Assembly (NCBI GenBank): GCA_050012255.1
Contig: JBEKHN010000017.1
Span: 1-46,853, forward strand
Length of the DNA: 46,853 nucleotides
Direction: 5' to 3'
From: Candidatus Bathyarchaeia archaeon
GTDB taxonomy: Archaea; Thermoproteota; Bathyarchaeia; Bathyarchaeales; Bathycorpusculaceae
Under the pieces are notes generated by a model. It did no database searches, was not told the origin of the DNA, and was given only the letters and a program-made list of their open reading frames with translations. Below, piece after piece: positions 1 through 46,853 of this stretch. Made by a program: the position numbers and the translations under genes. The first letter of the stretch is position 1. Every line of letters starts with the position of its first letter.

Positions 1-186
1 ACCCCCTACCTTGGCGGTACCGCTGGTTTTGCCTATCAAGCAACAAAGCATGCGTACGGTGGTTGTTTTTCCTGCCCCGTTAGGTCCAAGAAAACCAAAA
101 ACTTCACCCTCATCAATATGTAAAGTAAGGTTATCTACTGCAGTGAGATTATCAAATTTCCTTGTCAGATTTTCGGCGTCAATCAT
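1..186 (-). CDS. ABC transporter ATP-binding protein, N-terminal part (runs off the window edge)
   Basis: Manual minus-strand translation from ATG at 186: MIDAENLTRKFDNLTAVDNLTLHIDEGEVFGFLGPNGAGKTTTVRMLCCL..., with Walker A GPNGAGKT. Not in the ORF track; ORF 11..235(+) is its antisense shadow. Confidence 0.9.
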   Translation of the reverse strand, partial: MIDAENLTRKFDNLTAVDNLTLHIDEGEVFGFLGPNGAGKTTTVRMLCCLIGKTSGTAKVGG

Positions 187-562
187 ACCAGCACCCTACA
201 AGCATTTACCAAAAATGTTGTATATATTTTTTTGAGCCTGAGCAGAGCCGTTGCGCCAACTTTTTAGATTCTTCCAAACTGAGCCTGGTGTTTCAGCATC
301 AGCAACCTAATTCATTAACCACTCAGCTCTATAGGGGGAATCTGGCTTTTTCGCTTTATAAAATCTTGGTCTACCCCCAACAATGGGAAATAATTTAGTC
401 CTTAAAGGGCAAAGTTGGTTCCAATTGACTGAAAAAACTGTAGGCGGTTATAGAGCCAGCATTTTTGCTAGTAAGCCTGTGTTCAAATATTACCCACGAC
501 CGTAAAACCCTAAATTAAGCTTGTTATGACAAAATAAGCTCGCAATACTCCCAAATTTCAGA

Positions 563-669
563 TGCGGGGGGTGGGATTTGAACCCACGAACCTCTACAGG
601 ACAGGCTCCTGAAGCTACCGCGTCGCACTAGGCGACTCTGCGCCTTTGGCCAAGCTCGGCGACCCCCGC
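563..669 (-). tRNA. tRNA-Leu(CAG) with a 22-nt intron at position 29/30 (intron 616..637)
   Basis: Acceptor stem GCGGGGG/CCCCCGC-A, D arm GCCGAGCTTGGCCAAAGGC, long variable arm, T arm GTGGG-TTCAAAT-CCCAC. Removing 616..637 restores CAGGC-TT-CAG-GA-GCCTG. BHB-like bulges AG^A and TA^G flank a GTCGC/GCGAC helix. Confidence 0.9.
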
Positions 670-938
670 CTGATCCTAACAGAATGGCAACTGGAAATGT
701 TTAAGAGTTACTCTACGTTCTACGTAGAGACGGTGTACATAAATGCCTACGCACGGTTCGCTTTCCAAAGCCGGAAAAGTCAGGTCTCAAACTCCAAAAA
801 TACAGGCTACACACAAGAAGAGCCCAAGTCCAAGGTTCAGAAACAGGCGGAACTACGAGAAAAGGGTAATTCTTCAGAGAAAGCCTGGACAAAACTGGGT
901 TTAAGGTTTTTATTTTTCTCACTCAATATTCCTTTAGC

Positions 939-2507
939 ATGTCAGAATCTAACTTTATACTTCTTAATGCCAATGTGGTGACGCTAAATCCTAAGCAGCC
1001 CAGGGCCCAAGCAATTGCCATTCAAGACGGCAAGATAATTGCCGTAGGTTCCAACCAGGAAATCCACAAGCATACGCGCAAAAACACAAAGGTTATCGAC
1101 TGCTGGAACAGGACGATTATTCCAGGACTTGTTGACTGCCACGCACATATGCTAGAATTCGGCTTTTCTCTGCAGAACCTCAACCTGAGACAGGCAAAAT
1201 CGATACGGGAGATCCAAGCAAAACTGCGCGAACATATCGATAAGAACCCTGAACTAGACTGGATTCTCGGAGGACATTGGGACCAAGAGAAACTTGCAGA
1301 AAAACGATATCCAACCCGCATGGACCTGGACACCGCGGTTGCAGATAAACCTGTCTTCCTAAGCCGTGTCTGCGGATGCTTAGGTGTCGCCAACACCAAA
1401 ACCTTGCAACTTGCTGGAATAACAAAAGAAACGACGGTCAAAGGAGGAAAGATAGACCTAGAAGAAGCCACCGGTCAGCCTAACGGCATCGTTCGAGGAA
1501 ACGCCATGAATCTTGTTTGGAAAGTAGTCCCAAAACCAAGCAAGGAAGAGCTCAAGAAAGCTTGCCTCTTGGCCTGCAGGAAAGCCGTGGAGGCTGGACT
1601 TACAGGAGTACATTGGCTTGTAAGGTCGGCTGAAGAAATGCGCGTTCTGCAAAGGCTGTACTCCGAGGGCAAGCTACCGTTGAGAGTCTACATTGGTGTG
1701 CCCGTGAAGCTCTTGGACGAGACTCTCAGCTTAGGATTGCTTCCGACCTTTGGAAACGACATGATAAGAATGGGCTTCATCAAAGTTTTGGCGGACGGCT
1801 CTCTCGGAGCCCGCACGGCTGCACTGAAAAAACCCTATTCTGATGATCCTGAAAAGCGGGGGATGATGCTCTATACGCAAAAAGAGCTCTGTCAAATCGT
1901 TTTGAAAGCTCACAGTGGCGAGCTACAGCTCGGCGTTCATGCCATAGGCGACCGAGCAATGGAAAACGTTCTGAAAGCCTTTGAAGAAGCCCTGAAAAAG
2001 CTACCAAGACAGGATCACAGGCATAGAATCGAACATTGTTCCATTCTGAACCCGGAACTCATCACCCGCATGAAGCGCTTGAGCTTAGTGGCCTCGGTGC
2101 AACCTCACTTTGTCGCTTCCGACTTCTGGATCCTCGACCGTGTCGGCCGCGAAAGAGCACGCTGGGCTTACCCATTCAAAACACTTCTGGAGGAAGGAGT
2201 GACAGTTGCCTCTGGTTCAGACTGCCCAATTGAGCAGATCAGTCCCCTGCTTGGCATATGGGCAGCCGTGGTAAGGAAAGACAATGTGGAGGAAAGACTC
2301 AATGTCGAAGAGGCTTTGAAAACGTACACGTTGAACGCAGCTTATGCCTCCTTCGATGAGGAGAAGAAGGGGACGATTGAAGCTGGAAAACATGCAGACC
2401 TCACGATGGTGTCACATGATCTGACGAAGATTCCGTCAGAGAAGATACGCGATGTAGCGGTGGAAATGGTCATCGTCGATGGAAAGATTGTCTACTCTAA
2501 ACAGTGA
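939..2507 (+). CDS. Metal-dependent amidohydrolase (YtcJ-like / amidohydrolase_3 family)
   Basis: PGLVDCHAH (HxH), KVLADGSLGARTA, HAIGD, RIEH and SGSDCP motifs. Confidence 0.9.
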   Translation: MSESNFILLNANVVTLNPKQPRAQAIAIQDGKIIAVGSNQEIHKHTRKNTKVIDCWNRTIIPGLVDCHAHMLEFGFSLQNLNLRQAKSIREIQAKLREHIDKNPELDWILGGHWDQEKLAEKRYPTRMDLDTAVADKPVFLSRVCGCLGVANTKTLQLAGITKETTVKGGKIDLEEATGQPNGIVRGNAMNLVWKVVPKPSKEELKKACLLACRKAVEAGLTGVHWLVRSAEEMRVLQRLYSEGKLPLRVYIGVPVKLLDETLSLGLLPTFGNDMIRMGFIKVLADGSLGARTAALKKPYSDDPEKRGMMLYTQKELCQIVLKAHSGELQLGVHAIGDRAMENVLKAFEEALKKLPRQDHRHRIEHCSILNPELITRMKRLSLVASVQPHFVASDFWILDRVGRERARWAYPFKTLLEEGVTVASGSDCPIEQISPLLGIWAAVVRKDNVEERLNVEEALKTYTLNAAYASFDEEKKGTIEAGKHADLTMVSHDLTKIPSEKIRDVAVEMVIVDGKIVYSKQ

Positions 2508-2565
2508 AGCTGGAAGCTCGGTTTATTTGCATGTTTCAAATTAACCCATAACGGTCGCCTTCACC

Positions 2566-4161
2566 TTGAACGAGGACAAGCCAATAGAAGAAATAATCAG
2601 AAATCTCATGCACATTTCCGCACCTAGCTCCAGCGATCTGAGCCGCGCAAAGGCAAAGGCGGCTTCCAAGTACCGACTCCAAAGGATACCCTCAAACTCG
2701 GAAATAATATGCATGCTCAAGCAGGAAGAAAAACGCAAACTTCTCCCACTGCTGCGAAGAAAGACAACACGGACGATATCAGGCGTCGCAGTCTTGGCCG
2801 CAATGACTAAGCCATACCCATGCCCACAAGATGAGCCCTGCGCCTACTGCCCAGGAGGACCAAAACAGGGAGTTCCCCAGAGCTACACAGGCTTTGAACC
2901 CGCAGCAATGCGAGGACTGCAAAACGACTTCAACCCCTACTTGCAAGTGAAGACGCGCATTCAACAGTTGAAAGCAATAGGACACAAAGTTGACAAGGTA
3001 GAACTGATAATCATGGGAGGAACTTTTCCTGCCACTCCAGCAGATTACCAAACCTGGTTCATCCAACGCTGTCTGGACGCAATCACTCAGAAAGATTCAG
3101 CCAATCTGGAAGAGGCGAAGAAGAACGCAGAAACGAGCGCAATGCGTAACGTGGGATTAACCGTTGAAACGCGTCCAGATTGGGCGAAAGAAGCGCACGT
3201 GGACCAAATGCTTAACATGGGTGTAACCCGTGTGGAAATGGGCGTTCAATACCCAAGCGACAGAATCTATCATCTCGTCGGTAGAAAACATTCACTCGCA
3301 GAAGTTGTTGAGGCAACACGAATAATGAAGGACGCTGGGCTGAAAGTCGTCTACCATCTGATGCCTGGGCTTCCCGGCACCAACCGCGAAGAAGACCTTG
3401 AAGCTTTCAGGACAATTTTCACCAACCCTAAATTCAAACCCGACATGGTCAAAATCTATCCATGCTTAGTTTTGAAAGACACAAAAGCGTATGAATGGTA
3501 CCGTCAAGGCACGTACACACCTTACACAAACGAGGAAGCAGCAGACCTCATCGCGGAAGTCAAGAGAATCATACCGCCGTGGGTACGCGTGATGCGAGTC
3601 CAGCGCGATATCCCTGCGCCTCTGATAGTTGCAGGCGTCAACAAGAGCAACCTCCGCCAAATAGTACAGAAGAAGGTTCAAGAAAAAGGCTTCAGATGCA
3701 GGTGTATACGCTGCAGAGAAGTCGGCCACAGGATCACAAGCGGTAACATAAAGGTTGACTCAGAAAAAATCCAGACTCTAACCACACGATACGAGGCCTC
3801 AGAGGGCCAAGAAATCTTCATATCCGCAGAAGACCCTGAAAACGACGTACTGATCGGCTATCTGAGACTCAGGGTTCCATCGGAAAAGGCGCATCGACCA
3901 GAAGTGAAAGCCACAATGTGCACAATAGTGCGGGAATTGCATGTTTACGGTTCACTTGTCCCAGTTGGCGAACACTTTGCAAAAGCCTGGCAGCACAAGG
4001 GCTACGGAGGCATTCTGCTCGCTCAAGCGGAGCGCATAACTCTGGAAGAGTACGGTTTCAAAAAGATTCTAGTTATAAGCGCCCTTGGTACAAAACAATA
4101 CTATAAGCGGTTCGGCTACGATTACGATGGAGTTTACATGTCAAAAACATTGGAGAATTAA
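2566..4161 (+). CDS. elp3: Elp3 tRNA uridine(34) acetyltransferase (radical SAM + KAT domains)
   Basis: PCPQDEPCAYCPGG cluster motif, QSYTGFEPAAMR, ETRPD, KIYP, RVQRDIP, VRELHVYG, WQHKGYG. Confidence 0.95.
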   Translation: MNEDKPIEEIIRNLMHISAPSSSDLSRAKAKAASKYRLQRIPSNSEIICMLKQEEKRKLLPLLRRKTTRTISGVAVLAAMTKPYPCPQDEPCAYCPGGPKQGVPQSYTGFEPAAMRGLQNDFNPYLQVKTRIQQLKAIGHKVDKVELIIMGGTFPATPADYQTWFIQRCLDAITQKDSANLEEAKKNAETSAMRNVGLTVETRPDWAKEAHVDQMLNMGVTRVEMGVQYPSDRIYHLVGRKHSLAEVVEATRIMKDAGLKVVYHLMPGLPGTNREEDLEAFRTIFTNPKFKPDMVKIYPCLVLKDTKAYEWYRQGTYTPYTNEEAADLIAEVKRIIPPWVRVMRVQRDIPAPLIVAGVNKSNLRQIVQKKVQEKGFRCRCIRCREVGHRITSGNIKVDSEKIQTLTTRYEASEGQEIFISAEDPENDVLIGYLRLRVPSEKAHRPEVKATMCTIVRELHVYGSLVPVGEHFAKAWQHKGYGGILLAQAERITLEEYGFKKILVISALGTKQYYKRFGYDYDGVYMSKTLEN

Positions 4162-4163
4162 AA

Positions 4164-5525
4164 ATGGCTGAAAAAGAAACGGGCTACCGAGGCAAAGCTC
4201 TTGAGGCAATCAAAAAGGCTCGGGCTAACATAGGCGATGTGATTCGTGTAACCAGAGAAAACGAGGTATACGAAGGAATTCTGATCCCCCGATCTGAGTA
4301 CGGTGACGAAAAGCATGTTGTCGTGAAGCTGAAAAATGGTTACAACATCGGCATAGCCATAACCGCGGACACGAAGGTTGAGAAAGTCGGAGAAGGCATG
4401 GAACCGACCTTTGCAGCGCCACCTCTTCCCGAACAGAAGCCAGAGCTTCCAAGAACCACCATAATAAGCACGGGTGGAACAATAGCCAGCCGCGTGGATT
4501 ACCGAACAGGCGGAGTCAGGCCAGCTTTGACCGCAAACGACCTCTACAGCGTTGTCCCCGAACTGGCAGACGTGGCACGCATAGAAACCCAGATACTTCT
4601 GAGCCTTTTCAGCGAAAACATTGGGTCCCAACAATGGACTCAAATCGCTCATGCCATCGCAAAGCAGATGTCAGAAGGAATCGAAGGCGTCATCGTAGCC
4701 CACGGAACAGACACCATGGGATACACTGCCGCAGCCCTTAGCTTCGCATTACAAAGCCTCCCAGCCCCAGTCATAATCGTTGGCTCGCAACGTTCAGCAG
4801 ATCGCCCGAGCTCAGATGCCGCCACAAATCTCCTCGGAGCTGTCTCGGCCGCGGCCAAAGCGCCGTTCGCTGAAGTAGTAGTCGCAATGCACGAGACGCC
4901 CTCAGACAACTACATAGCATTTCACAGGGGAACAAAAGTCCGAAAATGCCACACCAGCAGAAGAGACGCGTTCAAGTCAGTGAATGCAACACCGATTGCA
5001 AGGGTAGAAGAAAACGAGATAGTCATGCTAACACAAGACTATCAAAAACGAGACCCATCAAGAACACTCGTGCTAAGGCCAGACTTCCAAGAAAAGGTCG
5101 CGTTGATAAAATTCTACCCTGGAATGGACCCGGCAATCATACATTTCTATACAGAGAAAGAATACAAGGGCATTGTCATTGAAGGCACGGGTCTGGGTCA
5201 CATCAGCAAAGCCTGTTACGAGGGCTTGAGAAAAGCTGTCGGACAGGGCATTATCATTGCGATGACGTCTCAGTGTATCTGGGGACGCGTAAACATGAAC
5301 GTTTACGACGCAGGCCGCGATTTGCAAGCTCTAGGCGTGATCCCCTTAGAGGATATGCTTCCCGAGACGGCTCTTGTCAAACTCATGTGGGTTCTTGGAC
5401 AGACCGAGGACCGCGAAGAGGCAAAGAAACTATTGAAAACAAACATTGCGGCAGAGTTTTCGCTAAGAACCCTTGCGGAGAAGATGAGTTGCGAGCAACA
5501 CAAAGGTGGTTGCGATTGGAGCTAG
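4164..5525 (+). CDS. gatD: Glutamyl-tRNA(Gln) amidotransferase subunit D
   Basis: STGGTIASRVDYRTG, HGTDTM, SQRSADRPSSD, RKCHTSRRDAF; adjacent to gatE. Confidence 0.96.
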   Translation: MAEKETGYRGKALEAIKKARANIGDVIRVTRENEVYEGILIPRSEYGDEKHVVVKLKNGYNIGIAITADTKVEKVGEGMEPTFAAPPLPEQKPELPRTTIISTGGTIASRVDYRTGGVRPALTANDLYSVVPELADVARIETQILLSLFSENIGSQQWTQIAHAIAKQMSEGIEGVIVAHGTDTMGYTAAALSFALQSLPAPVIIVGSQRSADRPSSDAATNLLGAVSAAAKAPFAEVVVAMHETPSDNYIAFHRGTKVRKCHTSRRDAFKSVNATPIARVEENEIVMLTQDYQKRDPSRTLVLRPDFQEKVALIKFYPGMDPAIIHFYTEKEYKGIVIEGTGLGHISKACYEGLRKAVGQGIIIAMTSQCIWGRVNMNVYDAGRDLQALGVIPLEDMLPETALVKLMWVLGQTEDREEAKKLLKTNIAAEFSLRTLAEKMSCEQHKGGCDWS

Positions 5526-7420
5526 ACTACGAAAAAATCGGGTTAAAGGTCGGCCTAGAAATCCACCAGCAACTGAACACTTCGACGAAACTGTTCTGTA
5601 ACTGTAAGCCGGCACTCTTCAAAGAAGAACCAGAAATAACTTTTCTGCGCAGACTCAGACCGACCCAGAGCGAGCTGGGTCAAGTGGACGCTGCGGCTTT
5701 CTTCGAATTTCAAAAGGGAGTCAAAATCCTCTACGAGGCAAACAATGCGACGTCATGCCTTGTTGAGATGGATGAAGAACCTCCACACGCCTTGAACGAG
5801 GAAGCCGTCGAAACAGTCCTGACGGCGGCTCTAATGATGAATGCTAAGCCAGTTGGCGAAATACACGTGATGCGCAAGACAGTGATAGACGGCTCAAACA
5901 CTACAGGTTTTCAAAGAACATGCGTAGTGGCCCTGAACGGAGAAATCAAAGTGGGCGAAAAAACGGTTCCAATTCAACACGCAAGCCTGGAAGAGGACGC
6001 TGCGAGAAAAACAGGCGAAGAGAAAGGAAGCACAATAAAGTATCGCATTGACCGCCTGGGTATACCACTGATAGAAGTTGCCACCGCGCCAGTCATAAAG
6101 TCGCCTAATGAAGCCGCAGAAGTGGCACTCGCAATCGGAAGTATACTGAGAGCAACTGGAAAAGTCATGCGCGGTCTCGGCTCAATCCGCCAAGACATAA
6201 ACATATCGATCCCTCGAGGTGCTCTTATAGAAATCAAAGGTCTACAAGAACTCGAACTTGTTTCAATCGTTGTCGAGTACGAAGTCCGTCGTCAGCTTAA
6301 CCTCATTAGAATAAGTGAAGAACTGAGGAAGAGAGGAGTTGAAGACGACCAAGTAAGGGCCGAGTTCTTCAACGTAGAAGACATCTTCAAGAATACGAAG
6401 TGCAAAGTGATTCAAAAAGCCCTGGAGAAGAAGCAGCAGGTTCTGGCCGTTAGGTTGCCAAAGTTCAAGGACCTCCTGAAATGGGAATTAGGCCCTGGAT
6501 TGCGGCTTGGAACAGAGATGGCTGACAGAGCCAAGTTTTGGGGAAGAGTAGGGGGGATATTCCACACGGATGAGCTACCAGCCTACGGAATAACGACAGA
6601 AGAGGTTGAAAAACTGAGAAAGAACCTTGAAGCCCATGATGAGGACGCCGTGGTTCTTGTCGCAGACAATCAGGAAAACGCTGGAGACGCGTTAAGAGCC
6701 GTGGTGGAAAGAGCACGAGAAGCAATAGCAGGCGTACCTCAAGAAACGCGAGGACCAAACCCTGACGGGACAACACGCTACATGAGACCTCGCCCCGGTG
6801 CAGCAAGAATGTATCCGGAAACAGACATCCCACCCGTTCAAATCTCACAAAACTACGTGGACCAAATTCGTTCTCACCTACCAGAACTCCCAGAACAGAA
6901 ACTCGAACGGCTGCAGAAAGAGTACAGGCTCAATGACAAGCTGGCTAGACAGATCCTGAACTCCGAATACACTGAACTGTTTGAAAACATAGTAAGACAG
7001 AGCAAAGTCTCACCAACAACCATCGCAGCATTCATGACCGAGACTCTGAAGGCATTAAAACGAGACGGCATCACAGTGGAAAAAGTGTCAGACACACAGC
7101 TGAGCGGCATCTTCAGACTCGTAGGGGAAGGAAAACTTGCGAAAGAAGCAATCTCGCAGGTGTTCACTTGGCTGTCAAAGAATGAGGACAAGACTATTGA
7201 AGAAGCTATCAGAGAGCTTGGCTTGCAAACCATCCCTCAGGCTGAACTAGAGAAGTTGGTGACCAAGATCGTTGAGGAAAACAAAGAATTGATCAAGAAG
7301 CATGGAGAAAGCAGCTTCAGCCTCCTAATGGGCATAGCCATGAACAACCTGCGGGGCAAGGCGAACGCAGCACTTGTAAGTAAAGTGCTGAAACAAAGGC
7401 TTAAAGAAGCCCTAGAATAG
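5516..7420 (+). CDS. gatE: Glutamyl-tRNA(Gln) amidotransferase subunit E
   Basis: GLKVGLEIHQQL, DGSNTTGFQRT, RMYPETDIP. Start set at TTG 5516 (AGGTGG RBS-like upstream, overlapping the gatD stop) rather than 5273. Confidence 0.95.
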   Translation: MELDYEKIGLKVGLEIHQQLNTSTKLFCNCKPALFKEEPEITFLRRLRPTQSELGQVDAAAFFEFQKGVKILYEANNATSCLVEMDEEPPHALNEEAVETVLTAALMMNAKPVGEIHVMRKTVIDGSNTTGFQRTCVVALNGEIKVGEKTVPIQHASLEEDAARKTGEEKGSTIKYRIDRLGIPLIEVATAPVIKSPNEAAEVALAIGSILRATGKVMRGLGSIRQDINISIPRGALIEIKGLQELELVSIVVEYEVRRQLNLIRISEELRKRGVEDDQVRAEFFNVEDIFKNTKCKVIQKALEKKQQVLAVRLPKFKDLLKWELGPGLRLGTEMADRAKFWGRVGGIFHTDELPAYGITTEEVEKLRKNLEAHDEDAVVLVADNQENAGDALRAVVERAREAIAGVPQETRGPNPDGTTRYMRPRPGAARMYPETDIPPVQISQNYVDQIRSHLPELPEQKLERLQKEYRLNDKLARQILNSEYTELFENIVRQSKVSPTTIAAFMTETLKALKRDGITVEKVSDTQLSGIFRLVGEGKLAKEAISQVFTWLSKNEDKTIEEAIRELGLQTIPQAELEKLVTKIVEENKELIKKHGESSFSLLMGIAMNNLRGKANAALVSKVLKQRLKEALE

Positions 7421-7424
7421 AAAC

Positions 7425-8060
7425 CTACTTCTGCTTCTGATCAGTCACAGCTATGACAGGAGTCCTCAGCAGTCTGGCATCCTCGCCACAGTATGGGCAT
7501 ATCTTGAATTCAGGCAACAAAGGCTTTCCGCATGCCAAGCACACATAAGAGTACTTCACATTATCCTCGAGCTTCTCCACTTCTTTCGCCAAGTCATTCA
7601 ACTCTAGCCTGATCAGATCAACGGTCGTCGCCAAAGGCTGAATTTCCTTCACTTCTGTCCTCACGTTGCAGATCATATCCTTAACATTTGCGATAGTCTC
7701 ACTGCTAGACTCTAACGTCTCGTACATCGCATCGAGAATTTCGCTCTTATCTTCAACCACCTTGGTCTCGGCAGCACTCTGCTTCTTGGCATCTGAAACC
7801 GCCTTCTTCAAGAGCTTTTCCATAGGGTTCTCAAAGGCTACTGCGCACGTGATCCCCCAAAAAACCAAGCTCGCCAAAGCAGACAGCCATAAATATAGAA
7901 CGGGCGAAACGCTGTTCAGATTCCCGCCAACAAAGGGATAGAGCTTAAGAAGCTTGATCTCGCCTCCAGAAACCAAAACGTAAATCGCCTCAATCAGGTG
8001 CGCAACCGACACGAACGTCAGGGAGCTGAAGATCCAGACGGAAAGCCCTTTCTTTGCCAA
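7425..8060 (-). CDS. Membrane-anchored coiled-coil protein with C-terminal zinc ribbon
   Basis: Two hydrophobic segments, a heptad-rich middle, CLAC...CPYC at the C-terminus; GGTGA RBS before the TTG start. Confidence 0.75.
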   Translation of the reverse strand: MAKKGLSVWIFSSLTFVSVAHLIEAIYVLVSGGEIKLLKLYPFVGGNLNSVSPVLYLWLSALASLVFWGITCAVAFENPMEKLLKKAVSDAKKQSAAETKVVEDKSEILDAMYETLESSSETIANVKDMICNVRTEVKEIQPLATTVDLIRLELNDLAKEVEKLEDNVKYSYVCLACGKPLLPEFKICPYCGEDARLLRTPVIAVTDQKQK

Positions 8061-8100
8061 GGATTTTCACCATTGTTGAGAAGGCGATACAAGGTCAACT

Positions 8101-8125
8101 ATTGTATCTTAATATTTAATACAAT
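8101..8125. promoter_or_regulatory. Inverted repeat ATTGTAT-N11-ATACAAT enclosing AT-rich TATA-like sequence in a divergent promoter
   Basis: attgtat cttaatattta atacaat read directly, between divergent genes starting at 8060(-) and 8219(+). Confidence 0.45.
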
Positions 8126-8218
8126 GCTTCCCACCTGCAACATATATCGAAAATCGTAACATGTCCAAATGCGCAAATCCTAAAAGGAGTTGTCACTTTC
8201 CTATATCAGGGGATAGGT

Positions 8219-8719
8219 TTGCAGCAGAAGAAACCTAGAAAAACCGGTGGAAGTTTTGCCTTTCGAGTGAAGATAGGGGACTATGAGGTCGAGGTCACCG
8301 GGGCCTACGAACAAGTTCTTGATACGATCAAAGTCTTGCCGAGCCTGATAAGCGACATCGACAAGGCATTTGAAAAAGTGAAACCTAAGAAGGTGGCAAC
8401 ACTAACCGTCAAGACCGGGGCTCCCGACGCCGAAAGACCTTCATCCCAACAATACCCGCGCATATCGCACACGGCAAAACCCGATGAGGCACTCTTGAAA
8501 GTTCTCGAAACTGATTGGGGAAAATGGCGCCCACGCACGATCGACGAGCTCAGCGAAGCATTAAAGGCAAATGAACTGGAACACTCAGTGCGCACCCTCG
8601 CAGCAGTCCTTATGGAGCTAGTCAAGAAAGAAAAGATCAAACGTTGGAGCACCAACACCGGCTACGTGTACATTCTCGCTGAAAAAGAAGCTCTACGTTC
8701 ACGAGGAGACGCTGAATGA
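8219..8719 (+). CDS. Hypothetical protein A: N-terminal beta-hairpin-helix, C-terminal winged-helix-like domain
   Basis: FRVKIGDYEVEVTG...; RTIDELSEALKAN...TLAAVLMELVKKEKIKRW..GYVYIL matches a wHTH pattern. 4-nt overlap with the next gene. Confidence 0.75.
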   Translation: MQQKKPRKTGGSFAFRVKIGDYEVEVTGAYEQVLDTIKVLPSLISDIDKAFEKVKPKKVATLTVKTGAPDAERPSSQQYPRISHTAKPDEALLKVLETDWGKWRPRTIDELSEALKANELEHSVRTLAAVLMELVKKEKIKRWSTNTGYVYILAEKEALRSRGDAE

Positions 8720-9186
8720 ACAGGGTTGAAGCACGAATCAAAACGCCCTTCGGTGAAATCATAGTCGAGGGCGAAAACCCCCAAGAAGTCCTCAAGATAC
8801 TCGAGAACTTTCCAGACAATTTCATGCAAAAAGTGTCTGAACTCGTCTCAAGCCGTTTGATTCCATCAGGGGCTCAGCTGAAAGGCATTGTTGAATCTAC
8901 AACAGAGGGGCCTGTAATAGTAGCCCACGAAAACCTAACACACTATGAAGCGATAGGCTTGACACTGTATGCTTCAGAAGAGAAGAAGAACACTGCGGCG
9001 AAGATAACGAAGCTTCTAGAGTCAAGCGGAATGAAATGCATGGTCCCAGCTCGACTCAACGAAATGACGAAGAGAGGGCAAGTGTTCAAACCAGATCCCA
9101 ACAGACCTGAATTTAAGCTTACGATCCAAGGCGAGAGATGGGTTGAAAACGAAGTCCTAGCCAAGCTCAGAGGTAAGATCGGTTGA
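8716..9186 (+). CDS. Hypothetical protein B: beta-hairpin-helix + winged-helix-like domain
   Basis: VEARIKTPFGEIIVEGENPQEV...; PARLNEMTKRGQVFK..EFKLTIQGERWV (MarR-like wing). ATGA overlap with the upstream gene. Confidence 0.75.
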   Translation: MNRVEARIKTPFGEIIVEGENPQEVLKILENFPDNFMQKVSELVSSRLIPSGAQLKGIVESTTEGPVIVAHENLTHYEAIGLTLYASEEKKNTAAKITKLLESSGMKCMVPARLNEMTKRGQVFKPDPNRPEFKLTIQGERWVENEVLAKLRGKIG

Positions 9187-9701
9187 GTGAAGAACCAAAC
9201 AGCTTGATGGTTCACATCAGGTACAAGGACGTTGAAAAGACATTCTCGGGCAACCCAGAAGAAGTTTGGTTGCTACTGAACAAATTCTTTGCTGAGCTAC
9301 TTCCTTCATTCGAAACTGCGAGAAAACTGACATTGAGCGTTGACCTGAAAACCCTAGCTAAGGACAGCGAGAAGGTCTTGGCCTTTGCAGAAGAGGGCCC
9401 CTACATACTCGTGCCAAGAAACAAGTTGACGGACAACGAGACTCTCGCATTGCTGCTTTTAGCTAATCATATGGGACGCCGATTGGGCAAGGTCCAGGGC
9501 GATGGTCTTTCCAAGGAAGAACTCCAAGCAAAACTCGGAAAAGACGCAAAAATAACGAGCACACGCTTGGGCGAACTCGTAAAAAACGAGATGGTGACGA
9601 AAACCGCTGACGACACTTACAAGATCACAACCTTTGGCCTAGTTCAGCTTCAAAAAGACATTCTACCAAGAATCAAGGCAAGAACTGGCATTCTAGCCTA
9701 G
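9183..9701 (+). CDS. Hypothetical protein C: beta-hairpin-helix + winged-helix-like domain
   Basis: VHIRYKDVEKTFSGNPEEV...; LSKEELQAKLG..ITSTRLGELVKNEMVTK..YKITTFG. TTGA overlap with the upstream gene. Confidence 0.75.
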   Translation: MSEEPNSLMVHIRYKDVEKTFSGNPEEVWLLLNKFFAELLPSFETARKLTLSVDLKTLAKDSEKVLAFAEEGPYILVPRNKLTDNETLALLLLANHMGRRLGKVQGDGLSKEELQAKLGKDAKITSTRLGELVKNEMVTKTADDTYKITTFGLVQLQKDILPRIKARTGILA

Positions 9702-9720
9702 CTATATAAGTGCAGATCGT

Positions 9721-10122
9721 TTAGGAAGCCGGTCTTTTTTGAGCGTATTGGTACCTGCGTGGTTTTCCTTCTCTCGTCAAGACGCCGTCCTTGACCAAGT
9801 CGATCAAGGCATGGGCGACCGCCGTCCGGTCATAGTGGAAGCCCCGTCTTGCCAACTCGCTGTGCACCTCGCTTAGGCCCTTGGCAACTGCGAACCAGCC
9901 TTCCTCCCACAGCTTCTGAATTATGCCCTTGCAGGTTTCAGCCCTTGGCCGCTGGGCAGACCTCTCCATCATTAGAGGAGTCTCTCTCAACCTCTCAGTC
10001 ACAGTTGAGAGAATCTTGTCTACAGTCGGTTGCAGCTGATCTTCTTGGCACTCAATCTCGAACTCTATTTCACCTATCTTCATCTTCAACCGTATCGGCT
10101 GTTTTGCTTCTCTCTCTGTCAA
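9721..10122 (-). CDS. Hypothetical protein D: beta-hairpin-helix + winged-helix-like domain
   Basis: IRLKMKIGEIEFEIEC...; GLSEVHSELARRG..AVAHALIDLVKDGVLTREGKPRRYQY. Start moved to TTG 10122, which follows an AAGGTGA RBS. Confidence 0.75.
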   Translation of the reverse strand: MTEREAKQPIRLKMKIGEIEFEIECQEDQLQPTVDKILSTVTERLRETPLMMERSAQRPRAETCKGIIQKLWEEGWFAVAKGLSEVHSELARRGFHYDRTAVAHALIDLVKDGVLTREGKPRRYQYAQKRPAS

Positions 10123-10141
10123 GGGCTCACCTTGTTGTTTA

Positions 10142-10169
10142 TTGTGTTGTACATCTTGTACATGCACAA
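10142..10169. promoter_or_regulatory. Tandem TTGTACAT repeats inside an imperfect palindrome (TTGTG..TGTACA-TCT-TGTACA..CACAA)
   Basis: ttgtgttgtacatcttgtacatgcacaa read directly in the divergent intergenic region between gene D and nurA, just before a TTAAAT box. Confidence 0.45.
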
Positions 10170-10215
10170 CACTTAAATATGTCCTCCTCAAACAATTGGC
10201 TATTGGTGAATCTTT

Positions 10216-11289
10216 GTGATTGCACAATACCCTATTGCAACAACACCAAAATATAACTTTCCACAACCTGCAATGGACACCACGCTCCCACACCAGTTCA
10301 CCAGACTTAGTTTGTATTCGTTAAGTCACCGACACAATCACTACTTTCAACAAAAGGAGCAATTAATTCAACAAGTCAGCACAGAGGAAACCTTCCAAAC
10401 ACTAAGGCTTAAACTTGAACCCATGCTCCTCAAACCCCGACATGAGCAAACCGTTGTTGCAGCAGTAGACACGTCAACCATGAAGATCGCCGAAACAAGC
10501 GCAGGAATAGTGATTGCCGTCAGAGGCGCAAATGTCTGGAAACAAAGAGCAAACTACAGATACACTCGAATAGGCCCATTCATCTTCCAGGTAACGGAAG
10601 AAAACAAAAGAGAAGTCTACAACACCTTGGAAAGAGCATATTTAACTTCTGCACGCGAACCAGGGCACCAAAGCGCGCCGAGTCTCTTGCAGATGCCGAC
10701 ACGAATAGCAAACCTCCTCGAAAGATGGTTACAAGCGATGCTCACAAAAACCTTGAACAACGGATTGATCCTTTTCGACGGCTCCTTAACCGCTGGAACA
10801 GCAGACACGCCGACACGTCGCATGAAAGAAATTCTGAAAGATGGAAGGGAAAGAGGCAATGCTATCTTGGCTTTTTCAAAGATGACAAACCTGAGAGTCA
10901 ACGGTTCCCTCATAACAGATCTCGCGTTCGAACAAAGACCTCCATACTTGGTTGAGACCATCGGTTTGAGACTCAAGCCTCCAATGGTTCCGTTGGGAGA
11001 AGTCTACGTTGCCAAGTTAAGCAGTGGAAACTGTGCCTTCAGGCTCGACATCGACGCAGAAGTTCCTCACGAGCTGAGAGTCGAAGCGGTCGAGAGACTG
11101 CTAGGCAACGACCTGATCTCGCAGAGCTACCCCGAAACCCTCCGATTAGCTCACATCCTTTGCACATTCACAGCCAACGAAGTGCTAGCAATGCAGCACT
11201 TCATCACCCGCAAATGCGGGCTTCAGATCATCAACAGACCAGACATGCACAAACTCTTGTTCGGACCCTTCGGCAAAGGAGAGAGCTAA
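10216..11289 (+). CDS. nurA: NurA-family nuclease
   Basis: AAVDTS, LILFDGSL, AFSK and SYPETLRLAH motifs; directly upstream of a HerA-like gene. Start uncertain. Confidence 0.8.
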   Translation: MIAQYPIATTPKYNFPQPAMDTTLPHQFTRLSLYSLSHRHNHYFQQKEQLIQQVSTEETFQTLRLKLEPMLLKPRHEQTVVAAVDTSTMKIAETSAGIVIAVRGANVWKQRANYRYTRIGPFIFQVTEENKREVYNTLERAYLTSAREPGHQSAPSLLQMPTRIANLLERWLQAMLTKTLNNGLILFDGSLTAGTADTPTRRMKEILKDGRERGNAILAFSKMTNLRVNGSLITDLAFEQRPPYLVETIGLRLKPPMVPLGEVYVAKLSSGNCAFRLDIDAEVPHELRVEAVERLLGNDLISQSYPETLRLAHILCTFTANEVLAMQHFITRKCGLQIINRPDMHKLLFGPFGKGES

Positions 11290-11291
11290 TC

Positions 11292-12743
11292 ATGAAGCTC
11301 TACAAAAAAGAGGGAAATGCGATCTACGTTCTGAGTTTCCCGAACGAAACCGTCGAAAAAGGGGATTACTTGCTCGTCCAAGACGATGAAGCAAGAAGAG
11401 CCCTGATCGCGCAGGTAATCGACGTGCAGTTTGCTGCCGTTCCAGGCGTCCTAGAAGAGCTTCTCCGCAGTCTGCCAGACGGTGGAGAACTGCTTCAAGG
11501 CGAGGACATTGATCCTCTTGAAATTGCTCCACACATCACCTACATCCAAGACGCCAGCCTTCTTATCTGCAAGATCAGGGCAACCGTCGAGAACGACAGC
11601 TTGAACCCGAGTAGCTCCTGGCTTCCCTCACGCTCACAATCGACGATTAAAAAACTACCAATCTCGACACTGCTCAAGCTCGCCAAGATAAACGGAAAAC
11701 TCCCAATAGTCCTAGGCACCATGAAAGACTCCTCACTTCTAACGATAGACGCTACATCACTTGATGGAAGGCTGAACATCATAACAGGAAAAAAGGAAAC
11801 AGGCAAATCCCACCTGTCCAAGCTGTTGATGATAAACCTGTTGGACTACAAGGCCACAGTCGTCGTCTTCGACTTGAACGGTGAGTACCTCAGCCTAGGG
11901 ATAACATCTGACGGAAAAAGAAACCTCAACCATGACAAGATACATGTTTTAACGCCTTCACAGAACTTCAAGGTAGCCCTGAAACAGATGAGCCTCCACG
12001 TCTTACTCGGCATACTTGTTCACGCACTTCATCTCCCAGGCACATCTGCTCGTGAATTTAGACGCATATGGAAAGAGCTGAAACAGAGAGACAGCCTGAC
12101 GTTGCACGAGTTGGGAGAAACGATACGAAACTGGAACTGCAACCAGCACGTGCGCGACGCACTGTTCTCACGATACCACACGCTAGTAAACTCGGGCTTC
12201 TTCACAGACAACATTGCTGAGGCCGCTTTACTAGAAGAATCCTTCCTGAAAGCAAGCGAAGAAGGCGGTGCCATAATCATAAACCTGCGAAACACATCAA
12301 CGATTGACCGGCAGATAGTCGTCGAGCACATTCTTGGAAGACTCGTTGAGTCCCTGACGAACTGGAAGCTCAAGGCGGTGTTCCTCTTCGCAGAAGAAGC
12401 CCACCTCTACTTACGTGAGACTTATTGGGACGACATCGTCACCCGCATGCGCCATTTCGGCATCTTCACAACATTCATAACCAATCAACCTGACACGATA
12501 AAAGAAAACATCTATCGCCAAGCCGACAACATATTCCTCTTCAACTTCACGAACGAGCATGATTTGGACGTCGTTTCAAGAGCCTCGAGAGTAGATGCAG
12601 AAACCGTAAGATCCATAGCCAGAGACCTGCCACCGCACAATTGCCTCGTCCTCGGAAAAGCAGTGAGAGACTTTCCGATCGTTGCCAAAATCAAAGCCAT
12701 GGACGTCAAAACCATGGGTGAAACAAGACTTTTCTTCGGATGA
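11292..12743 (+). CDS. herA: HerA-family helicase/ATPase (DUF87)
   Basis: N-terminal HAS-barrel-like region, Walker A ITGKKETGKS, VFDLNGEY, Walker B FLFAEEAH, RMRHFG. ATG 11292 lies 2 nt after the nurA stop. Confidence 0.85.
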   Translation: MKLYKKEGNAIYVLSFPNETVEKGDYLLVQDDEARRALIAQVIDVQFAAVPGVLEELLRSLPDGGELLQGEDIDPLEIAPHITYIQDASLLICKIRATVENDSLNPSSSWLPSRSQSTIKKLPISTLLKLAKINGKLPIVLGTMKDSSLLTIDATSLDGRLNIITGKKETGKSHLSKLLMINLLDYKATVVVFDLNGEYLSLGITSDGKRNLNHDKIHVLTPSQNFKVALKQMSLHVLLGILVHALHLPGTSAREFRRIWKELKQRDSLTLHELGETIRNWNCNQHVRDALFSRYHTLVNSGFFTDNIAEAALLEESFLKASEEGGAIIINLRNTSTIDRQIVVEHILGRLVESLTNWKLKAVFLFAEEAHLYLRETYWDDIVTRMRHFGIFTTFITNQPDTIKENIYRQADNIFLFNFTNEHDLDVVSRASRVDAETVRSIARDLPPHNCLVLGKAVRDFPIVAKIKAMDVKTMGETRLFFG

Positions 12744-12775
12744 TTGACTAACGATCGCACATTGCATAAGCATGG

Positions 12776-13228
12776 TTATTCTTCGGGAGAAGAAATCATT
12801 TTCTCTAGTCTCTTCCTGTTCTTCTCGAAAAAGCCTCTGAAACTTTTTGTCAGATCCTTCTGTTCAACTTCGTCAAGCAGGACCCACTCAAGTTCTGCAG
12901 CGTCACTTGCGGCTCTAGCCGTTCCGCCCTTAAGCTTGACAAGGTAGTCGACTATTACGAAGTGATACTTCACCTTACCACTTTCATCCAAAGAAGCTTG
13001 GCCGACAACATCGATAAGTTCAGGCGCATCAACCACGAGGCCAGTCTCTTCTTGGACCTCTCTTATCACGCTCTGTTCGAGACTTTCACCCAGTTCAACT
13101 TTGCCCCCAGGAATGCTCCACTTACCCCTTCCGGGGTCATTTTTCCTCTTCTCAAGCAGAATCTTACCACTCTGTATGATAATTGCGCCGACGCCCACAA
13201 TCGGCCGGTTCGAGTAAAGTCTACTCAA
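12776..13228 (-). CDS. Nudix hydrolase (ADP-ribose pyrophosphatase-like)
   Basis: Nudix box GGKVELGESLEQSVIREVQEETGL; GGAGG RBS upstream. Confidence 0.9.
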   Translation of the reverse strand: MSRLYSNRPIVGVGAIIIQSGKILLEKRKNDPGRGKWSIPGGKVELGESLEQSVIREVQEETGLVVDAPELIDVVGQASLDESGKVKYHFVIVDYLVKLKGGTARAASDAAELEWVLLDEVEQKDLTKSFRGFFEKNRKRLEKMISSPEE

Positions 13229-13399
13229 GCCTTCTGAAACCTCCTGCGCACAGCTCTTTCACTGGTTTTCAGGGATTCTACGGCCTTAAGTTTTTGCGTC
13301 GCCATTTCGGATAGCCCCGAATGCGCATTGATATCTCTGCTTGCGCATACACATAAACAGTGACGGCTATGCCTGTTGGAAAGAGAACAGGAATTTCGC

Positions 13400-14074
13400 C
13401 TAGTCAATCAAAGTGCCAACATGTTTTCCTTTGATGACCATTAAGACGTTCCCGATTTTGAACCCGTTGACAACTACAACCCTGACATGATGACGCTTCA
13501 GGATCTTAACGGCTTCAGGGTCGATTATCTGATGAATGCCAGCCGCGTGCTTGCTTTGTGAGAACACTCTCGCCAAGTCTTCAAAGCTCAGATGATCGAG
13601 CTTTACCGCATCTGGGTGGTTCTTTGGGTCTTTATTATAGACACCTTCTTGATCCGTTGCTTTCAGCAGCAGGTCGGCTTTCACTTTCTCGGCAACCATC
13701 GCTGCAACGGTGTCGGTTGTCATGCCGGGCTTCAAGCCGCCCATGATGGCGACCTTTCCATTAGCGAGGCATTCTGCAGCGTCCTCCACCGTCAGCGGAA
13801 CCCTTTCACAGCCAAGGGTGCCCAGTTTTTTCATGAGAAGCTGGGCGAAGACTCTTGAGATGGAAATCGCGATTTCGTCCTGAGCTGGTTCGTCAAGTCC
13901 GACGTCCTTAGCAACAGCAATTAACTCTCTCGCCAGATTTCCCCCGCCGACAACAACGGCTAACTCATGCTTCTGCGCTTTCAATTCTCTCAAGAGATCA
14001 GCGTACTCGCGTATTAAGACCGGGTTAATTGGCGAAGCAACGACGGAACCGCCTATTCGCAGCACGATTCGCAT
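13400..14074 (-). CDS. pyrH: Uridylate kinase (archaeal type)
   Basis: IGGSV, VVGGGNLAR, GGLKPGMTTDTVAA, GVYNKDPK, GIHQIIDP. Confidence 0.92.
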   Translation of the reverse strand: MRIVLRIGGSVVASPINPVLIREYADLLRELKAQKHELAVVVGGGNLARELIAVAKDVGLDEPAQDEIAISISRVFAQLLMKKLGTLGCERVPLTVEDAAECLANGKVAIMGGLKPGMTTDTVAAMVAEKVKADLLLKATDQEGVYNKDPKNHPDAVKLDHLSFEDLARVFSQSKHAAGIHQIIDPEAVKILKRHHVRVVVVNGFKIGNVLMVIKGKHVGTLID

Positions 14075-14125
14075 AACCTTACATCCTTCACGTCTAACTA
14101 TGAAGTGGTGCGAGTTAAAAATCCT

Positions 14126-14956
14126 TCATAAAAAGCCTGTCAGGTCCTTCTGACCCTTTCCTGTCTCCATCTTGATACTTTCGCCGAAAAGAACGATCAT
14201 GCCGTCCACCGCAGAGATTGCTGGAACACCTGTCTTCTCCTGAATCAGCCTTGCCTCTTTTTCGGGTCCCCGAAGAAGCATGCTCATTCCAAGATGTGTC
14301 AAGACAGCTTGCTCAGGACGAGTTTCATCAACAATTCTTATCGCATCTTCCGTGGACATGTGGCCCTTCCAAGGTTTCCCTGAAGGCCTCATAACGCACA
14401 GAGCCAAAAGACGCACTCCTTGATAGTACTTGGCTATGCCTTCAAAGTATTCTGTGTCACTTGTGTAGGCGAAGACTCCGAACTCAGTCTCAAACCTGAA
14501 ACCAACAGCGTCAGGATCAGTGTGCCTAGCCTCTGTCGTTAAGATATTGATGCCACCGAACGCGAACTTCAGCCCCGGTGCCACTTCGATTTTTTGTTCA
14601 ACCATTTGCTGATGATACTTGGAGATCGAAACCTCACACGCGTCGCTGCCTTCCAAAACACTCTTAGGCGCAGCAAGCAAGCCCCGTCTTCTGGTCATGC
14701 CCCTCGTCATGGCCTCAACAAGCATCTCCGCATCGGTGTAATGGTCTGGATGACAATGTGAAACAAGCACAGCGTTGACACGCTGAGGGTTAAACCCTTC
14801 TTCTATCGAATGCACGAGCGCGCCGGGACCGGGGTCCAAGTGTAAATTCAGTCCTTCACCTATGATCCGAATCCCAGCGGTGCGTCGCCTTTGAGTCATC
14901 GTCACAAATCGGCCGCCGCCGGTCCCAAGAAACACTATTCGGTAATCAGGCCTCAT
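14126..14956 (-). CDS. MBL-fold metallo-hydrolase
   Basis: FLGTGGGR, LDPGPG, SHCHPDH (HxHxDH), YTSDT, LTHLG. Confidence 0.88.
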   Translation of the reverse strand: MRPDYRIVFLGTGGGRFVTMTQRRRTAGIRIIGEGLNLHLDPGPGALVHSIEEGFNPQRVNAVLVSHCHPDHYTDAEMLVEAMTRGMTRRRGLLAAPKSVLEGSDACEVSISKYHQQMVEQKIEVAPGLKFAFGGINILTTEARHTDPDAVGFRFETEFGVFAYTSDTEYFEGIAKYYQGVRLLALCVMRPSGKPWKGHMSTEDAIRIVDETRPEQAVLTHLGMSMLLRGPEKEARLIQEKTGVPAISAVDGMIVLFGESIKMETGKGQKDLTGFL

Positions 14957-15068
14957 AATTAACTAGCTTAGTTAGTCTCTGATTTTTGCCTTATGCATTT
15001 TTCGATGCGTCCGCCAAGTCTTTTTAGGATGAGCATGAAAAGAATAGGCAGAACTGTGCAGGGGAACC

Positions 15069-16004
15069 TTGTTGACCCACACCGGAACGCTGATCCTGAC
15101 GTGCGTGCCGCCCTTTGATTTCAACCTGAGTGTCATGATCTTTTCCAATGGTGACAGAAGTATCCGCAAGGGTCAAGACGGAAAATTCTGGCAAGTAATC
15201 CGAGTCGATGATAAGCTGATTCTTGTCACCGTGAAAGCCTTAGGAACCGTAGACGACTCGAAAATATCAGTTGAATTAAGATCGGATCACGAGATATCCG
15301 AGGCAGACAAAGAAAACGCCAAACAAACAGTGAGTGCCATGCTGAACCTTGATTTGGACCTTAAACCCTTCTATGAATACGCCAAGAAAGACAAAATCCT
15401 TACGAACATCATTCACAGGTTGAGAGGGCTGAAAATCCCTACAACCCCCACTGTCTTCGAAGCTCTAATCGACTCGATCACTGAACAACAGATCTCACTG
15501 ACCGTGGCACATGCTCTAGAGAGAAAACTGATTAAAACCTTTGGCAAGGCTCTCAGACTGGATGGCGAGGTGTACTATGCTTATCCAGTGCCACAGGAAT
15601 TGGCTTCCGCGAGACTTGAACAGCTGCGCAGATGCGGCTTGTCCACGAAGAAAGCGGAATACATCACTGAGGTTTCCAGAATGGTTGTCGATGGAAAGCT
15701 GGACTTGGAGGGTTTCAAACGTTATGACGATGTCCAAAGGGTCATCAGTGAACTCGACAGGATAAGGGGGATAGGACTCTGGACCGCTGAGCTCACGATA
15801 GCTAGGGGGATGCACGAGCTTGATGTTATTCCTGCTGATGATTTGGGTTTGAGAAGAATCATTTCCCACCACTATTGCGGTGATGAGAAAATCTCAGGCA
15901 TAGAAGCTCGCAAAGTCGCCGAGAGATGGGGAAAATGGAAAGGACTAGCAGCCTTCTATCTGATAGTTGCGGATGCGATGGAAAGCATGTCGGATGCGCG
16001 CTGA
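15069..16004 (+). CDS. alkA: DNA-3-methyladenine glycosylase II (HhH-GPD superfamily)
   Basis: FEALIDSITEQQIS, HhH motif IRGIGLWTAE, catalytic region PADDLGL. Confidence 0.88.
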   Translation: MLTHTGTLILTCVPPFDFNLSVMIFSNGDRSIRKGQDGKFWQVIRVDDKLILVTVKALGTVDDSKISVELRSDHEISEADKENAKQTVSAMLNLDLDLKPFYEYAKKDKILTNIIHRLRGLKIPTTPTVFEALIDSITEQQISLTVAHALERKLIKTFGKALRLDGEVYYAYPVPQELASARLEQLRRCGLSTKKAEYITEVSRMVVDGKLDLEGFKRYDDVQRVISELDRIRGIGLWTAELTIARGMHELDVIPADDLGLRRIISHHYCGDEKISGIEARKVAERWGKWKGLAAFYLIVADAMESMSDAR

Positions 16005-16046
16005 AAACGCGCCCGCTAGACGAGTCAGAACGCGAAACAGAAGATG

Positions 16047-16472
16047 TTAACCTCTCTGGCTTACTACCGTGACCATTCCTTTGTCCGCGTCCACCCTGAC
16101 AAAGTCGCCATTGCGTATAGTGTCGAACGGGTCTCTTTCCAACCTGTCTACAAGAGGCACTTTTGCTATGAACGCGCTTACGATGAGAACCGTTTCAACA
16201 TCCTTGACTATCATCGCCCTCGGAGCAAGGCCGTGTGACGCCAGCTTGAACAAGCCGTCTATCTGAACCACTGAACTGGCCTTTCCTGATGGAAATACGA
16301 GCACCTTGTTCGCAATGTTCTTTCCAGCCAGTTCATGCGTTTTCTCCCTGACGAACCCCGTCTTAGGGTCCGTGAGGTAGAAGCAGATCGGCTCATGAGA
16401 CACCAGAGCTTCGCCCTCTCCGTATCCTCCTATGATCTTGTGACACTTCAACGAGATCTCCAAGCTTCTCAT
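16047..16472 (-). CDS. Aconitase X swivelling (small) subunit, DUF126
   Basis: GEGEALVSHEPI, HELAGKNIANKVLVFPSGKASS, APRAMI. ATG 16472 overlaps the large-subunit stop. Confidence 0.85.
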   Translation of the reverse strand: MRSLEISLKCHKIIGGYGEGEALVSHEPICFYLTDPKTGFVREKTHELAGKNIANKVLVFPSGKASSVVQIDGLFKLASHGLAPRAMIVKDVETVLIVSAFIAKVPLVDRLERDPFDTIRNGDFVRVDADKGMVTVVSQRG

Positions 16473-17677
16473 CTCCTTCCCTCGACCGCAGCCTCTACGC
16501 AGTCGCGAAGTCTCGTCACCGTGACATCCCTGAATCGACGATAGTAGGCGCACTTAGGCGAGTCCGTCATGCCCACTTTGTCTTTGTACGCAACCCAGCA
16601 CGGTTCGTCTATGCACGTGTCTGCCACGATATGTCCACCTGCCTCCTCTATCACGCGTGTGTAGCCGACCTTGTCGGCCAGCAGTTTCGTCGTCGCCGAT
16701 GTGCAAACCCAGAAAGAAACGTCCCTATGCACCCTTTTTCCACTCAAAAGCCCTGCGACCTCTCCAACCTGCCTGAGCGTATAGTGTGGGCATCCAAGCT
16801 GAACGAAATCAATTCTTCCACTCGCCGCCGTTTGAAGTTCTTCACTAACCTCCTTCAGCTCACTATCTGTAACAGTGATCTTCTCCTCTGGAACATCGTC
16901 TTGAAACGCTTCATGCACCGTTGAGGCCCCGACCGTGTGCCCAGGCATATAAAACATAGTTACGGCACCGGACGTGTTGGACATCGCACAGAAGTTTATC
17001 AGCTCCTCCGTACTCGGACGTCTAGCTATTCCAATCAGCACTGGGATTCCATAACCCACAACCTTACCAACGTAATAGCCCAAGAGACTATAATCAAACT
17101 CGTCCTTCAAGGAAGCCTCAACATCGACGAGAACCGTGCCTCTTCGATTCTCCTTGAGGTGCAGCCCGTACTCAGGAGTCTTGCCGATGACTCCCGCGGC
17201 CAGCGCACTCTGAGCCGCTTCGCGATTCGTCTTTGCGCCGATGACGGAATTCACGTACGGCGTGGCGCTTGATTCGGAAAAGGCGACAGTCTCACCGTAC
17301 AACGGTATGTTTTCTGACATGTAGGGCACGCAGCTCCATGTAAGCATGGCGCCGACGCGCTTGTAGGCTTCCATAACTCTCCGAGCTACTTCAGCCTCGT
17401 CTCTCGGAATGTTGCCAAAAAGGCTGTGAAAATACCCTATGTCATAGACCGGGTTTGTGGTGGTGGGCACCGTGCATCTTGCGCCTCCATCGGCTAAGAG
17501 CTCCACGAAGTACAAGTCTCCCTCTTGGCCGCTTGAAGCAGCGTGCGCGCGACTCACAGGAATCATTTTTTCAGCGTCATACGCGTCTCCTATTGCCAAG
17601 AGTAGTTCCATCGCTTTCTGCGTTCCTGCGCCGCATTCTCCCTTGAGCATTCGCTCTTCTTCCTTGGTCAGATGCAT
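16469..17677 (-). CDS. Aconitase X catalytic (large) subunit, DUF521
   Basis: MHLTKEEERMLKGE, SCVPY, SESSA, GAKTNRE, LGCPH and DTC Fe-S ligand motifs. Confidence 0.9.
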   Translation of the reverse strand: MHLTKEEERMLKGECGAGTQKAMELLLAIGDAYDAEKMIPVSRAHAASSGQEGDLYFVELLADGGARCTVPTTTNPVYDIGYFHSLFGNIPRDEAEVARRVMEAYKRVGAMLTWSCVPYMSENIPLYGETVAFSESSATPYVNSVIGAKTNREAAQSALAAGVIGKTPEYGLHLKENRRGTVLVDVEASLKDEFDYSLLGYYVGKVVGYGIPVLIGIARRPSTEELINFCAMSNTSGAVTMFYMPGHTVGASTVHEAFQDDVPEEKITVTDSELKEVSEELQTAASGRIDFVQLGCPHYTLRQVGEVAGLLSGKRVHRDVSFWVCTSATTKLLADKVGYTRVIEEAGGHIVADTCIDEPCWVAYKDKVGMTDSPKCAYYRRFRDVTVTRLRDCVEAAVEGRR

Positions 17678-17709
17678 GCTAATTCACCTTCAAACAAGGT
17701 CATGCCCTC

Positions 17710-18654
17710 TTAGCAAAGGTTTTGCGGTTTTCCGTCAAGAAACTTTGCAACGTTGTCGACACAGATGTCCGTGCATCTTGCCTCTGCTTCGACAGTGTTG
17801 AACCCGATGTGGGGAGAAAGCACAGTGTTGCCGAGCTTGAACAGAGGATTGTTCTTTGCCGGCGGTTCATCCTCAAAAACGTCCAATCCTGCGTAGGATA
17901 GTTTTCCTGACCTCAACGCTTCAACCAGAGCCTCCTGATCTATCACCCTCCCCTGGGACGTGTTAATAATCACCGCTCCGTCTTTCATGGCTGCGATCTC
18001 CCTCTTTCCCAATAACTTCTCCGTCTCCGACGTCAACGTAACGTGCAACGTTACCACATCGCTTTCCCTCAGCAACGTCTTCAGATCAGCATAGCTCATC
18101 CCAACCGCTTCTGCTCTCTTGAGATTAGGATACTTGTCAAAGCCCAGCACGTGCATTCCGAAAACGCGGCCTATCTCAGCCACTCGGCAACCAATAGCTC
18201 CCGTGCCGACCACTCCGAGAGTCTTCCCGGCTAATTCGCTGCCAGCAAAGGGTCTCCAGTCGAATTCTCCCTCTCTGACATGCTTATTGGCTAGCGTCAG
18301 TCTTCTGACCGCCGCCAACAGCAAAGCGAAGGTGTACTCCGCGACGGCTTCCGTAGCGTAGCCTGGAACATGAGTCACCACGATTCCTCTTTCTCTTGCC
18401 GCTTCAAGGTCAGCGTAGTGGCAAGTCGTGGCCCATATCGAAATCATTTGCAGTCTCTCAGCCGAATCCATGACACTTCTGGTCAGGTTGCTCCACCCAA
18501 CTATGACCACCTCTGCCTCTCTTATTCTCTCCTTCAATTCTTCACTAGTCTTAGGCGGGTCTTCAAAAACTTCCAAGTCGCCGAGCGATCGCAATCTTTT
18601 GACATGCTTCTCTTCCAAGTAGACATGGTCTAGGACAACTATCTTCATTTTCAA
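17710..18654 (-). CDS. D-isomer-specific 2-hydroxyacid dehydrogenase family protein
   Basis: AVAEY, GKTLGVVGTGAIG, LDVFEDEP, SPHIG. Start may be ATG 18648. Confidence 0.88.
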   Translation of the reverse strand: MKMKIVVLDHVYLEEKHVKRLRSLGDLEVFEDPPKTSEELKERIREAEVVIVGWSNLTRSVMDSAERLQMISIWATTCHYADLEAARERGIVVTHVPGYATEAVAEYTFALLLAAVRRLTLANKHVREGEFDWRPFAGSELAGKTLGVVGTGAIGCRVAEIGRVFGMHVLGFDKYPNLKRAEAVGMSYADLKTLLRESDVVTLHVTLTSETEKLLGKREIAAMKDGAVIINTSQGRVIDQEALVEALRSGKLSYAGLDVFEDEPPAKNNPLFKLGNTVLSPHIGFNTVEAEARCTDICVDNVAKFLDGKPQNLC

Positions 18655-18907
18655 TCATTTCCTACCATGTGGAAAGTCACTTAAGTCTTTATTCTACAGA
18701 GAACCGGATTTTCTTGTGGCTTGCGATCGCGAATGGACATTGAAAAGGTCGATGGCACGTGAGGGTTACTTCTGATTTATGCAGCAGCACTTCAACGCTG
18801 CTCGAAACAGTTTCGCGTCTTGAGGTTGCGAGGTTGCCTTTCATAAGGCTTTTATACGTGATGACTTGAGCTATTGTGTGATTACGTTCAGAATCCAAGG
18901 TGCTCAA

Positions 18908-19147
18908 ATGGAACCCAGCAAGAAACCCCTAAACGTCCTCATCAAGCAGCTGAACGCAGGAATCGCAGTCGTGCTGAAGAACGGCGGCGAATACAAGGGC
19001 AAGATGATCAAGTGCGACGGTCACATGAACATTCTGTTGGAAGGGGCCACCGAGTCCAAGGACGACCAGCTGATTACGAACTATGGAAGCGTCCTGCTGC
19101 GCGGCAACAATGTTCTCTACATAATGCTTGACGTTCCTACAAGATGA
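18908..19147 (+). CDS. Sm-like (LSm/SmAP) RNA-binding protein
   Basis: Sm1 motif VVLKNGGEYKGKMIKCDGHMNILL, Sm2 motif LLRGNNVLYI; ATG at 18908. Confidence 0.92.
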   Translation: MEPSKKPLNVLIKQLNAGIAVVLKNGGEYKGKMIKCDGHMNILLEGATESKDDQLITNYGSVLLRGNNVLYIMLDVPTR

Positions 19148-20042
19148 TAGTCCTGCTCTCTCCAGTAACATAATTCAGGCATTCTTGAATTTTCACGATT
19201 AGCCGATGCTTGCGTTCAAAATACTGCAGAACGTTCTGGATGTCGCGTTTGAGCAACTCTTCGGCGTTCGGGTGATCCCTCTTAACGTACTGTGGCCAAT
19301 CAATTATCAAGATGTGCTTATCGGGTTTCAGGATGATGTTGTACTCGCTCAGGTCAGCATGAATGACGTCTGCCTTCAAGAAGGCTTTCCGAACATTGCG
19401 CAGAATTTCTCGAAGAATTCTATCGGGCCTAGCCAACCTTTTCCAATTTGCGAGTTCTGCACCCTCAATCATCCCCATGACTACGACGTGACGGCTTTGA
19501 TTCAACGGCTCTGGCACAGCTACTCCGCAGGGAAAGAGAAGCCTAAGAGCTTGAAATTCCCTTTCCGCTGCGAGTCGTGACTCATAAAGCCATCCTGCAC
19601 TGCGCTCGGTCGTGTAGCTTCTTTTGCGGGTTGTCTGTCGAAAACTGATCCTTCCCAGTCTGTGGAACTTGACGGCGATTCGCTTGCCTTTAGGGTCCAA
19701 AGCGTCATAGACATCGGCTTCTTTGCCCACGCCCAACGACTTGCCGAACGCCTCAAGCACTCCGGCTTTAACCAAGGCGTTTATCGCTAAACAATCGTAT
19801 CCTGCGTAATTCAAAGTGTAGCCGACGTAGGCGCCGCGCTTCTGATAGATTAGGCCAAGCTTGTGGACTCGAGTTAGCCTGAAATCTGTGTCTCGGGCCA
19901 AGTCATACCCGGTGAACTTTGCGATCTGCTCTTTCGGCGCGAACTCGTGTTGACTCATCGCAGTCTCTATGGCCTGTAGCACCCGAAGGTCTTCGCTTTC
20001 CAGTTCACGAAACACTTTTACCGCAACGTCGGCCGATGACAT
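19137..20042 (-). CDS. rio2: RIO2-family serine kinase
   Basis: N-terminal wHTH (GYDCLAI), GVGKEADVY, KFHRLGRISF, IHADLSEYNI, IDWPQ. Confidence 0.92.
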   Translation of the reverse strand: MSSADVAVKVFRELESEDLRVLQAIETAMSQHEFAPKEQIAKFTGYDLARDTDFRLTRVHKLGLIYQKRGAYVGYTLNYAGYDCLAINALVKAGVLEAFGKSLGVGKEADVYDALDPKGKRIAVKFHRLGRISFRQTTRKRSYTTERSAGWLYESRLAAEREFQALRLLFPCGVAVPEPLNQSRHVVVMGMIEGAELANWKRLARPDRILREILRNVRKAFLKADVIHADLSEYNIILKPDKHILIIDWPQYVKRDHPNAEELLKRDIQNVLQYFERKHRLIVKIQECLNYVTGESRTIIL

Positions 20043-20143
20043 GACAATACGAAATAGACTTTTCTACTAATAAGCGCACGTCGTATCTCTCGGTCTCATC
20101 GTCTGACGCATGCTTTTCAACCAACCCAGTAAGCGTGTGCAGG

Positions 20144-21328
20144 TCACACTTTGCGTTCTAAGCTTTCTCTGATGCTTTTTATTCCCTCTTTGGCTTGCTC
20201 ATAGCAGACTGAGTAGGATATTCTCAGATGACCCTCTCCTGCTTTCCCGAAACCCGAACCCGGTGCAGTCGCTACCCCAGCGTCCTTCAACAGATACGAG
20301 GCGAGCGCCTCATCAGACTCTTCGAAGCTTGAAAAGTCTGGAAAAACATAGAATGCCCCTTTCGGCCGAGTGCACGATACAGCCTTGACTTTGCCGAGTT
20401 CATTGAGCACGCATCTTCTTCTTCTGTCGTACTCTTCAACCATTCTTTGAACGCAGTCTTGAGGGCCTGTTAGTGCAGCAAAGGCTGCCTTTTGCGAGAG
20501 TGCGTTTGGACACAGCGTTGCGTAGTAGTGCAGTTTGCGCATGGTGGCAGACAGTCTCTTTTCAGCCGCCACGTATCCGATTCGCCAGCCTGTCATAGCG
20601 TATGCTTTTGAAAAACCATTCACCGTTATCGTTCTGTTCTCCATGCCTGGCAACGAGCCTATGCTGATGTGTTTCGCACCATCGTAGATGATTTTCTCGT
20701 ATATTTCGTCAGAGAAGACGATCAAATCATGCTGTTTGGCGAATTCAGCTATGATTTCGAGGTCCTGTCTTAAGAACACGTGCCCCGTTGGGTTCGAAGG
20801 ATTGCACATCCAAATCATCCTAGTTTTCTTTGTCAGTTGGTTTTCCAAGAGTCCAACGTCTATTGCATAGTCTTTCTTTTTGTTAAGCTGCACGGAAACG
20901 GGCAGGGCTTCTGCTAAGAGAGTGTCCTCAAAATACGCTGGATAGTAGGGGTCGAGGATTAGGGCTTCATCACCAGGGTTTAGAAAACCGAGGGCAGCGA
21001 TGAACATGGCTTCTTGAGAACCTGAAGTCACTGTGACCTCTGTTTGAGGGTCAACGTCGATACCGTTCTCTCTCGCGAGCTTTTCAGCTATGGCTTCACG
21101 CAGCTCCATTGTTCCGTCGATTTCTGTGTAATGCGTGAAACCCTTCTTGGCCGCCTGAAAAGCCGCATTCAATATATGCCGTGGAGTTACGAAATCCGGT
21201 TCACCCTGCTCCAGATGAATCGCGTTCTTGACTCTCGCTGAAAGCTCGAGCATTCTGCGGATTGCTGAAGGCTTTATCAACCCAACTCTTCTAGAACCAT
21301 TAGATGCCATCTGACAACCCTGTTCCAA
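20144..21328 (-). CDS. PLP-dependent aminotransferase class I/II (aspartate aminotransferase-like)
   Basis: GEPDF, NPSNPTG, SDEIYE, GFSKAYAMTGWRIG. Start may be ATG 21310. Confidence 0.92.
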   Translation of the reverse strand: MEQGCQMASNGSRRVGLIKPSAIRRMLELSARVKNAIHLEQGEPDFVTPRHILNAAFQAAKKGFTHYTEIDGTMELREAIAEKLARENGIDVDPQTEVTVTSGSQEAMFIAALGFLNPGDEALILDPYYPAYFEDTLLAEALPVSVQLNKKKDYAIDVGLLENQLTKKTRMIWMCNPSNPTGHVFLRQDLEIIAEFAKQHDLIVFSDEIYEKIIYDGAKHISIGSLPGMENRTITVNGFSKAYAMTGWRIGYVAAEKRLSATMRKLHYYATLCPNALSQKAAFAALTGPQDCVQRMVEEYDRRRRCVLNELGKVKAVSCTRPKGAFYVFPDFSSFEESDEALASYLLKDAGVATAPGSGFGKAGEGHLRISYSVCYEQAKEGIKSIRESLERKV

Positions 21329-21648
21329 GCTTTCGCAAACGTAATCACGCAGAAAGTAATATAAGAATTAGCCTGTGAACCAGGCCAGCGTCGCAAGTGA
21401 AAGCACTTGGTCTTCATGAGACTGGAAGACAAGATGTTTCGGTCGTAGTCTTCCAAAATCATGAAAGGCCTCATCCAAAACGACATAGAGTGACTGGCAG
21501 CGCTCACCAGTTTTTCTGACGAAAGCATCATAGATGGGCAGAAGAGACTCTTACAAGAATTTGAATTCTTTGCATCTTCAAAGAGGAAAAGCGCCAAGTT
21601 TTTATCTTGCATGAATCGCTAATACTGAAAAATGTCGGTGGGAAAGGT

Positions 21649-22287
21649 ATGCCCATGTTTACTATCTGCACTGCGATTGTGCCCGAGGGTGAACTTGAAA
21701 AGCAGGTCAATGGTTTTCGTGAAGCCGAGAAGAGGTTCACTCGAGAAATAGGCGTGCTGGAGAGAGATTTTTACCAGTGCATCCAGCAGCCGCACATTAT
21801 TTGGAGTAACACCAAGTGGACAGGGGAGAAAGCTCACAACGATGCTGCTCAAAGCATCATGAAGGTGAGAAGAGACGATAGGATTGGCGCAGCCTACTTT
21901 CAGCCAGGACTGTACTTTGAAATCTTTTGCAGGGAAATTGGTGAAGTCTCCTACGCATCGCCTGGGGAAAACCCGCCTGAAATGGTTGTAATTTGCCATG
22001 GTCTAGTGGCCATGAAAAAACTGGACCCCTGGAACAAAATGGTACATGAACTGTTAAAGGATCTGCGTTCGGTTGGAGGACTGAGATTCTGCCGCACTTT
22101 CTACAATTACTACAACCCCGCTGAGTTCGTCGGATTCATGGGATGGAACAGTCAAGAATCCTACCAGAAACACCGCATGATCGATGATTTAACCATCGAA
22201 GAACAATGCTACACGGGCCTCAAGAGCGGTTCCTCTCTGCTTGCGGGCTTCAACCAGTTCTATTGCAGACCTCTCAAGATCAAATAG
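21649..22287 (+). CDS. Hypothetical protein, probably tandem dimeric alpha+beta barrel (ABM-like) domains
   Basis: Two halves, each ending in a beta-strand-W-(T/N)-x-x-(E)-helix pattern (NTKWTGEKAH; FMGWNSQESY). Both end with similar FEIFCR / FNQFYCR motifs. Confidence 0.55.
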   Translation: MPMFTICTAIVPEGELEKQVNGFREAEKRFTREIGVLERDFYQCIQQPHIIWSNTKWTGEKAHNDAAQSIMKVRRDDRIGAAYFQPGLYFEIFCREIGEVSYASPGENPPEMVVICHGLVAMKKLDPWNKMVHELLKDLRSVGGLRFCRTFYNYYNPAEFVGFMGWNSQESYQKHRMIDDLTIEEQCYTGLKSGSSLLAGFNQFYCRPLKIK

Positions 22288-22383
22288 TCTGCGCACTTCT
22301 GTCCGAAGCGTCGGGTCACTTAGAAGAAACGAAACTCCAATTTTGCATCAAAATTCTCCTAATCGAGGAGATGAGAATACACT

Positions 22384-22549
22384 TGGTCGGGCGGGCAGGA
22401 TTTGAACCTGCGACAATCCGGTTTCTGCGTGTTAGCCTGGTAGGCTGGGTGATACCCACCGTGGGTGGGCGTCTACAGCATCTCCGTCAGCTAGGGCTCT
22501 GTCAGTTCTGCGCTGACTCGGAAGCTCTGCCAGGCTGAGCTACCGCCCG
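22384..22549 (-). tRNA. tRNA-Tyr(GTA) with two introns: 39 nt at 30/31 (22480..22518) and 50 nt at 37/38 (22423..22472); CCA encoded
   Basis: Acceptor CGGGCGG/CCGCCCG-A-CCA (C1-G72, A73 = archaeal Tyr identity). Spliced anticodon arm TCCGG-CT-GTA-GA-CCGGA. BHB CTTC/GGAG with bulges CG^A and AT^G; second CTGT/GCAG with AG^A and AA^A. Confidence 0.9.
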
Positions 22550-22743
22550 TTCCCCGACCGAATTTCTAGAGTGGTCAGAACGAATTTATGTGTTTCGTAG
22601 CTAAGATAGGATTCCCGCAGCCATGTCACCTGTCGTTTAACCCTCTCAAGAATGATCAAGTGCCTTTTTGAGCTAAAATCGTAGGGCGCATGCTTGTTCC
22701 TAAATTCTGAGCATACTTCGAAACTCGACATAGACCTCGAAAG

Positions 22744-22811
22744 GTAACAAGTGTCTTAATACAGATCGTGCCTATTAGTTCCTAACCTGAGAAGGAGAAC
22801 AGGAGAAGGCG
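22744..22811 (+). repeat. Diverged direct repeat, copy 1 (partner at 26464..26531)
   Basis: Ungapped alignment at offset 3720 gives 46/68 identities by hand count, including acctgaga and aggagaaggcg; many mismatches are transitions. Confidence 0.6.
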
Positions 22812-22938
22812 GTCATCAAATCTCAATTGGAGAGGATATCCTTGTCAAAGCGCGCGCGCTATGGATTCGATTGATTTCTTGCTGGAGACAAACGTAAGGG
22901 TTGAGATTGTTGTTCGATTGGGATTTAGCGGGATTCTT

Positions 22939-25302
22939 TCAGAAGGATTTGTGTTCAGTCCTCTTGATTATTTCGTTCTGCAGTTCTACACTGAGATTAA
23001 CAAAGTAATCACTATATCCTGCAACTCTTACCAAGAGATCTCCGTATTTTTCGGGATTTTTCTGTGCATCACGCAACGTCTCAGCATCCACCACGTTGAA
23101 TTGAATATGATGCCCGTCAAGTTTGAAATACGTGCGAATGAGATGCGCTAGCTTGTCTAGTCCTTCTTCATCGGCCAAGAGTTCGGGGGCAAATTTTTGG
23201 TTAAGCAGGGTTCCGCCTGTCCTGGCATGGTCTATTTTGGAGACGGATTTTATCACCGCTGTGGGGCCTTTTTTATCCGCTCCTTGGACCGGCGACACTC
23301 CCTCAGACAGGGGTTCCAACGCTTTTCTCCCGTCAGCCGTAGCCCCTGTGACCCTTCCGAAATAGACGTGTACCGTCGTCGGCAACAAGTTTATTCTGTA
23401 ATTGCCGCCTTTCGTGCTGGGTCTTCCTTCTATTGCCTCGTAGTAGGCTTCAAAAACGGCTTTCATCACATTGTCTGCATAATCGTCATCGTTTCCATAT
23501 TTTGGCGTTTTGTTCAGGAGTATCTGACGGAGAGTTTCGTACCCGTTGAAGTCCGCTTTCAGGGCTTTGAGCAACTCTCTCATGGTGATCTGTTTCTTGT
23601 CAAAAACCTGATAGCTGATTGCTGTCAACGAGTCAGTTATAGTGCCGAGTCCCACGCCTTGAATGTAGTTTGTATTGTATCGAGCTCCTCCATCGTTGTA
23701 GTCTTTGCCTTTCGCTATGCAATCGTCTATGAGGAGGGACAAGAAAGGCACAGGTAGGCGTTCGGCGTACAATCTTTCTATTATGTTGTTTCCCTTAATT
23801 TTGAGATTGACAAAGTAGTTGAGTTGCCTCTTGAACGCATCGAAAACTTCCTCAAAAGAGCCGAACTTGGTAGGGTCGCCTGTTTCCAGTCCAATCTTCA
23901 GACCTGTTCTCGGGTCCAGACCGTTGTTCAAAGCGGTCTCGAGCACTTTGACCAAGTTGAAATACCCCGTGAGAATGTAGCACTCTTTGCCAAACGCTCC
24001 TGTCTCCACGCACCCGCTTGCGCCTCCGTTTCTCGCATCTTCGATTCTTTTTCCCTGCCTCAGAAGCTCTTGAATTATGACATCAGTGTTGAACACTGAT
24101 GGTTGTCCAAAGCCTGTTCTTATGATTCTCAATGCTCTTTTCAAGAAACTGTCAGGAGTCTTTTTGCTAATCTGGACCATCGAACTAGGCTGAGGGATCC
24201 TCATTTCGTCTATGACATCAAGTATCATGTAGGAAAGTTCGTTCACTCCGTCAGAACCGTCAGCCTTGACTCCGCCCGTGTTTATCAGTGCGAAATCATT
24301 GTACGTGTTGCTTTCTTCTGCCGTGACTCCTACCTTCGGCGGAGCTGGCTGGTTGTTGAACTTTATCCAAAGCAGCTGCAGGAGTTCTTTTGCATTTTCC
24401 TTCGTCAAAGTTCGGTCGTCAAGATCCTTCTTGTAGAAGGAGTAGAGATGTTGGTCGAGCCTGCCAGGGTTGAACGCATCCCAAGGGTTGACTTCTGTTA
24501 TTACTCCCAGATGAATGAACCAGTAGTGCTGCAAGGCTTCCCAGAAGTCTCGCGGCGCGTGAGCTGGCACACGAGTGCACACATCAGCTATCTTCTTCAG
24601 TTCCTTTCTTCTCACATGGTTCTTTTCCTTCTTCCGTAGTTCTCTCGCCTTTTCAGCGTATCTCGCTCCGTAGCAAATGAGAGCGTCTGCCACAATGTCC
24701 ATCGCTCTGAGTTCTTCCATCTTTTCGTGTGCTCTCGGATCATTCAAGAAATCGAGGCTTTGCATGCTCCTTGCGATGTCTTTCTTGAAATCGACCAATC
24801 CTTTTCCGTAAATCTTGTTGTCTAGAGCAGTATGCCCCGGAGCTCTCTGCTCCAAAAATTCAGTGAACACCCCTGCTTGATAAGCGGTCTTCCATTCTTG
24901 AGACATCTCACTGAATATTTTCTCTCTTATTGACCTACCTTTCCAGAAGGGAATGATCTTTTCCTTGTATGTTCTCTTTGTTTCCCCATTGACTGCGTAT
25001 GACATCTTCTTTCTAGTGCTCAGGATTTCGAGGTCTTCAAGGCTATGGCAACATATTTCGGGGTATGTTGGAACTGCCTTAGGAGCCGGCCCTCTCTCAC
25101 CGACAATCAGCTCCCGTTCACCGACATAGATTTTCTTGTTTTCAAGCACATGCTTGAACGCAAGTGCCCTTCGCACCGGCTCGGACACATGGCTAGCAAC
25201 ATCTCCCTCATAAAACCTTGTTATCAGAACCGCTCTTTCAGCTGTGATATACGGCTTCGTCTTAATGCTCTGTTCCCTCAGTTTCCTAACCCTTTCATTC
25301 AT
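22939..25302 (-). CDS. hypD: Glycyl radical enzyme, trans-4-hydroxy-L-proline dehydratase (HypD) type
   Basis: Gly-radical motif RVAGY, Cys loop SGCVETG, and HypD-type signatures EQRAPGHT, PAPPKVGVTAEESNTYNDFA, YILTGY, LLPTTVHVYFG. Confidence 0.85.
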   Translation of the reverse strand: MNERVRKLREQSIKTKPYITAERAVLITRFYEGDVASHVSEPVRRALAFKHVLENKKIYVGERELIVGERGPAPKAVPTYPEICCHSLEDLEILSTRKKMSYAVNGETKRTYKEKIIPFWKGRSIREKIFSEMSQEWKTAYQAGVFTEFLEQRAPGHTALDNKIYGKGLVDFKKDIARSMQSLDFLNDPRAHEKMEELRAMDIVADALICYGARYAEKARELRKKEKNHVRRKELKKIADVCTRVPAHAPRDFWEALQHYWFIHLGVITEVNPWDAFNPGRLDQHLYSFYKKDLDDRTLTKENAKELLQLLWIKFNNQPAPPKVGVTAEESNTYNDFALINTGGVKADGSDGVNELSYMILDVIDEMRIPQPSSMVQISKKTPDSFLKRALRIIRTGFGQPSVFNTDVIIQELLRQGKRIEDARNGGASGCVETGAFGKECYILTGYFNLVKVLETALNNGLDPRTGLKIGLETGDPTKFGSFEEVFDAFKRQLNYFVNLKIKGNNIIERLYAERLPVPFLSLLIDDCIAKGKDYNDGGARYNTNYIQGVGLGTITDSLTAISYQVFDKKQITMRELLKALKADFNGYETLRQILLNKTPKYGNDDDYADNVMKAVFEAYYEAIEGRPSTKGGNYRINLLPTTVHVYFGRVTGATADGRKALEPLSEGVSPVQGADKKGPTAVIKSVSKIDHARTGGTLLNQKFAPELLADEEGLDKLAHLIRTYFKLDGHHIQFNVVDAETLRDAQKNPEKYGDLLVRVAGYSDYFVNLSVELQNEIIKRTEHKSF

Positions 25303-25303
25303 G

Positions 25304-26221
25304 CTATCCTCCCCCTATTCTCACTTTCAACCCAAAAGCCTCAAGTTCTTCTTCGATTAGATTCAGGTCTTGGTCCGATGGAGTTTTGATCTTTTTCACC
25401 TTGTAGACCCTGCTTAGGCCCTTGTACTTCTCGATTCCCGCTCGGTGGTAAGGAAGAAGACTTATGTTCTTTATTCTGCACGAAGCCACAAATTCAGCTG
25501 TCTCGGTGACATTGTCCTTGTCATCATTGATTCCTGGAATGATGGGAAAACGAACCTGAATGTTGCTTCCATTTTCTGCTAATCTCTTGAGATTTTCGAG
25601 AATTGGCTTGTTTGACACGCCAGTATATTTTATATGCTTTTTCTCATCCATAGTCTTGATGTCATACAGGAAAAGGTCTACCTTATCGCTGATTTTGGCG
25701 ATGGCGTCATGCGAGGCATAGCCACAAGTATTGACTGCGGTGCGAATGTTCCAGTCTTTACACTCCTTAAGGAGAGCGCTTAGAAAATCGAGCTGCAAGA
25801 GGGGTTCTCCTCCAGAAAAAGTCACACCGCCTTCTGACTCATCGTAGAAAATCGAGTCCTTGTCAATCTCTCTCAAGACCTCTTTTAAGGTCACTTGCTT
25901 TCCAGTAATCGCAAGGGCCCCTGTTGGACATACCTGGCAGCACTTTCCGCACAAATTGCAGCGATTCCTGTTAATGGATATTCTCCTGAAAGGACATAAA
26001 ATTGCCTCTTCCGGACAGATCTTCACACACTCGGCACAGCTGTCACACCTAGTTCTTCTGTACATCAATTCCGGTGTCGACAGCTGACCCTCAGGGTTGT
26101 GGCACCACCAGCAACGCAGAAGACAACCCTTGAAGAATATGGTTGTGCGTATCCCAGGTCCGTCATCAATGGCGAATTTTTTGATATCAAAAATAACGCC
26201 TCTTTTGATGGCCATGCCCAC
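25304..26221 (-). CDS. Glycyl-radical enzyme activating enzyme (radical SAM with 2x[4Fe-4S] ferredoxin insert)
   Basis: DGPGIRTTIFFKGCLLRCWWCHNPE, two CxxCxxCxxxC motifs, GGVTFSGGEP, LLPYH. Confidence 0.92.
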   Translation of the reverse strand: MGMAIKRGVIFDIKKFAIDDGPGIRTTIFFKGCLLRCWWCHNPEGQLSTPELMYRRTRCDSCAECVKICPEEAILCPFRRISINRNRCNLCGKCCQVCPTGALAITGKQVTLKEVLREIDKDSIFYDESEGGVTFSGGEPLLQLDFLSALLKECKDWNIRTAVNTCGYASHDAIAKISDKVDLFLYDIKTMDEKKHIKYTGVSNKPILENLKRLAENGSNIQVRFPIIPGINDDKDNVTETAEFVASCRIKNISLLPYHRAGIEKYKGLSRVYKVKKIKTPSDQDLNLIEEELEAFGLKVRIGGG

Positions 26222-26463
26222 CGATAGGATTCTCAGCTAGTCTAGCGAAGAGCGGGCCTAAAAACTTTCTGGCAACGATCCGTATGGTACGCGGAGCCAT
26301 TTTTGAAAATGAGAATAGGAGAGGGCCATGAACAGTTTTCGCGATGACCGCTTCCTGAAACTGGAGAAATCTTGCTAGTTGCGCGGGCTAAGAAGGAAGA
26401 TTGCACTGTCCGAAATGATGTGGAAAGAGGATATACGTAGAAAAGTGACATATGTTGAACGGT

Positions 26464-26531
26464 GCAGCAAACGTTTTAATGAAGATCCACAGTGTTAACT
26501 TTTGACCTGAGAGGAAGAGAAGGAGAAGGCG
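26464..26531 (+). repeat. Diverged direct repeat, copy 2 (partner at 22744..22811)
   Basis: See copy 1; ...ttttaatgaagatc...acctgagaggaagagaaggagaaggcg. Confidence 0.6.
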
Positions 26532-26677
26532 ACTTTAATTTTCCGTTTGCTCGAGGTCCAAAGCATCTCGAGAACCAGTCCATTCAAGCCTGTTATCATT
26601 TAGAACTCGAATTTGCATTGGGTTTTGTGTGAACCATCAGGTTCGAGAAGAGAAAAGCAAAATGTTCAGTTCTCACG

Positions 26678-26923
26678 CTACAGCTTTAGTCTTCTGAAGG
26701 CGCTTTTTGAGCCTTTGGCCTTTTCTGGATGTGATAGAACCTCGCAAAACTCCAAAATGGCGCCGCATTGCTTGCATTGGACATAACTCCTTTCTCGGTT
26801 TGCAGCGAGCCAAAATCCTTCCTCTGAACCACATTTTGGACAGCTCTTCAAAGAACTAGCGAAGGCCTCAATTTCGTCAAGGCTCAAATTCCATCCCCGG
26901 CTTTTGTAGGTCAGAGGTTTCAT
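26678..26923 (-). CDS. Small zinc-ribbon protein
   Basis: CPKCGS...CKQCGA, 81 aa, basic C-terminus. Confidence 0.7.
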   Translation of the reverse strand: MKPLTYKSRGWNLSLDEIEAFASSLKSCPKCGSEEGFWLAANRERSYVQCKQCGAILEFCEVLSHPEKAKGSKSAFRRLKL

Positions 26924-27427
26924 TTATCTGTTATGTAGTAGTCCTTCAGTAGCCGATCGTGAGCATATTGTTTCTTAGAAATGTCACACAGCCGAAGCAC
27001 GCCTTTGGACGATTCTTGTGTCAACGGATTAGTAGGAGTCAAAACTCGGTACTCCACCACATTTGCCAAGGCCTGACTGGCTGGTTCGCTCGGCAATACT
27101 TGCATTAGCAGTGATCGTAGGGCTTAATATGATGTTCCTTATCTTCGGTCCGGACAGGGTCCGCAGAAAACGCATAAGTCCGTGTCTGACCTATTATACA
27201 ATGATAGTTTTCCCTAATTTTAAGAGTTTTGCCCAGAATAGGAACAAACAAACAGGCATTCATAATCTCAATTAGACGAATCACTGGTCAGCAGATTAGA
27301 TCTGGGAAACCGAGAAGCGGAGAAATATGTGCGAATCTTCGGTCAATTTGTCGTGAAATCTTGAAGAGAGAACCCTCTTCTGTGCGACATGTTTTACACA
27401 CCGCTTGCACATTGGCAGTTCTCCGAA

Positions 27428-27667
27428 CTACGTAGTGTCCCACTTGGAAACTATGTGCCAAAGGGCTATGAGCAAGTAGACTGGAACGGTTATTACCAAG
27501 AAGAGGCCGAAGAACAATGCCACCAAGTACTGCCATGGGCCACCGAAGACATTGTACGTACCAGACGTGGGATAGCCCAGTGCGAGTACTATTATTAGCG
27601 ATATCACGAAAGCGATTATTGTCCAGACCACAGCGATTATCTGCTTTGCGTTTATCGAAATCTCCAT
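27428..27667 (-). CDS. Small two-TM membrane protein
   Basis: Two hydrophobic helices, strong GGAGGTGA RBS upstream of the ATG, TATA-like TTTATA further upstream. Confidence 0.7.
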   Translation of the reverse strand: MEISINAKQIIAVVWTIIAFVISLIIVLALGYPTSGTYNVFGGPWQYLVALFFGLFLVITVPVYLLIALWHIVSKWDTT

Positions 27668-27836
27668 ACGCTCACCTCCTTGTTCTGAGCCTACTTCTAC
27701 TTCTCCCTATCCACATCCTTATGAGTTCTCTCTATAAATAAATCCTTATGGAGTAATCTTCTATACCAGTATTCCTATGCGACGAACGGATGACAGCGAC
27801 AGTTCCCATCTGCTTCTCGTTCGCGCACTTTGTCGA

Positions 27837-28163
27837 TTAATATTCGACAGCCATTCGCTTGGTATTCCTTGAGATGGCTTCAGCGATGATGGTTTTGCCT
27901 GTTCCGTTTGTGACTTGGCCTACGTGTGCGGCGAGGCGGGTCCGGTTTTGTTTGGTTTCTTCTTTCGCGGGGTGAGTGTCTATGGCTTTTTTTGCGAGTT
28001 CGACGAGGGCTTTGAGTTTGAGGATCAGTTGGAACCTGACGTTTTGCATGTCAAGGCCGTGTTTGTCTGCGATGGTGATGAGTCTTTCTTGTATGAGTGT
28101 GAAGGTGGGATGGTGGTGGGTACCCCTCCTAGGTTTCAATGTACCATGGATATTTGGATCCAA
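27837..28163 (-). pseudogene. Possible degraded helical protein gene (hypothetical)
   Basis: Protein-like amphipathic stretch (RFQLILKLKALVELAKKAI...RLAAHVGQVTN) but no convincing start or RBS. Confidence 0.3.
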
Positions 28164-28633
28164 ATATGATGGCCTATTAGACTTGTCTTGCGACAGAAGC
28201 GCATGTCGTCACGATAAATTGGCGCTTTCGGTACGTTCCGAGGTCCATGGATTGGTGCGTTGACTTTGGTAGAAGGCCTGTTTGTAAAGGTTCCTTTACG
28301 AAAATCCTTGTCTCGGGTGGTATAACGGGTATTCTTTGATGGTCCGATGTCGACTTCTGAAGAAGATTCCTACTGAGTAATCTTTACTTCACCGAAGCAT
28401 CCAATTAGGAGAAAAGATTCTACGTATCCTATTCATTCAAGCACGAACCTTCTCAGACTTGCAGAAGCAGTTCAAGAGCTTTATTTGTGCTATTTCGTCA
28501 AGGGTCATGTCAAAGCGCGGTATGATTTTTGTTGCTCATAATTTAAATAATTATGCGTAAAGGCAAGGTGCACCGGAAAAACTCGAACAATTATGAAACG
28601 TTAATTTAGCTAGAGCCATCACTATTTGTTGAA

Positions 28634-29314
28634 ATGCAGAAAATCAGAGCAATACTGTTCGACTTAGACAATACTTTAAGCGACTTTATGCTGATGAAGG
28701 AGGAAGCATGCCGAGCCGCAGTGCGAGCAATGATAGCCGCTGGATTGAAAATGACTGAAATGGAAGCTTATTCGCAGCTAATGAAAACATATTTTTCGAT
28801 TGGATTAGAGTCGGATCAAGCGTTTACAGAATTTCTGAAATGCACAGGTCAGTTTGACCACAAGATATTAGCTGCCGCCATTAACAATTACCTTAAGGCG
28901 AAAAACAATTTCGTGAAACCCTATCCTAACGTGAAATTCGTTCTCCAGAAATTGCGAAAGAAAGGAGTAATTTTGAATATTGTTACTGACGCTCCGAAGA
29001 CGAAGGCATTTCAGAGATTGTTGATCATGGGAATTGAACCATATTTCCAAACTGTCATAGCGTTCGAAGATACAGGCAGCAAGAAGCAAACAGGTTTACC
29101 ATTGAAGTTGGCCTTAGAAACGCTCATGAGCAGAGTCCCAGGCATAATGAAGTCTGAAATTCTAATGGTCGGCGATTCAATTGAAAGAGACTTGATTCCA
29201 GCAAAGAAACTTGGGCTCAGAACCGCTCTCTCTAAGTATGGACAAGGAGCGAAAGAGATTGGAACCGCAGATTACGAATTGACGGATATTAAAGACCTCT
29301 TAACCATTATATGA
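28634..29314 (+). CDS. HAD-superfamily hydrolase
   Basis: Motif I FDLDNTL, motif II IVTD, motif IV MVGDSIERDL. Confidence 0.88.
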   Translation: MQKIRAILFDLDNTLSDFMLMKEEACRAAVRAMIAAGLKMTEMEAYSQLMKTYFSIGLESDQAFTEFLKCTGQFDHKILAAAINNYLKAKNNFVKPYPNVKFVLQKLRKKGVILNIVTDAPKTKAFQRLLIMGIEPYFQTVIAFEDTGSKKQTGLPLKLALETLMSRVPGIMKSEILMVGDSIERDLIPAKKLGLRTALSKYGQGAKEIGTADYELTDIKDLLTII

Positions 29315-29469
29315 TCTTCCCTCCTTCCATAAGTTTTTCATGCCGATGCATAATCTATTTCTCAGAAAGTCTCGCGCGCGCGAAAATCAAAACATGCCCA
29401 GTATTTGAATTCGTTTTTCTACCGCCCTACGCTTGAAACGAGAATTGAGCGAAACTGATGGCTCGTAGA

Positions 29470-29488
29470 TGGTGCGGAGGGTGGGATT
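29470..29488 (-). other. tRNA-Leu-type 3'-end fragment (AATCCCACCCTCCGCACCA), possible att-site relic
   Basis: T-stem 3' side + acceptor 3' strand + ACCA only; the rest of the tRNA is absent. Confidence 0.55.
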
Positions 29489-29669
29489 ACCGACCAAATA
29501 TCTGGGCTGATATTGAATTAGAGGTTCAGGCCCGCCCGGATTCGTGCTGATATCGGTTCGGAACTGTGTTCTCCGCCCAGCTTTGGAGTTACTGTTTGGA
29601 ATGTTAATCTGACCTCAATTGGGTGTGGGATATCCCGAGACTTGAACTTCCTGTGGTTTAGGTGCCCGT

Positions 29670-30527
29670 TCATTCCATGGTGACTAGCGGTCTGAGCAAG
29701 CCCTCTCGCTTCTTCGCAATCTTGTAGAGATCGGTGTCAGGTAATATGACGTCAAGGTATGCCTCTAACTCCCCCTTGCTCATCGTAAGTATGTCTTCAG
29801 TGTAATTCGGATAGAACTTCGCGACAAGGGGTCGGAGCCGCTCGTGGAGATTGAACAGGTCTTCTATGAAGCGCGGCTTAGCCTTATTCTTCCAAAGGAG
29901 CAGCTGCTCCTTGAAACTCTCGTTCTCAATTCTCTGAATTAACCTCCCTCTCACTGCCTTGACCACGAGTACAGTTGCTCCTAGCCCCAGGAGTCCTCCG
30001 AAAAGGACCGCGTTTAGGCTGAATGGCAAACCCTGCGTCGGTGAAGCGACGTTGGTTATGGCACCTATGATTTGAGCCAGCGAGCCGAAGCCGAGAAATG
30101 TACCCAGCTTTGCAAGGAAGCTGCCCGAAGAAACTGAGGCCAGATCAGCTACATCGTTAATGTTCTTGATCTTCACTTCGCGCAGATTCTTATAGGTATC
30201 AAGGTAGCTCACATACACGTTTCTTTCGAAGCCCGAGGTTCTGAGATATGAACTGAGGGCAGCGGAAAGATTGTCGATGTAGACCTGAGTATCATGGTCG
30301 TTACTATAGGCGTCGCGAAGAGTTTTGAGCCAGTCCAGGAAAACCTTGCCGACAGTGTCTTCCGTCGTTTCATGGGAGAAATTCAGGGTCAACCCCCAAG
30401 CAAGTTGGATGGTTGAGTCGATCCGGAGAGGCGGATCAGATCGTGGCAGGCTGCTTTCCCCCTTCGTTTGCCTTCGGAGAGTTTGCCCAGCTTCAATTTT
30501 TGTTGTTGTTACCATAACACAATACAC
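29670..30527 (-). CDS. Hypothetical membrane protein with two Gly-rich hydrophobic helices
   Basis: 285-aa ORF with hydrophobic segments FLGFGSLAQIIGAI and AVLFGGLLGLGATVLVV. True start is probably downstream of 30527. Confidence 0.55.
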   Translation of the reverse strand: MYCVMVTTTKIEAGQTLRRQTKGESSLPRSDPPLRIDSTIQLAWGLTLNFSHETTEDTVGKVFLDWLKTLRDAYSNDHDTQVYIDNLSAALSSYLRTSGFERNVYVSYLDTYKNLREVKIKNINDVADLASVSSGSFLAKLGTFLGFGSLAQIIGAITNVASPTQGLPFSLNAVLFGGLLGLGATVLVVKAVRGRLIQRIENESFKEQLLLWKNKAKPRFIEDLFNLHERLRPLVAKFYPNYTEDILTMSKGELEAYLDVILPDTDLYKIAKKREGLLRPLVTME

Positions 30528-30935
30528 TATAATGTGATTCAGCGTTTAGAATTGAAATAATTTGCGGTCGACCGCAAACTTTGAGTCATGGTGAGGAAGT
30601 CCATTATCAGATGATTAACGACGGGAGATAGAACGATTACTTAGCAAAGGGCTGGGAATACGTTGCCAAGATCTCAGACAACCAAGTAATCATCAAATTG
30701 AACCATGGCGCAAACACCTAAACAAGAACAGTGAGAATACTCACCCAAAAAACGATATCAGTCCACTTCTTGGCACCGTATTGCTAAGCATTAGACCTAT
30801 GAAGAAGATTGTCAAAGACAGCAACACAGAAAACATAAGGTCTAGTCTCGACAAGAACGAGTTCTCGATGATTAGTTACAGTTTTACGATTGATTTCTTC
30901 CATAGACTATCGCTGGTTCCGTACTCGAATGCAAG

Positions 30936-31031
30936 CGGGCCCGCCGGGAATTGAACCCGGGACCCCCGGGTTTCCATGCAAAGCTTTTTGCTTAAAAGCC
31001 CGGTGCTCTGTCCTTACTGAGCTACGGGCCC
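30936..31031 (-). tRNA. tRNA-Lys(TTT) with canonical 21-nt 37/38 intron (30972..30992)
   Basis: GGGCCCG/CGGGCCC-G acceptor, CCGGG-CT-TTT-A^A-CCCGG anticodon arm, intron hairpin GCAAA/TTTGC, T arm CCGGG-TTCAATT-CCCGG. Confidence 0.92.
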
Positions 31032-31302
31032 ATTCTGGGCTGATCTTTCGCTTCTAGAGAGGCGGGGAAGGTGTTCTTTAGTGTTTCTATTAGGTTCATT
31101 CCTTTCAAAGGGAAGGTGACCAAGGCCTCGTTCAACGCCTGTACATATTGCTCTTTTCAAAGCTAAATAACACAATTCAGACATCGCGTTTTTAGACCTC
31201 AATCTTTCTAACAAATGGCGAAAGAAGCCAATCTTAACAGTCCGCGATATATCTGCATATTAACAAAGGTTATTTGTCACTTCAAAGCGAGAAAGTTGCA
31301 CG

Positions 31303-31911
31303 GTGCAAAAATTGATTTCGTGGAAGCATTCTTTTAAGAGATTAAGCGAAGAATACGAAGTGGCGAGGAAAAAGAAACAAGCTTTGGACAATTTGCTGAG
31401 AAAGGGCAGAATTTCGCAGTCCACTTTCGACGTGTTCAATCGAGAGATAGAAGATGCGCTCGCAGAAGTCGAGAAGGAAGAAAAGGCATTGTTGGAAAAG
31501 ATGGCTGCTAAAGTAGTTGAACTCGAAGGGCAGGTGAAAACTCTGGAGGTTCTTCTAGCAAACTTTGAGATTGGACACGTGACAGGCGAGATAGATGACC
31601 AGGTCTATCAGCGGGAGAACGACCTTCTTTCTGTGGGACTTGAAACAACGAAACAAGAACTAGACGAAGTCAAGGAAGCGGCAGACGAGCTTGCGGGTGG
31701 CGAATTGACAATGGACATAGAGCCTGAGGAGCTTTCGCTTGAAAGCGAAGCTACTCAGCAAGAAGTCAGATTCTTGGAGGAGTCGCCCCCCACAGAGGAA
31801 AAAGACCCTGCTGAGCATAACAAGGAAACCGTGGTTCAAACAGTAGTGTGTACAACACAGGCCGGGTCGCCAGAAGTCAAGGCTAAGGCTGAAGAAAAAC
31901 CAGAAGCTTAA
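31303..31911 (+). CDS. CdvA-like coiled-coil protein with acidic C-terminal tail
   Basis: KKKQALDNLLRKGRISQSTF and LANFEIGHVTGEIDDQVY resemble the CdvA coiled-coil repeats; recognised from memory of the family. Confidence 0.7.
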   Translation: MQKLISWKHSFKRLSEEYEVARKKKQALDNLLRKGRISQSTFDVFNREIEDALAEVEKEEKALLEKMAAKVVELEGQVKTLEVLLANFEIGHVTGEIDDQVYQRENDLLSVGLETTKQELDEVKEAADELAGGELTMDIEPEELSLESEATQQEVRFLEESPPTEEKDPAEHNKETVVQTVVCTTQAGSPEVKAKAEEKPEA

Positions 31912-32015
31912 CAAGGCCACTATTCTCCTCTCTTTTTCTTTTCAAACGCGCCCAGACGAGCCATGCAGGATTTTATACTGGTTTGCATTCATTCTGGGCT
32001 GAGGATGTTCTGCAA

Positions 32016-33113
32016 TTGGCTGAGAGGATCATCATCGGTTTCCATGAAAAGATGAAACAGTACGATCTGGGCGAAGGGCATCCGTTCAGAGGCGACCGCT
32101 TTGTTAACGCAATGGAATTCTTTCGTGCACAAGGCTTGTTCAGCCATCCTGGAATCGTTCTTGTTCAACCTGAGCCAGCCTCTCAAAAAGACTTGTTGAG
32201 GGTTCACGATGAGGAATACGTCGACTTGATCTTTGGGCTCGCAAAAGAAGACAAAGCATACGATGTTGAGACACCCGTCTCTCCAGAGATTCTTGAAGCA
32301 GCACTCATTGTCTGTGGCAACGCAATTGAATGCGGCAAAGCAGTTGTTGAAAATAGAGCAAGAAGAGCAGTTTCTATAGGTGGGGGGTATCATCACGCTG
32401 GAAAAAACTACGGAGGAGGATTCTGCTTATTCAATGATGTCGCAGTCCTGACCGAGTACTTGAGAGCTGAACACGGTGTTCGACGGTTTTTGATCCTAGA
32501 CCATGATGTTCACTTTGGAAACGGTACAAGCAGCATTTACTACCAAGACCCTACAGTGCTCTACATATCTTTGCATCAAGACCCGAGAACGATCTATCCT
32601 GGAACAGGCTTCACCTGGCAGATCGGAGAAGGAAGAGGAGAAGGCTACAACGTCAACGTACCGTTGCCACCAGGAACGGGCGACAGCACGTATCTCTACG
32701 CGTTAAATGAGATTTTTGTCCCGTTAGCCGAGGAGTTCAAGCCCGAGATCATCATCACCAACGGAGGAAGCGACCCACATTTTGCAGACACACTCGGAGG
32801 CTTAGCGTTGACTGTCAACGGCTTTTTTGAACTGTCCAAGGTGATCAGAGAGACTGCTGACAGAGTCTGCAGTGGAAAGCTTGTGTTGATGCCTGGAAGC
32901 GGATACAACCCGAAAGTTCTGCCGCTCTGCTGGTACGCGCTCGTTGCAGGTGTAGCAGGCATAGAGAAGATAACTGTCACCGAGCCCTATGCTCCGCCGA
33001 AAGAGCCCCCTGACTGTCGGGGCATCGTCGCAAACACTATCGACGAGCTGAAGAGACTCCTGAGAAAAAACTGGGCGTGTTTCGAAGGCTTCTCGATTTC
33101 AGGCTTACAATAG
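32016..33113 (+). CDS. Zn-dependent deacetylase (HDAC/AcuC family)
   Basis: HPF, GGGYHHA, GFCLFND, DHDVHFGNGT, SLHQ, YPGTG, GSDPH, GSGY. Start TTG 32016 preferred over 31983. Confidence 0.92.
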   Translation: MAERIIIGFHEKMKQYDLGEGHPFRGDRFVNAMEFFRAQGLFSHPGIVLVQPEPASQKDLLRVHDEEYVDLIFGLAKEDKAYDVETPVSPEILEAALIVCGNAIECGKAVVENRARRAVSIGGGYHHAGKNYGGGFCLFNDVAVLTEYLRAEHGVRRFLILDHDVHFGNGTSSIYYQDPTVLYISLHQDPRTIYPGTGFTWQIGEGRGEGYNVNVPLPPGTGDSTYLYALNEIFVPLAEEFKPEIIITNGGSDPHFADTLGGLALTVNGFFELSKVIRETADRVCSGKLVLMPGSGYNPKVLPLCWYALVAGVAGIEKITVTEPYAPPKEPPDCRGIVANTIDELKRLLRKNWACFEGFSISGLQ

Positions 33114-33214
33114 GCTCCAAAAACGCTGGCAACGGCTTCGCGTGAACCTTGAGGCTTTAATACTCAGAAGCTAATAGTCTAGGCTTGCCAACATAGCAGT
33201 GGATGTAAGCTCGT

Positions 33215-34345
33215 ATGGATAATGCCCAGAAAATCCGTGAACAGTTTCCAGTCACCGAGAGCAAAGTCTTCTTGAATCATGCCGCGCAGTCTCCACTGCC
33301 CAAACCAGTCGCTGATGCGATTCACAGGTACACAGATGAATTCTCCAAGTTTGGAACAAGCTTGATCGACTGTGACAGGTGGGGGAAACCCCACTTCGCC
33401 AAGCTCATCGGCGCTAGGTCTGAGGAAATAGCGCTGATCGAAAACACCTCGGTAGGCCTGAACATAGCCGCAAGCGTCCTCCACTACCCACCAGGTTCGA
33501 AGATGGTCACGACAGACTTGGAGTATCCTTCTGTGGTTTATCCTTGGCTCCGCAAGAACCTCGGCGCAAAAGTCCATTACGTTAAAAGCGTGGACGGAAA
33601 AGTATCGTTGGACGACATGGAAAAGGCTGTTGACGATAAGACAGTCGCTGTTGCAATAAGCCACGTTGAATACGTCAACGGCTTCCGCCACAATCTACGA
33701 GTTCTAAGCGAAGTGGCCCATGAACACGGAGCCTACCTAATCGTTGACGCAATACAATCTGTTGGAACCATGCCGATCAACGTCAAGACTGATGATGTTG
33801 ACTTCCTCATGGCCGCTTGCTACAAGTGGCTGCTGAGCCCGTCAGGAGCAGCCTACTTGTACGTGAAGGACGAACTTATCGAAGAGTTTGAACCACCTTA
33901 CGTCGGTTGGGCAAGTGTGAAGCCAGAGGTATTTAAGACGATAGATTTTTGGGACATCTGGAGCCTGAAACTCTCGAAGACGGCAAGTCGTTTCGAAGTG
34001 GGCTCGCCGTCAACGATAAGCCTTGTGGGCGCGGCGGAAGCGATGAAGATGCTGCTGAACTACGGAACTGAAAATATCAAACGAAGAATCATCAAGCTTA
34101 CCGATCGTCTGATAGATTCAGTCAAGGATCTAGGGCTTGAACTTCAAACGCCTGAAGAAAGGCAGTATCGGTCAGGAATAGTGAACTTCAAGATTGGAAA
34201 ACCGCAGAAGGTAACGGATAGGCTGAATAAGAAAGGCATAGTCGTGTCTGCTAGAGCCCATGGAATAAGGGTCTCACCACATTTTTACAACACAGAGGAA
34301 GAAATTGACAAGCTCATAGAAGAAATCAAGAAACTGAAGGACTAG
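33215..34345 (+). CDS. PLP-dependent aminotransferase class V (C-S lyase / cysteine desulfurase-like)
   Basis: FLNHAA, EYPS, VDAIQS, CYKWLL, RFEVGS, IRVSPHFYN; lacks the SufS/IscS persulfide Cys loop. Confidence 0.88.
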   Translation: MDNAQKIREQFPVTESKVFLNHAAQSPLPKPVADAIHRYTDEFSKFGTSLIDCDRWGKPHFAKLIGARSEEIALIENTSVGLNIAASVLHYPPGSKMVTTDLEYPSVVYPWLRKNLGAKVHYVKSVDGKVSLDDMEKAVDDKTVAVAISHVEYVNGFRHNLRVLSEVAHEHGAYLIVDAIQSVGTMPINVKTDDVDFLMAACYKWLLSPSGAAYLYVKDELIEEFEPPYVGWASVKPEVFKTIDFWDIWSLKLSKTASRFEVGSPSTISLVGAAEAMKMLLNYGTENIKRRIIKLTDRLIDSVKDLGLELQTPEERQYRSGIVNFKIGKPQKVTDRLNKKGIVVSARAHGIRVSPHFYNTEEEIDKLIEEIKKLKD

Positions 34346-34371
34346 CACATGATAGTCAACATTGTTGTACT

Positions 34372-35172
34372 GTGAGTTTAATGTTCAAAGTTGAGAAGAT
34401 CGATGAGGGAAACAGACAGCGCCTCGTTGAGTGTTTAAAGTCAGACGTCATCAAACATGTTTTCGCCTTCTACGATGTTCAATACGACCCTGAACACACA
34501 ACAACCTACGCAGCCTTCAAAAAAAACCGGGTGATGGGATACATCCTCATCTACACCGCCACCGACGTTCCAAGCGTAATACTCGAATGCGAAGAAGATG
34601 CTGCTGAAACGCTGATTGCCTATGCACCCAAGAACCAGTTCATAATGCATACGACACCAAACCTTCTGCCAGTCATAAAAAGAAATTTTCCTAACGCAAA
34701 AGACTACATCGAAAGCTGGATGCTAATAAGAAAGCCCGAAGCAAGCTTTTACAATTCAAAACTTGTGAAGCGATTGCTCACCGAAGAGGATGCGGCTATG
34801 CTGGCTAAACTACTTCTCCAAAGGACAGATCGTCCCAAGAGAATGATGAAGAAGTACATTGAATGGGTAACGAAGACGCCGATCTACGGCATCTTCAAGA
34901 AAGGCATGCTGGTCTCGTATGCCGGTTCCTTCATTCAACTTCCCCAAGTCTGGATGATAGGAGGAGTCTACACTGACCCCAAGCACAGGAACAAAGGGTA
35001 CGCACTCCTAGCCACGTCTGCAGTTACCGAAGAAGCGTTAAGGCAAGCAGAGGCGGCGGCCTTGTTTGTGAGGTCAGACAATTATCCTGCAATCAGAGTT
35101 TATGAAAAAATCGGTTATAGAAAAATCGGCGAAAAACTCTGGATAGACGTGGGCACGAGGTTAAGGCCGTGA
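34372..35172 (+). CDS. GNAT-family acetyltransferase (C-terminal GNAT domain)
   Basis: IGGVYTDPKHRNKGYA, NYPAIRVYEKIGY. Confidence 0.88.
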   Translation: MSLMFKVEKIDEGNRQRLVECLKSDVIKHVFAFYDVQYDPEHTTTYAAFKKNRVMGYILIYTATDVPSVILECEEDAAETLIAYAPKNQFIMHTTPNLLPVIKRNFPNAKDYIESWMLIRKPEASFYNSKLVKRLLTEEDAAMLAKLLLQRTDRPKRMMKKYIEWVTKTPIYGIFKKGMLVSYAGSFIQLPQVWMIGGVYTDPKHRNKGYALLATSAVTEEALRQAEAAALFVRSDNYPAIRVYEKIGYRKIGEKLWIDVGTRLRP

Positions 35173-35174
35173 GG

Positions 35175-35915
35175 CTAAAATGTTTTTTCCAGCACTTCGT
35201 TCAGTAGCCTTATCGCGGACCATGCTGCAAGTGCACTTGTCTTAGGGTTGTCTGGATACGGGTCGTTTTCAAACCTCAAAAGCATATCGCCATATTTCCA
35301 GGCGACTTTGACCTCGTGGATGTTCCTATTCACTTTAGGATCTGATATCACTTTGACCATCACTTTTTTGGGCCTGACAGCCAAAGCCAAGGTTGCAGCG
35401 ATGTTCATCTCTCTTGGAAAAAGCCTGACAGCCTCCTCAGCATACCCATCGTAAGCAATCATTTCTCCGTCATTGTTCAAGTCAAGAGTCTGAGGGTTCT
35501 TTCTAGTAGTCAGGGTGACCTCGTCAATCCCAGCGAGCACTGCACTGGAAACTGCATCTAAGCCGCCTATAGCTCCTGAGGGCACGTGAATTTTACAGCT
35601 TCTGACGTCCATTTCAAGAAGAGCACCTACGCTCATGACTATGAGTTCAACGTTCTCCGCTAGAATCCTCGGCAGGTATTCTTTGACCGCTTGCTGTGAC
35701 GCTGCCTCCACAATCACTGCAGGTTTGGCTCTAAGCATTTCTTCAAGGCTTCTGACGACCTCGACTTCGACACGCAGAGACTTTCGAAGGTTCTCTGCCT
35801 TCTCCTGATTGTAGTCGTAGAGAATGAGCTCGTCACAGTTAACAATCCCTTCATAAACCGCTTTTGCGATTACAGTGCCGATTACGCCGCACCCTATTAT
35901 CCCAACTCTCTTCAC
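35175..35915 (-). CDS. nadX: L-aspartate dehydrogenase (NadX / DUF108)
   Basis: GIIGCGVIG, VEAAS, MSVGAL, PSGAIGGLD, NPKTSALAA. Start set at GTG 35915. Confidence 0.85.
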   Translation of the reverse strand: MKRVGIIGCGVIGTVIAKAVYEGIVNCDELILYDYNQEKAENLRKSLRVEVEVVRSLEEMLRAKPAVIVEAASQQAVKEYLPRILAENVELIVMSVGALLEMDVRSCKIHVPSGAIGGLDAVSSAVLAGIDEVTLTTRKNPQTLDLNNDGEMIAYDGYAEEAVRLFPREMNIAATLALAVRPKKVMVKVISDPKVNRNIHEVKVAWKYGDMLLRFENDPYPDNPKTSALAAWSAIRLLNEVLEKTF

Positions 35916-35934
35916 TGTCCACCGCTTCCAGAGG

Positions 35935-38409
35935 TCACTGATAATCTGCGATGAAGCTGATGTTGAACGGTTTGGCCTCTCTACCCTCACCCTTGTTTGG
36001 CAGAATCTTCATGTCCACGACCTTGCAAGCACCAGATATGTCCTCCTTGCCTTCAGCAATTGTTTCTCCAAAGCTTTTTTCTCCAGCGTAGATCGTCAGC
36101 TTCTTGATCGGCGCGTTCAATGGCAGATGCTTTTCAGCTTTCTCCCTTCGAACCTCTGTGATGATTGCCATGATTAGGTCTCCACGCGTTTCCGCTTCCT
36201 CATCAAAACGCGTTTTGTCAACTCGTGGCCAGGAAGAACGATGGATGCTTCCTTGCTTTTCCTCTTCCGCGTACAGAGTGGAATAGATCTCTTCTGTAAC
36301 GTGAGGCGTTATTGGTGCCAGAAGATGCAGGATTCTGTTCAAGACAACGTGTAACGCGTACTGCGCCGCCCTCTTCTTGTCTTCTCCGTAGATATCGGGC
36401 CTGTAAAGGCGATCCTTCACAGCCTCTAAGTAGCAGTCGCAGAAGATGTGCCAGGTGAAATTGCGCGTTTCTTCCAAAGCTGTGTTAAACTGACAGTTCT
36501 CCAGAGCCTCAGTCACCTTTTCAGTAACCTTTTCAGCCTTGCCCAGTATCCACTTGTCCAAGGGCTGAAGGTTGCCTCTGGACTTCTCACTCGGCGCATA
36601 GTCCTTCAACAAGTTGCTCACAAAGCTCGATGCGTTCCACAGTTTGATCAAGAAGCGCCAGCCATATTCTACATCCGGCCATCGGAACGGAATGTCTGAA
36701 CCCGTGGCGCCGCCCCCTGCGGCCCACTGCCTCGTCGCGTCTGCTCCGTACTTCTCAAGAACTTCTTCAGACGACACATAATTGCCCAAAGACTTGTGCA
36801 TCTCGCGGCCGTCTGTTCCCAGCACCATGCCGTTGATCAAGCAGCTCCTGTACGGTTTTTCGTCAAACAGGGCCAAATGCCTGACCATCAAATAGTAGGC
36901 CCACGTACGGATGATGTCTACGCCTGAAGGGTGCATGTCCGCTGGGAAAAGTCTCCTCCAGTCTTTCCTGTCAGGCCACCCAGCGTGCACTGCGCACGTT
37001 ATCGAAGAGTCAAACCAAGTGTCCAGCACATCTGTCTCTGGCTTAAACTCCCCGTGGCCGCATTTCGGACACTTCGCAGTTCTTGGTCTTTCTAGCCGCG
37101 GGTCTATCGGCACCCACTCAGGTTCGGCAAGGACTATTTCACCACATTTTTTGCAGTACCAGATGGGTATCGGCGTCGCGAACACCCTCTGCCGAGATAT
37201 TACCCAGTCCCACTCAAGCGACTTCGCCCAGTCGATCAGGCGATACTTCATGTAGTCAGGATACCACTTGATCTCTAAAGCGTTCTTTTCGACCTTGTCC
37301 GTGAGGACACGTGTCTTCATGAACCACTGTTCCCTCTCAAGGATTTCTATCGGAGTCTTACATCTCCAGCAGATGCTCACCTCTTGCTTCAGAGTTTCAG
37401 TCTTTCCAAGCAGCCCATCATTCCGCAGGTCTTTAAGAATGGCCTCCTTGGCCTCTTCAGTCTGCATGCCAGCGTATTTTCCGGCGTTTTCAGTCATTCT
37501 GCCCTTTTCGTCTACGCACACTATAGCAGGCAGATGATGCACTGCAACGCTCTTGACATCAGCCTTGTCCCCGTACGTGCAGATCATCACCGCGCCAGTG
37601 CCGAACATCGGGTCGACCATTCCATCAGTCACAACTTCAACCGCTCTGTTCGTCGTTGGCACCTTAACCCTCTTGCCAACGTACTTTTTGTGGCGTTCGT
37701 CGTCAGGGTTCACAGCCACGGTTACACACGCTGGAATGAGCTCGGGCCGTGTTGTAGCTATCTCGAGGAAGCCGCCGTTTTCAAGCTCGAACTTGATGTG
37801 ATGCAACTCGGCGTTTCTTGTTTCGTGTTCAACTTCGGCGTCGGCGATTGCGGTTTCACATCTTGGACACCAGTTCACAGGATGCGTTCCACGGTAGATG
37901 AAGCCCTTGTTGTAGAGGAGAATGAACGAGAGCTGGGTGCGTCTCCAGTAGTCTGGGTCCATCGTCTTGTACTCTGTTGTCCAATCCATCGAGTATCCAA
38001 GACGGGTCATGTCAGCCTTCATGGACCCAATGTATTCGTTCACGAGCTTTTCACATAGCTTCCTGAAACGGTCTGGAGGAATGTCCGTTTTCTTGATCCC
38101 GTGCTCCTTTTCAACTTCCACTTCAACGGGCAAACCGTGACAGTCCCATCCTTGTGGAAAGTGAACGTTGTAGCCGTTCATCCGCTTGTAACGGGCCACG
38201 ATGTCAAAGTATGTCCAGTTGAGAACCGTTCCCATGTGGAACTCTCCAGACGCATACGGAGGAGGCGTGTCAATGCTGAACCTAGGGCTTTTACTATCCT
38301 TCCAGTCGAAACGGTAGGTGCCCATCTTTTCCCATTCGCTCTGCCACTTCTTCTCAATCGCCGAAATATTGAGCTCTTTTGGCAGTTTCTTCATTGCACT
38401 CAACAGCAT
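35935..38409 (-). CDS. valS: Valine--tRNA ligase (archaeal type)
   Basis: IDTPPPY, HIGH-like FHMG, GWDCHGLP, WDWVISRQR, DTWFDSS, KMSKS-like EMHKS. Confidence 0.95.
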   Translation of the reverse strand: MLLSAMKKLPKELNISAIEKKWQSEWEKMGTYRFDWKDSKSPRFSIDTPPPYASGEFHMGTVLNWTYFDIVARYKRMNGYNVHFPQGWDCHGLPVEVEVEKEHGIKKTDIPPDRFRKLCEKLVNEYIGSMKADMTRLGYSMDWTTEYKTMDPDYWRRTQLSFILLYNKGFIYRGTHPVNWCPRCETAIADAEVEHETRNAELHHIKFELENGGFLEIATTRPELIPACVTVAVNPDDERHKKYVGKRVKVPTTNRAVEVVTDGMVDPMFGTGAVMICTYGDKADVKSVAVHHLPAIVCVDEKGRMTENAGKYAGMQTEEAKEAILKDLRNDGLLGKTETLKQEVSICWRCKTPIEILEREQWFMKTRVLTDKVEKNALEIKWYPDYMKYRLIDWAKSLEWDWVISRQRVFATPIPIWYCKKCGEIVLAEPEWVPIDPRLERPRTAKCPKCGHGEFKPETDVLDTWFDSSITCAVHAGWPDRKDWRRLFPADMHPSGVDIIRTWAYYLMVRHLALFDEKPYRSCLINGMVLGTDGREMHKSLGNYVSSEEVLEKYGADATRQWAAGGGATGSDIPFRWPDVEYGWRFLIKLWNASSFVSNLLKDYAPSEKSRGNLQPLDKWILGKAEKVTEKVTEALENCQFNTALEETRNFTWHIFCDCYLEAVKDRLYRPDIYGEDKKRAAQYALHVVLNRILHLLAPITPHVTEEIYSTLYAEEEKQGSIHRSSWPRVDKTRFDEEAETRGDLIMAIITEVRREKAEKHLPLNAPIKKLTIYAGEKSFGETIAEGKEDISGACKVVDMKILPNKGEGREAKPFNISFIADYQ

Positions 38410-38613
38410 CCTGACGTAAATTGTGGACTATGGCTAGGAAAAGTAAATATCTTCCTAATTAAGGCGATGTCTCCCTCAATTCGCGCACGCGATGAGACGT
38501 CTCCCGCAACTCCGTTTTTTCTCTCAAACATGCGCATCACTGAATCGATTATGGAGAAGTAGGTGTCTTAGAAGACTCGAGTCAGTCCTCGGCTCGAGCA
38601 ATTATCGTTGGGT

Positions 38614-39321
38614 TCATTTTTCCATTGCCTTTTTCCTCAATTCCTCAGGCATCAATTCAATAGCATACCTTAATGCTGTTCTTGGCATCTTATGCTTATT
38701 TTCCATTACGTATTCGAACACTTCTTTCTGATGCTTTCTGCTTTCTTCCTTCAAAAGCCAGCCGTAGCCTTTCTGGACCATGTCATCAGCATCAACTAAC
38801 AGTATATCGCTTATCTCAAAAGCTTCTTTCAGAAATTCGCCTTTTCTTGCAGGAATAATTAGGGTTACAGAAGAAGCCCTCTTCAGCCATCTGTTGTCTG
38901 ATTTGGCCCATTTCTTCAATTCCTCTACACTGTCAGGGTACTTTGCAATCAAGTCACCTACCGCGTGATTGCAGAATCCGTCACATTTTGCCCAGTTGTT
39001 GACGTATTTTTTGATCCATTTTTCAAAAACTGTCAGATCTCCAGATTCGATAAAATCCTTGAAATTCATCCCCCAGAAGCTTACTATGGAGGCCTCTTCA
39101 GTATAGTCCGACCTAAGCAATTCTTCACATAGCTTAAAAATCTCCTTCTTATTCTTGCCTTTTATTTCATTCCAATACTTCTTTCCTATCTTGCCAACTG
39201 TTATTGTCTTTACGCCATAGCATTTTACTTTCTCTTTGAAAAACCTTTGAAAGCTGTTTCTGGTTTTTTCATCTATGTTTTCTTTAAGTTCGTTTCTGAT
39301 TCTCTGGGCGATATTACTCAT
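38614..39321 (-). CDS. DNA alkylation repair protein (AlkD-like HEAT-repeat)
   Basis: NNWAKCD, WAKSDNRWLKR, DDMVQKGYGWLLKE, MPRTALRYAIE. Confidence 0.85.
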   Translation of the reverse strand: MSNIAQRIRNELKENIDEKTRNSFQRFFKEKVKCYGVKTITVGKIGKKYWNEIKGKNKKEIFKLCEELLRSDYTEEASIVSFWGMNFKDFIESGDLTVFEKWIKKYVNNWAKCDGFCNHAVGDLIAKYPDSVEELKKWAKSDNRWLKRASSVTLIIPARKGEFLKEAFEISDILLVDADDMVQKGYGWLLKEESRKHQKEVFEYVMENKHKMPRTALRYAIELMPEELRKKAMEK

Positions 39322-39827
39322 CTTCCATTCACTACTTTGTATAGTAACCAAAATCAGTTAAATAGTCATCTTCACTGATTAGCCCGAGCTCAGGACTTAC
39401 CGTTCTGTGGTTACACACATTCCCCATGAAACGTCGTTTCTGAAGAGAACATTGAGCCTACCTGAAGAGCGCGCGTGTTTACCTGAAAACCGGCATAGAA
39501 GCCGTACGGCCTAGAGTCACGTACTTGCACCATACTACCACGCACCACGCACGTAATAGAAAAAAAGGGCCTAAACGAAAACTCACTATCGATGGTGGTA
39601 AGTTCATACCACCCGAATACGTAGACCCCATGCCGAATTAGCACAGGGTATGGGATTCAAATTCTTGAGAAAACTCTTCACCGGGTGACGAGTTTTTTGT
39701 GGGGTCCACCAAGTTCACATGAACTTAATGGTCATGTTGATACCGCGCTACTCAACATCAGGACTTCAGCTAGTTTTGCGGAAGTTACAATAGCGTTATT
39801 ATAACCATAGCGTTATGGTTGTGACTA

Positions 39828-39969
39828 GCGGGCGCATCAGGGACTCGAAGTGGAAGGAAGCAGTCTTCCAAACTAGGGAGAATCCAAGTCGCTCAAGACC
39901 TCCCGACAATGCTTTAAGAAACCTGTTGCCGCAGGGCTACGTGGGTTCAAACCCCATCCCCCCGCACCA
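39828..39969 (+). pseudogene. Degenerate tRNA-Leu-like RNA (near-intact 3' half with CCA, aberrant 5' half)
   Basis: CCTGT-TGCCGCAGGGCTAC-GTGGG-TTCAAAC-CCCAT-C-CCCCCGC-ACCA. 5' GCGGGCG sits ~25 nt after TTATTATA. No canonical D arm. Confidence 0.6.
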
Positions 39970-40010
39970 CTACGTTGAAAAGCATAGCGAGTCAGTCGGA
40001 TGCTAAGGCA

Positions 40011-41270
40011 ATGAAAAATGAGCTGGGATCTCGTTTAGAGATTACGCATTCATTTAGTCCTTGGACAAGACTCCCTTCTAACTTGTCATCAATCGTGCAT
40101 GTGTTATTGGCAGTGGTCTTTGGATTCCTGATTTCGCTGAGACCGACGATAAACCCTCTGGTTTTTGTGTTTGCTGTAACCTCAAAGCTTTTTGCAATGA
40201 TGTTCGCAGAAAATAGAAATGCTTCAAAGAAAACGAGAATCTACTCCACGATAGCTTTAGCCTTGTTGATTCCCCTTCTCACACAACTTTCATCTTTTGA
40301 AATAATAATGGGCGTCTTGATCCTGATGCTTTACTCCCTCTATCCCATTTGTAACGGAAGAGCCCCGTTTGACATCATACATCATGCACTGAGATACATC
40401 TTTATTTTCATCTTAGGATATGGTTCGCAAGCATTTTGGAACGAAACGGCGCTGTTGGCCATATCGGCAATAGTGCTCTTCTCTCTCGCGGGAGAGCTTC
40501 TTGCAGGATTAGGAAAGGGCAGGGATTCTGTTAAGAGCGCGGCTTCATTATTAGGAATCAAGAGGTCATTGGCTGCAATTATTTCCTTAATCTTCATTGC
40601 CTCATTGATAGCATCATTCGTTTTGAATAACCTGTTCGAGTTTCCGATCCAATTCAATGAGACGTTTGTTCCTTTCTACATAATACCTGCGTTGGCACTG
40701 GATCTCTTTTTAACGATGCCTTTGATGAAAAAACTGAATGAAAAACATGTGGATGCATTCCATTTAATAAGAAGAAAAGAAGTGACAGCCATGGTCTTCA
40801 TGTCACTCTTAATATTAGTTGTATTCCAAACAGGAAGAATCGGTACAAGAGTGGCAGTCAACTCAAGAGATTACAGCTTTGACGTAGGCATCAGAACCCT
40901 TATAGCGGGAGCGCACAGTTGGGACGTACCGTGGATAGTCTTCGATTACGTAAACGAAGACAATTATTATTACGTTGTCTTCCACAAGAACGGAATTCTG
41001 GAATTATCGCAGAAGATGGATGGGCAGTACCAGCGATTCATATCCTCGTCTGCAACACAGCTTACGCCATTCCAATGGCATGACTTTCAAATCGTTCTCA
41101 ATGAAACTACTGTAGCGGTAAAATTGGATGGAGAATACCAAGTAACAGCATCAAGACATCGAGTAGCTGAGACTTTTAGCATTATAATTTCCCCCTCAAC
41201 ACCAAACCCAGAGGGCATCTGGATTGCGTGCACATACCGCATAACGATAATTAACGAAACCAATGATTAG
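40011..41270 (+). CDS. Multi-TM UbiA-like membrane protein fused to a C-terminal beta-sandwich (ConA/LamG-like) domain
   Basis: About 8-9 TM segments; YSLYP..APFDIIHH and KSAASLLG resemble UbiA landmarks. C-terminal DYVNEDNYYYV..WHDFQIVL..VKLDG is typical of ConA-like domains. Confidence 0.6.
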   Translation: MKNELGSRLEITHSFSPWTRLPSNLSSIVHVLLAVVFGFLISLRPTINPLVFVFAVTSKLFAMMFAENRNASKKTRIYSTIALALLIPLLTQLSSFEIIMGVLILMLYSLYPICNGRAPFDIIHHALRYIFIFILGYGSQAFWNETALLAISAIVLFSLAGELLAGLGKGRDSVKSAASLLGIKRSLAAIISLIFIASLIASFVLNNLFEFPIQFNETFVPFYIIPALALDLFLTMPLMKKLNEKHVDAFHLIRRKEVTAMVFMSLLILVVFQTGRIGTRVAVNSRDYSFDVGIRTLIAGAHSWDVPWIVFDYVNEDNYYYVVFHKNGILELSQKMDGQYQRFISSSATQLTPFQWHDFQIVLNETTVAVKLDGEYQVTASRHRVAETFSIIISPSTPNPEGIWIACTYRITIINETND

Positions 41271-41571
41271 AACACATCATACAATATTTATGGAAGCGAT
41301 AGATCGTTTTGCCCTTGGATAGCACGCGCAAGTCCCGGGCTAAATCGAACTTCAAATCGAGATCTGCGGGTTTCTGACTCAGACGAAGGCATACATGTTC
41401 TGGAGGCACTCAAGCAAAGAGCCTTATCTAGCGGTGTCCTCTGACCTCGTCATAGATCGTTCCTGCGGAATAACCGAAAGGACTGAACATGCTAACGGCT
41501 GACGCATAAAGAAGAAGCAGATACTTCTTGACGGCCGAGTTTCGCGCCCTATAAAGGGTCATCCAGAACGC

Positions 41572-41578
41572 TTTTATA
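41572..41578 (+). promoter_or_regulatory. TATA box for the riboswitch-thiT transcript
   Basis: TTTTATA about 27 nt upstream of the aptamer 5' end. Confidence 0.6.
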
Positions 41579-41605
41579 CGCATAGATAACAATACCCTTC
41601 ATAGG

Positions 41606-41697
41606 TTTCGGGGAGCTGGGATTGTGACCCGGCTGAGAGGACGGTTGAACACCGTCGACCCTTAGAACCTGATCCAGGTAATGCTGGCGGAGGGAAA
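41606..41697 (+). ncRNA. TPP riboswitch (THI box)
   Basis: GGGGAGC, P3 GCTGGG/CCCGGC, CTGAGA, P3a GACGGT/ACCGTC, GACCC, GAACCTGA, P5 CCAG-GTAATG-CTGG, GCGGAGGGAA, P1 TTTC/GAAA; immediately 5' of a thiamine transporter gene. Confidence 0.93.
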
Positions 41698-41701
41698 GAT
41701 C

Positions 41702-42247
41702 ATGGTTAAAAGTGAAGTCAGAAGCGCTGCCGAGACCAAAATACTGGCCGAGATGATTTTGTTCATCGCATTGGCAAACGCGCTTTATCTCATGAGCAAG
41801 CTCTACCTTCCTTTCTTAAAGCTGCCTCAAGGCGGGAGCATAACTCTGGCAAGCATGGTTCCACTGCTTTGGTTTGCCCTAAGACGAGGCCTTCGATGGG
41901 GGGTAGAAGCCGGAGTAATCTATGGACTAGTCCACATGGTCGTCTCAGGAGACATCTACTATCCAACCCAGATCTTACTCGACTATCCATTGGCTTTTGG
42001 AGCCCTGGGTCTTGCAGGCGCGTTTAGAAGCCGACCAGTGATAGGAGTAGGGGTGGGAATTTTGGGTCGGTTCATCTGTCACTTCGTATCTGGCATAGTT
42101 TTCTTCGGTCAATATGCTTGGGAAGGCTGGAACGTGGTCGCCTACTCTGCAGCTTACAATGCAACGTATCTTGTTCCAGAATTCATAATCAGCGCCATCG
42201 TGATCTTCATACTGCTGAAGAGAAACGTACTAAACATATACATGTAA
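41702..42247 (+). CDS. thiT: ECF-type thiamine transporter S component ThiT
   Basis: LPQGGSITLASMVP, QILLDYPLAF, RFICHFVSGIVFF, YSAAYN. ATG 41702 follows GGAGG. Confidence 0.92.
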   Translation: MVKSEVRSAAETKILAEMILFIALANALYLMSKLYLPFLKLPQGGSITLASMVPLLWFALRRGLRWGVEAGVIYGLVHMVVSGDIYYPTQILLDYPLAFGALGLAGAFRSRPVIGVGVGILGRFICHFVSGIVFFGQYAWEGWNVVAYSAAYNATYLVPEFIISAIVIFILLKRNVLNIYM

Positions 42248-42316
42248 CTTCTTTCACTGATCGGCAATTTTTTGGCAACAACAAACAACCGCCTCAAGAC
42301 TTTCAACGATAAATGA

Positions 42317-43105
42317 TCACAACAAAATTCGTTCAGGAACGCTATAAACATTCATGCGCTTCCCTCGGACGAACCCAACCAGAGTCAAATCGGCTTTCTT
42401 CGCAATAGCAATGCCAGAATCTATGGCCGCTGCCATGGAAGCCACGACAGGCACTCCTAATCTTGCCGCTTTCATCACTATGTCGCCTGTCATTCTTCCG
42501 GTCAAGGCGAGAAAGCATTTTCCCAGATTAGTCTTACGCATCATCGTGATGCCTATGACTTTGTCGACCGCGTTGTGGCGACCAACGTCTTCAGCTGAGG
42601 CCATAAGAGTTCCATCGCTGCTGAAAATCGCAGCGGCGTGTACTCCGCCGGTTTTTCTGAAGATTTCTGAGGCGCGATTCAGGTATTTGACGCAATCGAG
42701 CACCGTCTCGGCTTTGACCGTCAAGCTTGACTTGATTCTGGACAACCTTTGCGAAGGTACATAGGTTCCCTTGCTTCCGCAGGCTGAAAGAATTACTCGT
42801 TGAAAATGTTTCGACAAGCTTAGCCTTTTGTCCAAGTCAACGCTGGGTGTCAGCTTAACCCTGCAAACATCCTTTTTCAGGTTTACTTCTTCAATCTCCT
42901 CAATCGATTTTACGATTCCCTCAGAGAATAAATGCCCAACTGCCAATTCCTTCAGTTTTGAAGGGGTGCAGAAAATCGTGGCGTACAATTTTCGGTTTAG
43001 AAAAAGGTGTAGTGGTTTTTCCTGCGCTACGCAGTCTCTCATCTGATTTGCTAATCTGCCAGAAACGTCGATTCTCAGAATTTCAACTTCTCGCACGGTT
43101 CTCAC
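42317..43105 (-). CDS. fdhD: Formate dehydrogenase accessory sulfurtransferase FdhD
   Basis: EKPL, ELAVGHLFSEG, SACG, TGGVHAAA, EDVGRHNAVDKVIG, LVGFVRG. Confidence 0.92.
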   Translation of the reverse strand: MRTVREVEILRIDVSGRLANQMRDCVAQEKPLHLFLNRKLYATIFCTPSKLKELAVGHLFSEGIVKSIEEIEEVNLKKDVCRVKLTPSVDLDKRLSLSKHFQRVILSACGSKGTYVPSQRLSRIKSSLTVKAETVLDCVKYLNRASEIFRKTGGVHAAAIFSSDGTLMASAEDVGRHNAVDKVIGITMMRKTNLGKCFLALTGRMTGDIVMKAARLGVPVVASMAAAIDSGIAIAKKADLTLVGFVRGKRMNVYSVPERILL

Positions 43106-43980
43106 TTCTTCAATTCTGAAAGGACAAAGTCCACAATTTCATCTGCAATGTTGACGGGTGCAACTGACTGCAGTCCACGCCATCCTGGCTGACTGTTAAC
43201 TTCGACCACAACAGGCCCGGAAGGGCTTTCAAGAATGTCCACTCCGGCTATCTTACAATCGATGGATTTGGCCGACTTGACGGCGAGGTCTTCACGGACT
43301 TTTTCAAGCTCTATTCTCAAAGGCCTAGCGCCTTGACTGTAGTTTGTCTTCCAGCTGCGTGCGACACGCTTCATTGCTGCGACCACTCGGTTGCCAACTA
43401 CGAAAGCGCGAATATCAGAAAAACCGTGGTCAATAAACTCCTGTAGATAAATGACGCCGTGATAGAATGTTACAGCCCTGAAAACCGTTGCAGCCACTTC
43501 TGAATCGTTTACTCTAGTGGCCCCTATGCCTCTGGAGCCGAATATCGGTTTCACGATAACGTCGCCTCCCAACTCCTTGAAAGCTCTCACAGCCTCGCCA
43601 ATGCTTTCGGTTACAGCTGTGCGGGGTACAGGTACGCCGTTTTCTTCCAAGATGGCCAAGATGTCGTACTTGTCAACACAGTGTTCAATCGCCTCAGGCG
43701 GATTTATAATGTACAGGCCTGCACGCTGAAGTCTGTAGAGGACATCCATCCTGAAAACCAGCTCCTCAAGTGAGCCTCGCCCGATTGGTCGAACTATCAA
43801 CGCGTCCAACTCGTTTTTTACGTCAAGGTTGGCGACCCTTGTCAGCGGAGCATGTCCGACATTTGCAATCAACTTGGGAAAGCTGAAGCACACGTACGGA
43901 ATTGTACGCCTTTCTAGGGCTTCCCGCAGTTGGAATGAACTGTAAGAGTTTCTGTTCCGCGTTACAATTCCAAATCTCAA
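43102..43980 (-). CDS. RimK-family ATP-grasp ligase (possibly MptN-like tetrahydromethanopterin:alpha-L-glutamate ligase)
   Basis: GRGSLEELVFRMDVL, VPVPRT, KPIFGSRGIG, YLQEFI, DIRAFVVG, WKTNYSQG, EVNSQPGW. Confidence 0.85.
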   Translation of the reverse strand: MRFGIVTRNRNSYSSFQLREALERRTIPYVCFSFPKLIANVGHAPLTRVANLDVKNELDALIVRPIGRGSLEELVFRMDVLYRLQRAGLYIINPPEAIEHCVDKYDILAILEENGVPVPRTAVTESIGEAVRAFKELGGDVIVKPIFGSRGIGATRVNDSEVAATVFRAVTFYHGVIYLQEFIDHGFSDIRAFVVGNRVVAAMKRVARSWKTNYSQGARPLRIELEKVREDLAVKSAKSIDCKIAGVDILESPSGPVVVEVNSQPGWRGLQSVAPVNIADEIVDFVLSELKK

Positions 43981-44057
43981 AAAAGGAACCCTCCAGTATT
44001 CAACCTGTGAAAAATGCTGTAAGCTGTGTTTCTTAAAGTTTCTGTGCCACGGTGCGC

Positions 44058-44987
44058 TTAGAATTTGTGAACGTACGGAACCAGTTGTGTTGCCTTTTGG
44101 AACTTCTTAAACAGGTTCACGTCCAAATAGGCACCATACCTGTTGAAGTAGGGAGGACCTTTTCTTGAAAAAAGCGTTAAGATCTTGCCGTCGTGGTCGA
44201 TTTTGAAGCCTTCGCTGCATGGTTCGTGTCCACGTATCAATATTTTCACTTTCAGTGCTTTCAGAACGGCGGTTGTTACATCTTTACCGAACAGATGCCC
44301 CGCACCTCTAGTGGAAGGATATGTTCCTTCAAGAGACTCCTGTGGATCGCTCCAAAGCATGTCCTCAAGGAACGTCACCTTCGGATGCTTCGTGTGAGCA
44401 TACGCGAAATCCTCGATCGTACGCGCCTGCTCGGGTAAGCCTGCGTGAACAATAAAGTATCGCTCTTCAACCAACACTGAATTGCAGAGAAGCGGAAACA
44501 GTTCGAGAATACCGTGGTAGGCTTCGGTCCATTCTTTTCCAAACCTGTTTTGAAACTGCACGGGCAAGTCGTGAGGAGACGCTAGAAGGTCTCTTGGTCC
44601 CTCATGGTTTCCCCGCATCAAAACCACCTGTGTTGGATGTTGAAGTTTCAGGCTTAGAACCGTGTAGTAGACTTCTGCGGAGAACTCACCGCGATCGCCG
44701 TAATCTCCAAGAAAGATCAGGAAGACAAGTTGAGACTTTTCCATTCTTTGCAGAATCTCACTTTGCTGCAGTATCTGAATCAGACTCTCAAGGTCGCCGT
44801 GCAAATCACCGACCACGAGTGCTTCGCCGGAAGGCTTCATCTTGACGAGTCTTCCGAGGATTTGAAGGTTGCCGACTCTGCCGTTTTCCTTTTCAAGAAG
44901 CCGCATTGTCTCCGCGACCAGTTTGGTGAAACCATCAACTTGGATTTCCATCGCTTCCTTCACAGTCCGCGCAAGGCCTGTCTGCAA
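44058..44987 (-). CDS. PPP-family Ser/Thr protein phosphatase
   Basis: GDLHG, GDYGDRG, RGNHE, HAG, LWSDP, IRGHE, TLFS. Start may be ATG 44951. Confidence 0.9.
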   Translation of the reverse strand: MQTGLARTVKEAMEIQVDGFTKLVAETMRLLEKENGRVGNLQILGRLVKMKPSGEALVVGDLHGDLESLIQILQQSEILQRMEKSQLVFLIFLGDYGDRGEFSAEVYYTVLSLKLQHPTQVVLMRGNHEGPRDLLASPHDLPVQFQNRFGKEWTEAYHGILELFPLLCNSVLVEERYFIVHAGLPEQARTIEDFAYAHTKHPKVTFLEDMLWSDPQESLEGTYPSTRGAGHLFGKDVTTAVLKALKVKILIRGHEPCSEGFKIDHDGKILTLFSRKGPPYFNRYGAYLDVNLFKKFQKATQLVPYVHKF

Positions 44988-45003
44988 AAAACTCGCCTCG
45001 AAA

Positions 45004-46272
45004 CTACGTGATCGTTACCCTCTTGCTCGTGAAACTGAAAATGTTCTTCCCTATTTCGCTCTTGTGATTTTGGACTTTCTCAGCTGTTTCGCTGTAGGTC
45101 CTGTTAATCGAGTGTTCTTCTCCCTCAAGAACTCCCTTGCTTCTCGTCAGGTTTGCAACGTGTTCGTGAAGTTTTGCGAGGTCTTTCTGCGTGGCAGCGA
45201 CTTCTTCTGATGTGGACAGTTGTGTTCTTCGGCTCATTGCGTCCCTGCATCGTTGATGCAGACTTGCTAATGAGTTGTTCCTGAGGATGTTGTTCATGTC
45301 TTGTTCAGCTTTGCGAGCTTTCTCGGATTTTAGCTTCAGTTTGTCTTCAGAAATCGACCTATGCAGCTTATCAAGTACCTGCTTCAACAGCGGGTATCCT
45401 TCGTCTTCTGTTGAAAGAGCTTCAAATGGGTTTTCGAGGTATTGGGCAAGTTTCTTGAGTTCTTCAGGTGTCAGACCGCTTCCTGAACCGTGACTTACTA
45501 GGGATTGAAGCTTGATGAAAGGTTTCTGAAGATGTTGCAGGCTGTGCTTTATTTCCAAGCTTAAGGCTTCTATCTCAGTTCCCGTCTGACTCAGCTGGCC
45601 CACGCTGCCCATCGTTTTCAAGTCAGCTATTCTTTGTTTTGCTTCAGCGATTTCCCTCTCCAGCGAAGCTTTTGCGCTTTCAACCTTCGCTTTTCGTTCA
45701 CTCAGAACTCTCTGTTGGCTCTCTTGACTCGACAGCTCGTCGATCAGCTGGAACGTGTCCTCCAAAGTCTTGGTTTTCACGTACTCTTTGGTCACGAAAC
45801 CGTCGAGCTCTTTCAACAAGGCTTTTGCCTTCTCGAAAACAGATAAGAATCTTCTTCTGTCAAGAATGAAAAAGGGCGAGATCCGTGGAAACCAGTTTCT
45901 AATGTCAATTTCCGTTGCTATAAACGCCTTTTGAGTTTCCCGGACAAAGTCGCTGGCACTCTCATACGTCACCTTTTCAGGAACTTTCATTTGGCGGTTT
46001 CTGTCGACGAACAGCCGGGCCAGCTTGTTCATCGCTCTTGCCCTTCCGTAGGTCTTCATGTTTCTTCTCTCGATTTCTCTTGCGCTATTGTCCAAAAGAG
46101 TCTTCGAAGTTTCTGAAAGGTTATCAAGCGTTCTGCCCACGTCATTCAGCAGCTTTTGCGCCCTTGCATGAACTGGAGTGAAAATTGACCCTGTTTCGCG
46201 TTCAAGCCACGCTTTAACGGCTGTTGAGGAGAATTTCAGCGCTTCAGACAACAGTTTTTTCCCAGTTAGCAA
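45004..46272 (-). CDS. Hypothetical all-helical coiled-coil protein
   Basis: 422-aa K/E/L-rich ORF with long heptad stretches and no nucleotide-binding motif. Confidence 0.8.
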   Translation of the reverse strand: MLTGKKLLSEALKFSSTAVKAWLERETGSIFTPVHARAQKLLNDVGRTLDNLSETSKTLLDNSAREIERRNMKTYGRARAMNKLARLFVDRNRQMKVPEKVTYESASDFVRETQKAFIATEIDIRNWFPRISPFFILDRRRFLSVFEKAKALLKELDGFVTKEYVKTKTLEDTFQLIDELSSQESQQRVLSERKAKVESAKASLEREIAEAKQRIADLKTMGSVGQLSQTGTEIEALSLEIKHSLQHLQKPFIKLQSLVSHGSGSGLTPEELKKLAQYLENPFEALSTEDEGYPLLKQVLDKLHRSISEDKLKLKSEKARKAEQDMNNILRNNSLASLHQRCRDAMSRRTQLSTSEEVAATQKDLAKLHEHVANLTRSKGVLEGEEHSINRTYSETAEKVQNHKSEIGKNIFSFTSKRVTIT

Positions 46273-46350
46273 ATATACAACAGGAATATTTATGTTTCAG
46301 TTTCACTGGGGTTCTGTGAAGTTGTCGTCGAACGGCTTTCTCTGTGAAAA

Positions 46351-46613
46351 TTCGTCGGATAGCTCTCTACGACGAGCCCTAGCGAGCCCTACAGAATCCG
46401 ATGGCATTAGCAACTTGTTCCACAAACCCTCCGCCGAGCTTGTCTCTTCTTATACTTCGTATATCTCCTATGATAAGGCAAGTTTCCATCTCTAAAAGAA
46501 AAATCCGAAAGCTACATAGGGCCCGTTTCAGAACTTGGAAAACTCACATTGGCCCGTTCTCAAGCGTATCCGACGAAAAGTAACACGATGGGCTATCCGA
46601 CGGAGAGGTAACA
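46351..46613. repeat. Three copies of TATCCGACG: one inverted (46351..46363) and two direct 27 bp apart (46567..46585, 46594..46613)
   Basis: ttcgtcggatagc; tatccgacgaaaagtaaca; tatccgacggagaggtaaca read directly. Confidence 0.5.
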
Positions 46614-46853
46614 GAACCTGAATCCAGCAAGTTAATATACTCCGCTTCCCATCTTGCCAGAAGCAAAAGTTTTTGCCCAGTAAGACCGAGAAAATCGGGT
46701 TCTCCGCTTTTACTTTTTGGCAAAGCAGCTTAAACAGTAAGGAAGTGAAAAACATGCGATATATGCGAAACAAGAAAGAAATGCAAGAACGAGAGAGAAA
46801 AAATGAAATGAATTGCAATATCACGCGGAAAACGCGAAGTAACTAAAATTCCC

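Follow-up and report, generated by a model that had tools for sequence, protein, structure and literature searches.

In archaea, HerA and NurA are regarded as the minimal DNA end-resection machine, working together with Mre11-Rad50. HerA and FtsK belong to one ATPase superfamily, and the gamma winged helix of FtsK reads the KOPS sequences. Winged helices of the MarR/PadR type are known from regulators such as RosR, BldR, STIV F93, SSV1 F-93, the pNOB8 centromere-binding protein AspA and Sso10a. In the bridging proteins of the Lsr2 type, an N-terminal part is followed by a linker and a DNA-binding domain.

We report that a Candidatus Bathyarchaeia archaeon carries four winged-helix genes, here referred to as A, B, C and D, next to a second NurA-HerA pair (NurA2-HerA2; positions refer to the window, i.e. 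the whole analysed stretch of 46,853 nt from contig JBEKHN010000017.1). This pair evolves separately from the canonical one and is accompanied by a winged-helix family of its own, with three or four partner genes; a literature search for a linkage between winged-helix paralogues and HerA-NurA found no description of it. With a probability of roughly 0.5, we read A-D as a module dedicated to the second HerA-NurA system, which binds DNA in order to regulate or target it.

The second NurA-HerA pair

The nurA2 gene (10273-11289, plus strand) encodes a NurA-like nuclease and its ATG start at 10273 was inferred from orthologue conservation, the longest open reading frame beginning at 10216. It is followed after 2 nt by herA2 (11292-12743, plus strand), encoding a HerA/FtsK-superfamily ATPase. 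NurA2 belongs to the Pfam NurA family (PF09376; 24.8 bits, cut-off 21) and HerA2 carries the HerA central domain (PF01935, DUF87; 54.1 bits, cut-off 23.2). As in canonical archaeal HerA-NurA, Walker motifs and conserved Asp residues are retained in the pair. Specifically, neither the DGSL motif nor the Asp of AVDTS varies among the 37 NurA2 orthologues. FAEEAH is invariant in 42/42 HerA2 orthologues, and so is the Walker A sequence GKKETGKSH save for its fourth residue (E in 37/42, G in 5/42). Motif I of NurA2 reads D-T, unlike the D-G given for NurA in a 2026 review (PMC13748450), and this counts against the dedicated-module reading.

NurA2-HerA2 represents a second copy, since the canonical NurA-HerA-Mre11-Rad50 four-gene operon is present on another contig of the same genome. 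The two pairs are distinct: HerA2 shares 33-52% full-length identity with HerAs that adjoin winged-helix genes in other lineages and 26% identity over 193 aa (E 0.023) with the canonical HerA of its own genome. Moreover, HMMs built from 42 HerA2 and 37 NurA2 orthologues recognised the neighbours of winged-helix genes in other lineages with 321-646 and 45-287 bits, respectively, and gave no match at E≤1e-3 to the canonical HerA and NurA of the same genome. HerA2 scored 27.4 and 23.3 bits against the NCBIfam HerA equivalogs NF040937 and NF040819, for which equivalogs score 800-970 bits, and is thus placed outside them. Unlike canonical HerA-NurA, NurA2-HerA2 forms a separate clade that is linked to winged-helix paralogues and lacks linkage to Mre11-Rad50. 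At E≤1e-40 the HerA2 profile was found in 100 of 301 genomes of the phylum, and the winged-helix-linked HerA of one lineage carries an intein.

Four paralogous two-domain proteins

Gene A (8219-8719, plus strand; 166 aa, TTG start) opens the A-B-C operon and overlaps B (8716-9186, plus strand; 156 aa, ATG start) by 4 nt (ATGA at 8716-8719); B in turn overlaps C (9183-9701, plus strand; 172 aa, TTG start) by 4 nt (TTGA at 9183-9186). Gene D (9721-10122, minus strand; 133 aa, TTG start) is convergent with C and divergent from nurA2-herA2. The longest open reading frame of D starts at 10293; the orthologue alignment sets the start at 10122, where the orthologues have Met, and GGTGA is present just upstream of it. 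An initial annotation of this DNA had described three overlapping genes and a convergent fourth, and we recovered the four open reading frames, both overlaps and, in the translations, all the peptide motifs that it quoted.

The same annotation had proposed that A-D are divergent paralogs of two subtypes, A/D and B/C, and profile comparison bears this out. Using hhalign with orthologue alignments (14 sequences in the case of A), A matched D with a probability of 96.4 (E 1e-9) and B matched C with 97.9 (E 4.6e-13). These small alignments left the two subtypes unjoined (A vs C, E 0.0054, probability 6.7; B vs D, no match). With deeper alignments of the A/D (79 sequences) and B/C (93 sequences) families the probability was 96.3 (E 2e-9) over 123 colinear columns that begin at the N-terminal hairpin and reach the recognition helix. 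Since hhalign joins A with D, B with C and then both families, the two subtypes are confirmed, and A-D constitute one uncharacterised superfamily of small two-domain proteins.

Each of the four proteins is predicted to consist of an N-terminal beta-hairpin and helix module, a linker and one C-terminal winged helix of the MarR/PadR type, as had been anticipated in the annotation and as the AlphaFold models of B and D indicate. In the model of B (pLDDT 88.6), strands at residues 4-10 and 13-19 are followed by helices (22-55), a small hairpin (59-68), the winged helix (76-135) and a C-terminal helix (137-155); the N-domain, i.e. the hairpin and three helices, is acidic and the MarR/PadR-like winged helix is basic. 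The model of D (pLDDT 71.7) has low-confidence strands (10-16 and 19-25) and a helix (27-47), a disordered segment (47-59) and a winged helix at residues 64-128 with pLDDT 84-93. The winged helix of D is strongly conserved (HYDRTAVAHAL.DLV...GKPRRY). The winged helix is likewise basic in C and D as in B (pI 9.4-9.9), and A combines a basic N-domain (pI 9.5) with a near-neutral winged helix (pI 5.9). A complex prediction for B and C with matched 83-row alignments, run without controls, gave a score of 0.01 and a mark of 0.32, values that speak neither for nor against binding.

No Pfam or NCBIfam model reached its cut-off with the whole A-D proteins, none of the MarR, PadR or TrmB Pfam families was listed for them at E≤1, and the N-domains alone had no Pfam match at E≤10. 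The winged-helix repertoire thereby gains an N-terminal module that is new in the sense of having no Pfam match. Penicillinase_R (BlaI/MecI, PF03965) scored 14.4 bits with A and 17.1 bits with D, which is below the 22.6-bit cut-off, and a distant B/C relative (P0299) has weak MarR and HTH_24 matches near the cut-offs. Searching the sequences of solved structures with the B and D profiles gave nothing below E 0.1; Foldseek with the B model found in the PDB only MarR-type entries, at E 0.0075 and weaker, and hence none at E≤0.001. The protein atlas placed B and D in unnamed clusters only. PADLOC had no match for A, B, D and NurA2, one weak match for C (E 0.0028), and only generic HerA and mad8 for HerA2, so that no defence system was assigned. 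All member proteins are labelled "hypothetical" or "predicted transcriptional regulator", and some B/C-type units are fused to a protein kinase, to DUF488 or to an N-terminal part of approximately 200 aa without a Pfam match. The earlier statements that A-D cannot be assigned to a named family, and that they lack a ligand-sensing or catalytic domain, thus agree with our data. Moreover, of the outcomes said in the annotation to speak against it, i.e. unrelated folds, identity with known stand-alone regulators and a lack of clustering elsewhere, none was seen.

Structural comparison with VIA-align placed residues 69-156 of B at Z 9-10.9 to QsrR, STIV F93, MarR, PadR, RosR and AspA. Its C-terminal 85-90 residues, including the helix after the wing, superimpose on MarR/PadR proteins with an rmsd of 2.1-3.4 Å over 72-84 residues. 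A-D thus resemble the MarR/PadR regulators in fold and in having a basic domain; they differ in that three or four paralogues occur together and stay linked to a nuclease-ATPase pair, and in their N-terminal hairpin-helix module. Residues 60-131 of D align at Z 8-10.7 with winged helices that include MarR, PadR, Fur and BlaI-type DNA-binding domains (Z 8.8-10.7 for BlaI/MecI, Fur and other compact winged helices), but A-D have none of the sensor, metal or dimerisation domains of the BlaI/MecI and Fur families. The top structural match of D is 2mh2, which we take to be the winged helix of Hop2, a recombination factor rather than a regulator.

Control region and gene linkage

The region between D and nurA2 (10123-10272) is ultraconserved, ranks among the most conserved non-coding stretches of the locus, and has the features of a bidirectional control region. 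Across 38 loci, mean column identity in the 170 nt that precede D is 0.86, with 100 columns at ≥90% and 58 invariant; the values for the 170 nt upstream of A at the same loci are 0.55, 8 and 2. An alignment of 14 loci revealed two TATA-like boxes, at approximately 10172-10180 for D and 10250-10256 for nurA2. Directly downstream of the D box lies a palindrome, TTGTGCAT-N7-ATGYACAA (10147-10169, minus strand), which represents a candidate operator; it occurs once in the 2.35-Mb genome and its half-sites co-vary in 3 of the 14 sequences. A direct repeat between the boxes, AATCACMAAGATTCACCAAT (10202-10221, minus strand), is a candidate binding site. This 20-mer is likewise present once in the genome, even when up to 3 mismatches are allowed, and its TTCACCAA part is invariant in 14/14 aligned loci. 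The 7-mer TCACCAA was found in 44/44 distinct upstream regions, and D promoters of other lineages have a TATA element and related palindromes with GTTGNNCAA half-sites. An RNA gene in this intergenic region is unsupported because Rfam gave no match over 7300-13300 and RNAalifold predicted a weak structure for the conserved region (-10.7 kcal/mol, covariation term 0.02); these data leave room for a hairpin in the D leader.

The neighbourhood conservation that was to be checked according to the initial annotation was found, with A-D clustering in many other genomes. Among 100 Bathyarchaeia loci, which like the genomes in all linkage and co-occurrence counts below are related and not independent samples, B and C are both present in 97 and are directly adjacent and co-directional in 87; A was found in 70 and D in 43. 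C was matched in 35 of the 41 relatives' genomes searched (its own genome counted). In all 39 evaluable loci, i.e. those of the 43 with room to judge the neighbours, D stands back-to-back with NurA/HerA, whichever genes separate C and D. For five genomes with a B-C locus lacking A and D the rest of the genome was checked, and in all five the sole A/D-family gene is D, located elsewhere and divergent from NurA-HerA. In other lineages of the phylum, winged-helix paralogues adjoin Pfam- or HMM-confirmed NurA/HerA in 28 of 36 fetched loci. The arrangements there are B>C>NurA>HerA>, B>C>(C>)A>NurA>HerA>, B>C>D<NurA>HerA> and HerA<NurA<D>B>C>C>, and in one of these loci the start codon overlaps the preceding stop codon both between B and C and between NurA and HerA. 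At nine loci from several lineages the winged-helix genes pair with a NurA/HerA subtype outside the HerA2 and NurA2 HMMs, and B-matching loci labelled Brockarchaeota or Thermoproteota have B and C only. Going by the labels on identical proteins, the second pair occurs in Bathyarchaeia, Caldarchaeum/Calditenuaceae, Brockarchaeota and hot-spring Nitrososphaerota lineages. Among the 301 genomes of the phylum, the B profile was found in 75 and the A/D profile in 124.

Presence of the A/D family follows that of HerA2 in most of 43 genomes of the same class (both in 28, neither in 9, A/D only in 4, HerA2 only in 2). Within one family the same 10 of 16 genomes have A/D and HerA2 and the same 6 lack both, and within one genus C, D, A and HerA2 were lost together. 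B is kept in 8 of the 9 same-class genomes without D and HerA2, and in one genus five genomes of 90-97% completeness retain B while C, A/D and HerA2 are all missing. Since B persists without HerA2, at least this protein appears to have a role independent of HerA2-NurA2. Across lineages B also stays beside GatD-GatE, so that inherited gene order may account for some of the linkage.

Possible roles of the winged-helix proteins

The reading that we prefer is that A-D would serve as DNA-binding companion genes of NurA2-HerA2 (10273-12743) and not as a free-standing chromatin system. D is most likely a sequence-specific regulator that binds the palindrome and the direct repeat, perhaps together with its paralogues, and in this way controls its own gene and represses the nuclease-motor operon. 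A, B and C, whose translation is coupled, probably assemble into homo- or hetero-oligomers, which would co-regulate the machine or help to target it. What we observe is the paralogy, the winged-helix fold, the gene linkage across lineages, the joint presence and loss, the unique conserved repeats and the intact catalytic motifs of NurA2 and HerA2; DNA binding, the pairing of proteins with sites, oligomerisation through the N-domains and repression are what we infer. The persistence of B without HerA2, the synteny of B with GatDE and the NurA/HerA subtypes that our HMMs did not recognise all count against a dedicated module. If the preferred reading is correct, it bears on how a potentially dangerous nuclease-motor is controlled or targeted in uncultured TACK archaea, and the system lends itself to testing, with defined proteins, a DNA fragment of approximately 150 bp and two enzymes.

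Alternatively, and this we regard as possible if tentative, A-D are subunits of the machine: a DNA-recognition adaptor assembled via the N-domains and docked on a NurA2 dimer and a HerA2 hexamer, which would replace Mre11-Rad50 as the substrate finder of a specialised DNA end- or structure-processing machine, with binding to its own promoter being secondary. Plain regulators do not usually share an operon with the enzymes as three or four paralogues, which favours subunits, as do the tight co-directional B-C-NurA-HerA and B-C-(C)-A-NurA-HerA operons of other lineages, the joint loss of C, D, A and HerA2 in one genus and the very high conservation of B (47-96% identity across families) and D (46-97%). 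The intein in one lineage's HerA, the fusion of B/C-type units to other enzyme domains and the non-basic winged helix of A, as expected for a protein-binding winged helix, point in the same direction. However, B survives without HerA2, and in Bathyarchaeia D is never co-transcribed with the enzymes and occupies the classic position of a divergent regulator over unique operator-like repeats. That A-D might instead be ordinary, independent winged-helix regulators of unrelated targets, their closeness to NurA2-HerA2 and GatDE reflecting inherited gene order, is in keeping with the MarR/PadR regulator fold, with the label "predicted transcriptional regulator" given to B by some sources, with the occurrence of B without the rest of the set and with the likewise conserved GatD-GatE-B synteny. 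We nevertheless find it unlikely, given that D adjoins NurA in every evaluable locus despite varying genes between C and D, also where D has left B-C, that the linkage outlasts rearrangement into at least four gene orders across lineages, and that A/D and HerA2 co-occur.

A quite improbable variant of targeting is that A-D act as a site-specific loader drawing the HerA2 translocase and the NurA2 nuclease to the ultraconserved 150-bp region. As in FtsK gamma domain/KOPS and in plasmid centromere-binding protein and ATPase systems, a winged-helix reader would work with an ATPase and a unique adjoining cis site; unlike in those systems, the winged helices here are proteins in their own right and the set includes a nuclease. 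If the loader existed, archaea would have an equivalent of the FtsK/KOPS-dif or centromere-type systems that winged helices guide, and in Bathyarchaeia and the other carrier lineages the loader would act in programmed DNA processing, segregation or chromosome resolution. We consider very unlikely the proposal of the initial annotation that A-D form an obligate heteromer, be it a bridging nucleoid protein that organises chromatin or a winged-helix scaffold of the ESCRT-II/kite type. The proteins are small, overall basic (pI 7.8-9.3), abundant in genomes and translationally coupled, their layout is similar to that of the Lsr2-type proteins, and linker histone globular domains and a Wadjet JetABC chain are found among the many winged-helix matches of D (Z 8.3-8.4). 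The set is nevertheless not obligate: the whole genome was devoid of A in all five checked cases with a B-C locus lacking it, B stands alone in five genomes, and elsewhere there are loci with B and C only. With regard to the scaffold, A-D have one winged helix each as opposed to the tandem pair of ESCRT-II or kite proteins, no ESCRT-II family (Vps22/25/36) was found in Pfam at E≤1, and the kite families (ScpB, MukE, JetB/DUF4194) do not include them, C scoring 12.4 bits against the 32.7-bit cut-off of DUF4194. No SMC or kleisin gene was found among the conserved neighbours of A-D and no ESCRT-III/Vps4 gene is adjacent, the only conserved DNA motifs found near the genes each occur once in this genome, and most of the phylum lacks the family. 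The chromatin reading is thus unsupported, and the context instead ties A-D to the NurA-like/HerA-like pair and a single-occurrence DNA site.

With respect to the wider surroundings, the locus is embedded among housekeeping genes (GatDE, Nudix, amino-acid kinase). A defence island was considered and rejected on the basis of these surroundings, the synteny across families and the intein in one lineage's HerA. Finally, a frequent neighbour of the winged-helix genes is a gene divergent from A (7425-8060, minus strand) that encodes a membrane and coiled-coil protein with zinc-ribbon Pfam matches below the cut-off. Its protein cluster is present in 53 of the 100 loci, and it is divergent from the A-B-C side wherever the gene-order listing shows the protein.

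Four paralogous winged-helix genes

ORF calls in the window's genome (assembly of 2.35 Mb, 98.5% complete) placed the four small genes where the initial annotation had them, A at 8219-8719 (+), B at 8716-9186 (+), C at 9183-9701 (+) and D at 9721-10122 (-), and confirmed the 4-nt overlaps ATGA (8716-8719, A/B) and TTGA (9183-9186, B/C); the peptide motifs listed earlier were all found in the translations. The longest ORF of D extends to 10293, and the Met of its orthologues aligns with a TTG at 10122, taken here as the start, with GGTGA directly 5' of it.

The proposed paralogy of A-D was upheld by profile-profile alignment. Pairwise BLAST among the four is weak (B-C 1.6e-6, B-D 0.008, A-C 0.019), whereas orthologue profiles join A to D over the full length (probability 96.4, E 1e-9) and B to C (probability 97.9, E 4.6e-13). 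Small orthologue alignments gave no link between the A/D pair and the B/C pair; deeper profiles, 79 rows for A/D and 93 for B/C, aligned over 123 colinear columns (probability 96.3, E 2e-9). It is the orthologue profiles that are decisive for the paralogy.

The AlphaFold2 model of B is confident (pLDDT 88.6), with a beta-hairpin (residues 4-19), helices (22-55), a small hairpin (59-68), a winged helix (76-135) and a C-terminal helix (137-155). For D, the hairpin and helix (10-47) are predicted at low confidence; after a disordered linker, the winged helix (64-128) is modelled confidently. Using VIA-align, B 69-156 matched QsrR, STIV F93, MarR, PadR, RosR and AspA (Z 9-10.9), and D 60-131 matched compact winged helices, 2mh2 being the best (Z 10.7), followed by Fur, Z-alpha, H1/H5, MecI, Rpa2 and cullin WHB. 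In B, C and D the N-domains are acidic and the winged helices basic (pI 9.4-9.9), and A has the opposite pattern. In agreement with the view that A-D belong to no named family, Pfam, NCBIfam and PADLOC gave no match at cut-off, and a PDB sequence search and a protein atlas gave no named match; in public sources the proteins go by "hypothetical protein" or "predicted transcriptional regulator". The fold is shared with MarR/PadR-like winged helices, but by curated models A-D lie outside the MarR and PadR families. Their mode of working is probably similar to that of MarR/PadR-like regulators or centromere-binding AspA-type proteins, and we infer that they bind DNA, oligomerise and regulate.

Linkage to a second HerA-NurA pair

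Divergent from D are nurA2 (10273-11289, +) and herA2 (11292-12743, +), genes for a NurA-like nuclease and a HerA-like ATPase. We fetched 100 Bathyarchaeia-type loci and labelled the ORFs by HMMs and clustering; genes were called as the longest ORFs and some starts are therefore approximate. B and C occur together in 97 of the 100, directly adjacent and co-directional in 87, with A 5' of B in 70. D was found in 43, and in all 39 loci with at least 1.2 kb beyond D it is immediately divergent from a NurA-like and then a HerA-like gene, also where the inserts between C and D vary (e.g. HAD hydrolase, LMW phosphatase and SFM1-like methyltransferase genes). In each of five genomes checked that have a B-C locus lacking A and D, the A/D profile detected a single D-type gene elsewhere, again divergent from NurA-HerA.

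Outside the order, 36 loci were fetched around profile hits. In 28 of these, NurA and HerA are immediate neighbours of winged-helix paralogues, as confirmed by Pfam or by HMMs from the Bathyarchaeia orthologues. Gene orders include B>C>NurA>HerA>, B>C>(C>)A>NurA>HerA>, B>C>D<NurA>HerA> (the window's layout minus A) and HerA<NurA<D>B>C>C>. L152, one of the eight remaining loci, was left out of the NurA/HerA confirmation; L130, L137, L154, L155 and L160 have weak winged-helix profile matches only (34-70 bits), and L121 and L122 carry B-C-C beside unrelated genes. Identical proteins in public sources, all called hypothetical, carry source labels that include Candidatus Caldarchaeum subterraneum, Calditenuaceae, Brockarchaeota, Nitrososphaerota and Thermoproteota MAGs.

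The same genome has a canonical operon on another contig (L144:3719-9671) encoding NurA (373 aa), HerA (513 aa), Mre11-like (422 aa) and Rad50-like (674 aa) proteins, and the NurA2-HerA2 pair is therefore a second copy. HerA2 is 26% identical to the canonical HerA over 193 aa (E 0.023), and 33-52% identical over the full length to the HerAs beside winged-helix genes in other lineages. In those lineages the neighbours of the winged-helix genes reach 321-646 bits with the HerA2 HMM and 45-287 bits with the NurA2 HMM, and neither the canonical HerA nor NurA of the window's genome is matched at E<=1e-3. Loci L118-L124, L131 and L133 have a further NurA/HerA subtype, not seen by these HMMs; the HerA in L131 (845-3352) contains an intein (Pfam Intein_splicing, 5.9e-20). 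NurA2 and HerA2 belong to the Pfam families NurA and HerA and fall outside the canonical repair equivalogs. Their catalytic motifs are intact: the HerA2 Walker A motif GKKETGKSH is invariant except for the fourth residue (E in 37/42, G in 5/42), FAEEAH is invariant (42/42), and in NurA2 the AVDTS Asp and DGSL are likewise invariant (37/37). Motif I is D-T in NurA2, and D-G for NurA according to a 2026 review (PMC13748450).

The D/nurA2 control region and co-loss

The intergenic stretch of 150 bp that separates D from nurA2 is ultraconserved in nucleotide sequence in loci of several families of the order; D itself is only 46-97% identical at the protein level among these loci. Over 38 loci, mean column identity is 0.86 in the 170 nt preceding D (100 columns >=90%, 58 invariant) and 0.55 in the 170 nt preceding A (8 columns >=90%, 2 invariant). 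The region includes a TATA-like box for nurA2 approximately 20 nt before its ATG (10273), the direct repeat AATCACMAAGATTCACCAAT (10202-10221) and, directly after the TATA-like box of D, the palindrome TTGTGCAT-N7-ATGYACAA (10147-10169), the half-sites of which vary jointly in 3/14 sequences. Palindrome and direct-repeat 20-mer each occur once in the whole genome, the latter even when allowing <=3 mismatches. D promoters in other lineages have TATAAAT followed by GTTGCKCAA-type palindromes. No Rfam match was obtained for the region and its consensus RNA fold is weak. Archaeal repressors commonly act at a palindrome just 3' of a TATA-like box.

Among 301 genomes evenly drawn from the phylum, a B-only profile matched 75, the A/D profile 124 (including weak matches in one large family) and HerA2 100 (E<=1e-40). 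Of the 43 genomes from the same class, 28 have A/D and HerA2, four A/D only, two HerA2 only and nine neither, and in one family the same 10 of 16 genomes have both and the same six neither; the genomes are related and these counts therefore do not represent a statistical test. B is kept in 8/9 of the same-class genomes without A/D and HerA2. In five genomes of one genus (L163-L167; 90-97% complete) B is the sole gene of the B/C family, with no C after it and with A/D and HerA2 also missing; in two of these loci (L164, L165) B adjoins GatE. C, D, A and HerA2 were thus lost together, with B persisting, and B must also have a role independent of HerA2-NurA2.

Possible roles and neighbouring genes

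The linkage to NurA/HerA changed the reading of A-D, and we favour a DNA-binding regulatory or targeting module of the second HerA-NurA. The near-invariant recognition helix of D, its constant divergent position and the genome-unique site suggest that D is likely to regulate nurA2-herA2, acting as a sequence-specific autoregulator as well. The retention of the linkage through at least four gene orders and the co-loss of C place the A-B-C operon in the same functional neighbourhood, where its products might be co-regulators or targeting subunits. Alternatively, the paralogues may be subunits of the HerA2-NurA2 machine and not regulators, which is favoured by two observations: in other lineages paralogues and enzymes form tightly packed co-directional operons, and B/C units are fused to other enzyme domains. 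The chromatin or ESCRT-II-like role first suggested is disfavoured, since the four-gene set is not obligate across loci and genomes, the proteins have a single winged helix each, SMC, kleisin and ESCRT genes are absent from the adjacent positions, and the only conserved DNA motifs found are local; an obligate A-B-C-D heteromer is not supported either. Our literature search found no description of winged-helix genes linked to HerA-NurA, and "winged-helix" and "paralog" are absent from the 2026 NurA review (PMC13748450). We regard the locus as a HerA-NurA system having a dedicated winged-helix partner family and a conserved cis site.

Among representatives, P0232 is a protein kinase fused to two B/C units, P0350 has a B/C unit fused to DUF488, and in P0267 and P0283 the B/C unit follows an N-terminal part of about 200 aa without Pfam match, in which a PD..E.K-like motif was seen by eye only. 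In other lineages a protein of about 230 aa is encoded divergently from B (L120:5191-5904, L123:7143-7853, L124:6675-7370, L131:4993-5676, L121:5222-5914, L122:5237-6079); it has no Pfam match and, by eye, a wHTH-like N-terminal stretch and a C-terminal strand and helix, and is possibly a permuted fifth partner.

GatD-GatE (5273-7420 in the window) lies directly 5' of a B-type gene in several lineages, also in L013, L014, L134, L135, L147, L148 and L159 (in the last three recognised by size alone, about 446 and 638 aa), a deep synteny with no obvious functional reason. Divergent from A, 7425-8060 (-) encodes a protein with a membrane segment, coiled coil and putative zinc ribbon, the cluster of which is present in 53/100 Bathyarchaeia loci. 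An ELP3-like radical-SAM protein (2566-4161, +) and a RIO2-type kinase (19137-20042, -) are recurrent conserved neighbours in related loci. Also encoded in the window are a glycyl radical enzyme of 787 aa that resembles pyruvate formate-lyase, together with its radical-SAM activase (22939-26221, -), and a CdvA-like coiled-coil protein (31303-31911, +; Pfam CdvA 1.1e-13), after which comes a gene of the histone deacetylase family (31983-33113).
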